DNA from: a virus
Taxonomy: Duplodnaviria > Caudoviricetes
Reading direction: 5' to 3' (one strand)
Virus record (IMG/VR): IMGVR_UViG_3300017540_000011
Location: 1-38,399 of that record
Length of the DNA stretch: 38,399 nucleotides
Shown: in pieces, positions 1-38,399 of the stretch
Layout of the letters: every line of letters begins with the position of its first letter
Numbering within the stretch: the stretch's first letter is position 1
Made by a program: the position numbers and the translations under genes
The notes under the pieces: model-generated
What the model was told of the DNA's origin: nothing
Database searches by the model: none
What the model saw: only the letters and a program-made list of their open reading frames with translations

Positions 1-222
1 AGCCCCCCAGGGCTGCTGTAAGCATGGTCAGAGATGCCAGGCGCAGAGCGGTACGACGTCGCATCGGTCCCCCCGTGGCGTCGAGCCTAGCGACGGACGA
101 TGAGCCGGCGGTGACGGTGACCGCGCGGCCGACGGCCCGTGACGTTCAGTTCAGCGTCACCGAAGGATCCGCCAGGTAAGGGAACGGTCGCTGCGAAGCG
201 GGCCGGCCCTGGCCAACACGTT

Positions 223-248
223 GACGGCGCCCCTCGCGGAGCGCCGTC
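223..248 (-). terminator. Host post-tRNA GNRA hairpin (terminator or processing stem)
   Basis: Minus-strand RNA GACGGCGCUCC-GCGA-GGGGCGCCGUC; no strong U tract. Confidence 0.55.
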
Positions 249-264
249 CCTCACGCCTCTTGTC

Positions 265-310
<46 letters not shown>

Positions 311-337
311 GAAGAAGCAGAGCCGGACACCCGAGGT

Positions 338-1657
338 TCAGTTGGAGCTGCGGCGCGATGCGCGCGACATGCCCGGCGCGGCGTCTGGAGCGCGTGAGGC
401 CAGGTCAGGCGCTCCGTTGACGGGCGTTTCGGGGCCGTCTGCCCCCGGCCTGCCCCGGCTCGCCTCCTGCAGCAGCCGGCCGAACTGGTCGGCCACGGCA
501 CGGTGCGCGGACCCCGAGCCCTGCAGGTAGACCTTCGCGGTGAAGCGCGGGTCGGTGTGCCCCAGGCGCTCGGCGAGCGCGTGCAGGTTCACGCCGGCGT
601 CCGCCAGGAGCGACCCGTGCGTGCTGCGCGTGGCGTAGAGGCGGATGCGGGTCACCTTCGCCTGCTCCTGGACAGCGTCGAAGCCGGCGCGGAGCGTCTT
701 CCGGTCGAGGATGCTGCCGACGCTCGTGCAGAACACGAGGTCGAGGCCGGCCCAGGGGAGGGGTGCCTTGCCCTTCGCGGCGCGCTTCTCGTTGAGGGCC
801 AGGCGCGTGCGCTTCAGCTCGTCGACGTGCTCCGCCTGGCGCCTGAGCGCTGCCGTGGTGAACTCGTCGATCGCCACGACCCGCGCGGCGGCGTCAGTCT
901 TGCCGCCGTCGCGCAGCTCCTTCGCGCCGCCGGGCGGAGCGACCCGCCGCACGGTCAGGAGGCGCTGCTCGAGGTCGACGTCCGCCCAGGTGAGGCCGAG
1001 CAGCTCCTCGGTCCTCAGGCCGGTGCCGAGCGCCACCAACGCGTACCGGGCGGCCTGGTCGTCACGTTCGAGGCAGGCGCGCACGACCCGCGCGATCTCC
1101 TCCTCGCTCCAGCGCTGCAGCGTCGGCTCCGGCGCGGCCGGCACCTTCACGTCGGCGACTGGGTTCCGGTCGATGATCCGCGAGCGTTGCGCCTCGAGCA
1201 TGAGGATCGAGAGGTACTGCCGGACGCGCTTCGCGAGCGTCAGGCTGTACCCGCCGTCGATCAGGTCGCGCAGGAGCTTCTTGACGTCGCCCGGGGAGAG
1301 GTCCCGTACGCGGACGTGCCCGACTTTGGCGAGGACGTGCTTCCTGAGGATGTAGCTGTATGAGTTGCGGGTGTTGGGCGCCCAGCCGGCGAGCTTCTCG
1401 CCGTTGGCGATCCACTCGTCGTAGAGCTCCTTGATGGTGGCCTTGCTGTCGAGTCGTACGCCGCTCTTGAGGGCGGCCTGCTGCTCGGCGATCCACTCCA
1501 TCGCCTCGGTCTTGGTGTCGAAGCTCTTGCGGACTCGGCGTGGGTTCCCGGCGGGCGTGTATCCGACGACGACCGCGGCCTGGTAGCGGCCGGTGTCGCT
1601 GCGCTCCCATATGCTGCCCTCGCCGGGCGAGCGGCGAGACTTACGCCTACGAGCCAC
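338..1657 (-). CDS. int: Tyrosine recombinase / phage integrase
   Basis: N-terminal GEGSI arm-binding motif; TGLRTEELLGLTW (Arg); GGKT (Lys); YATR in place of HxxR; LGH; TAKVY (Tyr); adjacent to att. Confidence 0.96.
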   Translation of the reverse strand: MARRRKSRRSPGEGSIWERSDTGRYQAAVVVGYTPAGNPRRVRKSFDTKTEAMEWIAEQQAALKSGVRLDSKATIKELYDEWIANGEKLAGWAPNTRNSYSYILRKHVLAKVGHVRVRDLSPGDVKKLLRDLIDGGYSLTLAKRVRQYLSILMLEAQRSRIIDRNPVADVKVPAAPEPTLQRWSEEEIARVVRACLERDDQAARYALVALGTGLRTEELLGLTWADVDLEQRLLTVRRVAPPGGAKELRDGGKTDAAARVVAIDEFTTAALRRQAEHVDELKRTRLALNEKRAAKGKAPLPWAGLDLVFCTSVGSILDRKTLRAGFDAVQEQAKVTRIRLYATRSTHGSLLADAGVNLHALAERLGHTDPRFTAKVYLQGSGSAHRAVADQFGRLLQEASRGRPGADGPETPVNGAPDLASRAPDAAPGMSRASRRSSN

Positions 1658-1663
1658 CCGGCG

Positions 1664-2551
1664 CTACTCCGGTCCAGCGATCGGGAAGTACAGCGCCAGG
1701 GGGAGCGCCTTTACTGAGTCCCCTATGAAGGAGTCGATCAGTGACTGGAACGACATCATCTTCGCCATCCCGGCAAGCGCAACGGGCTCGTCTGTCGCTG
1801 GATTGATGTAGGCGATAAGCGTCCCGTTTACAGGCTCATCGCGGAGGTACGTGATCAGCATCTGTTCGATGGTGATGGTCAAGTGCTGGTTTGCCAGCGG
1901 CGCGACGAGCGGCTGGCCCAAGGGGCTCATGTGGGCGTGAAAGCCGCTCAGGCCGATGGCTGACACGAACGTCTTCATTGCCTTAGCCGAGTCCTTGGAT
2001 AGGGAGTTGGTCGGCGGCGGTTGTTTCTTGGGGGACTTGTCGAGCTCGCGAGCAAGCGCGCCCAGCTGGCCCCAATTCCCGAGGAAGTGCGAGATGAGCG
2101 TCCAGTCGAAGAACCGGATCGGGCCCGTCACCTCGAACAGTCCCGGAGCTGGGCTGTTCGGGTCGAACTCCTGCAGCCACCCACGCTGCCTTAGGTCGCT
2201 CAGCAGCGCGAGAAGTACGTTGTCTCGAGCTTCGAGGGTCGTGTGCTGCTCCGACCCCTCCTGGGTTCCGTACTCGCGCCGGGGGCCTTGGCGCCGTTCA
2301 GTTGTGGTGCGCGACTCCGCATGCTCGCCGGCCAGCGCCACCGGAATCGAAAGCCCTGCCTTGCCGGTCGTCGTTCTTGTTGTGCCAGACTCGCTGTCGA
2401 CCTGAGGGCCGGCATCGCGCGTCTCCTTGACTATCCAGTCGCGAAGTTGCCGTTCCCGCGGAAGGCCCGCGTAGAGCTGGGAGGCGTACGAGGAGAGCCT
2501 TGGCCTGTCGAGGTAGAGGATGTCGACTGGCTGCTCACCGTCGGCGCCAAT
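1664..2551 (-). CDS. Accessory hypothetical protein (DUF6414-like N-terminus); start uncertain
   Basis: DILYLDRPRLSSYASQL motif near the start; codon usage less GC-biased than core genes. Start taken as ATT at 2551 behind GGGGGG; the track start (TTG 2686) overlaps the upstream gene. Confidence 0.7.
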   Translation of the reverse strand: MGADGEQPVDILYLDRPRLSSYASQLYAGLPRERQLRDWIVKETRDAGPQVDSESGTTRTTTGKAGLSIPVALAGEHAESRTTTERRQGPRREYGTQEGSEQHTTLEARDNVLLALLSDLRQRGWLQEFDPNSPAPGLFEVTGPIRFFDWTLISHFLGNWGQLGALARELDKSPKKQPPPTNSLSKDSAKAMKTFVSAIGLSGFHAHMSPLGQPLVAPLANQHLTITIEQMLITYLRDEPVNGTLIAYINPATDEPVALAGMAKMMSFQSLIDSFIGDSVKALPLALYFPIAGPE

Positions 2552-2747
2552 GGCTGTCCCCCCGACTTGCTCTGAACCGCTCAAGGTCGCGCCTCGCCTC
2601 GGCCTCGCGAGCCTCGAATGCGCCGTCCTGTTGCCGTTGCCACTCCTGAAGCTCCGCGCGTGCCTGCTCCGGGAAGGCCCGGGCAATGCTCTCGGCGAGG
2701 GCTACGGTCGCTTGAGCAACCTTCTTGACGGCGTCGTTCTCGTTCAT
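2535..2747 (-). CDS. Small helical hypothetical protein (70 aa)
   Basis: ATG preceded by GGATGA; charged amphipathic helix; stop overlaps the start of the next gene. Confidence 0.6.
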   Translation of the reverse strand: MNENDAVKKVAQATVALAESIARAFPEQARAELQEWQRQQDGAFEAREAEARRDLERFRASRGDSHWRRR

Positions 2748-2817
2748 GTGGCATCATCCTAGTCCATCCCCCTTCGGCGGGCGCGTACGAGAGCCGACCT
2801 ATGTTGCCGGTCTCCAT

Positions 2818-2850
2818 GGGCGAGCGGCGCGACTTGCGCTTGCGGGCCAT
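2818..2850 (-). pseudogene. Orphaned duplicate of the integrase first 11 codons
   Basis: MARKRKSRRSP versus integrase MARRRKSRRSP (1625..1657); strong GGAGG SD; lies directly after the repressor stop. Confidence 0.75.
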
Positions 2851-2868
2851 CGCAACCTCCGCCTGAGG

Positions 2869-3558
2869 TCAGTCTGTCAGGAGGCGCCGGACGACCTTGC
2901 CGATCACGCGCGAGCCCATCGGGGCCGTGAAGAACCGTTCAGCAGGGTCGTCAGGGTTAAGGGACTCGAGCAGCAGCGCGCCGTTCGGGTGCTCGGCGAC
3001 GAAGCGCTTCACGACGCACCCATCGTCAGCGAGCCAGACGGCGCACATGTCACCGGGAGCGACCGCCCCGTCGTCGCATAGGACGATCGCGATGTCGCCC
3101 TTGTGCAGATAGGGCGCCATGCTGTCCCCGGTCGCCTTGAGGCCGATGTGCTGACCTTTGATGCCAGGCAAGAAGAACTGCTCGAGCACTTCCGTGTCCC
3201 CCCACGCCGGCCCCGTACCGGCGGCGTAAACGTTGATCGTCGTCCCCCCGCTGACGACCGTGAGGCCCTCGGTTCTGCGTGGCTGGAGCAGCTCGGTGAC
3301 CTCTTCGAAAAGTTGCCGGGTGAACTCTACTGCTTCAGTCCGCGTGAACCCGTACGCTTCGAAGAACGAGATGGCGAACTGCGCGCCTCGCTGCCGCAGC
3401 TTTCCGGGGTCGCGCTCGTAGGTGCTCACCGTCGCCTGCTTCATGGGCGGGTTGAGGCGCCGGCCAATCTCCTCTTGCGTGAGGCCCCGGTCCTCGCGCT
3501 TCTCGCGGAGCTTCTGAGACAGGCTCAGGCTGGGGTCGTTCGCCAGTAGGTCGCGCAT
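2869..3558 (-). CDS. cI: CI/LexA-like repressor (XRE HTH + S24 peptidase); start may be 3558, 3597 or 3621
   Basis: LREKREDRGLTQEEIG...QATVSTYE HTH; AG cleavage site (YAAG); GDSM Ser and VVKR Lys dyad; divergent from the early operon. Confidence 0.92.
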   Translation of the reverse strand: MRDLLANDPSLSLSQKLREKREDRGLTQEEIGRRLNPPMKQATVSTYERDPGKLRQRGAQFAISFFEAYGFTRTEAVEFTRQLFEEVTELLQPRRTEGLTVVSGGTTINVYAAGTGPAWGDTEVLEQFFLPGIKGQHIGLKATGDSMAPYLHKGDIAIVLCDDGAVAPGDMCAVWLADDGCVVKRFVAEHPNGALLLESLNPDDPAERFFTAPMGSRVIGKVVRRLLTD

Positions 3559-3569
3559 CCACGCGAAAT

Positions 3570-3588
3570 CTACTACCGGCGTTAGTGG
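3570..3588. promoter_or_regulatory. Putative repressor operator 1
   Basis: CTACTA-CCGGCGT-TAGTGG palindrome. Confidence 0.7.
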
Positions 3589-3591
3589 CGC

Positions 3592-3621
3592 TTGCATTAT
3601 CACTGCGCCTAGTAGTAGCAT
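3592..3621 (+). promoter_or_regulatory. Putative early lytic promoter
   Basis: TTGCAT-18 nt-TAGCAT, overlapped by operator 2. Confidence 0.55.
3600..3618. promoter_or_regulatory. Putative repressor operator 2
   Basis: TCACTG-CGCCTAG-TAGTAG, a degenerate copy lying in the promoter spacer. Confidence 0.6.
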
Positions 3622-3685
3622 GATGTACCCCGGTCAGGCAAGGAGCAGGGTCAGGCCCGCGCCGACCGAATCGAAGGAGGCCCAA

Positions 3686-3907
3686 GTGGATAGAAGCAGG
3701 GAAACAGCTACTACGCTCGATAGTAGTAAGCTCTCCTCGTCCATGCCGGAGACACCCACAGACCTTGAGCGTGAACGGCTCCAGGTCCTCATCGACCCGG
3801 ACCTCAAGACGGAGCTTCGCGTCGAAGCCGCCAAGCGCGGACAAACGATGGCAGAGGTCCTCGACGGCATCATCCGCGCGTGGCTGGCAGAGGGGCGCCG
3901 CGTATGA
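3686..3907 (+). CDS. Ribbon-helix-helix (ParG/Arc-like) DNA-binding protein in the Cro position
   Basis: RLQVLIDPDLKTELRVEAAKRGQTMAEVLDGIIRAWL; AAGGAGG SD before GTG 3686; alternative ATG at 3743. Confidence 0.8.
   Translation: MDRSRETATTLDSSKLSSSMPETPTDLERERLQVLIDPDLKTELRVEAAKRGQTMAEVLDGIIRAWLAEGRRV
3708..3726. promoter_or_regulatory. Putative repressor operator 3
   Basis: Perfect CTACTA-CGCTCGA-TAGTAG. Confidence 0.75.
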
Positions 3908-4287
3908 GCCTCGACGACGCGCTGCGCCGCGTGATCGCCGAGGCGGTCGCCGCTGGGCTCGAGCAGCCGCTCGCGGAGCTCCGCGACGCGCTCGAGACCA
4001 CGGCCCGAATCGCCAAGGCCACCAACTCTGTCCAGGCGGACCCCGAGCTGCAGCGCCTCTCCCAGCTCGACTACCTCGACGCGGAGGAGGCCGGGAAGCT
4101 CCTGAGGATCGGCCGGCACCAGGTCTACCGGCTCGTCAACGCGGGCCTGTTGCGGTGCACGCGCTTCGGCAAGCGGCAGATCTTCAGCCGCGCCGAGCTG
4201 GACCGGTTCATGGCCCAGCACGAGCACCACACCCCCGAACCGATGACCCCCGCGGTGCGGCGCCGCCTGGCGTCCGCCGCGAACTGA
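3904..4287 (+). CDS. Excisionase-family (HTH_17) DNA-binding protein
   Basis: YLDAEEAGKLLRIGRHQVYRLVNAGLL...FSRAELDRF; ATGA overlap with the upstream stop. Confidence 0.85.
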   Translation: MSLDDALRRVIAEAVAAGLEQPLAELRDALETTARIAKATNSVQADPELQRLSQLDYLDAEEAGKLLRIGRHQVYRLVNAGLLRCTRFGKRQIFSRAELDRFMAQHEHHTPEPMTPAVRRRLASAAN

Positions 4288-4364
4288 GGCCAAGAGGAAG
4301 GCCGCCGGAGAGCGGCGGCCCAGGTTCCCGCCCCGGCTGCAGACCGGGAGACAAGGAGATCCGC

Positions 4365-4832
4365 ATGAAGGATACCAGGCACGACCCAGAGCAGAGGAGG
4401 CGGGAGGTGGAGCGCGTCGCCGGCGTCGCCGGCGTGAACGCCCGACTCGCGCACCTGCACCGGCAGGCGGCGGCGCTCGAGCAGGACGCCCTGTTCTGGA
4501 GCGACCGCGGGAACGCCGCGTTCGCGATCGGCTGCGCCGCCGAAGCCGCCGCCATGCGCGCCGAAGCCAGGCGCCTGGCGGACGCCAAGTTCACCCAGCG
4601 CGCATGGCCGCGCACCGTCACGTTCGAGCGTGAGCCGGCCCGCGTCGCGCGCGCTTCGCGGCGCCTCACCGAGCACGCGGAGCGCCTCATGACCAAGAAC
4701 GGCCGCACGCGCTTCGCGGAGGCCTTCCACGCCGCCGCCGGCCGCGCCCTGGACGACCTGCTGGCGATCGGCCGCCGCAAGACGGACCGCGCCGCCGGCA
4801 GCATGACCAACCGCGGAGCGAGGATCCTGTGA
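4365..4832 (+). CDS. Hypothetical phage protein
   Basis: AAGGAG SD before ATG 4365; high-GC3 codon usage. Confidence 0.75.
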   Translation: MKDTRHDPEQRRREVERVAGVAGVNARLAHLHRQAAALEQDALFWSDRGNAAFAIGCAAEAAAMRAEARRLADAKFTQRAWPRTVTFEREPARVARASRRLTEHAERLMTKNGRTRFAEAFHAAAGRALDDLLAIGRRKTDRAAGSMTNRGARIL

Positions 4833-4936
4833 CCGCCGCCGAGTGGGTCGCGGTCCTCGTGGTCGCTGCCTTCGTCTCACCGTTCATAGCCGAGTGGTAC
4901 GACCGCCGGGCCCGGAAGCATGGGTGGCCGCGGTGA
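4829..4936 (+). CDS. Small membrane peptide (35 aa)
   Basis: MTAAEWVAVLVVAAFVSPFIAEWYDRRARKHGWPR; GTGA-coupled at both ends. Confidence 0.6.
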   Translation: MTAAEWVAVLVVAAFVSPFIAEWYDRRARKHGWPR

Positions 4937-5034
4937 TCGTCCTCCAGCTCGCGGCCCTGTTCGCGTTCGTCTCCCTCGCCGGCAGCGGCATCGTCCGCCT
5001 CGCCGACTGGCTCGAAGCGAGAGGCGGCCGGTGA
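4933..5034 (+). CDS. Small membrane peptide (33 aa)
   Basis: MIVLQLAALFAFVSLAGSGIVRLADWLEARGGR; GTGA-coupled. Confidence 0.6.
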   Translation: MIVLQLAALFAFVSLAGSGIVRLADWLEARGGR

Positions 5035-5330
5035 TGCGCCGCCAAGTCGACAGCAGCGCCTGGGCAACGGCTCCATTAGCCGGCGAGGCTCCCGCCCCCG
5101 GTGAGGACTGGACCGAGGTCCTCGCCGGGTGCCCGGCAGAGGGGGAGGTAGTGCAGCTGTGGGTCGACGGCGAGCCGCCGACCTCCGGCCAGCTCTCCGG
5201 CAACGACTGGCTCCTCCGCGACGGGCGACGCGTGCCCGTCGCCATGGGCGACCTCTGGCGCCGCCTGCCCGTCCTGCGCAGGTGGCGGAAGCCCGCGCGC
5301 GGCTGCGTAGTCACGGAGGCGGCGGCATGA
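5034..5330 (+). CDS. Hypothetical phage protein
   Basis: TGATG coupling and GAGG SD; fills the gap before the ATPase. Confidence 0.6.
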   Translation: MRRQVDSSAWATAPLAGEAPAPGEDWTEVLAGCPAEGEVVQLWVDGEPPTSGQLSGNDWLLRDGRRVPVAMGDLWRRLPVLRRWRKPARGCVVTEAAA

Positions 5331-7321
5331 GGACCGTCAAGCTTCACAGGCTCGAGCTAGAGCACTTCATGGGGGTCTCCAGCTTCGTCCTGGAGCTGCG
5401 CGGCGCCGACGCCAGCGTGCGCGGCACCAACGGCGTGGGGAAGACCACCCTCGCCACCGCCTTCTCCTGGCTTGTCACGGGCAAGGACTCGCGCGGCAGC
5501 GCCGACTTCGAGGTCAAGACCCTAACCTCCGCGGGCGAGGCTCTGCACAACCTCGAGCACGCCGTCACGGCCGTGCTGGAGGTGGACGGCGAGCTCGTCA
5601 CCCTCCGCCGTGCGCTGGTCGAGGTCTGGACGAAGAAGCGCGGTTCCACACGCGAGGAGTTCACCGGGCACGAGACCCGGTTCTGGATCGACGGTGTCCC
5701 GTGCGGCACCAAGCGCGAGTTCGAGGAGCGCGTCGACCAGCTCGTGCCGTTGGCTGCGTGGCGGGAGCTGACCAACCCCGACGCCTGGCACTCGCAGCAC
5801 TGGCAGAAGCGTCGCCAGGACCTCCTCAGCATCTGCGGAGACGTGTCGGACGCAGACGTGATCGCCGCCCGTCCCGACCTTGCCGATCTACCCGAGGTCC
5901 TGGGCAAGCGCACACCCGACGAGCACAAGCGCGTGGTCGAGGCCCGTAGGCGCGAGATCAACGCTGAGCTCAAGGCCTTGCCCGCCCGCATAGACGAGGT
6001 CCAGCGCCAACTCGACCAGCTACCCGTCGAGGACGAGGCCGAGCTCGACCGCCTCGTGACGGTCGCCCGCGAGGCCCGGTCGCAGGCCGCGGCCGAAGTC
6101 GCCCAGCTGCGGGCGGGCGGCGGTGACGCCGCAGCCGAGCGCAGGCGCCTTGCCAAAGTCGAGGCCGCACTCACCGACCTCGACCTCAAGGGCCAACGCG
6201 AACACCAGCGCAGGCTGGCGGAAGCGGAGCACGCCCGCGACGCCTGCCGGCGCGAACTCGATGAAGCCGAGCACCGCCGCGACCGACTCCTCGCCCAGGC
6301 TGACGACCTCGACGCCGAAGCGACGGCACTCGAGCCCAAGGTGCAGCTGCTAAGGGACGAGTATGCGCGAATCCGCGCGCGAGAGTTCGACGGCGCGCAT
6401 GTCGAGGACTCTTGCCCGGCCTGCGGGCAGGCGTTGCCGCCGGACCGTGTCGCGGCCGCGCACGCCAAGGCCGTGGAGGAGTTCAACGCCCGCAAGGCCC
6501 GCGAGCTCGAGGAGAACGTCGAAGCCGGCAAGAAGCTGGCCGAGCGCGTGCGAGCTCTCAAGGCCGAGGCGCAGTTGGCTAGGACCAAGGCAGACGCCCA
6601 GGTCCAGGGCGTCGCCCAGCTGCAAGGCAAGCTCAAGAACCTCGAGGAGAGGGTCGACGCGGCCCGCGCCGCGCCGGTGAGGGACTCTGTATCGACGCCC
6701 GAGTACGGGCGCCTGGTCGCTGAGCGTGACGACCTGCGTGAGCGCATCACCGCCGCCACCACCGGCGACCCCGCGGCGCAGGCCGCCGCCGAGGAGCGCC
6801 TGGCACAGGCCGAGGCGGCCGTGCGCGACCTCGAACGCAAGGCCGCACTCGCCAGTGAACGCTCCCGCGCGCAGGCCCGCCGGGACGAGCTCATGGCCCG
6901 GGAGAAGGATCTTGCCGGCGAGTACGAGAGCCTCGAGCGCCAACTGCACTTGCTCGAGGAATTCGTGCGGGCGAAGAGCTCTCTGCTGACGGACCGGATC
7001 AACGCCCGGTTCCGGATCACGGACTTCCGCCTGTTCGAGGAGCAGATCAACGGCGGCCTCGCCGACGCATGCGTGGCCATGGTGCGCGGTGTCCCCTACG
7101 ACGCCGGCCTGAACAGGGCCGCGCGCATCAATAGCGGCCTCGACGTGGTCGACGTCCTCCAGGAGCACCACGGCGTGCGCGTGCCCGTCTTCGTAGACGA
7201 GTGCGAGAGCGTCGTCGAGCTGCTGCCGATCAACACCCAGGTCGTCCGCCTCGTCGTCGACGAGGCCTACCCCGAGCTCACCGTCGAGCTCGCCAAGGAA
7301 GAGGAGCTGGTTACTGCATGA
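5327..7321 (+). CDS. SMC/Rad50-like AAA ATPase (phage recombination module)
   Basis: Walker A GTNGVGKTT; long coiled coil with central CPACG zinc hook; LNRA signature; Walker B VFVDECES. Confidence 0.9.
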   Translation: MRTVKLHRLELEHFMGVSSFVLELRGADASVRGTNGVGKTTLATAFSWLVTGKDSRGSADFEVKTLTSAGEALHNLEHAVTAVLEVDGELVTLRRALVEVWTKKRGSTREEFTGHETRFWIDGVPCGTKREFEERVDQLVPLAAWRELTNPDAWHSQHWQKRRQDLLSICGDVSDADVIAARPDLADLPEVLGKRTPDEHKRVVEARRREINAELKALPARIDEVQRQLDQLPVEDEAELDRLVTVAREARSQAAAEVAQLRAGGGDAAAERRRLAKVEAALTDLDLKGQREHQRRLAEAEHARDACRRELDEAEHRRDRLLAQADDLDAEATALEPKVQLLRDEYARIRAREFDGAHVEDSCPACGQALPPDRVAAAHAKAVEEFNARKARELEENVEAGKKLAERVRALKAEAQLARTKADAQVQGVAQLQGKLKNLEERVDAARAAPVRDSVSTPEYGRLVAERDDLRERITAATTGDPAAQAAAEERLAQAEAAVRDLERKAALASERSRAQARRDELMAREKDLAGEYESLERQLHLLEEFVRAKSSLLTDRINARFRITDFRLFEEQINGGLADACVAMVRGVPYDAGLNRAARINSGLDVVDVLQEHHGVRVPVFVDECESVVELLPINTQVVRLVVDEAYPELTVELAKEEELVTA

Positions 7322-8274
7322 CTAAGGTCCAGGAGAAGCCCAACACCGAGAAGCCCGCAGGGGTGAAGAAGGCCGAGCTCGCTCAGGCGAAGAACGAGAT
7401 CCTAGAGTCCACCGAGCGCCGCATCAGCGAGCTCGTCGACACCGGCATGCTGCACCTGCCGCCTAACTACTCGGCTGCGAACGCGCTCAGGGCGGCGTGG
7501 CTGATCCTCCAGGAGACCGTAGACAAGAACCGGCGGCCGGTGCTCGAGGCCTGCACCCGCTCCAGCATCGCCAACGCCCTTCTGAGCATGTGCATACAAG
7601 GCCTGGACCCGAACCGGAACCAGTGCTACTTCATCGCCCACGGCCCACAGTTGACCCTCCGCCGCAGCTACTTCGGCACCCTCGCCCTCGCCAAGCGCCT
7701 GGCCAAGGTGAAGGACGCGTACGCCGAAACCATCTACGAAGGCGACGAGTTCGAGTTCGAGACCGAGAGGGGGCGCAAGCGCATCGTCCGGCACAAGCAG
7801 TCCCTGCAGTCGATCGCGGCGGGGAAGCTGGTTGGTGCCTACTGCGTGGTCGAGTTCGAGGACGGTCGCGACGTCGCCGAGGTCATGCCCATGTCCGAGA
7901 TCCAGAAGGCGTGGGCCAAGGGCGGCGGCGACAACCCCGCGCGCAAGGAGTTCCCGGGCGAGATGGCGAAGCGCACGGTCATGAACCGCGCACTCAAGCG
8001 CCACATCAACTCCAGCGACGACAGCCACCTGGGCCTGGTGCTGACGCACGTGAACCGCACTGACGCCGAGGCCGCCGCGGAAGAGGTCGAAGCCGAGGCA
8101 CTGGAGGCCGCTAACAAGGAGACGCTCTCCCTGCCTGAGGACCGCACCATCGACGTCAACGGCTCCTCGGCTGACAGCCTCAGCGGTGCTGAGGCGGGCG
8201 AGGTCGCCGGCGGTGAACCCTCCGCCGCCGGTAGTGGCCAGCTCTTCGACGGCGCGGGCGACGCGCCCTACTGA
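7318..8274 (+). CDS. recT: RecT-family ssDNA annealing recombinase
   Basis: LPPNYS..NAL, CTRSSIANALLSMCIQGL, QCYFIA, RSYFG, EMAKRTVMNRALK; acidic tail. Confidence 0.9.
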   Translation: MTKVQEKPNTEKPAGVKKAELAQAKNEILESTERRISELVDTGMLHLPPNYSAANALRAAWLILQETVDKNRRPVLEACTRSSIANALLSMCIQGLDPNRNQCYFIAHGPQLTLRRSYFGTLALAKRLAKVKDAYAETIYEGDEFEFETERGRKRIVRHKQSLQSIAAGKLVGAYCVVEFEDGRDVAEVMPMSEIQKAWAKGGGDNPARKEFPGEMAKRTVMNRALKRHINSSDDSHLGLVLTHVNRTDAEAAAEEVEAEALEAANKETLSLPEDRTIDVNGSSADSLSGAEAGEVAGGEPSAAGSGQLFDGAGDAPY

Positions 8275-8284
8275 GGCGGCGACC

Positions 8285-9019
8285 GTGGAGGTAGTACCGC
8301 TCGCTTCCTCGAGCGCGGCGAACTGCACGCTCGTCAGGCACGCGGCCGGGCCGACCATCCTCTTGGATGCCGGCCTGACCGTGCGCGAGCTCAGGCCACT
8401 CCTCGGCTTCCAGGTGACGAGCCTGGAAGCCGCCCTCATCACCCACGCCCACCAGGACCACGCCAGGGGCGTCGAGAGCCTCCTGCAGGCGGGCGTCACC
8501 TGCGCCATGCGCGTGGAGACCGCCGAGGTCCTCGGCGTCGCCAAGCACCACCGTGTCCGGATCCTCGCCCCGCAGGACCACGTCACGCCCCGCGGCCCGT
8601 ACATGTTCGGGCCGTGGGCGGTTGTCCCGTTCGCGGTCGACCACGACCTCCCCAACCTCGGCTTCGTTCTGGCCACGCGCAGCGAGCGCCTGCTCTACCT
8701 GACCGACACGCCCTTCTCCAGGTACCGGTTCGAGGGCCTGACTCACGTCCTGGTCGAGGCGAACCACAGCGTCGAGCTCGTCCTCAAACGCGTGGAAGAG
8801 GGCGCGTTGGAGGCGCACGTGGGCGCACGCATCATCCGCAGCCACCTGGGCCTGGAGCGGGCGCTTGAGCTCCTCAAGTCCAACGACCTGAGCCGGGTCC
8901 AGGAGATCTGGTTGATGCACCTGTCAGCCGGCAACAGTGACGCCGCCGCGTTCAAGGCGGCCGTGGAGAGGGCCACGGGCGTACCCACGCGCGTGGCCGC
9001 GGAGAGGATAGTGGCCTGA
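8285..9019 (+). CDS. Metallo-beta-lactamase-fold nuclease (YycJ/WalJ-like)
   Basis: ASSSAANC, LLDAG, THAHQDH, TDT, EANH, SHL, HLS..NS. Confidence 0.9.
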   Translation: MEVVPLASSSAANCTLVRHAAGPTILLDAGLTVRELRPLLGFQVTSLEAALITHAHQDHARGVESLLQAGVTCAMRVETAEVLGVAKHHRVRILAPQDHVTPRGPYMFGPWAVVPFAVDHDLPNLGFVLATRSERLLYLTDTPFSRYRFEGLTHVLVEANHSVELVLKRVEEGALEAHVGARIIRSHLGLERALELLKSNDLSRVQEIWLMHLSAGNSDAAAFKAAVERATGVPTRVAAERIVA

Positions 9020-9097
9020 TGGCCGTCGTCGTCGAGCGGCGCGTGTCATGGGGCGTGCGTTGCGCCGAGTGCCAGCTGACGCAGGAGGGGAGAGCCG

Positions 9098-9532
9098 ATG
9101 CCAGGCGCAACTGAGCCAGCTCCAGACCTGAGGGGCGCAGCCTTCCTGACGTGCTCGTGCTGTGGGGAGGGCGGCCTGCGGAACGAGTCGCAGAACGTCT
9201 GCCCCGAGTGCGGGTGGCCGGCCTGCCCCGACTGCATGGTCCGCGATGACGGTTGGGCGGCGTGCCGCGCCTGCAACGACCGCGCCAACCGGCAAGCTGC
9301 CGAAGCGACCAGCCCCGACCGTGACCGGCGCGCCCGGGAGGCTAGGGAGCGGGCTGAGCGCCGCGAGCGCATCGCCACGACGGTCTACGCGAGCATGTTC
9401 ACCGCCATCAAGTTGCGCCCGACGGTGCAAGAGCGAGGCATGTGGGCGGCTGAGGCCGTCGCCGCCGCCGACGCGCTTATGGCCGAGCTCGACCGTCGCC
9501 GCGACGTCGAAGCCCGCGAGGCCCGGTCGTGA
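9098..9532 (+). CDS. Zinc-finger hypothetical protein
   Basis: Four CxxC pairs; GGAGGGGAG SD. Confidence 0.7.
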   Translation: MPGATEPAPDLRGAAFLTCSCCGEGGLRNESQNVCPECGWPACPDCMVRDDGWAACRACNDRANRQAAEATSPDRDRRAREARERAERRERIATTVYASMFTAIKLRPTVQERGMWAAEAVAAADALMAELDRRRDVEAREARS

Positions 9533-9927
9533 CCGCGCCCGACGCGCCCCAGGTCGAGCCGCTGGCCCTCACCCTCCCGCCGGCGCCGACGTTCGACGCG
9601 GACGGGTACCCAACCGACGAAACCTTGGACCTGATTGAGAAGTGGCCCCCGCAGGACGTGCGCGGCCTCCTACGCTTCATCGCCGAAGCGTGGAAGTACA
9701 GCGAGCGCGGGCCGCACCCCATCGATTACCTAGCGCGCATCACGCCCCACACGGGAGCGCTGAACGAGGACGGGTACGAGCTCTGGTACGCCACTACCGG
9801 CGGGTGGAGCGGGAACGAGGACCTCATCCGGGCGTTCATGCGGAACGCCGTGGCGTGGTCGATCTCGTGGAAGGCGAGCGTGGCGGGCGGCGCGTACTAC
9901 TGGCGCGTCAGGAAGGAACAAGCATGA
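9529..9927 (+). CDS. Hypothetical phage protein
   Basis: DGYPT...TGGWSGNE motifs; coupled at both ends. Confidence 0.75.
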   Translation: MTAPDAPQVEPLALTLPPAPTFDADGYPTDETLDLIEKWPPQDVRGLLRFIAEAWKYSERGPHPIDYLARITPHTGALNEDGYELWYATTGGWSGNEDLIRAFMRNAVAWSISWKASVAGGAYYWRVRKEQA

Positions 9928-10181
9928 GGCAGGTCGAGACGCTCATGGGCGTCATCATCCTGCTGGCCCTGACCGCGCTCTTGGCCGTCATCACGATCAA
10001 CGGCTACCTGCGGGCCAAGCCCGCCACGCCCACCCCGCAGCAGCCGTCCGGCGTGTGGGCCGGCCTAGTTGACGACCTCCCCAGCGGTCGGCTTGTGGAG
10101 TGCGTGTTCGCGCGCGACCCGAGCGGGAGTGTGGCCGTCACGTGCGACTGGCAGAACGCCGTTGTTAGGGGCAGGCCGTGA
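9924..10181 (+). CDS. Membrane-anchored hypothetical protein
   Basis: N-terminal TM helix and C-terminal two-Cys domain; ATGA overlap. Confidence 0.7.
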   Translation: MRQVETLMGVIILLALTALLAVITINGYLRAKPATPTPQQPSGVWAGLVDDLPSGRLVECVFARDPSGSVAVTCDWQNAVVRGRP

Positions 10182-10483
10182 GCGGCGAGCCGAAAACCCT
10201 CACGCCAGGGCGGTTCCAGCACCGCCACCCGGTCGAGGCCATCCGCTTCACGGGCGCGAACGCCAGCGACATCTACAAGTTCGTGGGCTGGGAGGTGTCA
10301 GGCGACCGCGTGCGCCTTGACAACAAGGCGGGCGTGATGCGGCTCTGGACGGTGCCGCCCATCCACGCGGGCGACTGGCTGGTGCGCCGCCCCCAGCCGC
10401 TTCGCAAGAGCGAAGCGGCCTGCCGCCCGGGCCGCTACGTCGTCTACGACGCCGCGCTCGCGCGGGTGAAGGGCGGCGCCTGA
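10178..10483 (+). CDS. Hypothetical phage protein
   Basis: VEAIRFTGAN...GDWLVR; coupled. Confidence 0.7.
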   Translation: MSGEPKTLTPGRFQHRHPVEAIRFTGANASDIYKFVGWEVSGDRVRLDNKAGVMRLWTVPPIHAGDWLVRRPQPLRKSEAACRPGRYVVYDAALARVKGGA

Positions 10484-10620
10484 TGCCGCCCATCGACCCG
10501 CGCTCCTTCGCCCTCGGCGCCCTCCTCGGCCCCCTCATCTGGGCCTTCGCCGGCCTCACCGCCTTCATCATCCTCGCCTTCGTCGGCGAGCTCATCGAGA
10601 GGCTCGTGAGCGACCCATGA
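10483..10620 (+). CDS. Small membrane protein (45 aa)
   Basis: TGATG start, hydrophobic core, ATGA overlap downstream. Confidence 0.6.
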   Translation: MPPIDPRSFALGALLGPLIWAFAGLTAFIILAFVGELIERLVSDP

Positions 10621-11360
10621 CCCACCACACCCTCCTCGAACGCCTGCAGCGACGCAGCGACCGGCTGAGCACCTACGCCAAGGCGATCGGGCAGGCCCAT
10701 CAGATGCTCGCGGACCTGCACCGGGTCTTCGGCGAGGAACTGGCCGAGCTCGGCAGCGACCTCGCCCAGCTCGAAGCCACCACGGCAGAACCCGACCCGC
10801 AACCGGCCCCGCCTCGCCAGCCCCACCGGTCGGCCCGCGCCGACACCCCACCCAAGGCGTGCGTCGTCTGCGGCGACACGTTCGAGCGGCGCGACACCGA
10901 GAGCGCCGCCGACTACGACCGGCGCAAGACCTGCGGCAAGGCCGCCTGCAGGCGCGAAGCCATCTCGAGAGCCACGACCGGCAAGAAGAAGACGAGTCGG
11001 CGCCCCGCGCAGGCTCAGGTCACGGCCCCGGCTGGGCCGAAGACACCCGCTGAACCCCCGCCGGCGCCCGCGGCCGAGGCCCCCGCACCCGACCCGGCGC
11101 CACCTCGGGCGCCGGGCGCAGAGACCGCGGCCGAGCCACAACCACCGGCGCCACAGGCGGCGCCGCCCGCCGAGCCCCGGCGCCTCAACTGGCGACCGCC
11201 CGAGCCGCACGAACCCATCCGCCTCCAACCACTCGGCGAACCCTGCCCAAACCACCCCGGCGAGGCCATCGGCGCCTACGGCTGCCCAGCCTGCCGAGCG
11301 GGGGAGAACTGGCGAAAGCGCGGCCAAGTCGCCTATGTCGGCGTAGGGAGCAGGCCGTGA
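10617..11360 (+). CDS. Hypothetical protein (coiled coil, Zn-ribbons, Pro-rich linker)
   Basis: CVVC...CGKAAC and CPNH...CPAC. Confidence 0.7.
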   Translation: MTHHTLLERLQRRSDRLSTYAKAIGQAHQMLADLHRVFGEELAELGSDLAQLEATTAEPDPQPAPPRQPHRSARADTPPKACVVCGDTFERRDTESAADYDRRKTCGKAACRREAISRATTGKKKTSRRPAQAQVTAPAGPKTPAEPPPAPAAEAPAPDPAPPRAPGAETAAEPQPPAPQAAPPAEPRRLNWRPPEPHEPIRLQPLGEPCPNHPGEAIGAYGCPACRAGENWRKRGQVAYVGVGSRP

Positions 11361-11461
11361 CGGCCGCCGACCACCGCAAGGCCATGCGGAAGCTCCTCGA
11401 ATCCTTCACGCCCAGGCACCGCATGTGGGAGACCTTCGACGCCAGCGAGAGAGGAGTCTAG
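11357..11461 (+). CDS. Short ORF (34 aa), possibly a gene remnant
   Basis: GTGA coupled; its 3' end carries the GAGGAG SD for the next gene. Confidence 0.45.
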   Translation: MTAADHRKAMRKLLESFTPRHRMWETFDASERGV

Positions 11462-11464
11462 ACC

Positions 11465-12415
11465 GTGGCCCAGTGGCGGCCCTTACACCGGCGGATCACC
11501 CAGAGCGACAAGGCGTACGAGCTCGCAGAAGACCCCGGCGCCCTGTGGCTCTACTGCGCCCTCCTGCCCCACACCGACAAGGAGGGCCGCGTCAACGCCA
11601 ACCCGCACCACATCCTCGGCGGCATCCTCGAAGGCTGGCCGTACACGCCCGACCAGATCGAGCGCTGGCTCCTCGAGCTTGCCCGCGTCGGCCTCATCCA
11701 GCTCTACAGCAACGGCCGCAGGAGTCACATCGCGCAGTTCACGAAGTTCCAGGAGATGACGAAGCCGGACAAGCGCGAACCCGCCAGCGACCTTCCCGGG
11801 CCCACTGATGAAGGCAGCCAGTCCATGCTCCCGGAACCACCCCGGCCCCCTGCCCGGGAATCTTCGCGGAATCTCCCCGAAGAGTCCCCGGAGACTCCGG
11901 GAGAATCCCAGGAAGAACCCAGGCAGGGCGACGCGGAAACTCCACGGACACATGTGCATGTGCATGTGCATGAACATGTGCATGAACAACCCCCCCAACC
12001 CCCCCACACACCCGAACCGACCCCGAACCAAGCCGAAGGGGAAGAAGACGAACCAGACCCATCACAGGACGAGAGCCCCGAGGATGACCTGACGCACCAC
12101 CAGCGACGCCTCCGGGACCGCCCCCCAGACCCCCTACCAGGCTCACGCCTCGCCACCCTCCACCCCGAAGCCTGGGCCGCACTCACAGACTTCCGCCGAG
12201 CCGCCGGCAAAGTCACCGAAGGCCAGTTCACAGCCTGGGCGAAGACCATCACCGACCACATCGACCAGTACGGCGAGACCGCAGTCGTCGCAGCACTCAG
12301 ACTCACCCTCGAGAAGACAGGCCTCAAGCAACCCTTCGCCTACTACCGCAAGGTCCTCGCCCAACCCAGAACATCCGACGACCCGCTCGCCCAGTACCGG
12401 GAGGCCGGACTGTGA
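11465..12415 (+). CDS. Phage replication initiator / replisome organiser
   Basis: N-terminal winged-helix-like domain (LLPHTDKEGR), repeat-rich linker, C-terminal PFAYYRKVL; directly upstream of dnaC-like gene. Confidence 0.8.
   Translation: MAQWRPLHRRITQSDKAYELAEDPGALWLYCALLPHTDKEGRVNANPHHILGGILEGWPYTPDQIERWLLELARVGLIQLYSNGRRSHIAQFTKFQEMTKPDKREPASDLPGPTDEGSQSMLPEPPRPPARESSRNLPEESPETPGESQEEPRQGDAETPRTHVHVHVHEHVHEQPPQPPHTPEPTPNQAEGEEDEPDPSQDESPEDDLTHHQRRLRDRPPDPLPGSRLATLHPEAWAALTDFRRAAGKVTEGQFTAWAKTITDHIDQYGETAVVAALRLTLEKTGLKQPFAYYRKVLAQPRTSDDPLAQYREAGL
11853..11986 (+). repeat. Putative origin: 11-bp iteron-like array plus (CATGTG/CATGAA)x6
   Basis: CCCGGGAATCT, TCGCGGAATCT, CCCCGAAGAGT, CCCCGGAGACT, CCGGGAGAATC, CCAGGAAGAAC in tandem at 11853..11918; hexamers at 11951..11986. 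Confidence 0.6.
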
Positions 12416-13092
12416 CCCGAACTCTCCCACCAGAAGCCTGCGAGATCCTCGACCAGGCCCTCGCCCAACACGTCGGCGAAGACGCCTGGCTCGGCATCGC
12501 CTGGATCCCCAAAGACCGCAACCACCCCTACCACCACGACCTGCAACGCGCCCTCGAGGAACGCCGCCGCCACGACGTGCAGAGCTTCACCGACACCCTC
12601 CCCACCCGCTACCGCCGCTACACCTTCGACACCCTCCGCCGCCACCCCGGCAACGCCACCGCCATCGACGCCGCCAAAGCCCTCCAACCCGGCCAGAACC
12701 TCTACCTCTGGGGCCCCGCCGGCAACGGCAAAACCCACCTCGCCATCGCCACCGGCCACCACCTCGCCGAAACCGGTCACACCGTCGCCTTCCACGGCAT
12801 CGCCGCCCTCTTCGCCCAGATCCGCGCATCCTTCGCCCCCGACGGCCCCCCACGCCCCAACCTCCACCACCCCGACATCCTCATCCTCGACGACCTCGGC
12901 AAGATCAAACCCACCGAATTCGTCTACGAAACCTTCTACGCCACCCTCGAAACCCGCTGGTCACAAGAAAAGACCACCATCTTCACCGCCAACCACCGCC
13001 CACTCGACGCCGCCAACCAACTCGCCCCAGACCCCGAAAGCGCCGCCGCCATCCTCTCCCGCATGGCCAGCGGCACCGTCACCGAAATCTAG
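12412..13092 (+). CDS. DnaC/IstB-like helicase loader ATPase (in-frame TAG; frame continues to 13119)
   Basis: GPAGNGKTHL Walker A; LILDDLG Walker B; TIFTAN; ILSRM. Confidence 0.9.
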   Translation: MTRTLPPEACEILDQALAQHVGEDAWLGIAWIPKDRNHPYHHDLQRALEERRRHDVQSFTDTLPTRYRRYTFDTLRRHPGNATAIDAAKALQPGQNLYLWGPAGNGKTHLAIATGHHLAETGHTVAFHGIAALFAQIRASFAPDGPPRPNLHHPDILILDDLGKIKPTEFVYETFYATLETRWSQEKTTIFTANHRPLDAANQLAPDPESAAAILSRMASGTVTEI

Positions 13093-13115
13093 GGCAGAGA
13101 CGAGAGGCTGCCCCG

Positions 13116-13475
13116 GTGACCCTCGAGCTGCCCTGGCCACCCACCGCGAACAACCTCCACGCCGTCGTCCGCGGCCGCAAGGTCCTCAGCCGCAAAGGCC
13201 GCGAGTACCGGGCCCAAGCCGCCGCGCAGCTCGCAATGCAAGCCGCTCCACGCCTCGGCGACGCCCGCCTCGCCATCACCCTCACCCTCCACCCACCCGA
13301 CCGCCGCCGCCGAGACATCGCCAACAGCGAAAAGGCCGCCATCGACGCCCTCGTCTACGCCGGCGTCCTCCACGACGACAGCCAGATCGACCGCCTGACC
13401 ATCGTCCGCGCCGAGCCGCGCGCCGGGGGCGCGCTCACAGTCACGATCGAGGAGATGGGGGAAACCAGACCGTGA
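13116..13475 (+). CDS. rusA: RusA-family Holliday junction resolvase
   Basis: LPWPPTANN, PPDRRRRDIANSEKAAIDAL, DDSQI. Confidence 0.9.
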   Translation: MTLELPWPPTANNLHAVVRGRKVLSRKGREYRAQAAAQLAMQAAPRLGDARLAITLTLHPPDRRRRDIANSEKAAIDALVYAGVLHDDSQIDRLTIVRAEPRAGGALTVTIEEMGETRP

Positions 13476-13951
13476 ACCAACCTGCTACCATTGCTCCAGC
13501 ACCGCCCCTCCGGGGCGCACGAATCCCCGCGAAGGAGGCGGCGGTGCGACTCGTCATCCCCGGCAGACCACAAAGCAGAGCCCGCAACGCCAAAGGCCAG
13601 GCGCTGCAGGCCGCGCACGCCTACCACGAGTCCGTCCGCCACCACGCCCGCCAAGCCGGTCTCGGCAAGGACGGCCACCCCCACGCGCCAGACGCCTGCA
13701 TCGCCGTCTGGCTCACCTTCGTCTACACCTCCACCAAGCTCGACCTCCCACCCACCGCCTGGCCCGCCGAGAACATCCCCCACGCCCACCGGGCCCCGGA
13801 GATCTCACTACTCGCCCTGACCGGCCTCGCGTTCACCAGCGTCTCCCAGGCCAACCCGCTCATCGTCACCCGCGTCGTCCTCACGCCCGAAGAGTGCCAG
13901 GCTCGCTACGGCAGCGCCGACGGCGCCACGGTCATCGAGATCGAGGCCTGA
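13472..13951 (+). CDS. Hypothetical protein, degenerate RusA-like fold
   Basis: LVIPGRPQSRAR, VWLTFVY, ALTGLAF...SQ, TVIEIE pattern without catalytic Asp residues. Confidence 0.6.
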   Translation: MNQPATIAPAPPLRGARIPAKEAAVRLVIPGRPQSRARNAKGQALQAAHAYHESVRHHARQAGLGKDGHPHAPDACIAVWLTFVYTSTKLDLPPTAWPAENIPHAHRAPEISLLALTGLAFTSVSQANPLIVTRVVLTPEECQARYGSADGATVIEIEA

Positions 13952-13953
13952 AC

Positions 13954-14436
13954 ATGGCCAGGCGCCGCTCAAAGCCCACACCGAAAAAGCTCGCGCAGTT
14001 CCTGGAGGCCCTCGCCGAGACAGGCAACGTTCTCCTCAGCTGCGATATGCACAACCTCGACCGGCGCGCGCTGTACAGGCTCCGCAAGGCTGACGAGGAC
14101 TTCAGGCGGGCGTGGGATGAGGCGCTTGAGCAGGCCGCCGACCACCTCGAGGCCGAAGCCAGGCGCCGCGCTCTCGACGGCCTGCTGCAGAAGAAGTTCA
14201 CTAAGGACGGCGACCCGATTATCGACCCGGAGACGGGCGAGCAGTACGTTGAGCGCGTCTACAGCGACACGCTCCTGATCTTCTTGTTGAAGGGCGCGCG
14301 GCCAGAGCGTTACCGGGACCGTCAGCAGCTCGAGCACACGGGCCCCGGCGGCCAGCCGCTGCCGGCGCCTGCCGTGGTGAACGTCTACATCCCCGACAAC
14401 GGACGGGACGGCTCAGGCGAGGGCGAGAATCATTGA
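13954..14436 (+). CDS. terS: Terminase small subunit
   Basis: HTH (FLEALAETGNV), LEAEARRRALDG, YSDTLLIFLLKG..PERYR; upstream of TerL. Confidence 0.85.
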   Translation: MARRRSKPTPKKLAQFLEALAETGNVLLSCDMHNLDRRALYRLRKADEDFRRAWDEALEQAADHLEAEARRRALDGLLQKKFTKDGDPIIDPETGEQYVERVYSDTLLIFLLKGARPERYRDRQQLEHTGPGGQPLPAPAVVNVYIPDNGRDGSGEGENH

Positions 14437-14684
14437 CGCACGAACTCGCCCCGATCGGTTCTGCAGATCTCTGCCCCCTCTGTGATGCCCTCCGGGAGAT
14501 AGGCCAGGGTTCGCTTCTCCAGCACCAAGAGCGCATCCTGCACGGCGCCTGCCGAGGCCTGAGGCTCCGCTTCCACTACGTGTTGGACCAAGCGCAGAAA
14601 CTCGATGCACGGGAACTCGGGCGACGTGCGGTCCCACAGGACCCCCCCTACCGTCTGGATGAACTCTTCCTTGAGGTGCGGCAT
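14430..14684 (-). CDS. Small inserted hypothetical gene between terS and terL (strand uncertain; + ORF 14433..14696 is the alternative)
   Basis: Atypical-composition segment with full-length ORFs on both strands; the minus-strand product looks more globular. Confidence 0.4.
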   Translation of the reverse strand: MPHLKEEFIQTVGGVLWDRTSPEFPCIEFLRLVQHVVEAEPQASAGAVQDALLVLEKRTLAYLPEGITEGAEICRTDRGEFVRQ

Positions 14685-16104
14685 GGAGCATCATAGGCCG
14701 CCCATCCCGGGGGAGAACGGAGCGCCTGCGCCGATCATCGAGATCCGGCCCCAGCCCGGTCCCCAGGAGGCGTTCCTCGCCACGCCTGCGGACATCGCCT
14801 TCTACGGCGGTGCCGCCGGGTCCGGGAAGAGCTTCGCGACCGTCATCGACCCCCTCCGGCACGTGCATCGGCCCGGGTACCGCGGCGTGATGTTCCGCCG
14901 CGAGATGACCCGCCTCATCGGCTCCGGGTCGCTGTGGGAGGAATCCCAGGGCATCTACCCGCTCCTCGGCGCCGAGAGTCGCATGAGCCCCGTCCTCGAG
15001 TGGCGCTTCCCCTCCGGGGCCGTCATCGAAATGCGGCACCTGCAGCACGAAAAGGACAAGCACGCCCACCAAGGGAAGCAGTACGCCGCCATCTACTTCG
15101 ACGAGGTCACCGAGTTCGAGGAAGCGCAGTTCTGGTACCTCATCAGCCGCCTCCGCACGACGAGCGGCGTTCGGCCCTACGCCCGCGGCACCTGCAACCC
15201 CGACCCCGACAGCTGGGTCCGCCACCTCATCGACTGGTGGATCGGCAGCGACGGCCTACCCATACCCGAACGCAGCGGCGTCATACGGTGGTTCGCCAGG
15301 GTCGGCGACCAGCTCGTCTGGGCCGACACCCGCGACCAGCTCCTAGCCGATAACCTGACCGTCGAACCCGACGACCCCCTCTCGTTCACCTTCATCGCCG
15401 CCAGGCTCGACGACAACCCAGCCCTCCTCGCCAAGGACCCGTCCTACCGCGCCCGCCTGCGCGCCCTTCCCCTCGTCGAGCGCGAGCGGCTCCTCGGCGG
15501 CAACTGGAACATCCGCCACAGCGCCGGCCTGCTCTTCAAGCGCGCCTGGTGCGAGCTCGTCGACCAAGCCCCCGCCGGCCTCACCATGGTCCGCGCCTGG
15601 GACTTCGCCGGCACCGCCGTCAGCCCAAGCACGCCCGACCCCGACTGGACGGTCGGCACCAAGGTCGGCCGCGGCCCCGGCCGCGCGCCCGAGCACTACG
15701 CCCTCGACGCCGTCCGCCTCCGCGGCACGCCGTCCCAGGTCGAGGAGCTGTTCATCCGCACCGCCCTCGCCGACGGGCCCAACGTTATCCAGGTCATCCC
15801 GCAGGACCCCGGAGAGGCGGGGAAGACCGTCGCCCTGCAGCGCATGACCCTGCCCGAGCTGCAGGGCATCGCCGTCCGCGTCGTGCGGCCCACCGGCGAC
15901 AAGGTGACCCGCTTCCAGCGCGCGAGCAGCCTGGCGGAGAAGGGCCTCCTCAAGGTCGTGCGCGGACCCTGGAACGACTGGTGGTTCTCCGACCTCGAGG
16001 GCTTCCCGGACGCCACCCACGACGACACGGCCGACAGCCTCAGTGACGCAGTGAACAACTGCCCGGCGCCCAGCGCGTTCCGGGTGAGGGGAGCCACCGC
16101 ATGA
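14683..16104 (+). CDS. terL: Terminase large subunit
   Basis: PQPGPQEAF, YGGAAGSGKS, YFDEVTEF, TCNP, RAWDFA, HDDTADS. Confidence 0.95.
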   Translation: MEHHRPPIPGENGAPAPIIEIRPQPGPQEAFLATPADIAFYGGAAGSGKSFATVIDPLRHVHRPGYRGVMFRREMTRLIGSGSLWEESQGIYPLLGAESRMSPVLEWRFPSGAVIEMRHLQHEKDKHAHQGKQYAAIYFDEVTEFEEAQFWYLISRLRTTSGVRPYARGTCNPDPDSWVRHLIDWWIGSDGLPIPERSGVIRWFARVGDQLVWADTRDQLLADNLTVEPDDPLSFTFIAARLDDNPALLAKDPSYRARLRALPLVERERLLGGNWNIRHSAGLLFKRAWCELVDQAPAGLTMVRAWDFAGTAVSPSTPDPDWTVGTKVGRGPGRAPEHYALDAVRLRGTPSQVEELFIRTALADGPNVIQVIPQDPGEAGKTVALQRMTLPELQGIAVRVVRPTGDKVTRFQRASSLAEKGLLKVVRGPWNDWWFSDLEGFPDATHDDTADSLSDAVNNCPAPSAFRVRGATA

Positions 16105-17528
16105 CCAAGAAGACCAAGGCGCGCCCGGCCGTCGTGAAGGCCCGCGCGTTCGCCACGACCGCCCACGACCTCGAGCCCGCCCTGCAGCTGCGCATCGACC
16201 CGTCGCCCGCGGAATCGAGCGAGGCCGCGCAGACGCACGACGCCCGTGTACGCGTTCCCTGGCCCATCCCCGCGTCGCAGCTGATCGACTTCTACCTCGG
16301 GAACCCGTGGCTGGGCGCGATCGGTAACCTCCTCGCCGACGCCGTCAGCAGCGCGAAGTGGGACCTGGCCGCCCGCGACGTCGACACCGCCGGCCAGCCC
16401 CTCGACCGCGCCAGCGACTTCGACAAGGCCAGCGACGAGAACTACCGCCGCGCGAAGGCCTGGCTCTCACGCGAGACGATCGGCCGTGAGGGCGTCAGCG
16501 AGCTCGACCTGCCCGCCCTCCTCCGCGCCCTGTGCGTCGCGAACGACCAGACCGGCAACGTCTTCACCGAGGTCCTCCGCGACCAGGCGGGGCGGGAGCC
16601 GCTGCAGGTCAGCCACCTGCTGCCGCAGTTCGTCTGGTACGAGGCGCGAGAGTCAGGCCTCGTGCTGCGCCAGGAGGACCCGTTCGGGAAGCCGATCGAC
16701 TTCGTGCCGTTCGGCACCCGAGCGGTGGGCGAGAAGGACCGCCGCGAGTTCCTGCACCAGCGGCAGACGAACCTGGCGAGCAGCTTCTACGGCCTGCCCT
16801 CTTGGATCGCGTCGCGTGACAGCGTCGAGGTCGACAACCAGCACCGCAGGTACCTCAAGGGCTTCTTCAAGAACCACGGCACGCCCCGCTACCTCGTCAC
16901 CGTCACCGAGGACCCCACCTGGACGGGGCAGAAGCCGGGCGACGACGCCCTCGACGCCCTCTTCGAGCAGGTGAGGGGCTTCCTCGAGGCGAATCAGGGC
17001 GACATGGCCGGCCGCAACCTCATCCTCGAATACCCCGGCGGCATCACAGTCACTGCACAACCGCTCGACCACAAGCTCGAGGACCCGACCTTTCCGAACA
17101 CCGCCAAGCTCGCACGCGACGAGATCCTCGCCGTGCGGCACGTGTCCCTGATCAACCTGGGCCTGCCGGAGGGTGGGTACAGGGCGACGGCCGAGACCCA
17201 GGCGGACGACTTCGTTACGCAGGCGCTGATCCCGTTCGCGGCGCCGGCCGTGGCGGTCATCAACCGCATCCTCCACGCTCCCGCCCCCAGCGGGCTCGGG
17301 ATCACGGACTACGACTTCGAGCTGACGTTCGACGACGCAGAGCAGCTCCTGCGGAAGGTGGAGGCGCTCGTGAAGGCCGCCGGCGCGCCCATCCTCAGCC
17401 AGGCCGAGGCGCGGCAGGCGCTCGGGTACGAGCCGGCCGGCGAGACCAAGCCGCTGCTGCCGACGACGATGCTCCCCGCCGGTGACTTCGCCGCGGGCGG
17501 GCCCGATGCCACGCCGGCCGAGGACTAA
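16101..17528 (+). CDS. Portal protein
   Basis: Follows TerL; TGNVFTEVLRD, FYGLPSW, FFKNHGTP, RDEILAV, EARQALGYEP. Confidence 0.9.
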   Translation: MTKKTKARPAVVKARAFATTAHDLEPALQLRIDPSPAESSEAAQTHDARVRVPWPIPASQLIDFYLGNPWLGAIGNLLADAVSSAKWDLAARDVDTAGQPLDRASDFDKASDENYRRAKAWLSRETIGREGVSELDLPALLRALCVANDQTGNVFTEVLRDQAGREPLQVSHLLPQFVWYEARESGLVLRQEDPFGKPIDFVPFGTRAVGEKDRREFLHQRQTNLASSFYGLPSWIASRDSVEVDNQHRRYLKGFFKNHGTPRYLVTVTEDPTWTGQKPGDDALDALFEQVRGFLEANQGDMAGRNLILEYPGGITVTAQPLDHKLEDPTFPNTAKLARDEILAVRHVSLINLGLPEGGYRATAETQADDFVTQALIPFAAPAVAVINRILHAPAPSGLGITDYDFELTFDDAEQLLRKVEALVKAAGAPILSQAEARQALGYEPAGETKPLLPTTMLPAGDFAAGGPDATPAED

Positions 17529-18327
17529 CCCCCGCCTAGCGCGCGCCCGGCACCTGGCGCAGGTCGAGGCCGCCGTCAGGCGCCACGCGCCCGAGGTCTG
17601 GACCGCCACTCGCAGGCTGCACGCGAAGTGGCTGCGCGAGGCCCTGGCGGCCGCCCGGCCGCTCCTCGACAAGCTCGTCATCGAAGCCAGGCTGTACGAG
17701 CTCGAGGTCGAGTGGCTCGCCGGCGAGCTCGCCTGGCTCGGGTACGAAATCAGCCCCGACGAGCTGCGCGAACAGCCCGAGGTCGCGTGGACCCTCAGGC
17801 GCCTAGCCGAGCAGGCGCCTGCGTCCGCCGGGTTCCTCACGACCGACCCGCGTCGCGACACCCTCATCCGGGAGACCGTGCGAATCCTCGAGGACGACCT
17901 CAGCGTCTATTGGCGAAACCTCACCGACCCCGAGACGCTCGCCAGGCGCCTCGTGAACCTGAAGGCGGAGGGCGTCCCGTACGTCGAGGCCTCCAGGCAG
18001 GTCGCGCGTCAGTACGGCACGGAGTTCTACCGGGCCGAGCGCCTCGTCCGCTCGAGCTACAACAGCGCCTCGAACAACGCGCACAGCGCCGCGCTCGAGG
18101 AGGCCGGCTTCAAGCGGAAGCAATGGCTCACCAGCCGCGACGCTCGGGTGCGCCGGCCGCAGGGTCAGAGTCCCTTCGACCACGTAGCAGCCGAGGGCCA
18201 GAAGGTGCCGATCGACAAACCGTTCATCGTCAGCGGCGAGCCCCTCATGTACCCAGGGGACCGCAGTCGCGGCGCGTCCGCCGGGAACATCGTCAACTGC
18301 CGCTGCACCGTGATTGGAGTTGGCTAG
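17506..18327 (+). CDS. Head morphogenesis protein (Mu gpF / SPP1 gp7 family)
   Basis: KQWLTSRDARVR...DH, PF.VSGE.LMYPGD, NIVNCRC. Confidence 0.9.
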   Translation: MPRRPRTNPRLARARHLAQVEAAVRRHAPEVWTATRRLHAKWLREALAAARPLLDKLVIEARLYELEVEWLAGELAWLGYEISPDELREQPEVAWTLRRLAEQAPASAGFLTTDPRRDTLIRETVRILEDDLSVYWRNLTDPETLARRLVNLKAEGVPYVEASRQVARQYGTEFYRAERLVRSSYNSASNNAHSAALEEAGFKRKQWLTSRDARVRRPQGQSPFDHVAAEGQKVPIDKPFIVSGEPLMYPGDRSRGASAGNIVNCRCTVIGVG

Positions 18328-18337
18328 GGCACTGGAT

Positions 18338-18979
18338 TTATGTCGGCGACTCCGGCGTAGTCACGTATACATCGGCGCCCTCGAAGGCCCGCGTCACGAT
18401 CCAGGTCTGTTGGTGTAGGAGCGGCCCCGTAGGCGCGTAAAGATAGCGCACGGAAATCTCGGCTCGGTTGGTGGGAGGCGCCTTCTCCGGAAGCCGCTCG
18501 CCGAGATCGTTCTCCGTGTCGGAGTACCAGTTGGGGAAGGCATGAATCCAGGTCTCCTGCCCTGGGGCCAAGCCGGCTTGACGTGCGTGTCCCTTGATGG
18601 AGACAGGCTCGTCCGGATCTTGTTTCGCAGAGTTGAGCACAACGTATATCCAGACGTGGTGCCGGCTCAGGTTTACCAGGTTCAACTTTCCCTCGCTCCT
18701 GATGCCGTTCTCTGGTACCAGCAATAGGTTCGGTGTGAACTCCAACTCGAGTTGCTTTTGGAGCCCCTCTATCTGCTTCTCGCTTGCCCGTGCCATCTTG
18801 CTGGTCTCGTGGGTATACCGCCAAGTGACCCAGACCAATGCAGCTGTCAGGCCGATACTTGAGGCAACGTTCAAGCGGTTCAGGGTGTTGTCAGTGAAGC
18901 CCGGTACGAGCAGCACTGCCGCGATGAGACTTCCCACGGCGACCAGGCCCGCGACGGTCTTCCAGCCAATTGGACTCAT
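18338..18979 (-). CDS. Moron: membrane protein with two N-terminal TM helices
   Basis: Antisense to the late operon; lower GC; TM helices, short coiled coil, soluble domain. Confidence 0.75.
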   Translation of the reverse strand: MSPIGWKTVAGLVAVGSLIAAVLLVPGFTDNTLNRLNVASSIGLTAALVWVTWRYTHETSKMARASEKQIEGLQKQLELEFTPNLLLVPENGIRSEGKLNLVNLSRHHVWIYVVLNSAKQDPDEPVSIKGHARQAGLAPGQETWIHAFPNWYSDTENDLGERLPEKAPPTNRAEISVRYLYAPTGPLLHQQTWIVTRAFEGADVYVTTPESPT

Positions 18980-19008
18980 GAGAAACGATACGGCGGCTGA
19001 GTTGCCTC

Positions 19009-19037
19009 TGGACACGCCCGCTGTCAGCCTGTAGTCT
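19009..19037 (+). promoter_or_regulatory. Putative promoter for the capsid/tail operon
   Basis: TGGACA-17 nt-TAGTCT. Confidence 0.6.
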
Positions 19038-19049
19038 CGACATAGCTTC

Positions 19050-19096
19050 GGCCCTCCGGGCCGCGATTCGTCGCGAACCCGGAGGGCCTGTCTCTG
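19050..19096 (+). promoter_or_regulatory. SD-sequestering leader hairpin, copy 1
   Basis: GGCCCTCCGGG..CGCGA-TTCG-TCGCG..CCCGGAGGGCC; GGAGGG followed by 7 nt and an in-frame CTG. Confidence 0.75.
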
Positions 19097-21595
19097 TTCG
19101 GACGCCGTAACCACAACCTCCAGCGCCGCGCCGCGCCCGCCACAGCGGTGGGCGAGCCGCGCAGCGTCGACCTGACCGTCCGCGCCGGCGCCGGCGACAC
19201 CCTAATCCTCCGCGCCAGCAACGACACCGTCGTCGACCGGTACGGCACCGTCATCACCGCCGAGGCCCTCCTCAGGGACTGGTGGCCCGCCTACCAGCAG
19301 CACCGAACCGTCTCCCTCCAGCACAACCTGCCCCGGCTCCGCGAGATCGAAGGCCGGCCCATGGTCGGCCTCGCCACCCGCGTCGACTTCACCCCCCAGC
19401 TAGAGGTCGAGGTCAAGGTCCTCGACCAACGCACCCTCGACCTCGTCCGCGCCGGCAAGGTGCGCAGCGCCAGCCTCGAGTTCGTCCCCCTCGAGGTCGA
19501 ACGCCGCACCGTCGAGGGCAAACCGGCCGAGGTCTACCACCGCCTCTCCCCAGAGCCTGAACACGCCGGCCTGAGCCTCGTCGACGTGCCGGGCGTGCCC
19601 GGCGCCGACCTCCTCAACATCCGGACCCTACCCGCCCTTTGGGCGTTCGCCGTCGTCGACCCGAAGGTCCTGAACGGCGAGGTCACCGACCCCGACCTGG
19701 TGCGGCAGCTGGCGTGGCTGCCTCATCACGACGAACGCAGCCACGCCGTCGACGAGCAGCTGCTGGCCCGAGCGCTCGCCGACCTCGAAGCGGGCCGAGT
19801 CCACGTCCCAGCGCACGCCAGCCTCTCGCCGGCGCAGGTGCTGGAGAGAGCCCGCGCTCACCTCGAGCGACACACCAGCCTCCGCCTCGGCAGGAGGGCC
19901 GAGGCTGAGACCCCAAAGGAGGGGGAGATGAAGGACAAGTGGATCCAGGCTCGCGCCGCCCAGTACCAGGCGGAGGGCCTTAACGAGCAGGACGCCGCGG
20001 CCAAGGCCAAGGCGGACTACGACAAGCTGGCGCCCGACGTCAGGGCCAAGCTCGAGGGCAAGGCCACCGACCAGGCCACCGGCGACGACACCGAAGCCAA
20101 GGGGCTCCTCGCGCGCCTCTTCGGCGGCCGCGCGGCTGGTGGTGACGTGCACGTGCACCTCACCCAGCCCGCCCCCGATGCGCAGGTGCAGGCGCGCGCC
20201 GAGCGCGAGGCGAAGCCCGACCAGGACACAAAGGCCGAGGAGAAGCCGGCCGTCGGCCAGGCGCAGGCGCGCACCGCCCGCGACGAGTGGCTCGAGGCCC
20301 GAGCCGCGCTGCTCCAGGTCGAAGAGGGCCTCACGCCGGCGCAGGCGCGCACCGCCGCGCAGGAGCAGCTCGACGCCGACCTCGGCCTCCAGGCCAGGCT
20401 CGCCGCCGCTCCCGCCCCCACGGCCGCCGCCGGCGACGCCGTGGCGCACCTGCCGCCGGAGATCAGGGCGCTGCTCGCCCGGCCCGAGCAGCCCATGGCC
20501 GCCATCGCCTCGGGCCTGCGCGTCCGCAGCCCCAGGCTCGAGGGCGACCAGCTCCTCGCCGAGGTCCTCATGCGCACGGTCGTCCCGCAGGTCGGCCGCC
20601 AGCGCCCGTCGACCAGGCAGCTGACCGAGGCCTACAACATGCTCGCCGAGGCTGGCATCCACTCGCGCGCCCTCTCCATCGAGACCGACGGCACGGTCAT
20701 CCGTGAGGAGCTCGCGCGCCAGTTCGTGGTCAAGCCCGAGCCGGACGTCGTCTTCCGCAACCACATGCGGAGCGTGCCGATGGCCGGCGTCAAGAAGCAG
20801 ACCTTCCCCCGCTTCGACAGGGCCGGCATCACGCACGAGTGGGGCCGCACCTCGACCGACCCGATCACGGACAGCGAGCCCACGCTCGACACGTTCGACA
20901 TCGAGGTCAGCGAGCTGAACTCGAAGGTCGTCGTGCCCGACTCCTTCCAGATGTTCAACGCCCAGGGCATGTCCTTCGTGGCGCAGAACCTGCTCCCGGC
21001 CATGCGCGGCGCCGCCCAGTACGAGGAGGACCGGGCGTTCTTCATGAGCACCGGCACCGCCACGGACCCGGCCACGTTCAAGGGCCTCCGCAGCGTCACC
21101 GGCGTGACCAGCGTCAGCGCCAGCACGAACGGCGACGCCTTCGACCTCAGCATCCTCTCGAGCCTGCTGAGGGCGATGCCGGTCGCGTTCCGGTCCGACG
21201 TGGCCAGGCTCGCGTTCTACATGCCCATCAGCCTCGCCGACGACTTCGCCGAGATCATCAGCGAACGCGCCACCGTCCTCGGTGACCGCCTCCTGTCCGA
21301 GGCGAGCGGCGTCGGCCCGCGCGCCTTCGGCATGTACCGCGGCGTGCCCGTGTACGGGATCTCGCACCTGCCCAACAACGAGACCCAGGGTGGGTCGACG
21401 GACTGCGGCACGGTGTTCCTCGTGCACCGGGACATCCCGGTCATCGGTGACGCGCTCACCATCAGGATCGAGCCGTACCGGCGCGAGAACTTCATCGACG
21501 TACTGCAGCTGCAGGCGTGGGTGGGTCTCGGGTACCAGTTCCCGGCCGGCGTCGTGCGCCGCGTCGGCGTCCGTCCGCGCCTCCAGGGCGAGTGA
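19094..21595 (+). CDS. Fused prohead protease-scaffold-major capsid protein (HK97 fold); start CTG 19094 or GTG 19148
   Basis: VDRYGTVI, LQH, SASLEF, LSLVDVP protease motifs; helical middle region; C-terminal capsid (EEDRAFFM.TG, FKGL, YRGVPVY). Confidence 0.88.
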   Translation: MFGRRNHNLQRRAAPATAVGEPRSVDLTVRAGAGDTLILRASNDTVVDRYGTVITAEALLRDWWPAYQQHRTVSLQHNLPRLREIEGRPMVGLATRVDFTPQLEVEVKVLDQRTLDLVRAGKVRSASLEFVPLEVERRTVEGKPAEVYHRLSPEPEHAGLSLVDVPGVPGADLLNIRTLPALWAFAVVDPKVLNGEVTDPDLVRQLAWLPHHDERSHAVDEQLLARALADLEAGRVHVPAHASLSPAQVLERARAHLERHTSLRLGRRAEAETPKEGEMKDKWIQARAAQYQAEGLNEQDAAAKAKADYDKLAPDVRAKLEGKATDQATGDDTEAKGLLARLFGGRAAGGDVHVHLTQPAPDAQVQARAEREAKPDQDTKAEEKPAVGQAQARTARDEWLEARAALLQVEEGLTPAQARTAAQEQLDADLGLQARLAAAPAPTAAAGDAVAHLPPEIRALLARPEQPMAAIASGLRVRSPRLEGDQLLAEVLMRTVVPQVGRQRPSTRQLTEAYNMLAEAGIHSRALSIETDGTVIREELARQFVVKPEPDVVFRNHMRSVPMAGVKKQTFPRFDRAGITHEWGRTSTDPITDSEPTLDTFDIEVSELNSKVVVPDSFQMFNAQGMSFVAQNLLPAMRGAAQYEEDRAFFMSTGTATDPATFKGLRSVTGVTSVSASTNGDAFDLSILSSLLRAMPVAFRSDVARLAFYMPISLADDFAEIISERATVLGDRLLSEASGVGPRAFGMYRGVPVYGISHLPNNETQGGSTDCGTVFLVHRDIPVIGDALTIRIEPYRRENFIDVLQLQAWVGLGYQFPAGVVRRVGVRPRLQGE

Positions 21596-21598
21596 GCC

Positions 21599-22207
21599 AT
21601 GGCGAAGCCCAAGGCTCTGACCACCCAGGCCGGTAAGGGCGGGGCGGAGCTCCCAGAGATGGGGGCTCTGCTCCGGTTCCTGCAGGAGCGGTTCCTCGGC
21701 ATCGACTCGGGTGCGCCGGTCGCGGCCGTCGCCGGCGTCGCCGCGACCGGCACCATCACCATCGCCGACAACACGAAGGTCACCGCCGGCGACACGGTGA
21801 CGATCGGCGAGTCCACGGTCACCGCCGTCGCCAGCGACCCCGAAGAGGGCGAGTTCGAGATCGGCGCCAACGCCGGCGCCACCCGCGACAACCTCCTCGC
21901 CGCCCTCGAGGCCATAGCCGAAGCCGAGGGCGTGGCGGTGGCCCCGAGCAGCACCGCCGCGATCGCCGTCACCGCGCTCGCGAAGGGCACGGCCGGTAAC
22001 GACATCGCCCTCGCCGTCGAGCTCGACACGGAGGGTGGGATCACTCTCTCCGGGGCGAAGCTCACCGGCGGAGTGAACCAGGTGCTCGGCACCGTCGCGA
22101 AGGCCGGGACCATCCGCGTCGACGGCGCGACGGGCAAGGCCTACATCGCCGTCAAGGACACGACCGAGACGGACACCAGCGGCTGGAAGGAGATCACGCT
22201 GTCATGA
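21599..22207 (+). CDS. Putative head decoration / fibre protein
   Basis: After the capsid gene; beta-rich ATGTITIA...GDTVTIG, GTAGNDI, LTGG. Confidence 0.65.
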   Translation: MAKPKALTTQAGKGGAELPEMGALLRFLQERFLGIDSGAPVAAVAGVAATGTITIADNTKVTAGDTVTIGESTVTAVASDPEEGEFEIGANAGATRDNLLAALEAIAEAEGVAVAPSSTAAIAVTALAKGTAGNDIALAVELDTEGGITLSGAKLTGGVNQVLGTVAKAGTIRVDGATGKAYIAVKDTTETDTSGWKEITLS

Positions 22208-22479
22208 CCAAGGCCAAGAAGACCACGACGAAGAAGGCCAAGGCCGAGGCGGCGCCGGCCAGCGAACCGACCGTGGCCGCGCCCGTCGAGGCCGCCCCCG
22301 CGCCTGCGCCAGAGCCCGCAGCGCCGGCGATGGTCGCGTGCAGGCTCGGCCCGACGAGCAACGTCGGCCGCCTCATCGTCGGCCGGGTCGTGATCGAGCG
22401 AAACGTCACCGGCCGCATCCCCCGCGCCGAGTTCGAGCGCCTCAAGGCCGAGTACGGCCTCGTGGAGGTCGAGGAGTAG
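22204..22479 (+). CDS. Small hypothetical virion-region protein
   Basis: K/A/P-rich N-terminus; coupled. Confidence 0.65.
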   Translation: MTKAKKTTTKKAKAEAAPASEPTVAAPVEAAPAPAPEPAAPAMVACRLGPTSNVGRLIVGRVVIERNVTGRIPRAEFERLKAEYGLVEVEE

Positions 22480-22481
22480 CC

Positions 22482-23033
22482 ATGCCCTGGTTGGACGCGA
22501 CGGCGGTTCTGAAGCTCGCCGGGTACACGGCCGGGTCTCCGCTCTCTGCGGAGCACCAGGCCGCCGTCGCGTTCGCCGAGCAGGCCATCGCCCAACGCAC
22601 CGGCCTCGTCTGGGGTGAGACCCGGGGCGAGACCGTCACGGTCCGCCTGAACGCCGCCTCTTACCACCTGCGCCTGCCCAAGGACGTGCAGAGCGTCGAG
22701 GACGTCAGCCCAGCCATCGGCGCCAGCGAGCTCTTCGAGCTCGACGGCCACCTGCTGCAGCGCTTCGACAGCAGCTACGACCAGCTGGCCTGGAAGGCAG
22801 GCACGTACAGGGTCGAGGTCGTCCGCGGCATCAACGACGTGCCCCAGGCCGTCACGAGGGCCGCGGCGCTCCTCGCCGCCCACTACCTCAGCCTCGCCGA
22901 CCCCGAGCGCAGCCGCTACGACGGCGCGTCCCTGGGCGACTTCAGCGGCACCGAGCGGCGCGACGCCTTCCCGGTGCCCGCGGCTGAGCAGCTGCTCAGG
23001 CCGTGGATCACCAGCGTGGCGGTGGCCTCGTGA
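22482..23033 (+). CDS. Head-tail connector (adaptor)
   Basis: VPQAVTRAAALLAAH, AEQLLRPW; position; GAGGAG SD. Confidence 0.75.
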   Translation: MPWLDATAVLKLAGYTAGSPLSAEHQAAVAFAEQAIAQRTGLVWGETRGETVTVRLNAASYHLRLPKDVQSVEDVSPAIGASELFELDGHLLQRFDSSYDQLAWKAGTYRVEVVRGINDVPQAVTRAAALLAAHYLSLADPERSRYDGASLGDFSGTERRDAFPVPAAEQLLRPWITSVAVAS

Positions 23034-23341
23034 TCAACTGCGTCGTCACCGTCTACAAGGACGTCGACGTGCTCGACAACGGGCACCGCGGCGCCGCCGC
23101 GCCCCAGTCGACGCAGCTGTTCAAGGGCCCGGCCTATCTCGCGTCGCCCACGCGGAGCTGGGAGCGGCAGGCGGCGCTCGAGGGCGTGATCACCGGCGAC
23201 CTGCACGTCCACACGCACGTCAACCTCAACCCAGCCACGCGCGTGGTCGTCGCAGGCCACGACAGCGCCGGCGAGTACCAGGTGCTCGGCGCCGCCGTCA
23301 CCAGCCGCGAGTGGCGCCTGTCGCTGGGGAGGAGGCCCTGA
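23030..23341 (+). CDS. Head closure (stopper)-like protein
   Basis: Size, beta-rich composition and synteny. Confidence 0.6.
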   Translation: MINCVVTVYKDVDVLDNGHRGAAAPQSTQLFKGPAYLASPTRSWERQAALEGVITGDLHVHTHVNLNPATRVVVAGHDSAGEYQVLGAAVTSREWRLSLGRRP

Positions 23342-23961
23342 TGGCCGGCGTCAGTCGCAAGGTCATCCAGGAGATGCGCAGGCGTCACCAGGCGGGCCTG
23401 CACGCCGTCGCGGTCGAGCTCACCAGCCGCGCCAAGGTCGAAGCGACCAGGCATACGGACAACGGCACGCGCCGCAACAGCATCACGCAGTCGAAGGAGG
23501 TCGACGGCCGCACCGTCCTCTGGGGCATCCCGATCGGCGCCGCGCCGCACGCCCCGCACCTCGAGCTCGGCTTCCGTCCTCACTGGGTGCCGGCCAAGCA
23601 CATCGGCCTGTGGATGCAGCGTCACGGCGCCGGCATCCTCCGCAACGGCAGGCAGGTGCGCGGCAAGGTCGTGCACGGCCAGGCGCGCCGCAAGGTGAAC
23701 CTCCGCGCGCGCGGCACCAGCGTCGCATTGGGCCTATACGTCGGCGGGCCCGGCAGCAGCCTCCAGACGGCGCCGGGGGGTGCCACGGGCCGCATGTACC
23801 GCGGCCGGCGGTGGGTCACAGGGCACTGGCACACCAAGGGCGGCCGATCCGACTACCTCCGCGCCGGCACGGTCGGCCACCCCATCCTGCAGCCCGTCGG
23901 GGACAAGGCCGACTCGGTGCCGCTCGACGTGTTCGTGAGGGGGTGGGCGCGTGGCCGGTGA
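23341..23961 (+). CDS. HK97 gp10-like neck/tail-completion protein
   Basis: DNGTRRNSI, APHLELGFRPH, HPILQP; basic. Confidence 0.65.
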   Translation: MAGVSRKVIQEMRRRHQAGLHAVAVELTSRAKVEATRHTDNGTRRNSITQSKEVDGRTVLWGIPIGAAPHAPHLELGFRPHWVPAKHIGLWMQRHGAGILRNGRQVRGKVVHGQARRKVNLRARGTSVALGLYVGGPGSSLQTAPGGATGRMYRGRRWVTGHWHTKGGRSDYLRAGTVGHPILQPVGDKADSVPLDVFVRGWARGR

Positions 23962-24391
23962 CCGCGCGAGCGTGCTCCGGAGCGTGCACCAGCTCCTGGC
24001 CAAGCACGAGGGCCTGGTAGAGGTCCTCAGCCACGACCCGGACGCGGACACGGTCGAGGGCGGCGCCAGGATCCTCGGTGACGACGTCCGCCTCGACAGC
24101 CTGCCCCTGCCGTGCCTGGTGCTGACGTTCGACGGCGGCGACGGCCTCTCCCAGACCCGCGGCGACCTCACCTGGCAGCTCGCCGCGTACCTCTACGCAT
24201 CCACCGTCTACGAGGCCGCGGAGGTCCTCGACCAGCTCGAGGACGCAGCCGCCGTCTACTCGTACGACCAGGACCTCGACCAGCCGCTCAGCCGCTTCCG
24301 CGTGACCGGCCACGAGCGCCTAGACCCCGTCGGCCCCGCGCAACGCCTGCTGGCGTGGCGCGTGAACCTCGAAGCCACCTGGATCCCCTGA
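23951..24391 (+). CDS. Tail terminator-like protein
   Basis: Position before the tube gene; LPCLVL; acidic. Confidence 0.6.
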   Translation: MAGDRASVLRSVHQLLAKHEGLVEVLSHDPDADTVEGGARILGDDVRLDSLPLPCLVLTFDGGDGLSQTRGDLTWQLAAYLYASTVYEAAEVLDQLEDAAAVYSYDQDLDQPLSRFRVTGHERLDPVGPAQRLLAWRVNLEATWIP

Positions 24392-24401
24392 GGAGGGAAG
24401 T

Positions 24402-25175
24402 ATGTTCTCGGTAGTCAACGCCAACAAGGTCATGTTCAGCAAGGGCCTGCGCATGCTCGTCGGCGACGTCGACGCCGCCAAGGGCGCGTGCACGCCCGTC
24501 GGGCTGCTGGGCGAGAACGCCGTCTTCAACATCACGCCCACGTACCGGCAGAAGACCGACCGGTTCCCGGAAGTCGTCGTCGCCGAGGCCATCCAAGGCG
24601 TCACCGCGGAGACGCGCATCGTCCTCCGCGAGTGGACGACCGACAACCTCCGCCTCGCCCTCGGCCTGGGCGTGGACGACGTCACCGCCGTCGCCGGCTC
24701 CGAGGTGGTCGTCACCGACGAGGAGTACACGGTCGATGAGGACGGCCGCGTCTTCATCGACCGCACCGGCCTCAGCGACATCGTCGTCAAGGAAGGCGTG
24801 TCGACCACGCACGCGCTCGACACCGACTACGTCGTCATCGAGACCGCCACGCAGACGATCATCTTCGCCCTCGACGGCGGCGGCATCTCGCCGGCCGACG
24901 ACCTGAAGATCTCGTACAAGTACACGCCGGCCGCGCACCACGTCCTGCCCATCGGCAAGGCGTCGACGCCGAAGTACTACGGCATCTGGCTCGAGGAGGA
25001 GCTGACAGGCTCGCAGACGTCGAAGGCTGAGTTCCAGATCTACAAGGCGCGCATCGGCATCGACAACGGCTTCCAGCTCAACAACGCCGAGCAGGGCGGC
25101 GACATCCCGCTGGTGATCCAGGCCGTGCTGATGCCGGGGAAGACGGATCTCGGCAAGCTCTACAACTACGCGTGA
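24402..25175 (+). CDS. Major tail (tube) protein
   Basis: GGAGG SD; LREWTTDNLRLALG; IYKA; position before the chaperone and tape measure. Confidence 0.8.
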   Translation: MFSVVNANKVMFSKGLRMLVGDVDAAKGACTPVGLLGENAVFNITPTYRQKTDRFPEVVVAEAIQGVTAETRIVLREWTTDNLRLALGLGVDDVTAVAGSEVVVTDEEYTVDEDGRVFIDRTGLSDIVVKEGVSTTHALDTDYVVIETATQTIIFALDGGGISPADDLKISYKYTPAAHHVLPIGKASTPKYYGIWLEEELTGSQTSKAEFQIYKARIGIDNGFQLNNAEQGGDIPLVIQAVLMPGKTDLGKLYNYA

Positions 25176-25783
25176 ACCGGGCCGCTAGGCGGGCCTTCGC
25201 CAAGAACATCGCCAAGGCGATGGGGCGGGCGAAGGCCCACCGGCCACCGGAGGAGAGCCCTACCGCCGAGGAGCGGTTGGCGCAGCTCGAGGCCAGGAAC
25301 GCCGAACTCGAACGCCGCCTCGCCGGCCTCGAGGAACGCCACGACCAGGTCCCGGGCGTCGTCCCCGGCCGGCGCGACTGGAGCGTCGTCGTCGGCGGCG
25401 AGGTCGTGCCCATCCGCGCCCTGCCACCCCAGGAGTGGCTGGCCACGACCGGAGAACTGCCCGAGTTCCTCTTCAGCCTCGCCGTCGGCAGGGACCGCCC
25501 CGAGTCGCAGCCGCTCACGGCCGAGGAGCGCGCTCAGAAGATCCACGACGTCGCCCGGCGCTGGATCGCCGCCTGCGCCGTCGACCCCGAAGCCGTGGAC
25601 CTAGACCACCTCACCGTCCTCGAGGCGGAACACGCGGTGGCGCACATCGCCGAGCTGAACGGGGTGACGGCCTACCTGGCCAAGTGGTTTCGAAGCCGAC
25701 TCCAGGGAGTGGCTGCTCCTGCACCAGACCGCGAGAACGTACGGGCAGCGCCCCAGCGCCCTGCTGGGAGTCAGCCCAACTGA
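25172..25783 (+). CDS. Tail assembly chaperone (gpG-like)
   Basis: Between tube and tape measure genes; contains the TTT-CGA shift site. Confidence 0.75.
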   Translation: MNRAARRAFAKNIAKAMGRAKAHRPPEESPTAEERLAQLEARNAELERRLAGLEERHDQVPGVVPGRRDWSVVVGGEVVPIRALPPQEWLATTGELPEFLFSLAVGRDRPESQPLTAEERAQKIHDVARRWIAACAVDPEAVDLDHLTVLEAEHAVAHIAELNGVTAYLAKWFRSRLQGVAAPAPDRENVRAAPQRPAGSQPN

Positions 25784-25955
25784 CCCGGCGGCGCTGCTGA
25801 TCGACGTCACGGTCAGCCACAAGGCGCAGTTGTGGGAGCAGGAGCACGGCCTCGGCGAGTACTGGTGGCTCTCCATCCTCAAGGCCCTCACGGGCGGGGG
25901 AGACGAGGGGAAGAACGTTGAGCGCGTCGACATGTCCAACGTGCGCTGGCTCTAA
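25689..25955 (+). CDS. Frameshift extension of the tail chaperone (gpT-like, +1 frame)
   Basis: Frame open 25668..25955 with no early canonical start; YGQRPSALLG; ends 14 nt before the tape measure start. Confidence 0.7.
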   Translation, partial: FEADSREWLLLHQTARTYGQRPSALLGVSPTDPAALLIDVTVSHKAQLWEQEHGLGEYWWLSILKALTGGGDEGKNVERVDMSNVRWL

Positions 25956-25969
25956 GCCGGGGGTGAGTC

Positions 25970-28900
25970 GTGGCCGGTAGGCAACTCACCCTCGGCGACC
26001 TCGTCTACCGCCTCGGGTTCGAGAACGAGGAGCAGTTCCTCCGCGAGCTCGACCGGCTGTTCCAGCGCGGCGAGGACGAGGCGGGGAAGGGCGGCCGTGA
26101 AGCCGGCCGGTCCTGGGGTGAGCAGTTCCGCGCCACCCTCACCGGGTCGGCGATCGGGTCCTTCATCGGCGGGTTCATGTCGCAGGCGTTCGCCAGGGCC
26201 GTGGACGCCGCCAGGGACTTCGCGGTCGCTAGCGTTCGCGAGTTCGCGGTCTACGAGCAGGGCCTGCTGCAGTTGAAGCTCGCCGGCGAGCAGAACCTGG
26301 GCGCGGTCGAGGCCCGCATCGACGGCCTCGCCAGGGCCTCGCGGGTGTTCAGCCGCACCGACATCAGTGTCGCCATCGGCGGCCTGGTGAAGGCCGGGTA
26401 CGACGTCGAGACCGCCTTCGCCCTGGCGGAGGCGGCGGTGCTGGGCGCCGCGTCCGAAGTCGACCCGGCGACGCTGAAGTTCGGGGACCTCGGCGACACC
26501 GCGGTGCAGCTCGGCAACATCCTGCGCGCCCTGAACTACGACACCAGCCAGACGGGCCGGGTCATGGACGTCATGGCCAAGGCCGCGCAGGACTCGAACC
26601 TCGATGTCAGCGACCTCGTCGATATCCTGGCCAGGGTCGGGCCGACCGCGCGCCTCGCGGGCCTGGAGATCGAGGACGTCGCCGCCATGGCCGCTGTCCT
26701 GTCCAACAACGGCATGGACGCGAGCCTCATCTCCACCGGCCTCCGGAGCGTGCTGCAGTCCCTCATCAACCCCACGGGTGACGTCAAGGACGTCCTCGAC
26801 AGGCTCGGCGTGAGCATCGTCGACAAGAACGGGAAGATCAGGGACTTCAACGACGTCCTCGACGGCCTGAACCGGCTCACGAGCGCCGGCGGCCGCGGCC
26901 TGCAGGTCCTCACCGAAGCCGTAGGCAGCTACGGCAGCACGGCCGCGTCGAGCCTGGGCCAGTCCAGCGAGGCCGTGAAGGAGTTCCGCACCGAGCTCGA
27001 GAACGCCGAGGGCAGCGCCAAGCTGCTCGCGGACACCATGCGCGACTCGGGCGCCGGCGCAGCCGCCGAGCTCCAGGCCCGCCTCGCCGACGCCAGGGTC
27101 GAGCTCGGCACGCAGCTCACGCCCGTTCTCGTCGACCTCTACGAGACGGTCTTCCCGGCGCTCGTATCCGGCTTGGCCGAGGTCATCGCGCTCTGGCAAG
27201 ACTGGTACTTCCTCATCAACGGCACGACACCGGCATTGGAGAGGGCGCAGGAGCAGTTCGAGTCCCAGTTCACTCCAGAGCAGCTGGCCACGCTCGACGT
27301 GATCAAGCTCATGCGCGAACGCCGCAGTGGCCTCGTGGCGGAGAGGGATCGGCTCGTCGCCGCCGGCGCCAGCCCCGAAGAGCTCGCGGCCATCGACGCC
27401 GAGATCGCCAGGGTCGAGGCCGGCATCGAGCGCATGGAGGCCAAGTACAGAGAGCTACGCGGCGAGGCCGAGACCACCGGCCGGGCGGTCACCGGCGTCG
27501 CCACCGCCACCAACGACGTAGCCGACGCCAACTTCAACCTGAACACCGCCGTCAAGGAGCGGCCGAAGGACCCGCTCGTCGACGAGGCGGGCAGGGTCCA
27601 ACGCGACCTGCGCCGCCTCAAGCTCGCCTTCGAACAGGACCTCATCAGCCGCGAGTGGTACGAGGAGCAACTGAAGGCGCACCTCAGGCGTCTCGACGGC
27701 CTCCTCGACCGGGCTACCACCACCGAGCAGTCCGCGGCCATCCTCGGCGCCCGCTCCGCCCTCCTCAAGGACCTGGGCGCCGTCACGCCGACCGGCGGAC
27801 CCTCAGCCGCCGCCGGCATCAGGGAAGACCCGGCCATGGACATGGCCGCCAGGGCCAGGCAGAGCGACCTCCAGCAGATGCTCCGCGAAGCCGACGAGGC
27901 CCTGGCAGCGGCAGACGAGCAGAGGCGCGTGCACGAGGGCCTCGCACAGGCAGCGATCGAGTCCGCGGCGGCGTTCGACGACCAGCTCCGCGCCGAACGC
28001 GAAGCCGCCGACGCCCTGCAGCGCGACGCCGACGCCAGGCGCCTGGTCAGGGACCGGCAGGCGCAGGCCCTCTCAGCCACCCTGACCGAGGCCTTGTCCA
28101 GCGGGAACACCGCCCTGATGCGCGAGGCGCTCAAGGAGCTGGAGGCGTTCAGCGACAGGTTCGGCGAGGCCTGGGCGCAGAGACTGTTCGGCGACCAGAA
28201 GGCGCAGCTGGAGCGCGAGATCGCGGCGTTCGAAGCCACCATGGCCCGCGCCGGCGACCTCGACGACGCCATCAGGGCCGACGTCGAGGCGGCCAGGGCC
28301 CTGCAGGACGGCGCGAACGCCCAGCGCCTGGTGCGTGACCGGCAAGCCGGCACGCTCGCTCAGAGCATCGCCGCCGCCCTCGACAGCGGGAACACGGCGC
28401 TCATGCGCGAGGCGCTGGCGGACCTCGACGCGTTCGCGCAGCGGTTCGGGGAGGCGTGGGCGGAAGCGCTGTTCGGCGCCCAGCAGGCGGAGCTCGAGCG
28501 GCGAATCACGGCCTTCGAGGCGGCGATGGCGAGGGCGGCCGACCTCGACCAGCGCCTCGCCAGCGAGAGGGAAGAGACAGAGGCTCTGCAGGCCGCGGTG
28601 GACGCCGAGCGCCAGGTCCGCGAACGCCAGGCGGGCCGAGTCACTGGCCTAGTCGAGACCGCGCGCACCACGCAGACGGCGGAGGACATCCGCGAGGCGC
28701 TGGCCGCGATCGAGACGTTCCGCGACCGGTTCGGGGAAGCATGGGCCGAGGCGTTCGCGGCGCACGAGCGCTACCTCCAGAGACTCCTAGCCGCGACGGA
28801 GGCCGCCGCCGAGAGGTCCGACCGGATCAAGTTCAACGACTTCACCGTGAACGCGCCCGAGCGCGCGGCGGTGCTAGCCCAGCTCGCGAAGGACCTAGAG

Positions 28901-29632
28901 CAGGCGGGGGAGATGGCCGAGCTCATGGGTGACGAGCTCGGCGGCGCCGAGTCCAAGATCCGCCTGACCGAGGCCGCGATACAGACGCTGGTCGCGCTGG
29001 GCCTGAACCCGGCCAGCGCGACCATCCAGGCCCTCACCGCTGACATCCTCCAGTGGAAGGAGGCTATCGACGAGGCGAACGACAGCGCCAGGCGGGACCG
29101 CGAACTCAAGTCCCAGGCTGACCAGCTCGCTGACCGGGTCATCGGCATCGCCGAGGCGTTCCCGCGCGCCATCGCCGACGGTATCAGGGGAGGCGACATC
29201 GGCTCCGCCCTGCAGCAGGCCCTCGGCAGCGCGGCGGACTTCTTCCTCGAGCAGATGCTCGACGCCATCCTCGGACCGATCAAGCAGCAACTAGCGGCTA
29301 CGTTCGCGGAGTCGCTGGCGGCGAGCGGCGGCGGGGCAGGCGCTGGCCTGGGCGCGCTCGGCACCCCCGGCCTCGTGCTGGGTGGCGTCGCCCTGTTGGC
29401 CAGCCTCCTGATCGGCGCTGGGCAGGCGCGGGCGCGGCAGGCTGAGACGGCTAGGCGAGACGTGCAGAGGACGGTCTCCTCGGCGCCGAGCGTCACCTAC
29501 AACCTGTCCGCGACCGTGCAGTTGGCGCAGGCGCCGTCCTTCGGCGACCCCAGCTTCGAGGCCCGGTTGCGGGCGTTCGTCGAGCAAGTAGCTGTTGACC
29601 TCTTCCGCCGCGTGCAGAGGAGCTCGTCGTGA
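25970..29632 (+). CDS. Tape measure protein (TP901-like)
   Basis: 1220 aa Ala-rich helical protein; DVMAKAAQDSNLDVSDL; STGLRSVLQSLINP. Confidence 0.93.
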   Translation: MAGRQLTLGDLVYRLGFENEEQFLRELDRLFQRGEDEAGKGGREAGRSWGEQFRATLTGSAIGSFIGGFMSQAFARAVDAARDFAVASVREFAVYEQGLLQLKLAGEQNLGAVEARIDGLARASRVFSRTDISVAIGGLVKAGYDVETAFALAEAAVLGAASEVDPATLKFGDLGDTAVQLGNILRALNYDTSQTGRVMDVMAKAAQDSNLDVSDLVDILARVGPTARLAGLEIEDVAAMAAVLSNNGMDASLISTGLRSVLQSLINPTGDVKDVLDRLGVSIVDKNGKIRDFNDVLDGLNRLTSAGGRGLQVLTEAVGSYGSTAASSLGQSSEAVKEFRTELENAEGSAKLLADTMRDSGAGAAAELQARLADARVELGTQLTPVLVDLYETVFPALVSGLAEVIALWQDWYFLINGTTPALERAQEQFESQFTPEQLATLDVIKLMRERRSGLVAERDRLVAAGASPEELAAIDAEIARVEAGIERMEAKYRELRGEAETTGRAVTGVATATNDVADANFNLNTAVKERPKDPLVDEAGRVQRDLRRLKLAFEQDLISREWYEEQLKAHLRRLDGLLDRATTTEQSAAILGARSALLKDLGAVTPTGGPSAAAGIREDPAMDMAARARQSDLQQMLREADEALAAADEQRRVHEGLAQAAIESAAAFDDQLRAEREAADALQRDADARRLVRDRQAQALSATLTEALSSGNTALMREALKELEAFSDRFGEAWAQRLFGDQKAQLEREIAAFEATMARAGDLDDAIRADVEAARALQDGANAQRLVRDRQAGTLAQSIAAALDSGNTALMREALADLDAFAQRFGEAWAEALFGAQQAELERRITAFEAAMARAADLDQRLASEREETEALQAAVDAERQVRERQAGRVTGLVETARTTQTAEDIREALAAIETFRDRFGEAWAEAFAAHERYLQRLLAATEAAAERSDRIKFNDFTVNAPERAAVLAQLAKDLEQAGEMAELMGDELGGAESKIRLTEAAIQTLVALGLNPASATIQALTADILQWKEAIDEANDSARRDRELKSQADQLADRVIGIAEAFPRAIADGIRGGDIGSALQQALGSAADFFLEQMLDAILGPIKQQLAATFAESLAASGGGAGAGLGALGTPGLVLGGVALLASLLIGAGQARARQAETARRDVQRTVSSAPSVTYNLSATVQLAQAPSFGDPSFEARLRAFVEQVAVDLFRRVQRSSS
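27990..28780 (+). repeat. Three 285-bp (95-aa) repeats in the tape measure gene
   Basis: RFGEAW Phe codons at 28160, 28445 and 28730; boundaries approximate. Confidence 0.85.
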
Positions 29633-30066
29633 TCGACCCCTACGTCATCTTCGAACGCGTCAGCGACTCCGCCCAGCTCACGGTCACCGGCGACGCCGAG
29701 TTCACCAGGGACGCGACCGGGAACCTGACCATCACATGGTCCGACCCCTTGAAGGCATGGTCGCCGGCGTCCAGGCTCACGCGGGCCGACTTCGCCGGGT
29801 TCGTGAGCGAAGGCGTCGAGCAGCACCGGAACCGCGCCGGCACGTACCTGGCCATCACGGACGCGGGCGGTGCCCTGCTCAAGGTCACCTGGGCGGAGGT
29901 CGACCCCTGGGCCGGGGCGCTGGTCGAGGCTCAGGACCTGTACGGTGTCGCCGTCCTCGTCAACACGAGCGCGAGCCTGCAACGGGACGGGATCTCCGTG
30001 GTCGTCTACCGGGCCGACTACCGGTTCCAGCGAGGAAGCGGACTCCTCGAGCAGAGGCCGCTTTGA
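29629..30066 (+). CDS. Distal tail-like protein
   Basis: Directly after the tape measure gene; coupled. Confidence 0.65.
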   Translation: MIDPYVIFERVSDSAQLTVTGDAEFTRDATGNLTITWSDPLKAWSPASRLTRADFAGFVSEGVEQHRNRAGTYLAITDAGGALLKVTWAEVDPWAGALVEAQDLYGVAVLVNTSASLQRDGISVVVYRADYRFQRGSGLLEQRPL

Positions 30067-32804
30067 TGCCACGGCTGACCGACGACTTCAGCCTCGAGTG
30101 GGCCAACTTCCGCCAGAGCACCGTCTTAGGCTCTTGGACCACCGAGCTCACCCAGGGCGCCGTCACCGTCCGTGCCTCGCAGTCTCCATCGGGGGAGGAG
30201 CCGAACGGTCCTGAGATGGCCTCCTGGGAGGCGCTGCGACCGGCCTTGGACGGGCGGGCCGAGGTCGACGCTCTAGTGCGTGTTAGGTGCACTTCCTTCC
30301 CCTTGGGAGCAACCATCCTCGACCCCGGGGTCGCGCTCTTCGCCAGGCTTCCAACGGGTTCGTTCACGCCCAGCGTAGGCCTCGCGCACATGCTCAGAAG
30401 GCACGGCACACAGCTCCGCCTCTTCTACGGCGCCTTCGACCCGCTCAACTCCCCGCCCGCGGGCAGCACGCACAACTTCGCCAGCGGCATGGTCGTCGGT
30501 GCCTGGTACTGGATGCGCCTCCAGGTCACGCGAGACTCGACGACCGAATACGTCAAGGGCAAGATGTGGGCCGACGGCGACCCCGAACCCGACTGGCAGG
30601 TGCAGCGCTCGGAGGCGATCTCGTCACAGCACACCCCAGCCCTGGGCGGCACCATCGGCGTCGCCAACTCCGGAGGCGGCGGCACCTCCCTCAGCCCCCC
30701 GCCCGGGTACACGTGGAACTACGCCGCCGAACTGTTCAGCGACTCCCCGCCAGAGCGGCCGCCCCTCGACGCCCCGGTCACCGTCCACCTTGGCGAGACA
30801 TTGAACGGCGTCTTCGCCGACCCTAGCGTCGACGTCACCTTCTTTCAGAACGTCGACCTCGAGGTCGGTAGCGTCAACACCATCGGCGACCAGCTCTCCA
30901 GCGAGGCCTGGTACAGGTTCGCTATCAGGGACCGCAGTAAGAGCAGGGGACTGGTCGCCTACACGGGCGAGACCCTCCTGACCAGGCTCTCGCGCATGCG
31001 GCCAAGGGAGAGCCTCATCCTCGTCGCCGGCGATGGCGGCGTCCCGAACCCGCTCACCCTACAGGAGTGCCTGCGCAGGTTCTTAACGTTCTACGGCGTC
31101 CCGTTCAAGGAGCCGCTACCGCCGTTCTTCCTCCGCACTAGCACGGGCATCGTCACGCCCACCGCCCAGGCGTTCGTCATCCAACCCGACCAGGAGAACC
31201 CGGAATCGGTCTTCGACTGGCTCGAACTCTTCTTCGGCCCGTTCCGCGGCTACACCTGGCGCGCCGACGCCGACGACGAGCTCGTGATCAAGCCGCCAGC
31301 GTGGGCGGAGGCGACCGGCCTCCGGTTCCACCTCTACCGGAGCTCCCCCGTACAGCAGCGGACGGACCTCACCTACCCCTGGCCCTGGCCAGGCCGGGCG
31401 CCGACCGTCGAGTACCGGCTCACGGTCGAAGGCGAGACCGTCACCGGCACCATCGGCCCCCTAGAGGCCGGCGTCGCCGAGGAGCTGATCGAGGGCGTGC
31501 TCGAGTTCGAGCTCACGTGGGCGGGTGGCGGCACGACGCTTCAGGTCGAGCGCACGGCGCCGTTCGGATTCGCGCCGGTGTTCGACGCCGTCTTCATCGC
31601 CAAGCCAGCCGCGGACGACGTCGAGGGAGAGCTCGAGCTCACCGTCGATGACCTCACGCCCGACGAGACTGAGACCAGCACCGCCGACAGCGTGTACACG
31701 CAGGCGATCATCCCCGTCAGGGAGCGGACGTTCCAGGCCGACCAGCCCCTCATGCAGCCGGCGGCGATCGTGCTCAAGAGCCCGGAGCAGCTGGCGGCGG
31801 GCGCGTTCGGCGCCAACGTTCCCTTCGGCCCCATGGAGTGGGCCCCCGAGTCGCCCGAGGGCTTCCTCGAGCTCGTCAACGACGACGCCCAGGCCGGGAC
31901 GTGGTTCTGGCCCGTCGACCCTGAGGCCGTGCCACAACCCGGCGGGGCGGTCACGGTCGAGTACGAGGTCGAGGAGTGGGCAGAGCAGTGGCGTGGGAAC
32001 CTCGCGTCCGCGCATGAGGCCGCGTACCAGGCCAACACGTACTCGGACTCGGTGACGGTCGATACCAACGGCGTCGAGGTCAAGGTGCTGGACTTCGAGT
32101 TCCCGGCGCAGACCAGCGGCTTCCCCGGCAGCTTCACCGCCAGGGGCAGCCTGTACGCGCGTTGGCGCAGCGGCGACGAACCCGGGATAGAGCTCACGGT
32201 CAGGAACGGGCGGTTCGTCGAGTGGGGCTTCCTCTGGGAGGGCATCGGCGGCCAGACCGTCTACTTCCTCTGGGGCGTAATGGTGAAGCTCAACGGGACC
32301 GGTGTCGTGTGGACGGTCGGCGACCTGCAGGTCGCCAGGTTCGGGTTCTCAAGGAACGCTGACGGCACGTGGGAGGAAGGCGCCAACGTGCCCGGCCTCG
32401 CCGAGGCGCAGCGACTCTTCCCGAACCGGGTCTTCCACTCGCCAGAGCTCCCGTACCAGGTCGACCCGGCCACCGCGTTGTCTATCGCGAGGGCGGTGGT
32501 CGAGGAGAACCACGTTCCTAAGGTCGTCTACCAGTTGCCTCTAGCGCCGGCGCGCGAGCAGGGTTGGGCGTACCACCCGCGACACCTCGGAGGCGCCGTG
32601 GACGTCCCGGCCCTGGGTGTGAAGGGTCGCGTCACAGCCCACGACTACACCGAGAGCCACAGCCCGGGCGGCAGCTCGAGCGCGCTTGTCGTCGATGTCG
32701 AGGTCGCCCAGGCGATGCCGAACACGCCTGCAGCCCCGACCGGGCGGAAGTTCGGCCGCGCCGTGTACGGCGTCACCACCTACCAGCCCACCGAGGAGGA
32801 GTAG
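30066..32804 (+). CDS. Large tail tip / minor tail protein
   Basis: 912 aa, acidic and beta-rich; N-terminal lectin-like segment (WYWMRLQV...KGKMWADGDPEPDW). Confidence 0.8.
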   Translation: MPRLTDDFSLEWANFRQSTVLGSWTTELTQGAVTVRASQSPSGEEPNGPEMASWEALRPALDGRAEVDALVRVRCTSFPLGATILDPGVALFARLPTGSFTPSVGLAHMLRRHGTQLRLFYGAFDPLNSPPAGSTHNFASGMVVGAWYWMRLQVTRDSTTEYVKGKMWADGDPEPDWQVQRSEAISSQHTPALGGTIGVANSGGGGTSLSPPPGYTWNYAAELFSDSPPERPPLDAPVTVHLGETLNGVFADPSVDVTFFQNVDLEVGSVNTIGDQLSSEAWYRFAIRDRSKSRGLVAYTGETLLTRLSRMRPRESLILVAGDGGVPNPLTLQECLRRFLTFYGVPFKEPLPPFFLRTSTGIVTPTAQAFVIQPDQENPESVFDWLELFFGPFRGYTWRADADDELVIKPPAWAEATGLRFHLYRSSPVQQRTDLTYPWPWPGRAPTVEYRLTVEGETVTGTIGPLEAGVAEELIEGVLEFELTWAGGGTTLQVERTAPFGFAPVFDAVFIAKPAADDVEGELELTVDDLTPDETETSTADSVYTQAIIPVRERTFQADQPLMQPAAIVLKSPEQLAAGAFGANVPFGPMEWAPESPEGFLELVNDDAQAGTWFWPVDPEAVPQPGGAVTVEYEVEEWAEQWRGNLASAHEAAYQANTYSDSVTVDTNGVEVKVLDFEFPAQTSGFPGSFTARGSLYARWRSGDEPGIELTVRNGRFVEWGFLWEGIGGQTVYFLWGVMVKLNGTGVVWTVGDLQVARFGFSRNADGTWEEGANVPGLAEAQRLFPNRVFHSPELPYQVDPATALSIARAVVEENHVPKVVYQLPLAPAREQGWAYHPRHLGGAVDVPALGVKGRVTAHDYTESHSPGGSSSALVVDVEVAQAMPNTPAAPTGRKFGRAVYGVTTYQPTEEE

Positions 32805-33683
32805 ATGCCCACGTACAAGCCCTATACGGAGGTGGCGACGCTCGAGGCGAACAGCCAGGGCGACCGCACCATCCTCGAAGCGCACCTTGACCAGAACCAC
32901 GCCGTCATCGTCGACGTCCTCGAGCGCCTGGCCATGGCCGTGTTCGAGGAAGGCGGCGTCGTCGTGCCCGGCACGGTCACCAACCCCAGCGGCGCCCTGG
33001 TCCGGGTGCAGGGCCGCATGGGCGTGTCGAAGGATGGGAAGACCCTTCTCGCGGTCGGCGACGCCACGGTCGACTTGGCTTCAGTGCCTATTGGGACCAA
33101 GTGCTTGGTCGTGATCAGGGCTCTGCCGGGCGCCACGGTCAACCACAACTTCACCGACGCCACCACCGGCGAGTCGCTCACGCACACGCTGATGAGTGCC
33201 TGGGGCAGCCTCGCCGTCCTCGAGGGCGACACTAGCGACTACCCCGAGCTCCCCGACGACTGCGTGCCCGTCGCGCAGGTGACGAAGACCGGCGCGGCCA
33301 CGTTGACGTTGGACAGCGTCATCACTACTGAGCCGACGCCCAGATACGCCGGCGGCGGGGGAGACACGAGTGGCCTCCTCCCGAAGCTCGCGTCCGTCCG
33401 GGGCTACGCCGCCAACGCCTCCCTCGACGAGGAAGACGACCTCGGCGCGTACGTGCGCGTGACGGGAGCGGCGACCATCACGCTGCCCGATGGCTTCCCG
33501 GCGGGTTGGCAGTGCGTGATCGTGAACGCCACCGATGCGGCCGAAGTGGCCCTGTCCGCCGCTACGACCCTGACCCTGCCCAGCGGCTTCGACCCGACCA
33601 TCCAGAACCGGCGCGCCGTCACCGTCATCCACGTCGGCTCGAACGTCTGGGAGGCGCACGGCGCGCTCGTGGAGAGCAGCTAG
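32805..33683 (+). CDS. Tail fibre / baseplate-associated protein
   Basis: GAGGAG SD; C-terminal ITLPDG...GW...NVW..HGAL fibre-type module. Confidence 0.7.
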   Translation: MPTYKPYTEVATLEANSQGDRTILEAHLDQNHAVIVDVLERLAMAVFEEGGVVVPGTVTNPSGALVRVQGRMGVSKDGKTLLAVGDATVDLASVPIGTKCLVVIRALPGATVNHNFTDATTGESLTHTLMSAWGSLAVLEGDTSDYPELPDDCVPVAQVTKTGAATLTLDSVITTEPTPRYAGGGGDTSGLLPKLASVRGYAANASLDEEDDLGAYVRVTGAATITLPDGFPAGWQCVIVNATDAAEVALSAATTLTLPSGFDPTIQNRRAVTVIHVGSNVWEAHGALVESS

Positions 33684-34366
33684 TGTTCCCCTCTGTACAC
33701 GGCATCGTTAGCCAAGGCGGAGCCGGAGCGGTCCCGCCCGTCACCGCCTACAGCGTGCACTTCAACGGCAGCACCCAATACGGCACCCTGGCTGACAAGC
33801 CGCTGTTCGACGCAACCGAGTTCACTCTTGAGGCTTGGATCAAGCCTGACACGGCGCCCGCCAGTCACTTCATCCTTGACCGTAACGCCGCCAGCGACTT
33901 TGGCCTGCGGTGGCTACGATTGAACACCGGCAAGCTCAGCATGGCGTTCTACATCGGCGACTCCCTGTACGAGGCTGTCGGCACCACGACCATCAGCACC
34001 GGCGTATGGACGCACGTCGCTGGAGTGTTCAACGGCACCACGGCGAAGCTGTACGTCAATGGCGTCGAGGACGGCAGCCTAGCCGCCGTCGGTTCGGCGA
34101 ACTCAGGCGCCGCTCCGTTCACCATCGGGAGGTCAAACAGGTTCGGGCATTACTTCGATGGGAAGATCGTCGACGCTCGGTACTGGTCGAGTGACCGCAG
34201 TGCATCCGTCGGCGCGGCAATAACCGGCGCGGAAGCCGACCTGGTGTTCGCGATGGACCGCGACGGGCAAACCGGTTCCGGCGTGGTCTGGAAGGACGCC
34301 GGACCGAACGGGTACGACTTCACGCTCGTGAACGCGCCTACGTGGTCGACGGACGTGCCCACCTGA
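33683..34366 (+). CDS. LamG/ConA-like lectin domain protein (putative receptor-binding)
   Basis: FTLEAWIKP, WTHVAGVFNG, LYVNG, FDGKIVDARYW. Confidence 0.85.
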   Translation: MFPSVHGIVSQGGAGAVPPVTAYSVHFNGSTQYGTLADKPLFDATEFTLEAWIKPDTAPASHFILDRNAASDFGLRWLRLNTGKLSMAFYIGDSLYEAVGTTTISTGVWTHVAGVFNGTTAKLYVNGVEDGSLAAVGSANSGAAPFTIGRSNRFGHYFDGKIVDARYWSSDRSASVGAAITGAEADLVFAMDRDGQTGSGVVWKDAGPNGYDFTLVNAPTWSTDVPT

Positions 34367-34982
34367 CCGGCCGGCCCGGCACCTGGACAGCCACACCGGC
34401 AGCCTCGAGCGCCTTCATGGCGTGGTGCACCTGCGTGCGGTCCACGCCGAGCGCCTGGGCCAGCTCGACAGCTGTGCGCGGCGTGCCGTCGAGGGCAGCG
34501 GCTAGGCGGTCCCTGAACGGCCTGGGACTGTCAGCGCGGGCCGCCACCAGCGCTGGCGTGGGCGCGGTGCGCGGCTCGGCGACGAGCCACCGCTCGGCGC
34601 CCGGAGCGAGCTGCCACCGGTCGCCCGCGCGGATGGTGAGGCCGACGCGGCCGAGGAGCGACAGGGCGGCAGAGACACTCGGCCTTTCGAAGCCGGTCTG
34701 GGCCGCGACCTCGACGGCGCGGAGGGGCCCGTGGTCCCTCAACGCGACCAACATCATTCGGTAGGAGGGCGTGACTGCCTCCTTCGGCGGCACCTCTCCA
34801 GGCGCATCGACACCAGCCGCCCTGACCACCAGGGCGCCGTCGCGGAGCTCCAGTGTCACCCGGGGGTCTTCCCGGTTGATGCCGAGGGCGACGACCAGCT
34901 CTCGGGGCACTCGGAGGCTCAAGCTGTTACCATCGCGTTGCAGACGGGCTTCTCGACGGGCCACCGGCCTAGCATCCCCCAC
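34338..34982 (-). CDS. AbrB/MazE-type regulator fused to two winged-HTH domains (alternative start GTG 34964)
   Basis: LQRDGNSLSLRVPRELVVALGI...LVVR; GPLRAVEVAAQTGFERPSVSAALSLL; TAVELAQALGVDRTQVHHAMKALEAAG. Confidence 0.8.
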   Translation of the reverse strand: MGDARPVARREARLQRDGNSLSLRVPRELVVALGINREDPRVTLELRDGALVVRAAGVDAPGEVPPKEAVTPSYRMMLVALRDHGPLRAVEVAAQTGFERPSVSAALSLLGRVGLTIRAGDRWQLAPGAERWLVAEPRTAPTPALVAARADSPRPFRDRLAAALDGTPRTAVELAQALGVDRTQVHHAMKALEAAGVAVQVPGRPVRWARPSTT

Positions 34983-35132
34983 ATGGGGGAGGAGGGACGT
35001 GACGAACTTCAGAACCCTGTAAGAGTTTCATGAGTAGTCTCCTCAGCGACCCCTCATCGTGGGGGCAGCAATACCCGGCCCGCCCGACGTTCATTCATAC
35101 CTATCGGGAGGGCCAAGCTGAGGAGGACGCAC

Positions 35133-35504
35133 ATGCGTCAGAACGCCAAGGGTTTCACGCTCATCGAGCTGCTGATCGTCATCGCGATCATCGGCATCCT
35201 CGCCGCGGTACTCATCCCGAACCTGATGAGGGCCCGCCAGGTCGCCGTCGACCGCGCCGCTCAAGGCTATGTGCAGAATGTGTACACTGCCGCGAACGCA
35301 TACATGGCGGAGAACGTTCAGGCCAGCGCCGCAACGACCGTCGCGATCGACAACGACTGTAAGGACGGCGTGACTTACGGGCAGTACAGCGCGAAGCAGC
35401 CGAGCTTCACGATCGACACCTGCACCGTAGCCGCTGGCGCTACCGGCATTACGGTGAGCCTGACGTACCAAGGCGGCACTTCAACCACGGCCAGCATTCC
35501 GTAA
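35133..35504 (+). CDS. pilA: Type IVa pilin (major-pilin-like)
   Basis: Class III signal MRQNAKG|FTLIELLIVIAIIGILAAVLIPNL with Glu5; two Cys in the globular domain; AGGAGG SD. Confidence 0.93.
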   Translation: MRQNAKGFTLIELLIVIAIIGILAAVLIPNLMRARQVAVDRAAQGYVQNVYTAANAYMAENVQASAATTVAIDNDCKDGVTYGQYSAKQPSFTIDTCTVAAGATGITVSLTYQGGTSTTASIP

Positions 35505-35520
35505 GGCCAGTTCTAGACGA

Positions 35521-35555
35521 GAAGTCGGCCGCCCTCCGGGGCGGCCTTCTTATTT
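35521..35555 (+). terminator. Intrinsic terminator after the pilin gene
   Basis: GGCCGCCC-TCCG-GGGCGGCC followed by TTCTTATTT. Confidence 0.85.
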
Positions 35556-35579
35556 GATGCCCTGGCGCCCCTAGTGCGC

Positions 35580-35642
35580 TAGAATCCAGCCATCTACGGC
35601 CCTCCGGGCCGCGAGCAATCGCGGACGGAGGGCTGTCTCATA
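35580..35642 (+). promoter_or_regulatory. -10 box (TAGAAT) plus SD-sequestering leader hairpin, copy 2
   Basis: CGGCCCTCCG..CCGCGA-GCAA-TCGCGG.CGGAGGGCTG; GGAGGG followed by 7 nt and an in-frame ATA. Confidence 0.75.
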
Positions 35643-36158
35643 CCAGCTCCGACACAGAACGACCTCATCAGAGCCGCCGCCTGGCAAGCCGCCCGGGGCC
35701 AACTAGCCGGCCTCCCCAAGGACCCGTACTGGTGCCTGAGGTTCGTGCGCCTGATCATCGAGCGCGCCCTCGGCCTCAGGGACGGCGAGCTCTACCAGCG
35801 CTACCTCATCGCCGGCACCAGCCGCCGCCCCGGCACGCCTGAGCAGCGACTCGCCGCCGCCCGCAAGGACGTCTGGGCCTCGGACATGGAGGCCTCCGCC
35901 AAGCTCGGCGGATGGGGCGTCCCCTTCGCCGACAGGCAACCCGGCGACCTCCTCTTCAACTACCGCGCCGCCGAACCCCAAGGGCACGTCGCCATCCTCA
36001 TCGACCGCAACACGGTCATCGAGAACGCACCCCAAGGCAACCGCCCCATCTCGATCCACCTCCCCAACTCCATGTGCATCACGCCCGTCGAGGCCCTGTC
36101 ATGGACCCTCGCCGCGCGCGTGCCCGACCTGACGGGAGGTGGGAACCACTCCGGCTGA
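35640..36158 (+). CDS. Putative endolysin, NlpC/P60-CHAP cysteine peptidase (non-canonical ATA start)
   Basis: WCLRFVR (Cys, upstream of the track start), QPGDLLF, GHVAI, VIEN; precedes holin-like genes. Confidence 0.75.
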   Translation: MPAPTQNDLIRAAAWQAARGQLAGLPKDPYWCLRFVRLIIERALGLRDGELYQRYLIAGTSRRPGTPEQRLAAARKDVWASDMEASAKLGGWGVPFADRQPGDLLFNYRAAEPQGHVAILIDRNTVIENAPQGNRPISIHLPNSMCITPVEALSWTLAARVPDLTGGGNHSG

Positions 36159-36289
36159 CGGGCCGGGGCAGCTCGTAGCGAGCGAGCATCCTTCCTTCGA
36201 GAACCGGCCGGGGCGCCCTCACCGACTGCGGCGCCCCGACCAACACCCCGCCAACCCCGCCCCCCGACCTGGGGCGTGAAGGGACACGG

Positions 36290-36802
36290 ATGAAGCGAAC
36301 GAGACTCCCAGCCCTCACCCTGGCGCTGGTCACACTGGCCGCGCCGCTGCCGCTGGCCGTGGCCGCCGCGCCGCCGACGCTCGAGCTGGCCATCGCGCCC
36401 GCGCTCGAACTGACCCCGCTGGCCGCCGCGGCCAACCCGGCGATCGTCGCCGGCGACGACACCACGGCGCCCCTGCCGCCGCTGAGCCCGAACCCGCGCG
36501 ACTGGTTCGTGGACCACCTAGCGCTCGCCGCGACCATCGCCATGGTCGTGCAGTTCCTGAAGAAGAACGTCCTCCGAAGTCTGTCCGGCCTCTCGACCGT
36601 GCTCGCGAGCCTGGCCACCGGCGTGGTGCTGTCTGCGGCTGGCACGTTGAACCTGCCCCTGTTCGGGCGATTGCATGACTTGAGCCTCGGCGACGCCGTC
36701 ATGTTCGGCCTAGAGGCCGCCATCATCGCCTCGGGCGGTTGGGATGCGATCAAGGGGCTGCTCGGCCTGGGAAACTCGGTCTCGGCGAGGGCCACAGCCT
36801 AG
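36290..36802 (+). CDS. Holin-like membrane protein
   Basis: N-terminal hydrophobic leader plus about 3 TM segments; VVQFLKK and ASGGWDAIK resemble holin motifs. Confidence 0.65.
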   Translation: MKRTRLPALTLALVTLAAPLPLAVAAAPPTLELAIAPALELTPLAAAANPAIVAGDDTTAPLPPLSPNPRDWFVDHLALAATIAMVVQFLKKNVLRSLSGLSTVLASLATGVVLSAAGTLNLPLFGRLHDLSLGDAVMFGLEAAIIASGGWDAIKGLLGLGNSVSARATA

Positions 36803-37219
36803 GTGCGCCTTCGCCGGCACCTCACCACGATCCTCGCGACGACCGCGCTCGCGCTAAGCAGCGTCGTCGCGGCTGAAGACACCCCAAGCGACAGCGTCGG
36901 GGCAGGGCAGGCGGCGGGCACGACCATCAGCTGCACGCTCGCCGCTCCCAGCCTCCTGACCGGCTGCTACGTCGAGCGGCCCGTCATCGTGCTCGGCCCG
37001 GTGGAACTCGCCCTCGCGCTCGACGCGCAGGCGCACTTGACCGACCTGGCACGCGGCGACGTCGACACCTCGCACCTGGCCGTGTACGCGAGCGTAGGCG
37101 TCTACGAGGAGAACTGGTCGGCGTGGCTGGAGGTGTGGCTGCCCAGGTTCGCCGGCGTGACCCTCATCGGGACGCCTGACTGGCTGCGCTTGGGGTTCAC
37201 GTACACGGTTCCACCGTGA
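36803..37219 (+). CDS. Secreted beta-rich protein
   Basis: Signal peptide (VAA|AE region), two Cys, amphipathic strands ending WLRLGFTYT. Confidence 0.7.
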   Translation: MRLRRHLTTILATTALALSSVVAAEDTPSDSVGAGQAAGTTISCTLAAPSLLTGCYVERPVIVLGPVELALALDAQAHLTDLARGDVDTSHLAVYASVGVYEENWSAWLEVWLPRFAGVTLIGTPDWLRLGFTYTVPP

Positions 37220-37311
37220 GCGTGGTCGTGTTCGCGGCCGCCATCCTGGCGGCTTTCCTGGCCGGACTATGGGTCGGCGAGCTCGAGCTCAGAGAGGAAG
37301 AGCTGACGTGA
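37216..37311 (+). CDS. Small membrane peptide (31 aa)
   Basis: MSVVVFAAAILAAFLAGLWVGELELREEELT; GTGA coupled. Confidence 0.55.
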   Translation: MSVVVFAAAILAAFLAGLWVGELELREEELT

Positions 37312-37430
37312 AGGAAGAGAGTGCTTGGGGCCGTTGGTGGTCCCGCGTGACGGTCGAAGGCGTCATCACTGGCGCCGTGCCTGCCCTCGTGCTCGGGGCG
37401 TGGGCGTGGCACAAGTTCATCGGCGGCTGA
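37308..37430 (+). CDS. Small membrane peptide (40 aa)
   Basis: MKEESAWGRWWSRVTVEGVITGAVPALVLGAWAWHKFIGG; GTGA coupled. Confidence 0.55.
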   Translation: MKEESAWGRWWSRVTVEGVITGAVPALVLGAWAWHKFIGG

Positions 37431-37460
37431 CGAGGCCGACCAGAGATCCAAGGGGCACCC

Positions 37461-37778
37461 GTGAAGAGGAAGTCCATCGTCTTCCTGTGCGCCGCCCTCC
37501 TCCTCGCGGGGGCGCTCGCCCAGGACGCCATCGGCACCAGCCAGCCCAGCGTCGAGATCCGCCTGTCCCTCGTCGAGAGCCGCCTCACCCGCGTCGAAGC
37601 CGACCTCTCCCGCCTCTCGTCCGTCCCGACGCAGCTCGCGCGCATCGAGGAGCGCCTGGACGCCCTCGTGCAGAAGGCGGACGGCCAGGGGAGCGTGATG
37701 CAGTCCATCGCCCTCATGGTCTTCTCGGGCCTCGTCGGCGGCGGCATCGGCTGGCTGTTCAACCGCAAGAAGCCGTGA
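37461..37778 (+). CDS. Signal peptide + coiled coil + C-terminal TM protein (XhlA/spanin-like topology)
   Basis: ALA|QD leader; heptads LVESRLTRVEADL...IEERLDAL; C-terminal TM ending NRKKP. Confidence 0.75.
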   Translation: MKRKSIVFLCAALLLAGALAQDAIGTSQPSVEIRLSLVESRLTRVEADLSRLSSVPTQLARIEERLDALVQKADGQGSVMQSIALMVFSGLVGGGIGWLFNRKKP

Positions 37779-37781
37779 CGC

Positions 37782-38042
37782 TCACTCCTCGTCCCAGGTG
37801 AGCATCGGCCCCCGCCCCTCCAAGTCTGGGTCTGCCACGATCACCACCCGCAACCTGAGCGCCGCCACCACGTCCACGCCGGCCTCGAGCAGCGCCGCGT
37901 GGTCCCGCGGGTGAAGCCGCCACGCCGCGCCCTGCAGCTCCTCGACTGTCAGGCCGGCCACCTGCCGCGCCGCCTCCCGCAACTGCTCAGCTGCGGGCAT
38001 CGGCGGCGGCCGACCCCAGTCCGGCGGAGGCCTCCAGTCCAC
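37782..38042 (-). CDS. Hypothetical protein
   Basis: GAGG SD before GTG; plausible codon usage; convergent on the lysis genes. Confidence 0.55.
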   Translation of the reverse strand: MDWRPPPDWGRPPPMPAAEQLREAARQVAGLTVEELQGAAWRLHPRDHAALLEAGVDVVAALRLRVVIVADPDLEGRGPMLTWDEE

Positions 38043-38236
38043 AACCTCAGCATGGCCTGTGGAGAAGGGAAGCGGCCCCGCGAGGAGGGGGCGTCCGGCG
38101 GCGGGGCCAGGGCGAGGCTAGGACGCCGTCCTGCGCGGGACTCCCGGCCCCTCGGCATGCGCCTAGGGGCTCTAGGCTCTGAGCCCGTTCCGGGGGAAGC
38201 TGCCCCGGAGCTGCCCCGAGGCCGCCCCAATGAGTC

Positions 38237-38258
38237 CGGCGCCCCTCTCGGGGCGCCG
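38237..38258 (-). terminator. Phage-borne post-tRNA GNRA hairpin
   Basis: Minus-strand RNA CGGCGCCCC-GAGA-GGGGCGCCG, 18 nt after CCA; homologous to 223..248. Confidence 0.55.
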
Positions 38259-38275
38259 TGCCTCACGCGTTTTTC

Positions 38276-38352
<77 letters not shown>

Positions 38353-38399
38353 AAGCGCTCAGCAGTGTACAACGGCTGGCCGCGTCAGGGGTAGGCGGG

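Follow-up and report, generated by a model that had tools for sequence, protein, structure and literature searches.

The capsid gene and the putative endolysin gene of the prophage studied here are each preceded by a short leader RNA. The two leaders very probably belong to a conserved family in temperate phages and prophages of Deinococcota, whose members are predicted to adopt two alternative folds and stand before late genes. The window, i.e. the whole stretch of 38,399 nucleotides analysed, is one whole temperate siphovirus-like prophage with att repeats (225-310 and 38237-38322) at a tRNA-Ala gene. According to PHROGs it carries integrase, repressor, recombination, replication, terminase, head, tail and lysis genes. 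Its host is Trueperaceae-like, and relatives of its capsid come from Trueperaceae and Thermaceae records. The INPHARED set contains no cultured phage matching the window capsid or the RusA-fold protein called X here (Table 1). Peptide scans with the window lysin and with P0049 returned zero viral relatives.

Table 1. Leader elements and associated genes in the window
Feature	Position	Strand	Remarks
Ordinary RusA resolvase gene	13116-13475	+	upstream of X; not kept across the family
Protein X	13472-13951	+	RusA-fold, directly before terS; gene callers begin at residue 25
-10-like box, copy 1 (TAGTCT)	19032-19037	+	predicted start A19044
5' mini-hairpin GGCCC-UCC-GGGCC, copy 1	19050-19062	+	predicted ON fold, first to form in transcription
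Inner hairpin, copy 1	19062-19075	+	in both folds; sequence and loop variable among relatives
Long SD-burying hairpin, copy 1	19050-19088	+	predicted OFF fold; 19050-60 pairs with 19078-88; SD GGAGGG 19081-86
Prohead-protease/scaffold-major capsid fusion gene	19094-21595	+	Pfam Phage_capsid; putative CTG start
-10-like box, copy 2 (TAGAAT)	35580-35585	+	predicted start A35592; pilin terminator 35527-35546 upstream
5' mini-hairpin, copy 2	35598-35610	+	sequence identical to copy 1
Long SD-burying hairpin, copy 2	35595-35636	+	SD GGAGGG 35627-32
Putative endolysin	35640-36158	+	weak NlpC/P60 match, E 0.006, below cutoff; putative ATA start

Leader copies in the window and their relatives

An earlier sequence-only reading had described both long hairpins, the GGAGGG within each, an in-frame CTG or ATA 7 nt later and a -10-like box upstream. 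All of this is confirmed, with predicted folding energies of -32.9 and -32.1 kcal/mol and with both boxes ending 12 nt 5' of GGCCC. The loops UUCG and GCAA, which it had assigned to stable classes, are present, but an A-U pair closes each of them, and among relatives the inner loop varies in length and sequence. Two features had been overlooked, namely the self-complementary 5' arm GGCCC-TCC-GGGCC, which forms a mini-hairpin as an alternative to the SD-burying helix, and a U-rich tail that gives most copies a terminator-like look. Common to both window copies are an exact 18-mer (19049-66 and 35597-614), CGGAGGGC and TGTCTC. The string CTGTCTC resembles a library adapter. Its origin as an adapter remnant was rejected, as both copies lie in conserved frames and relatives vary there.

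A family descriptor (-10 box, CCC-n3-5-GGG and a complementary SD arm), written after the family was seen, matches exactly the two known sites in the window. On 200 order-4 Markov simulations it gave no site in 193, one site in 6 and two sites in 1. No third leader copy was found 5' of terS. Rfam, which the sequence-only reading had proposed to search, gave no match at E<=1 over either window copy, nor in 13 related loci. In searches of the open-access literature neither the motif nor X turned up; the supplements of large RNA-motif screens lie outside this scope and could describe the motif.

Related loci were fetched via the capsid protein and not via the RNA. A model built from 26 copies was run against 43 sources and gave a match at E<1e-5 directly before the capsid gene in 40 of them, one of which is cut by a contig end and many of which are duplicates. 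L036 begins inside the capsid gene, and L003 (phage G005) and L043, a 3-kb fragment, are without the element and have a plain SD with GTG or ATG. The anatomy described below refers to 38 distinct copies (39 given, one duplicate dropped; 8 later copies left out). Five phages, the window and G001-G004, carry both a capsid and an endolysin copy. The endolysins behind the leader are of four apparently unrelated types: NlpC/P60-like and GH19-like (both below the Pfam cutoff), amidase_3, and a fourth type without Pfam match that is M15-like by eye. In the prophage of G129 the copies stand before the capsid and tape measure genes, and none was seen before the lysin gene.

A promoter-inclusive model, with a few dozen candidates scored per genome, matched at least 12 of 68, at least 3 of 128 and at least 1 of 125 genomes in three host families. 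Among the 25 genome matches listed, 22 stand before virion or lysis genes or their remnants, 2 before no ORF and 1 before an HTH_17 gene; none of these 25 precedes a host housekeeping gene. The HTH_17 case (L269/L279; G188:C202:6-303, minus strand) is a motif copy with a perfect long helix before a 67-aa, excisionase-like gene at the contig end. This gene has its own SD and ATG approximately 25 nt 3' of the hairpin. With this SD outside the hairpin, the element may act on transcription too, and the locus is possibly a satellite or island sensing the late activator of a helper phage.

Many Thermaceae genomes contain remnants consisting of a head-morphogenesis/cargo gene, the promoter, the motif and a truncated capsid 5' end (for example G009, G010, G185, G187, G190, G192, G198, G205 and L047-L050). 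By eye, the cargo upstream often resembles the variable extensions of MuF-type cassettes, here of metallopeptidase type (HExxH). An extra small hairpin is located between the -10 box and the mini-hairpin at L028:9864-9900 and L106:1470-1500. A weak motif-like site with SD arm and ATG (L114; G179:C2:364312-364362) lies on another replicon and has a short downstream ORF. The other weak R1 matches in host chromosomes (L107, L109 and L111-L116 apart from L114) were read and dropped as terminators or chance, and a weak match in G315 (L258) was dropped as it is without mini-hairpin. When viral sequences were scanned with a pattern of the Trueperaceae form, 11 loci matched, each of them an unrelated terminator-like sequence or a chance match. 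Viral contigs were also scanned for promoter plus mini-hairpin (117 loci, 17 of 64 parts); 3 loci passed the pairing filter and none stands before a capsid or lysin gene, in a scan that is weak because its filter missed the known copy L194.

Two predicted, mutually exclusive folds

The 5' arm of the leader is self-complementary, with 3-6 Watson-Crick pairs around a loop of 3-4 nt, and the same arm also pairs with the SD strand. The mini-hairpin (CCC-nnn-GGG) and the SD-burying helix are mutually exclusive. Structural conservation in homologues, for which the sequence-only reading had asked to look, is present: both folds show compensatory changes, and the leader therefore looks like a two-state switch. 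For the mini-hairpin, pairing is kept in 97.7% of 129 cells from 26 sequences, two of the five pairs are changed on both sides, and the pairing score exceeds all shuffles and slid controls. The long helix keeps pairing in 87.5% of 360 cells from 36 sequences, with double changes in 6 of 10 pairs. This count supersedes a scoring on MAFFT alignment A2, which was weak because the poly-G arms were misregistered.

At position -4 three strands change together, with G:C:C in 12 and C:G:G in 22 of 35 triloop copies. In the capsid tree (30 rows, short remnants left out) this change forms one clade, so that independent covariation events are few; position -5 and the loop take several states. Pairing between the first loop and the SD arm is fully Watson-Crick in 30 of the 38 copies, with seven different loop/SD pairs, while two copies have a G-U pair and six one mismatch. 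The first loop has 3 nt in 35 copies and 4 nt in three, and the second loop is variable. The G-run 3' of the loop is conserved also in copies whose long helix leaves it unused. The inner loop and inner stem have varied in length and sequence among the relatives.

This variability bears on a processing of the leader, in which an RNase would cut at the internal loop and the 5' piece would refold and leave, or on an internal late start from a promoter inside the hairpin. RNase III cuts leader RNA in T7 and lambda, and T4 lysozyme has a late promoter inside a hairpin. A helix of 16-17 bp with an internal loop would suit such a cut, and refolding of the 5' piece would aid its release. Against it stand the free variation of internal loop and inner stem, in size as well as in sequence, and the lack of nuclease residues in X, and a conserved second promoter motif was not seen; we regard this explanation as very improbable.

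The long helix has a median predicted energy of -31.7 kcal/mol at 37 °C compared to -19.4 kcal/mol for the two-hairpin fold, and its z scores range from -2.1 to -5.3. At 60 °C the predicted medians are -19.9 and -9.0 kcal/mol. An RNA thermometer with a marginal SD helix was rejected on the basis of this 60 °C prediction for the OFF fold. When the mini-hairpin is forced, 1-7 of the 7-8 SD-arm positions remain in weaker alternative pairs. In growing-chain folding, the optimal structure consists of mini-hairpin plus inner hairpin for as long as the chain ends before the SD. A DNA cruciform was rejected, as G-U pairs are frequent. The spacing from C-run to G-run differs between copies of one genome (3 and 5 nt in G002, 3 and 4 nt in G129), which is easier to reconcile with a hairpin than with a DNA operator of fixed geometry. 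The mini-hairpin sequence is lineage-specific, with GGCCC and TCCCC lineages, and common to both copies of a genome, as expected for a trans-acting partner or a recent duplication.

The order of folding would give a brief period of translatability even without a protein. In a factor-free kinetic switch, the transcript would be translatable briefly while the mini-hairpin and inner hairpin delay the long helix, and late output would be set by copy number or upstream read-through; put-like and thermometer behaviour are included here. X would then act elsewhere, e.g. at replication or packaging junctions, and its conservation beside terS could indeed mean a packaging role. Such a switch offers no discrimination between lysogen and lytic state for a constitutive-type promoter before an endolysin gene, the OFF fold is approximately 11 kcal/mol ahead at 60 °C, and the lineage-specific mini-hairpin shared within a genome points to a trans partner or recent duplication. 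We consider a switch without factor unlikely.

Promoter, tail and start codons

All 38 copies have a -10-like hexamer, chosen as the best-scoring site for each copy, at a distance of 7-26 nt upstream of the element. It is TGC-extended in 29, and an A is found at +7 in 26. In related contigs, which stem from three studies, the similarity to the window ends upstream of 19043/44, and they bring their own TGCTAACAT or TGCTACACT box at the same distance. A low-GC cargo gene without PHROGs or Pfam match (18338-18979, minus strand) runs divergently from the capsid promoter, and relatives exchange this cassette exactly up to 19043, each with its own -10 box. A second cargo gene (34345-34982, minus strand), between tail fibre and pilin, contains two winged-helix domains, and by eye its start is AbrB-like. 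The pilin is a prophage-borne type IV pilin gene (35133-35504, plus strand) with its own SD and terminator just 5' of the lysis module, possibly serving receptor masking or superinfection exclusion.

At least five T within 8 nt after the stem are found in 29 of the 38 copies; the window copies have 4 and 2, and a terminator scan did not call them. Most copies would be terminator-like, and the two window copies would terminate weakly or not at all. The GC content of 70% and the existence of look-alike terminators (L064) speak for an ordinary leader terminator or a chance GC-rich hairpin, with the mini-hairpin as a by-product. This explanation is largely refuted by the three-way covariation, the fixed distance of the -10 box, the overlap with SD and start, and the paired placement before capsid and lysin genes across three host families, and we give it hardly any weight.

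The first plausible in-frame start would be TTG in 22 copies, ATT in 7, CTG in 6, ATG in 2 and ATA in 1; in this count the lysin frame of G178 was mis-picked by the script, and L075 perhaps uses CTG rather than ATT. Both ATG codons belong to G129, which indicates that a non-AUG start is not essential. For the capsid gene of the window, the spacing between CTG 19094 and a conserved RAAP motif equals that found for the annotated starts in P0017, P0019 and P0027 and for the ATT in L001, and the CTG aligns with TTG, ATT and ATG starts of homologues. GTG 19148 was rejected as capsid start, since it has no SD with anti-SD pairing and conserved residues lie upstream of it. Comparison with homologues supports the sequence-only reading in its preference for CTG over this GTG and in its view that a cis-acting leader masks the SD in front of late genes with putative non-canonical starts.

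The capsid ORF joins protease-like, scaffold-like and capsid parts in 833 aa, with an internal SD and ATG near residue 279. Gene callers use this internal ATG for a 555-aa product (P0005), and it is a possible second, canonical start for scaffold and capsid. In the endolysin gene, the first ATG, GTG or TTG codon is GTG 35745, and its use would drop a Cys-bearing segment that is also present in the G005 homologue. ATC and CTG starts are described for dnaA and rpsL of Deinococcus (PMC2830850), which makes non-canonical starts plausible in the phylum. Capsid and lysin genes of this phage group, which probably start with TTG, ATT, CTG or ATA, are often called too short, and their annotation should be corrected.

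Protein X, the proposed switch and known systems

The sequence-only reading had recognised no late activator, and with X a candidate is now at hand. The predicted X fold (pLDDT 87) has RusA as best PDB and viral match, with a Foldseek E value of 3e-5 to 1q8r; no match to Pfam RusA (PF05866) was found. Residues D70, D72, K76 and D90/D91 of RusA are reported as critical (PMC1636454), and the window X has H, H, E and S/V at these positions. Compared to the RusA Holliday-junction resolvase of the same fold, X is without equivalents of D70, K76 and D90/D91, which are kept in 57-77 of 81 RusA-like rows. At D70, D80, D90 and D91, aspartate is not the commonest residue in 31 X-family rows, in contrast to D in 73-77 of the 81 RusA-like rows, and D72 is kept in 20 of the 31. 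The X family comprises approximately 30 clusters. Its net charge ranges from -4 to +7 and is not strongly basic, and it has no known RNA-binding fold. The ordinary RusA of the window has Ala at the D72 position and may be weakened; other phages of the group have a nuclease that is VRR-NUC-like by eye in place of this resolvase.

X stands directly before terS in the window, L028, G001-G004, G285, G286, G315 and G370, while the terminases and resolvases differ. Across seven whole or near-whole phages, the families present in six of six motif carriers and absent from G005 are X, a terminase and off-frame shadows. X is the only non-packaging family with this distribution, and a broad profile also found no X in the complete, motif-less G005. 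Within the phylum X occurs in 7 of 364 genomes, 5 of them with the motif and 2 fragments. X without the motif is found in G286 and G315, both without a capsid gene, and in G370, which ends at the portal, so that these three carry no information on the link. The motif without X is found in 11 genomes (G006, G007, G009, G010, G185, G187, G188, G190, G192, G198 and G205), which by their flanks are truncated-capsid remnants, sites before no ORF or before an HTH gene, or short MAG contigs. From these sequence comparisons, X is suggested as the best candidate for the trigger, a trans-acting late activator. The link between X and the leader is suggestive, as it is one of co-occurrence with a single complete negative (G005), and the 11 genomes with the motif alone count against it.

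Our tentative reading, which we hold to be somewhat short of an even chance, is an RNA switch that is off by default and that X would keep in the on state by binding, in the nascent RNA, the mini-hairpin or the two-hairpin fold. A host-type extended -10 promoter would start the RNA approximately 6 nt 5' of the element, also in the lysogen. According to the folding predictions, mini-hairpin and inner hairpin would form first. The GGA of the SD would then pair with the UCC loop and displace the identical GGGCC strand, giving the SD-burying hairpin that is approximately 12 kcal/mol more stable. In most copies the long hairpin with its U-rich tail would also terminate transcription, and any remaining leak would be lowered by the weak start codon. 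After induction, X would be made from the replication/terminase operon and, attached to the mini-hairpin or to the junction of the two hairpins, would hold the nascent RNA in this state. With the SD freed and the terminator prevented, the capsid-tail and lysis genes would be turned on together. A weak start on the gene of the most abundant virion protein counts against the switch model.

Alternatively, X or another factor would act on DNA or RNA polymerase in the manner of Q, loading at the promoter-proximal palindrome or pause and allowing read-through of the leader terminator; the mini-hairpin would be the pause or loading signal, and ribosomes would load before the long helix closes. The Q gene of lambdoid phages lies after rusA and before the late genes, and X has this position. 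The spacer varies while the CCC and GGG on either side of it are invariant, and the L269 copy would fit an action on transcription only. Furthermore, RusA folds are described to retain binding to DNA, duplex as well as branched, in inactive form (PMC1636454). On the other hand, the unequal spacing of C-run and G-run between copies of one genome and the poor U tails of the window copies disagree with this mechanism, and read-through alone leaves the SD buried in a helix of -32 kcal/mol. A Q-like action is rather unlikely in our judgement, if still the likeliest of the rivals.

The RNA switch held on by X can be taken further. A nuclease-dead RusA dimer would be recycled as RNA-binding late master switch that grips the junction-like two-hairpin leader and lifts both termination and SD occlusion for the capsid-tail and lysis operons. 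Non-AUG starts would be a second lock, and the putative satellite L269 may have borrowed the leader as helper sensor. As a whole this picture is possible, though more doubtful than not. The leader of 50 nt with a protein of 135-160 aa would make a small, testable on/off part, possibly heat-stable, for genetics in Thermus, Meiothermus and Deinococcus.

The leader would work like the BglG/RAT, ANTAR and Mu Com-mom switches and belongs to none of them. In the BglG/SacY-RAT and ANTAR (EutV, NasR, AmiR) antitermination systems, a protein stabilises one or more small hairpins that share sequence with the 5' strand of a terminator, so that hairpin and terminator exclude each other. The target of an ANTAR dimer is a pair of small hairpins; such targets make up regulons and in some cases extend over the RBS (PMC3369931). 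Two small hairpins overlapping a terminator or RBS are also what the predicted ON fold of the leader presents. In contrast to the hexaloops with A1/G4 of ANTAR targets, the leader has a variable triloop on an invariant stem, and it controls phage late genes instead of sugar or nitrogen genes, with a terminator arm that doubles as SD. PHROGs annotation of the 45 window ORFs and Pfam scans of 8 window proteins gave no CAT-PRD or ANTAR protein. Mu Com binds a short hairpin beside a translation-inhibition structure and exposes the GUG start of mom (PMC6483171), which resembles the leader in the neighbouring inhibitory structure and the non-AUG start. However, Com is a zinc finger that reads the loop CC(N)2-3GAG of one gene, while the leader loop has 3 variable nt and its candidate partner is a RusA fold. 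The short hairpin of the leader is moreover made from the 5' arm of the inhibitory helix itself and serves a multi-operon late regulon; by PHROGs, the window contains no Com-like protein.

Like the ON fold of the leader, the put RNA of HK022, which the sequence-only reading had offered as an option, consists of two neighbouring stems in nascent phage RNA close to the promoter. It is disfavoured here, since put works constitutively and is a stable two-stem fold with conserved stem II, while the two-stem fold of the leader is in the median 12 kcal/mol less stable than the SD-burying fold and its second stem is unconserved in sequence. Put is described to act alone on the beta' ZBD of RNA polymerase and on early genes (PMC9378689). 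The GafZ protein of the Caulobacter GTA is an example of late control comparable to that by Q (PMC11150451). The likeness of both to our system lies in the promoter, the leader terminator and a factor gene upstream, with X in the gene position of Q. By PHROGs, no Q- or GafZ-type protein is encoded in the window. In lambda pR'-tR'-Q, the leader terminator silences late and lysis genes until Q, encoded just upstream, acts. In contrast to Q and GafZ control, the conserved element of the leader is part of the transcript, where it would bury the SD in one of two predicted folds. Late control of temperate phages mostly proceeds through activators that bind DNA or polymerase (Q, RinA/Ltr types). If true, a bistable RNA leader as late regulon with a pseudo-resolvase as trigger would represent a third way of late control, and RNA binding would be a new function of the RusA fold.

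What the first reader, a model, noticed from the sequence alone, without database searches (positions are those of the whole stretch)
34338..35555. Prophage cargo unit encoding an intact type IV major-pilin-like subunit with a divergent regulator
Seen: a 123-aa prepilin with a perfect G|FTLIE class III signal, strong SD, its own intrinsic terminator and a TAGTCT -10-like box, placed between the LamG tail gene and the lysis genes. It is divergent from an AbrB+2xwHTH regulator, and no other pilus gene lies in the prophage. Known: the N-terminus closely resembles Thermus/Deinococcus major pilins; type IV pili are phage receptors and DNA-uptake machines; Pseudomonas prophages are reported to use FimU-like minor pilins against pilus-dependent phages. 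Inference: the pilin is built into host pili by host PilD/PilB/PilC, swapping or poisoning the receptor (superinfection exclusion) or altering competence and motility. A major-pilin version with a dedicated regulator in this lineage may be undescribed.
Basis: partly seen in the sequence, partly recalled or inferred. Interest (0 to 1): 0.9.

Follow-up and report, generated by a model that had tools for sequence, protein, structure and literature searches.

The report
Prophage pilin cassette with variable head
A dormant virus of a soil and compost bacterium of the Deinococcus-Thermus group carries an intact gene for the main subunit of the host's surface hairs (type IV pili), and related viruses appear to keep the same flanking DNA with different exposed heads, so it likely re-coats the pili to keep rival viruses from attaching, an idea already shown for a different pilus subunit in Pseudomonas.

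Summary
Confirmed: a complete, tRNA-Ala-integrated temperate phage of a Trueperaceae host carries an intact 123-aa prepilin (35133-35504) with SD and terminator, divergent from a two-wHTH regulator, after a LamG tail-tip gene. No other prepilin, PilB, PilC or PilD family hit lies in the phage. The model matches the Thermus major pilin TTHA1221. The -10 box, the AbrB domain, the 'lysis' label and any control of the pilin by the regulator are unproven. New here: contigs identical to the cassette occur in 3 of 3 laid 2018 metatranscriptomes; in 3 of 4 laid DNA runs, 8 contigs join the pilin 5' part to the same terminator across a non-matching head; regulator and lysin-like gene form clusters of 23 and 16, while pilin and tail-tip proteins are near-singletons. 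A second locus, probably host pilA, shares the 5' leader. Best reading: a maintained, head-variable prophage major pilin that is likely built into host pili and changes the phage receptor. Prophage pilins are published (P-FimU tested, Xylella P-PilA untested, archaeal SNJ2 pilins tested), and this scan noted similar cassettes on other DNA, one in Deinococcota. New variant; function untested.

The parts
225..310 (.). left copy of the attachment-site direct repeat (3' part of tRNA-Ala)
   Evidence: 91% identical to 38237-38322; integrase at 338-1657
7201..8274 (+). RecT recombinase; candidate driver of head exchange (inferred)
   Evidence: PF03837 E 4.3e-38
32805..33683 (+). tail-tip protein, singleton at 90% identity
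   Evidence: weak PF25692; cluster of 1
33683..34366 (+). LamG-domain tail-tip gene, candidate receptor-binding protein
   Evidence: PF13385 E 2.8e-30; cluster of 2, both on contigs of the lengths that hold this phage
34338..34964 (-). divergent regulator, 208 aa: AbrB-like N-terminus (weak) plus two winged HTH domains; small unnamed family
   Evidence: 90% clusters of 23 and 2; about 9 distant, mostly full-length relatives at 29-41%
34965..35067 (.). cassette-specific part of the intergenic region, holds TAGTCT (35035-35040); promoters not located
   Evidence: bridged to the pilin start with 1 difference in a relative (record 3); no sigma-70 match
35068..35132 (+). 5' leader with hairpin 35077-35114 and SD 35120-35126, shared with a second pilin locus
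   Evidence: record 25; protein P0075 N-terminal extension; fold
35133..35312 (+). prepilin leader (7 aa), G|F cleavage site, Glu5 and conserved helix alpha1
   Evidence: alpha1-N median 96% identical among 21 like-leader pilins
35313..35504 (+). variable pilin head, four-stranded sheet, Cys76 and Cys97, no D-region
   Evidence: model pLDDT 91.8; TTHA1222/1221 Z 9.4/9.2, rmsd 2.1/2.2 over 75 residues; head median 35% identical among like-leader pilins
35527..35556 (+). intrinsic terminator; shared right border of the variable head
   Evidence: joints end here; RNA contigs end at 35516, 35517, 35534
35640..36158 (+). NlpC/P60-like gene, putative lysin, conserved in relatives
   Evidence: PF00877 E 0.006; cluster of 16
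38237..38352 (-). right attachment repeat and intact tRNA-Ala(CGC) 38277-38352
   Evidence: host genes follow in L220

Best explanation
The prophage carries an intact Thermus-type major pilin gene in a cassette whose flanks recur in related phages, apparently with different heads; the pilin is likely expressed in the lysogen, predicted to be cleaved and polymerised by the host's pilus machinery, and likely changes the pilus surface so that pilus-binding rival phages attach poorly. Shown: intact gene, signal, SD, terminator, major-pilin fold, no own assembly genes, RNA-library contigs identical to the cassette, conserved flanks around a non-matching head in other samples. Inferred: lysogenic (not lytic) transcription, processing by host PilD, mixing with or displacing host PilA, exclusion of phages, origin from host pilA, head exchange by homologous recombination through the shared leader/alpha1 and terminator, and control by the divergent regulator.
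For: Intact class III signal and alpha1. All 121 short pilin sequences held (the query, its listed relatives and one cluster member) have exactly two mature cysteines; the model's best matches are TTHA1222/TTHA1221, and TTHA1221 is the HB8 major pilin with no D-region and a loop-to-strand disulphide (PMC5131608, PMC12393216, passages). Host is Trueperaceae: flank protein 83% identical to a named Trueperaceae protein. RNA-library contigs with 0 differences: X20 34947-35534, X22 34954-35158 and 35272-35516, X23 35180-35517; they end without loose letters just before or in the terminator, a weak hint of the transcript end. 8 contigs in 3 of 4 DNA runs (X7 5, X8 2, X6 1, X5 0) join 35228-35259 to 35523/35527 across the head; a 1302-nt contig has 283 non-matching nt directly before terminator plus NlpC gene (record 4). 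Cluster sizes at 90%: regulator 23, NlpC 16, holin-like 14, pilin 1, tail protein 1, LamG 2, the pattern of variable pilin plus variable tail tip described for P-FimU/PTP4 (PMC12952977, discussion). A phage with 52% terminase identity and no detectable tail homology has the same regulator end right after its last tail gene. Thermus phages YS40 and TMA depend on type IV pili (PMC12024867, passage).
Against: No assay; this phage's receptor is unknown and LamG domains may bind glycans rather than pilin. The joints have sides of only 24-30 nt at 80% likeness with 'between: not known', which the tool flags as often from other organisms or repeats; the alternative heads were never read as sequence. 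A second locus shares leader and alpha1, so some joints could come from host pilA if it also shares the terminator. Contigs give no strand, start or level, RNA libraries can hold DNA (X18 covers 25 of 30 bins), and the three 2018 runs may be one campaign and the source site. In X23 the head contig could belong to the second locus. The host's pilA was not located. No Deinococcota-type pilin turned up in IMG/VR contigs, and the L221 contig ends 94 nt into the regulator, so no second whole cassette was read.
Confidence: 0.55

Rival explanations
1. SNJ2-like lysogenic conversion: the phage pilin forms working, perhaps dominant pili that improve adhesion, twitching, biofilm or DNA uptake, or serve as receptor for a partner virus, with no exclusion role.
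For: SNJ2 pilins are the dominant filaments, promote biofilm and motility and are the receptor of SNJ1 (PMC12426801, abstract and discussion). Thermus builds two pili with different roles from PilA4 and PilA5 (PMC7203116, passages). Full-length head and RNA-library contigs fit this as well.
Against: High head variability beside variable tail-tip proteins fits phage-phage competition better than one host benefit.
Confidence: 0.2
2. Passive carrier of host pilA alleles: the phage picked up host pilA with its leader and keeps swapping heads with host loci by recombination; the variation mirrors host pilin diversity and gives the phage little benefit.
For: A second locus matches 35068-35209 with 4 differences and 1 gap, and a sister contig continues into another head; P0075 carries a similar leader before a 28%-identical head; summed depth rises from about 46-50 at 35030 to about 200-250 at 35082 in X6-X8; the phage encodes RecT.
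Against: Upstream of about 35068 the cassette has its own intergenic region and regulator, kept in many samples and beside an unrelated tail module; the frame and both cysteines are intact; a neutral insert would be expected to decay.
Confidence: 0.15
3. Dominant-negative pilus poison: the pilin is processed but jams host pilus assembly, removing pili as Zip or Tip do by other means.
For: Suggested for 59-65 aa truncated P-PilA (PMC12952977, section 17); the 284-298 nt skips could in principle be deletions leaving a head-less pilin.
Against: This copy has a full, well-folding head; the X18 contig has 283 other nt before the terminator, the size of a head; a poison would not need variable heads.
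Confidence: 0.08

Closest known systems
P-PilA of Xylella fastidiosa prophages and other phage PilA-like proteins (Sztanko et al., PMC12952977; read: part 1, sections 17 and 18, passages, supplement part 2)
   Same: Full-length major-pilin-like gene in a temperate phage, diverged from host PilA, no assembly genes; function untested.
   Different: Table S3 and S4 hosts are Pseudomonas, Vibrio, Aeromonas, Synechococcus and Xylella; 'Thermus' does not occur in the main text and neither 'Thermus' nor 'Deinococc' in the one held supplement. Here a Thermus-type pilin without D-region, with a divergent regulator and signs of many heads in one slot.
P-FimU of Pseudomonas F10-like prophages (PMC12952977)
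   Same: Pilin in the tail region, expressed from the prophage, diverse, co-varying with tail-tip proteins; incorporation and exclusion were shown there.
   Different: P-FimU is a minor tip pilin of about 180 aa; this is a 116-aa mature major pilin that would have to act along the shaft.
SNJ2 provirus pilins PilA1-2 (PMC12426801; read: abstract, discussion)
   Same: Provirus pilins assembled by host machinery, acquired from host chromosomes.
   Different: Archaeal pleolipovirus, two pilins, act as receptor for a partner virus and aid biofilm; exclusion not shown.
Thermus thermophilus major pilins TTHA1221 (HB8 PilA), TTHA1222, PilA4 and PilA5
   Same: Signal, alpha1, small head, loop-to-strand cysteine pair, no D-region.
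   Different: Chromosomal, in pilin clusters; head identity only 23-27% in the structural alignment.

Membership tests
Type IVa major pilin, Thermus type | Short basic leader, G|F site, Glu5, hydrophobic alpha1 | tested here: met
   (TIGR02532 over cut-off)
Type IVa major pilin, Thermus type | Pilin fold with small head, no D-region, cysteine pair between alpha-beta loop and sheet | tested here: met
   model; Z 9.2-9.4 to TTHA1221/1222; Cys76 and Cys97 invariant in 29 sequences. Foldseek alone gave no E <= 0.001 match; the disulphide itself was not measured
Type IVa major pilin, Thermus type | Is the main subunit of a filament | not testable with these tools
   needs proteomics or cryo-EM
Prophage-encoded pilin (P-PilA) | Lies inside a prophage that lacks its own assembly machinery | tested here: met
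Prophage-encoded pilin (P-PilA) | Diverged from the host's own pilin in the head | tested here: inconclusive
   host pilA not located; a second locus with the same leader and another head seen only as short contigs
P-FimU-like exclusion system | Transcribed from the prophage | tested here: inconclusive
   identical RNA-library contigs in 3 of 3 laid 2018 runs; no strand or level, DNA carry-over possible
P-FimU-like exclusion system | FimU-type minor pilin | tested here: not met
   123 aa; best sequence and structure matches are major pilins
P-FimU-like exclusion system | Incorporated into pili and blocks adsorption | not testable with these tools
   needs experiments
AbrB/MazE-domain regulator | Swapped-hairpin N-terminal domain | tested here: inconclusive
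   PF04014 E 0.096, NF007312 E 0.006, both under cut-off; strand-strand-helix-strand-strand pattern in a pLDDT 48 model

The most novel reading that the evidence does not exclude
A pilus 'serotype-conversion' cassette: temperate phages of Trueperaceae keep a fixed frame (own regulator family, host-derived leader and alpha1, terminator) and exchange the major-pilin head by RecT-driven recombination with other phages and with host pilA, in step with their tail-tip proteins, so each lysogen displays a pilus coat that its phage's competitors cannot bind, while the phage shuttles pilin alleles through the host population.
Probability: 0.3. Interest if true: 0.75.

Novelty: new variant of a known kind. 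Interest (0 to 1): 0.5.

Why it matters
Exclusion by a phage-made pilus subunit has been shown only for a minor tip pilin; whether a prophage major pilin can re-coat the shaft in bacteria is open. This cassette shows natural head variation and signs of transcription in situ, and its pilin is of the Thermus type, so it can be tested in T. thermophilus, which has pilA mutants and pilus-dependent phages. It would also link prophages to pilin diversity, motility and DNA uptake in abundant compost Deinococcota.

Tried and rejected
Viral-contig scans with the pilin, a Deinococcota pilin pattern (0 hits), the NlpC gene, tail protein and the 36803 gene gave no second whole cassette; none of 5 related virus records (18-47% complete) held a pilin. 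The metagenome pattern scan found only the source contig L220, 100% identical, which is not independent. tblastn of pilin and regulator relatives against phage and plasmid records gave nothing; the low-complexity filter weakens this for pilins. Lack of cover: bins with any depth were 9, 5 and 4 of 30 in X20, X22, X23, mostly the pilin locus (X20 also has low-depth pieces in the tail and regulator genes), but holes in contigs prove nothing and are not used as evidence. I laid 4 of 6 RNA runs (not X19, X21) and 4 of 17 DNA holders. Matching contig lengths between pilin and regulator tables gave one coincidence (2165 nt, P0103 and P0313), which chance can give; not used. No promoter or clear operator found. 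Regulator model unusable for a fold search; Atlas hits all under 0.9. Head-only PDB sequence search gave only chance hits. No complex prediction was run. Literature: searches found no paper on a Deinococcota prophage pilin; subscription journals and bioRxiv supplements are not covered.

Full report
Observation. The window is a whole prophage: an 86-nt direct repeat at 225-310 and 38237-38322 overlaps tRNA-Ala(CGC), with integrase, CI-like repressor, replication, terminase, portal, capsid, tail-tube and tape-measure genes between. L220 is the source contig (100% identical over 13,150 nt) and adds 7 kb of host DNA; a flank protein is 83% identical to one named Trueperaceae, and the nearest named pilins are from Trueperaceae, Oceanithermus, Meiothermus and Thermus at 55-61%. 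The pilin ORF, signal, SD and terminator are as described. The record has one prepilin match and none for PilB, PilC or PilD families, while 12-13 of 14 control genomes ring for the latter three. TAGTCT exists but no promoter was found. The regulator has two sound wHTH domains; AbrB is sub-threshold. The 'lysis' label rests on a weak NlpC/P60 hit and position.

What the protein is. The AlphaFold model (pLDDT 91.8) has a 50-residue helix and a four-stranded head. Foldseek gave no significant hit but ranked pilins first; VIA-align put TTHA1222 and TTHA1221 on top (Z 9.4 and 9.2, rmsd about 2.1 over 75 residues). TTHA1221 is the HB8 major pilin and lacks the D-region, with a disulphide between loop and sheet (PMC5131608, PMC12393216; passages). 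Cys76 and Cys97 are invariant in 29 aligned relatives. This is a Thermus-type major pilin, not a FimU-type minor pilin.

Constant frame, variable head. At 90% identity the regulator cluster has 23 members (a second has 2), the NlpC gene 16 and the holin-like gene 14, while the pilin and the 292-aa tail protein have 1 and LamG 2. Laying four DNA runs of four studies at 80% likeness, X6, X7 and X8 cover regulator, intergenic region, alpha1, terminator and NlpC gene, and 8 contigs (X7 5, X8 2, X6 1) in six joint rows link 35228-35259 to 35523/35527 across the head; X5 holds this same allele at low depth and shows no such joint. The terminator sides are only 24-30 nt and the DNA between is not reported, so the tool's warning about other organisms applies. 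Independent of that, a 1302-nt contig in X18 has 283 nt that do not match this head directly before terminator and NlpC gene. Among 21 pilins with a like leader, alpha1-N is 96% and the head 35% identical at the median; whether each is phage- or host-borne is unknown. L221, a phage with 52% terminase identity and no detectable tail homology, carries the regulator's 3' end straight after its last tail gene, with identity starting at 34359; the contig ends 94 nt in. The regulator is a small unnamed family.

Expression. The run search used the whole 5-kb stretch 32800-37800. In 3 of 3 laid 2018 metatranscriptomes, contigs without a difference cover the cassette: X20 34947-35534, X22 34954-35158 and 35272-35516, X23 35180-35517. 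Their right ends fall just before or in the terminator without loose letters, where the DNA goes on, a weak hint of the transcript end. Contigs give no strand or level, DNA can be present, and these runs may be one campaign. X20 includes the cassette-specific intergenic DNA; X23 does not.

Origin. X23 also holds a contig matching 35068-35209 with 4 differences and 1 gap, and a sister contig that leaves at 35225 into another head. P0075 carries an N-terminal extension that matches the translated leader. Summed depth in X6-X8 rises about fourfold between 35030 and 35082. A second locus, probably host pilA, therefore shares leader and alpha1. The phage encodes RecT; phage recombinases promote exchange between diverged sequences (PMC3945230, abstract; that RecT is among them is recalled). 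Head exchange through these shared blocks is an inference.

Mechanism. Most likely (0.55) the pilin is made in the lysogen, processed by host PilD, built into pili by host PilB/PilC and masks or replaces the surface that pilus-binding phages need. Thermus phages YS40 and TMA need type IV pili (PMC12024867, passage). Rivals are SNJ2-like host benefit (0.2), passive carriage of host alleles (0.15) and assembly poisoning (0.08). Nothing here tests incorporation, exclusion or the regulator's target.

Known work. Sztanko et al. (PMC12952977) showed exclusion by P-FimU and listed untested full-length P-PilA in five Xylella prophages plus 13 phage PilA-like proteins, none from Deinococcota. Xiang et al. 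(PMC12426801) showed provirus pilins forming dominant pili in an archaeon. Searches found no Deinococcota case. Earlier notes of this scan describe similar cassettes on other DNA, one in a Deinococcota prophage with a divergent regulator; it shares no look-alike words with this regulator, and I did not test these notes. Other viral contigs also carry full-length PilA-like genes.

Verdict. Real and well supported as a maintained prophage major-pilin cassette; the concept is published, so 0.9 is too high. What is added is a new phylum-level host, an unnamed regulator family, signs of transcription in situ and of many heads in one fixed slot. New variant of a known kind, interest 0.5.

Noticed in passing
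window 35627-35642: The NlpC/P60-like gene has GGAGGG followed by ATA at 35640 and no canonical start until GTG 35745; three relatives are called 171 aa long from a Leu/Met start at about this place. Rare start codon or a recent change.
   Followed up: partly
window 18341-19114 (-): 258-aa low-GC (0.60) ORF on the opposite strand between the MuF-like and capsid genes; no family. A second moron.
   Followed up: partly
window 34850-35118: Contigs in X7 and X8 join 34850 to 35042 or 35118: variants may replace the regulator's N-terminal domain together with the promoter region, a hint that this domain binds the intergenic DNA.
   Followed up: no
window 5129-9019: AAA/SbcC-like, RecT and metallo-beta-lactamase-fold nuclease genes form a recombination module.
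   Followed up: partly
window 19148-21595: 815-aa protein with the capsid domain only at 515-690: probable protease/scaffold-capsid fusion.
   Followed up: no
window 27963-28753: 285-nt (95-codon) repeats in the tape-measure gene.
   Followed up: no
L047, L076, L006, L030: Other IMG/VR contigs carry single full-length PilA-like genes beside CI-like repressor or integrase genes; 294 candidate viral stretches encode prepilin-like proteins, many about 315 aa long.
   Followed up: partly
window 1664-2686 (-): DUF6414 gene between integrase and repressor, a usual slot for defence cargo.
   Followed up: no
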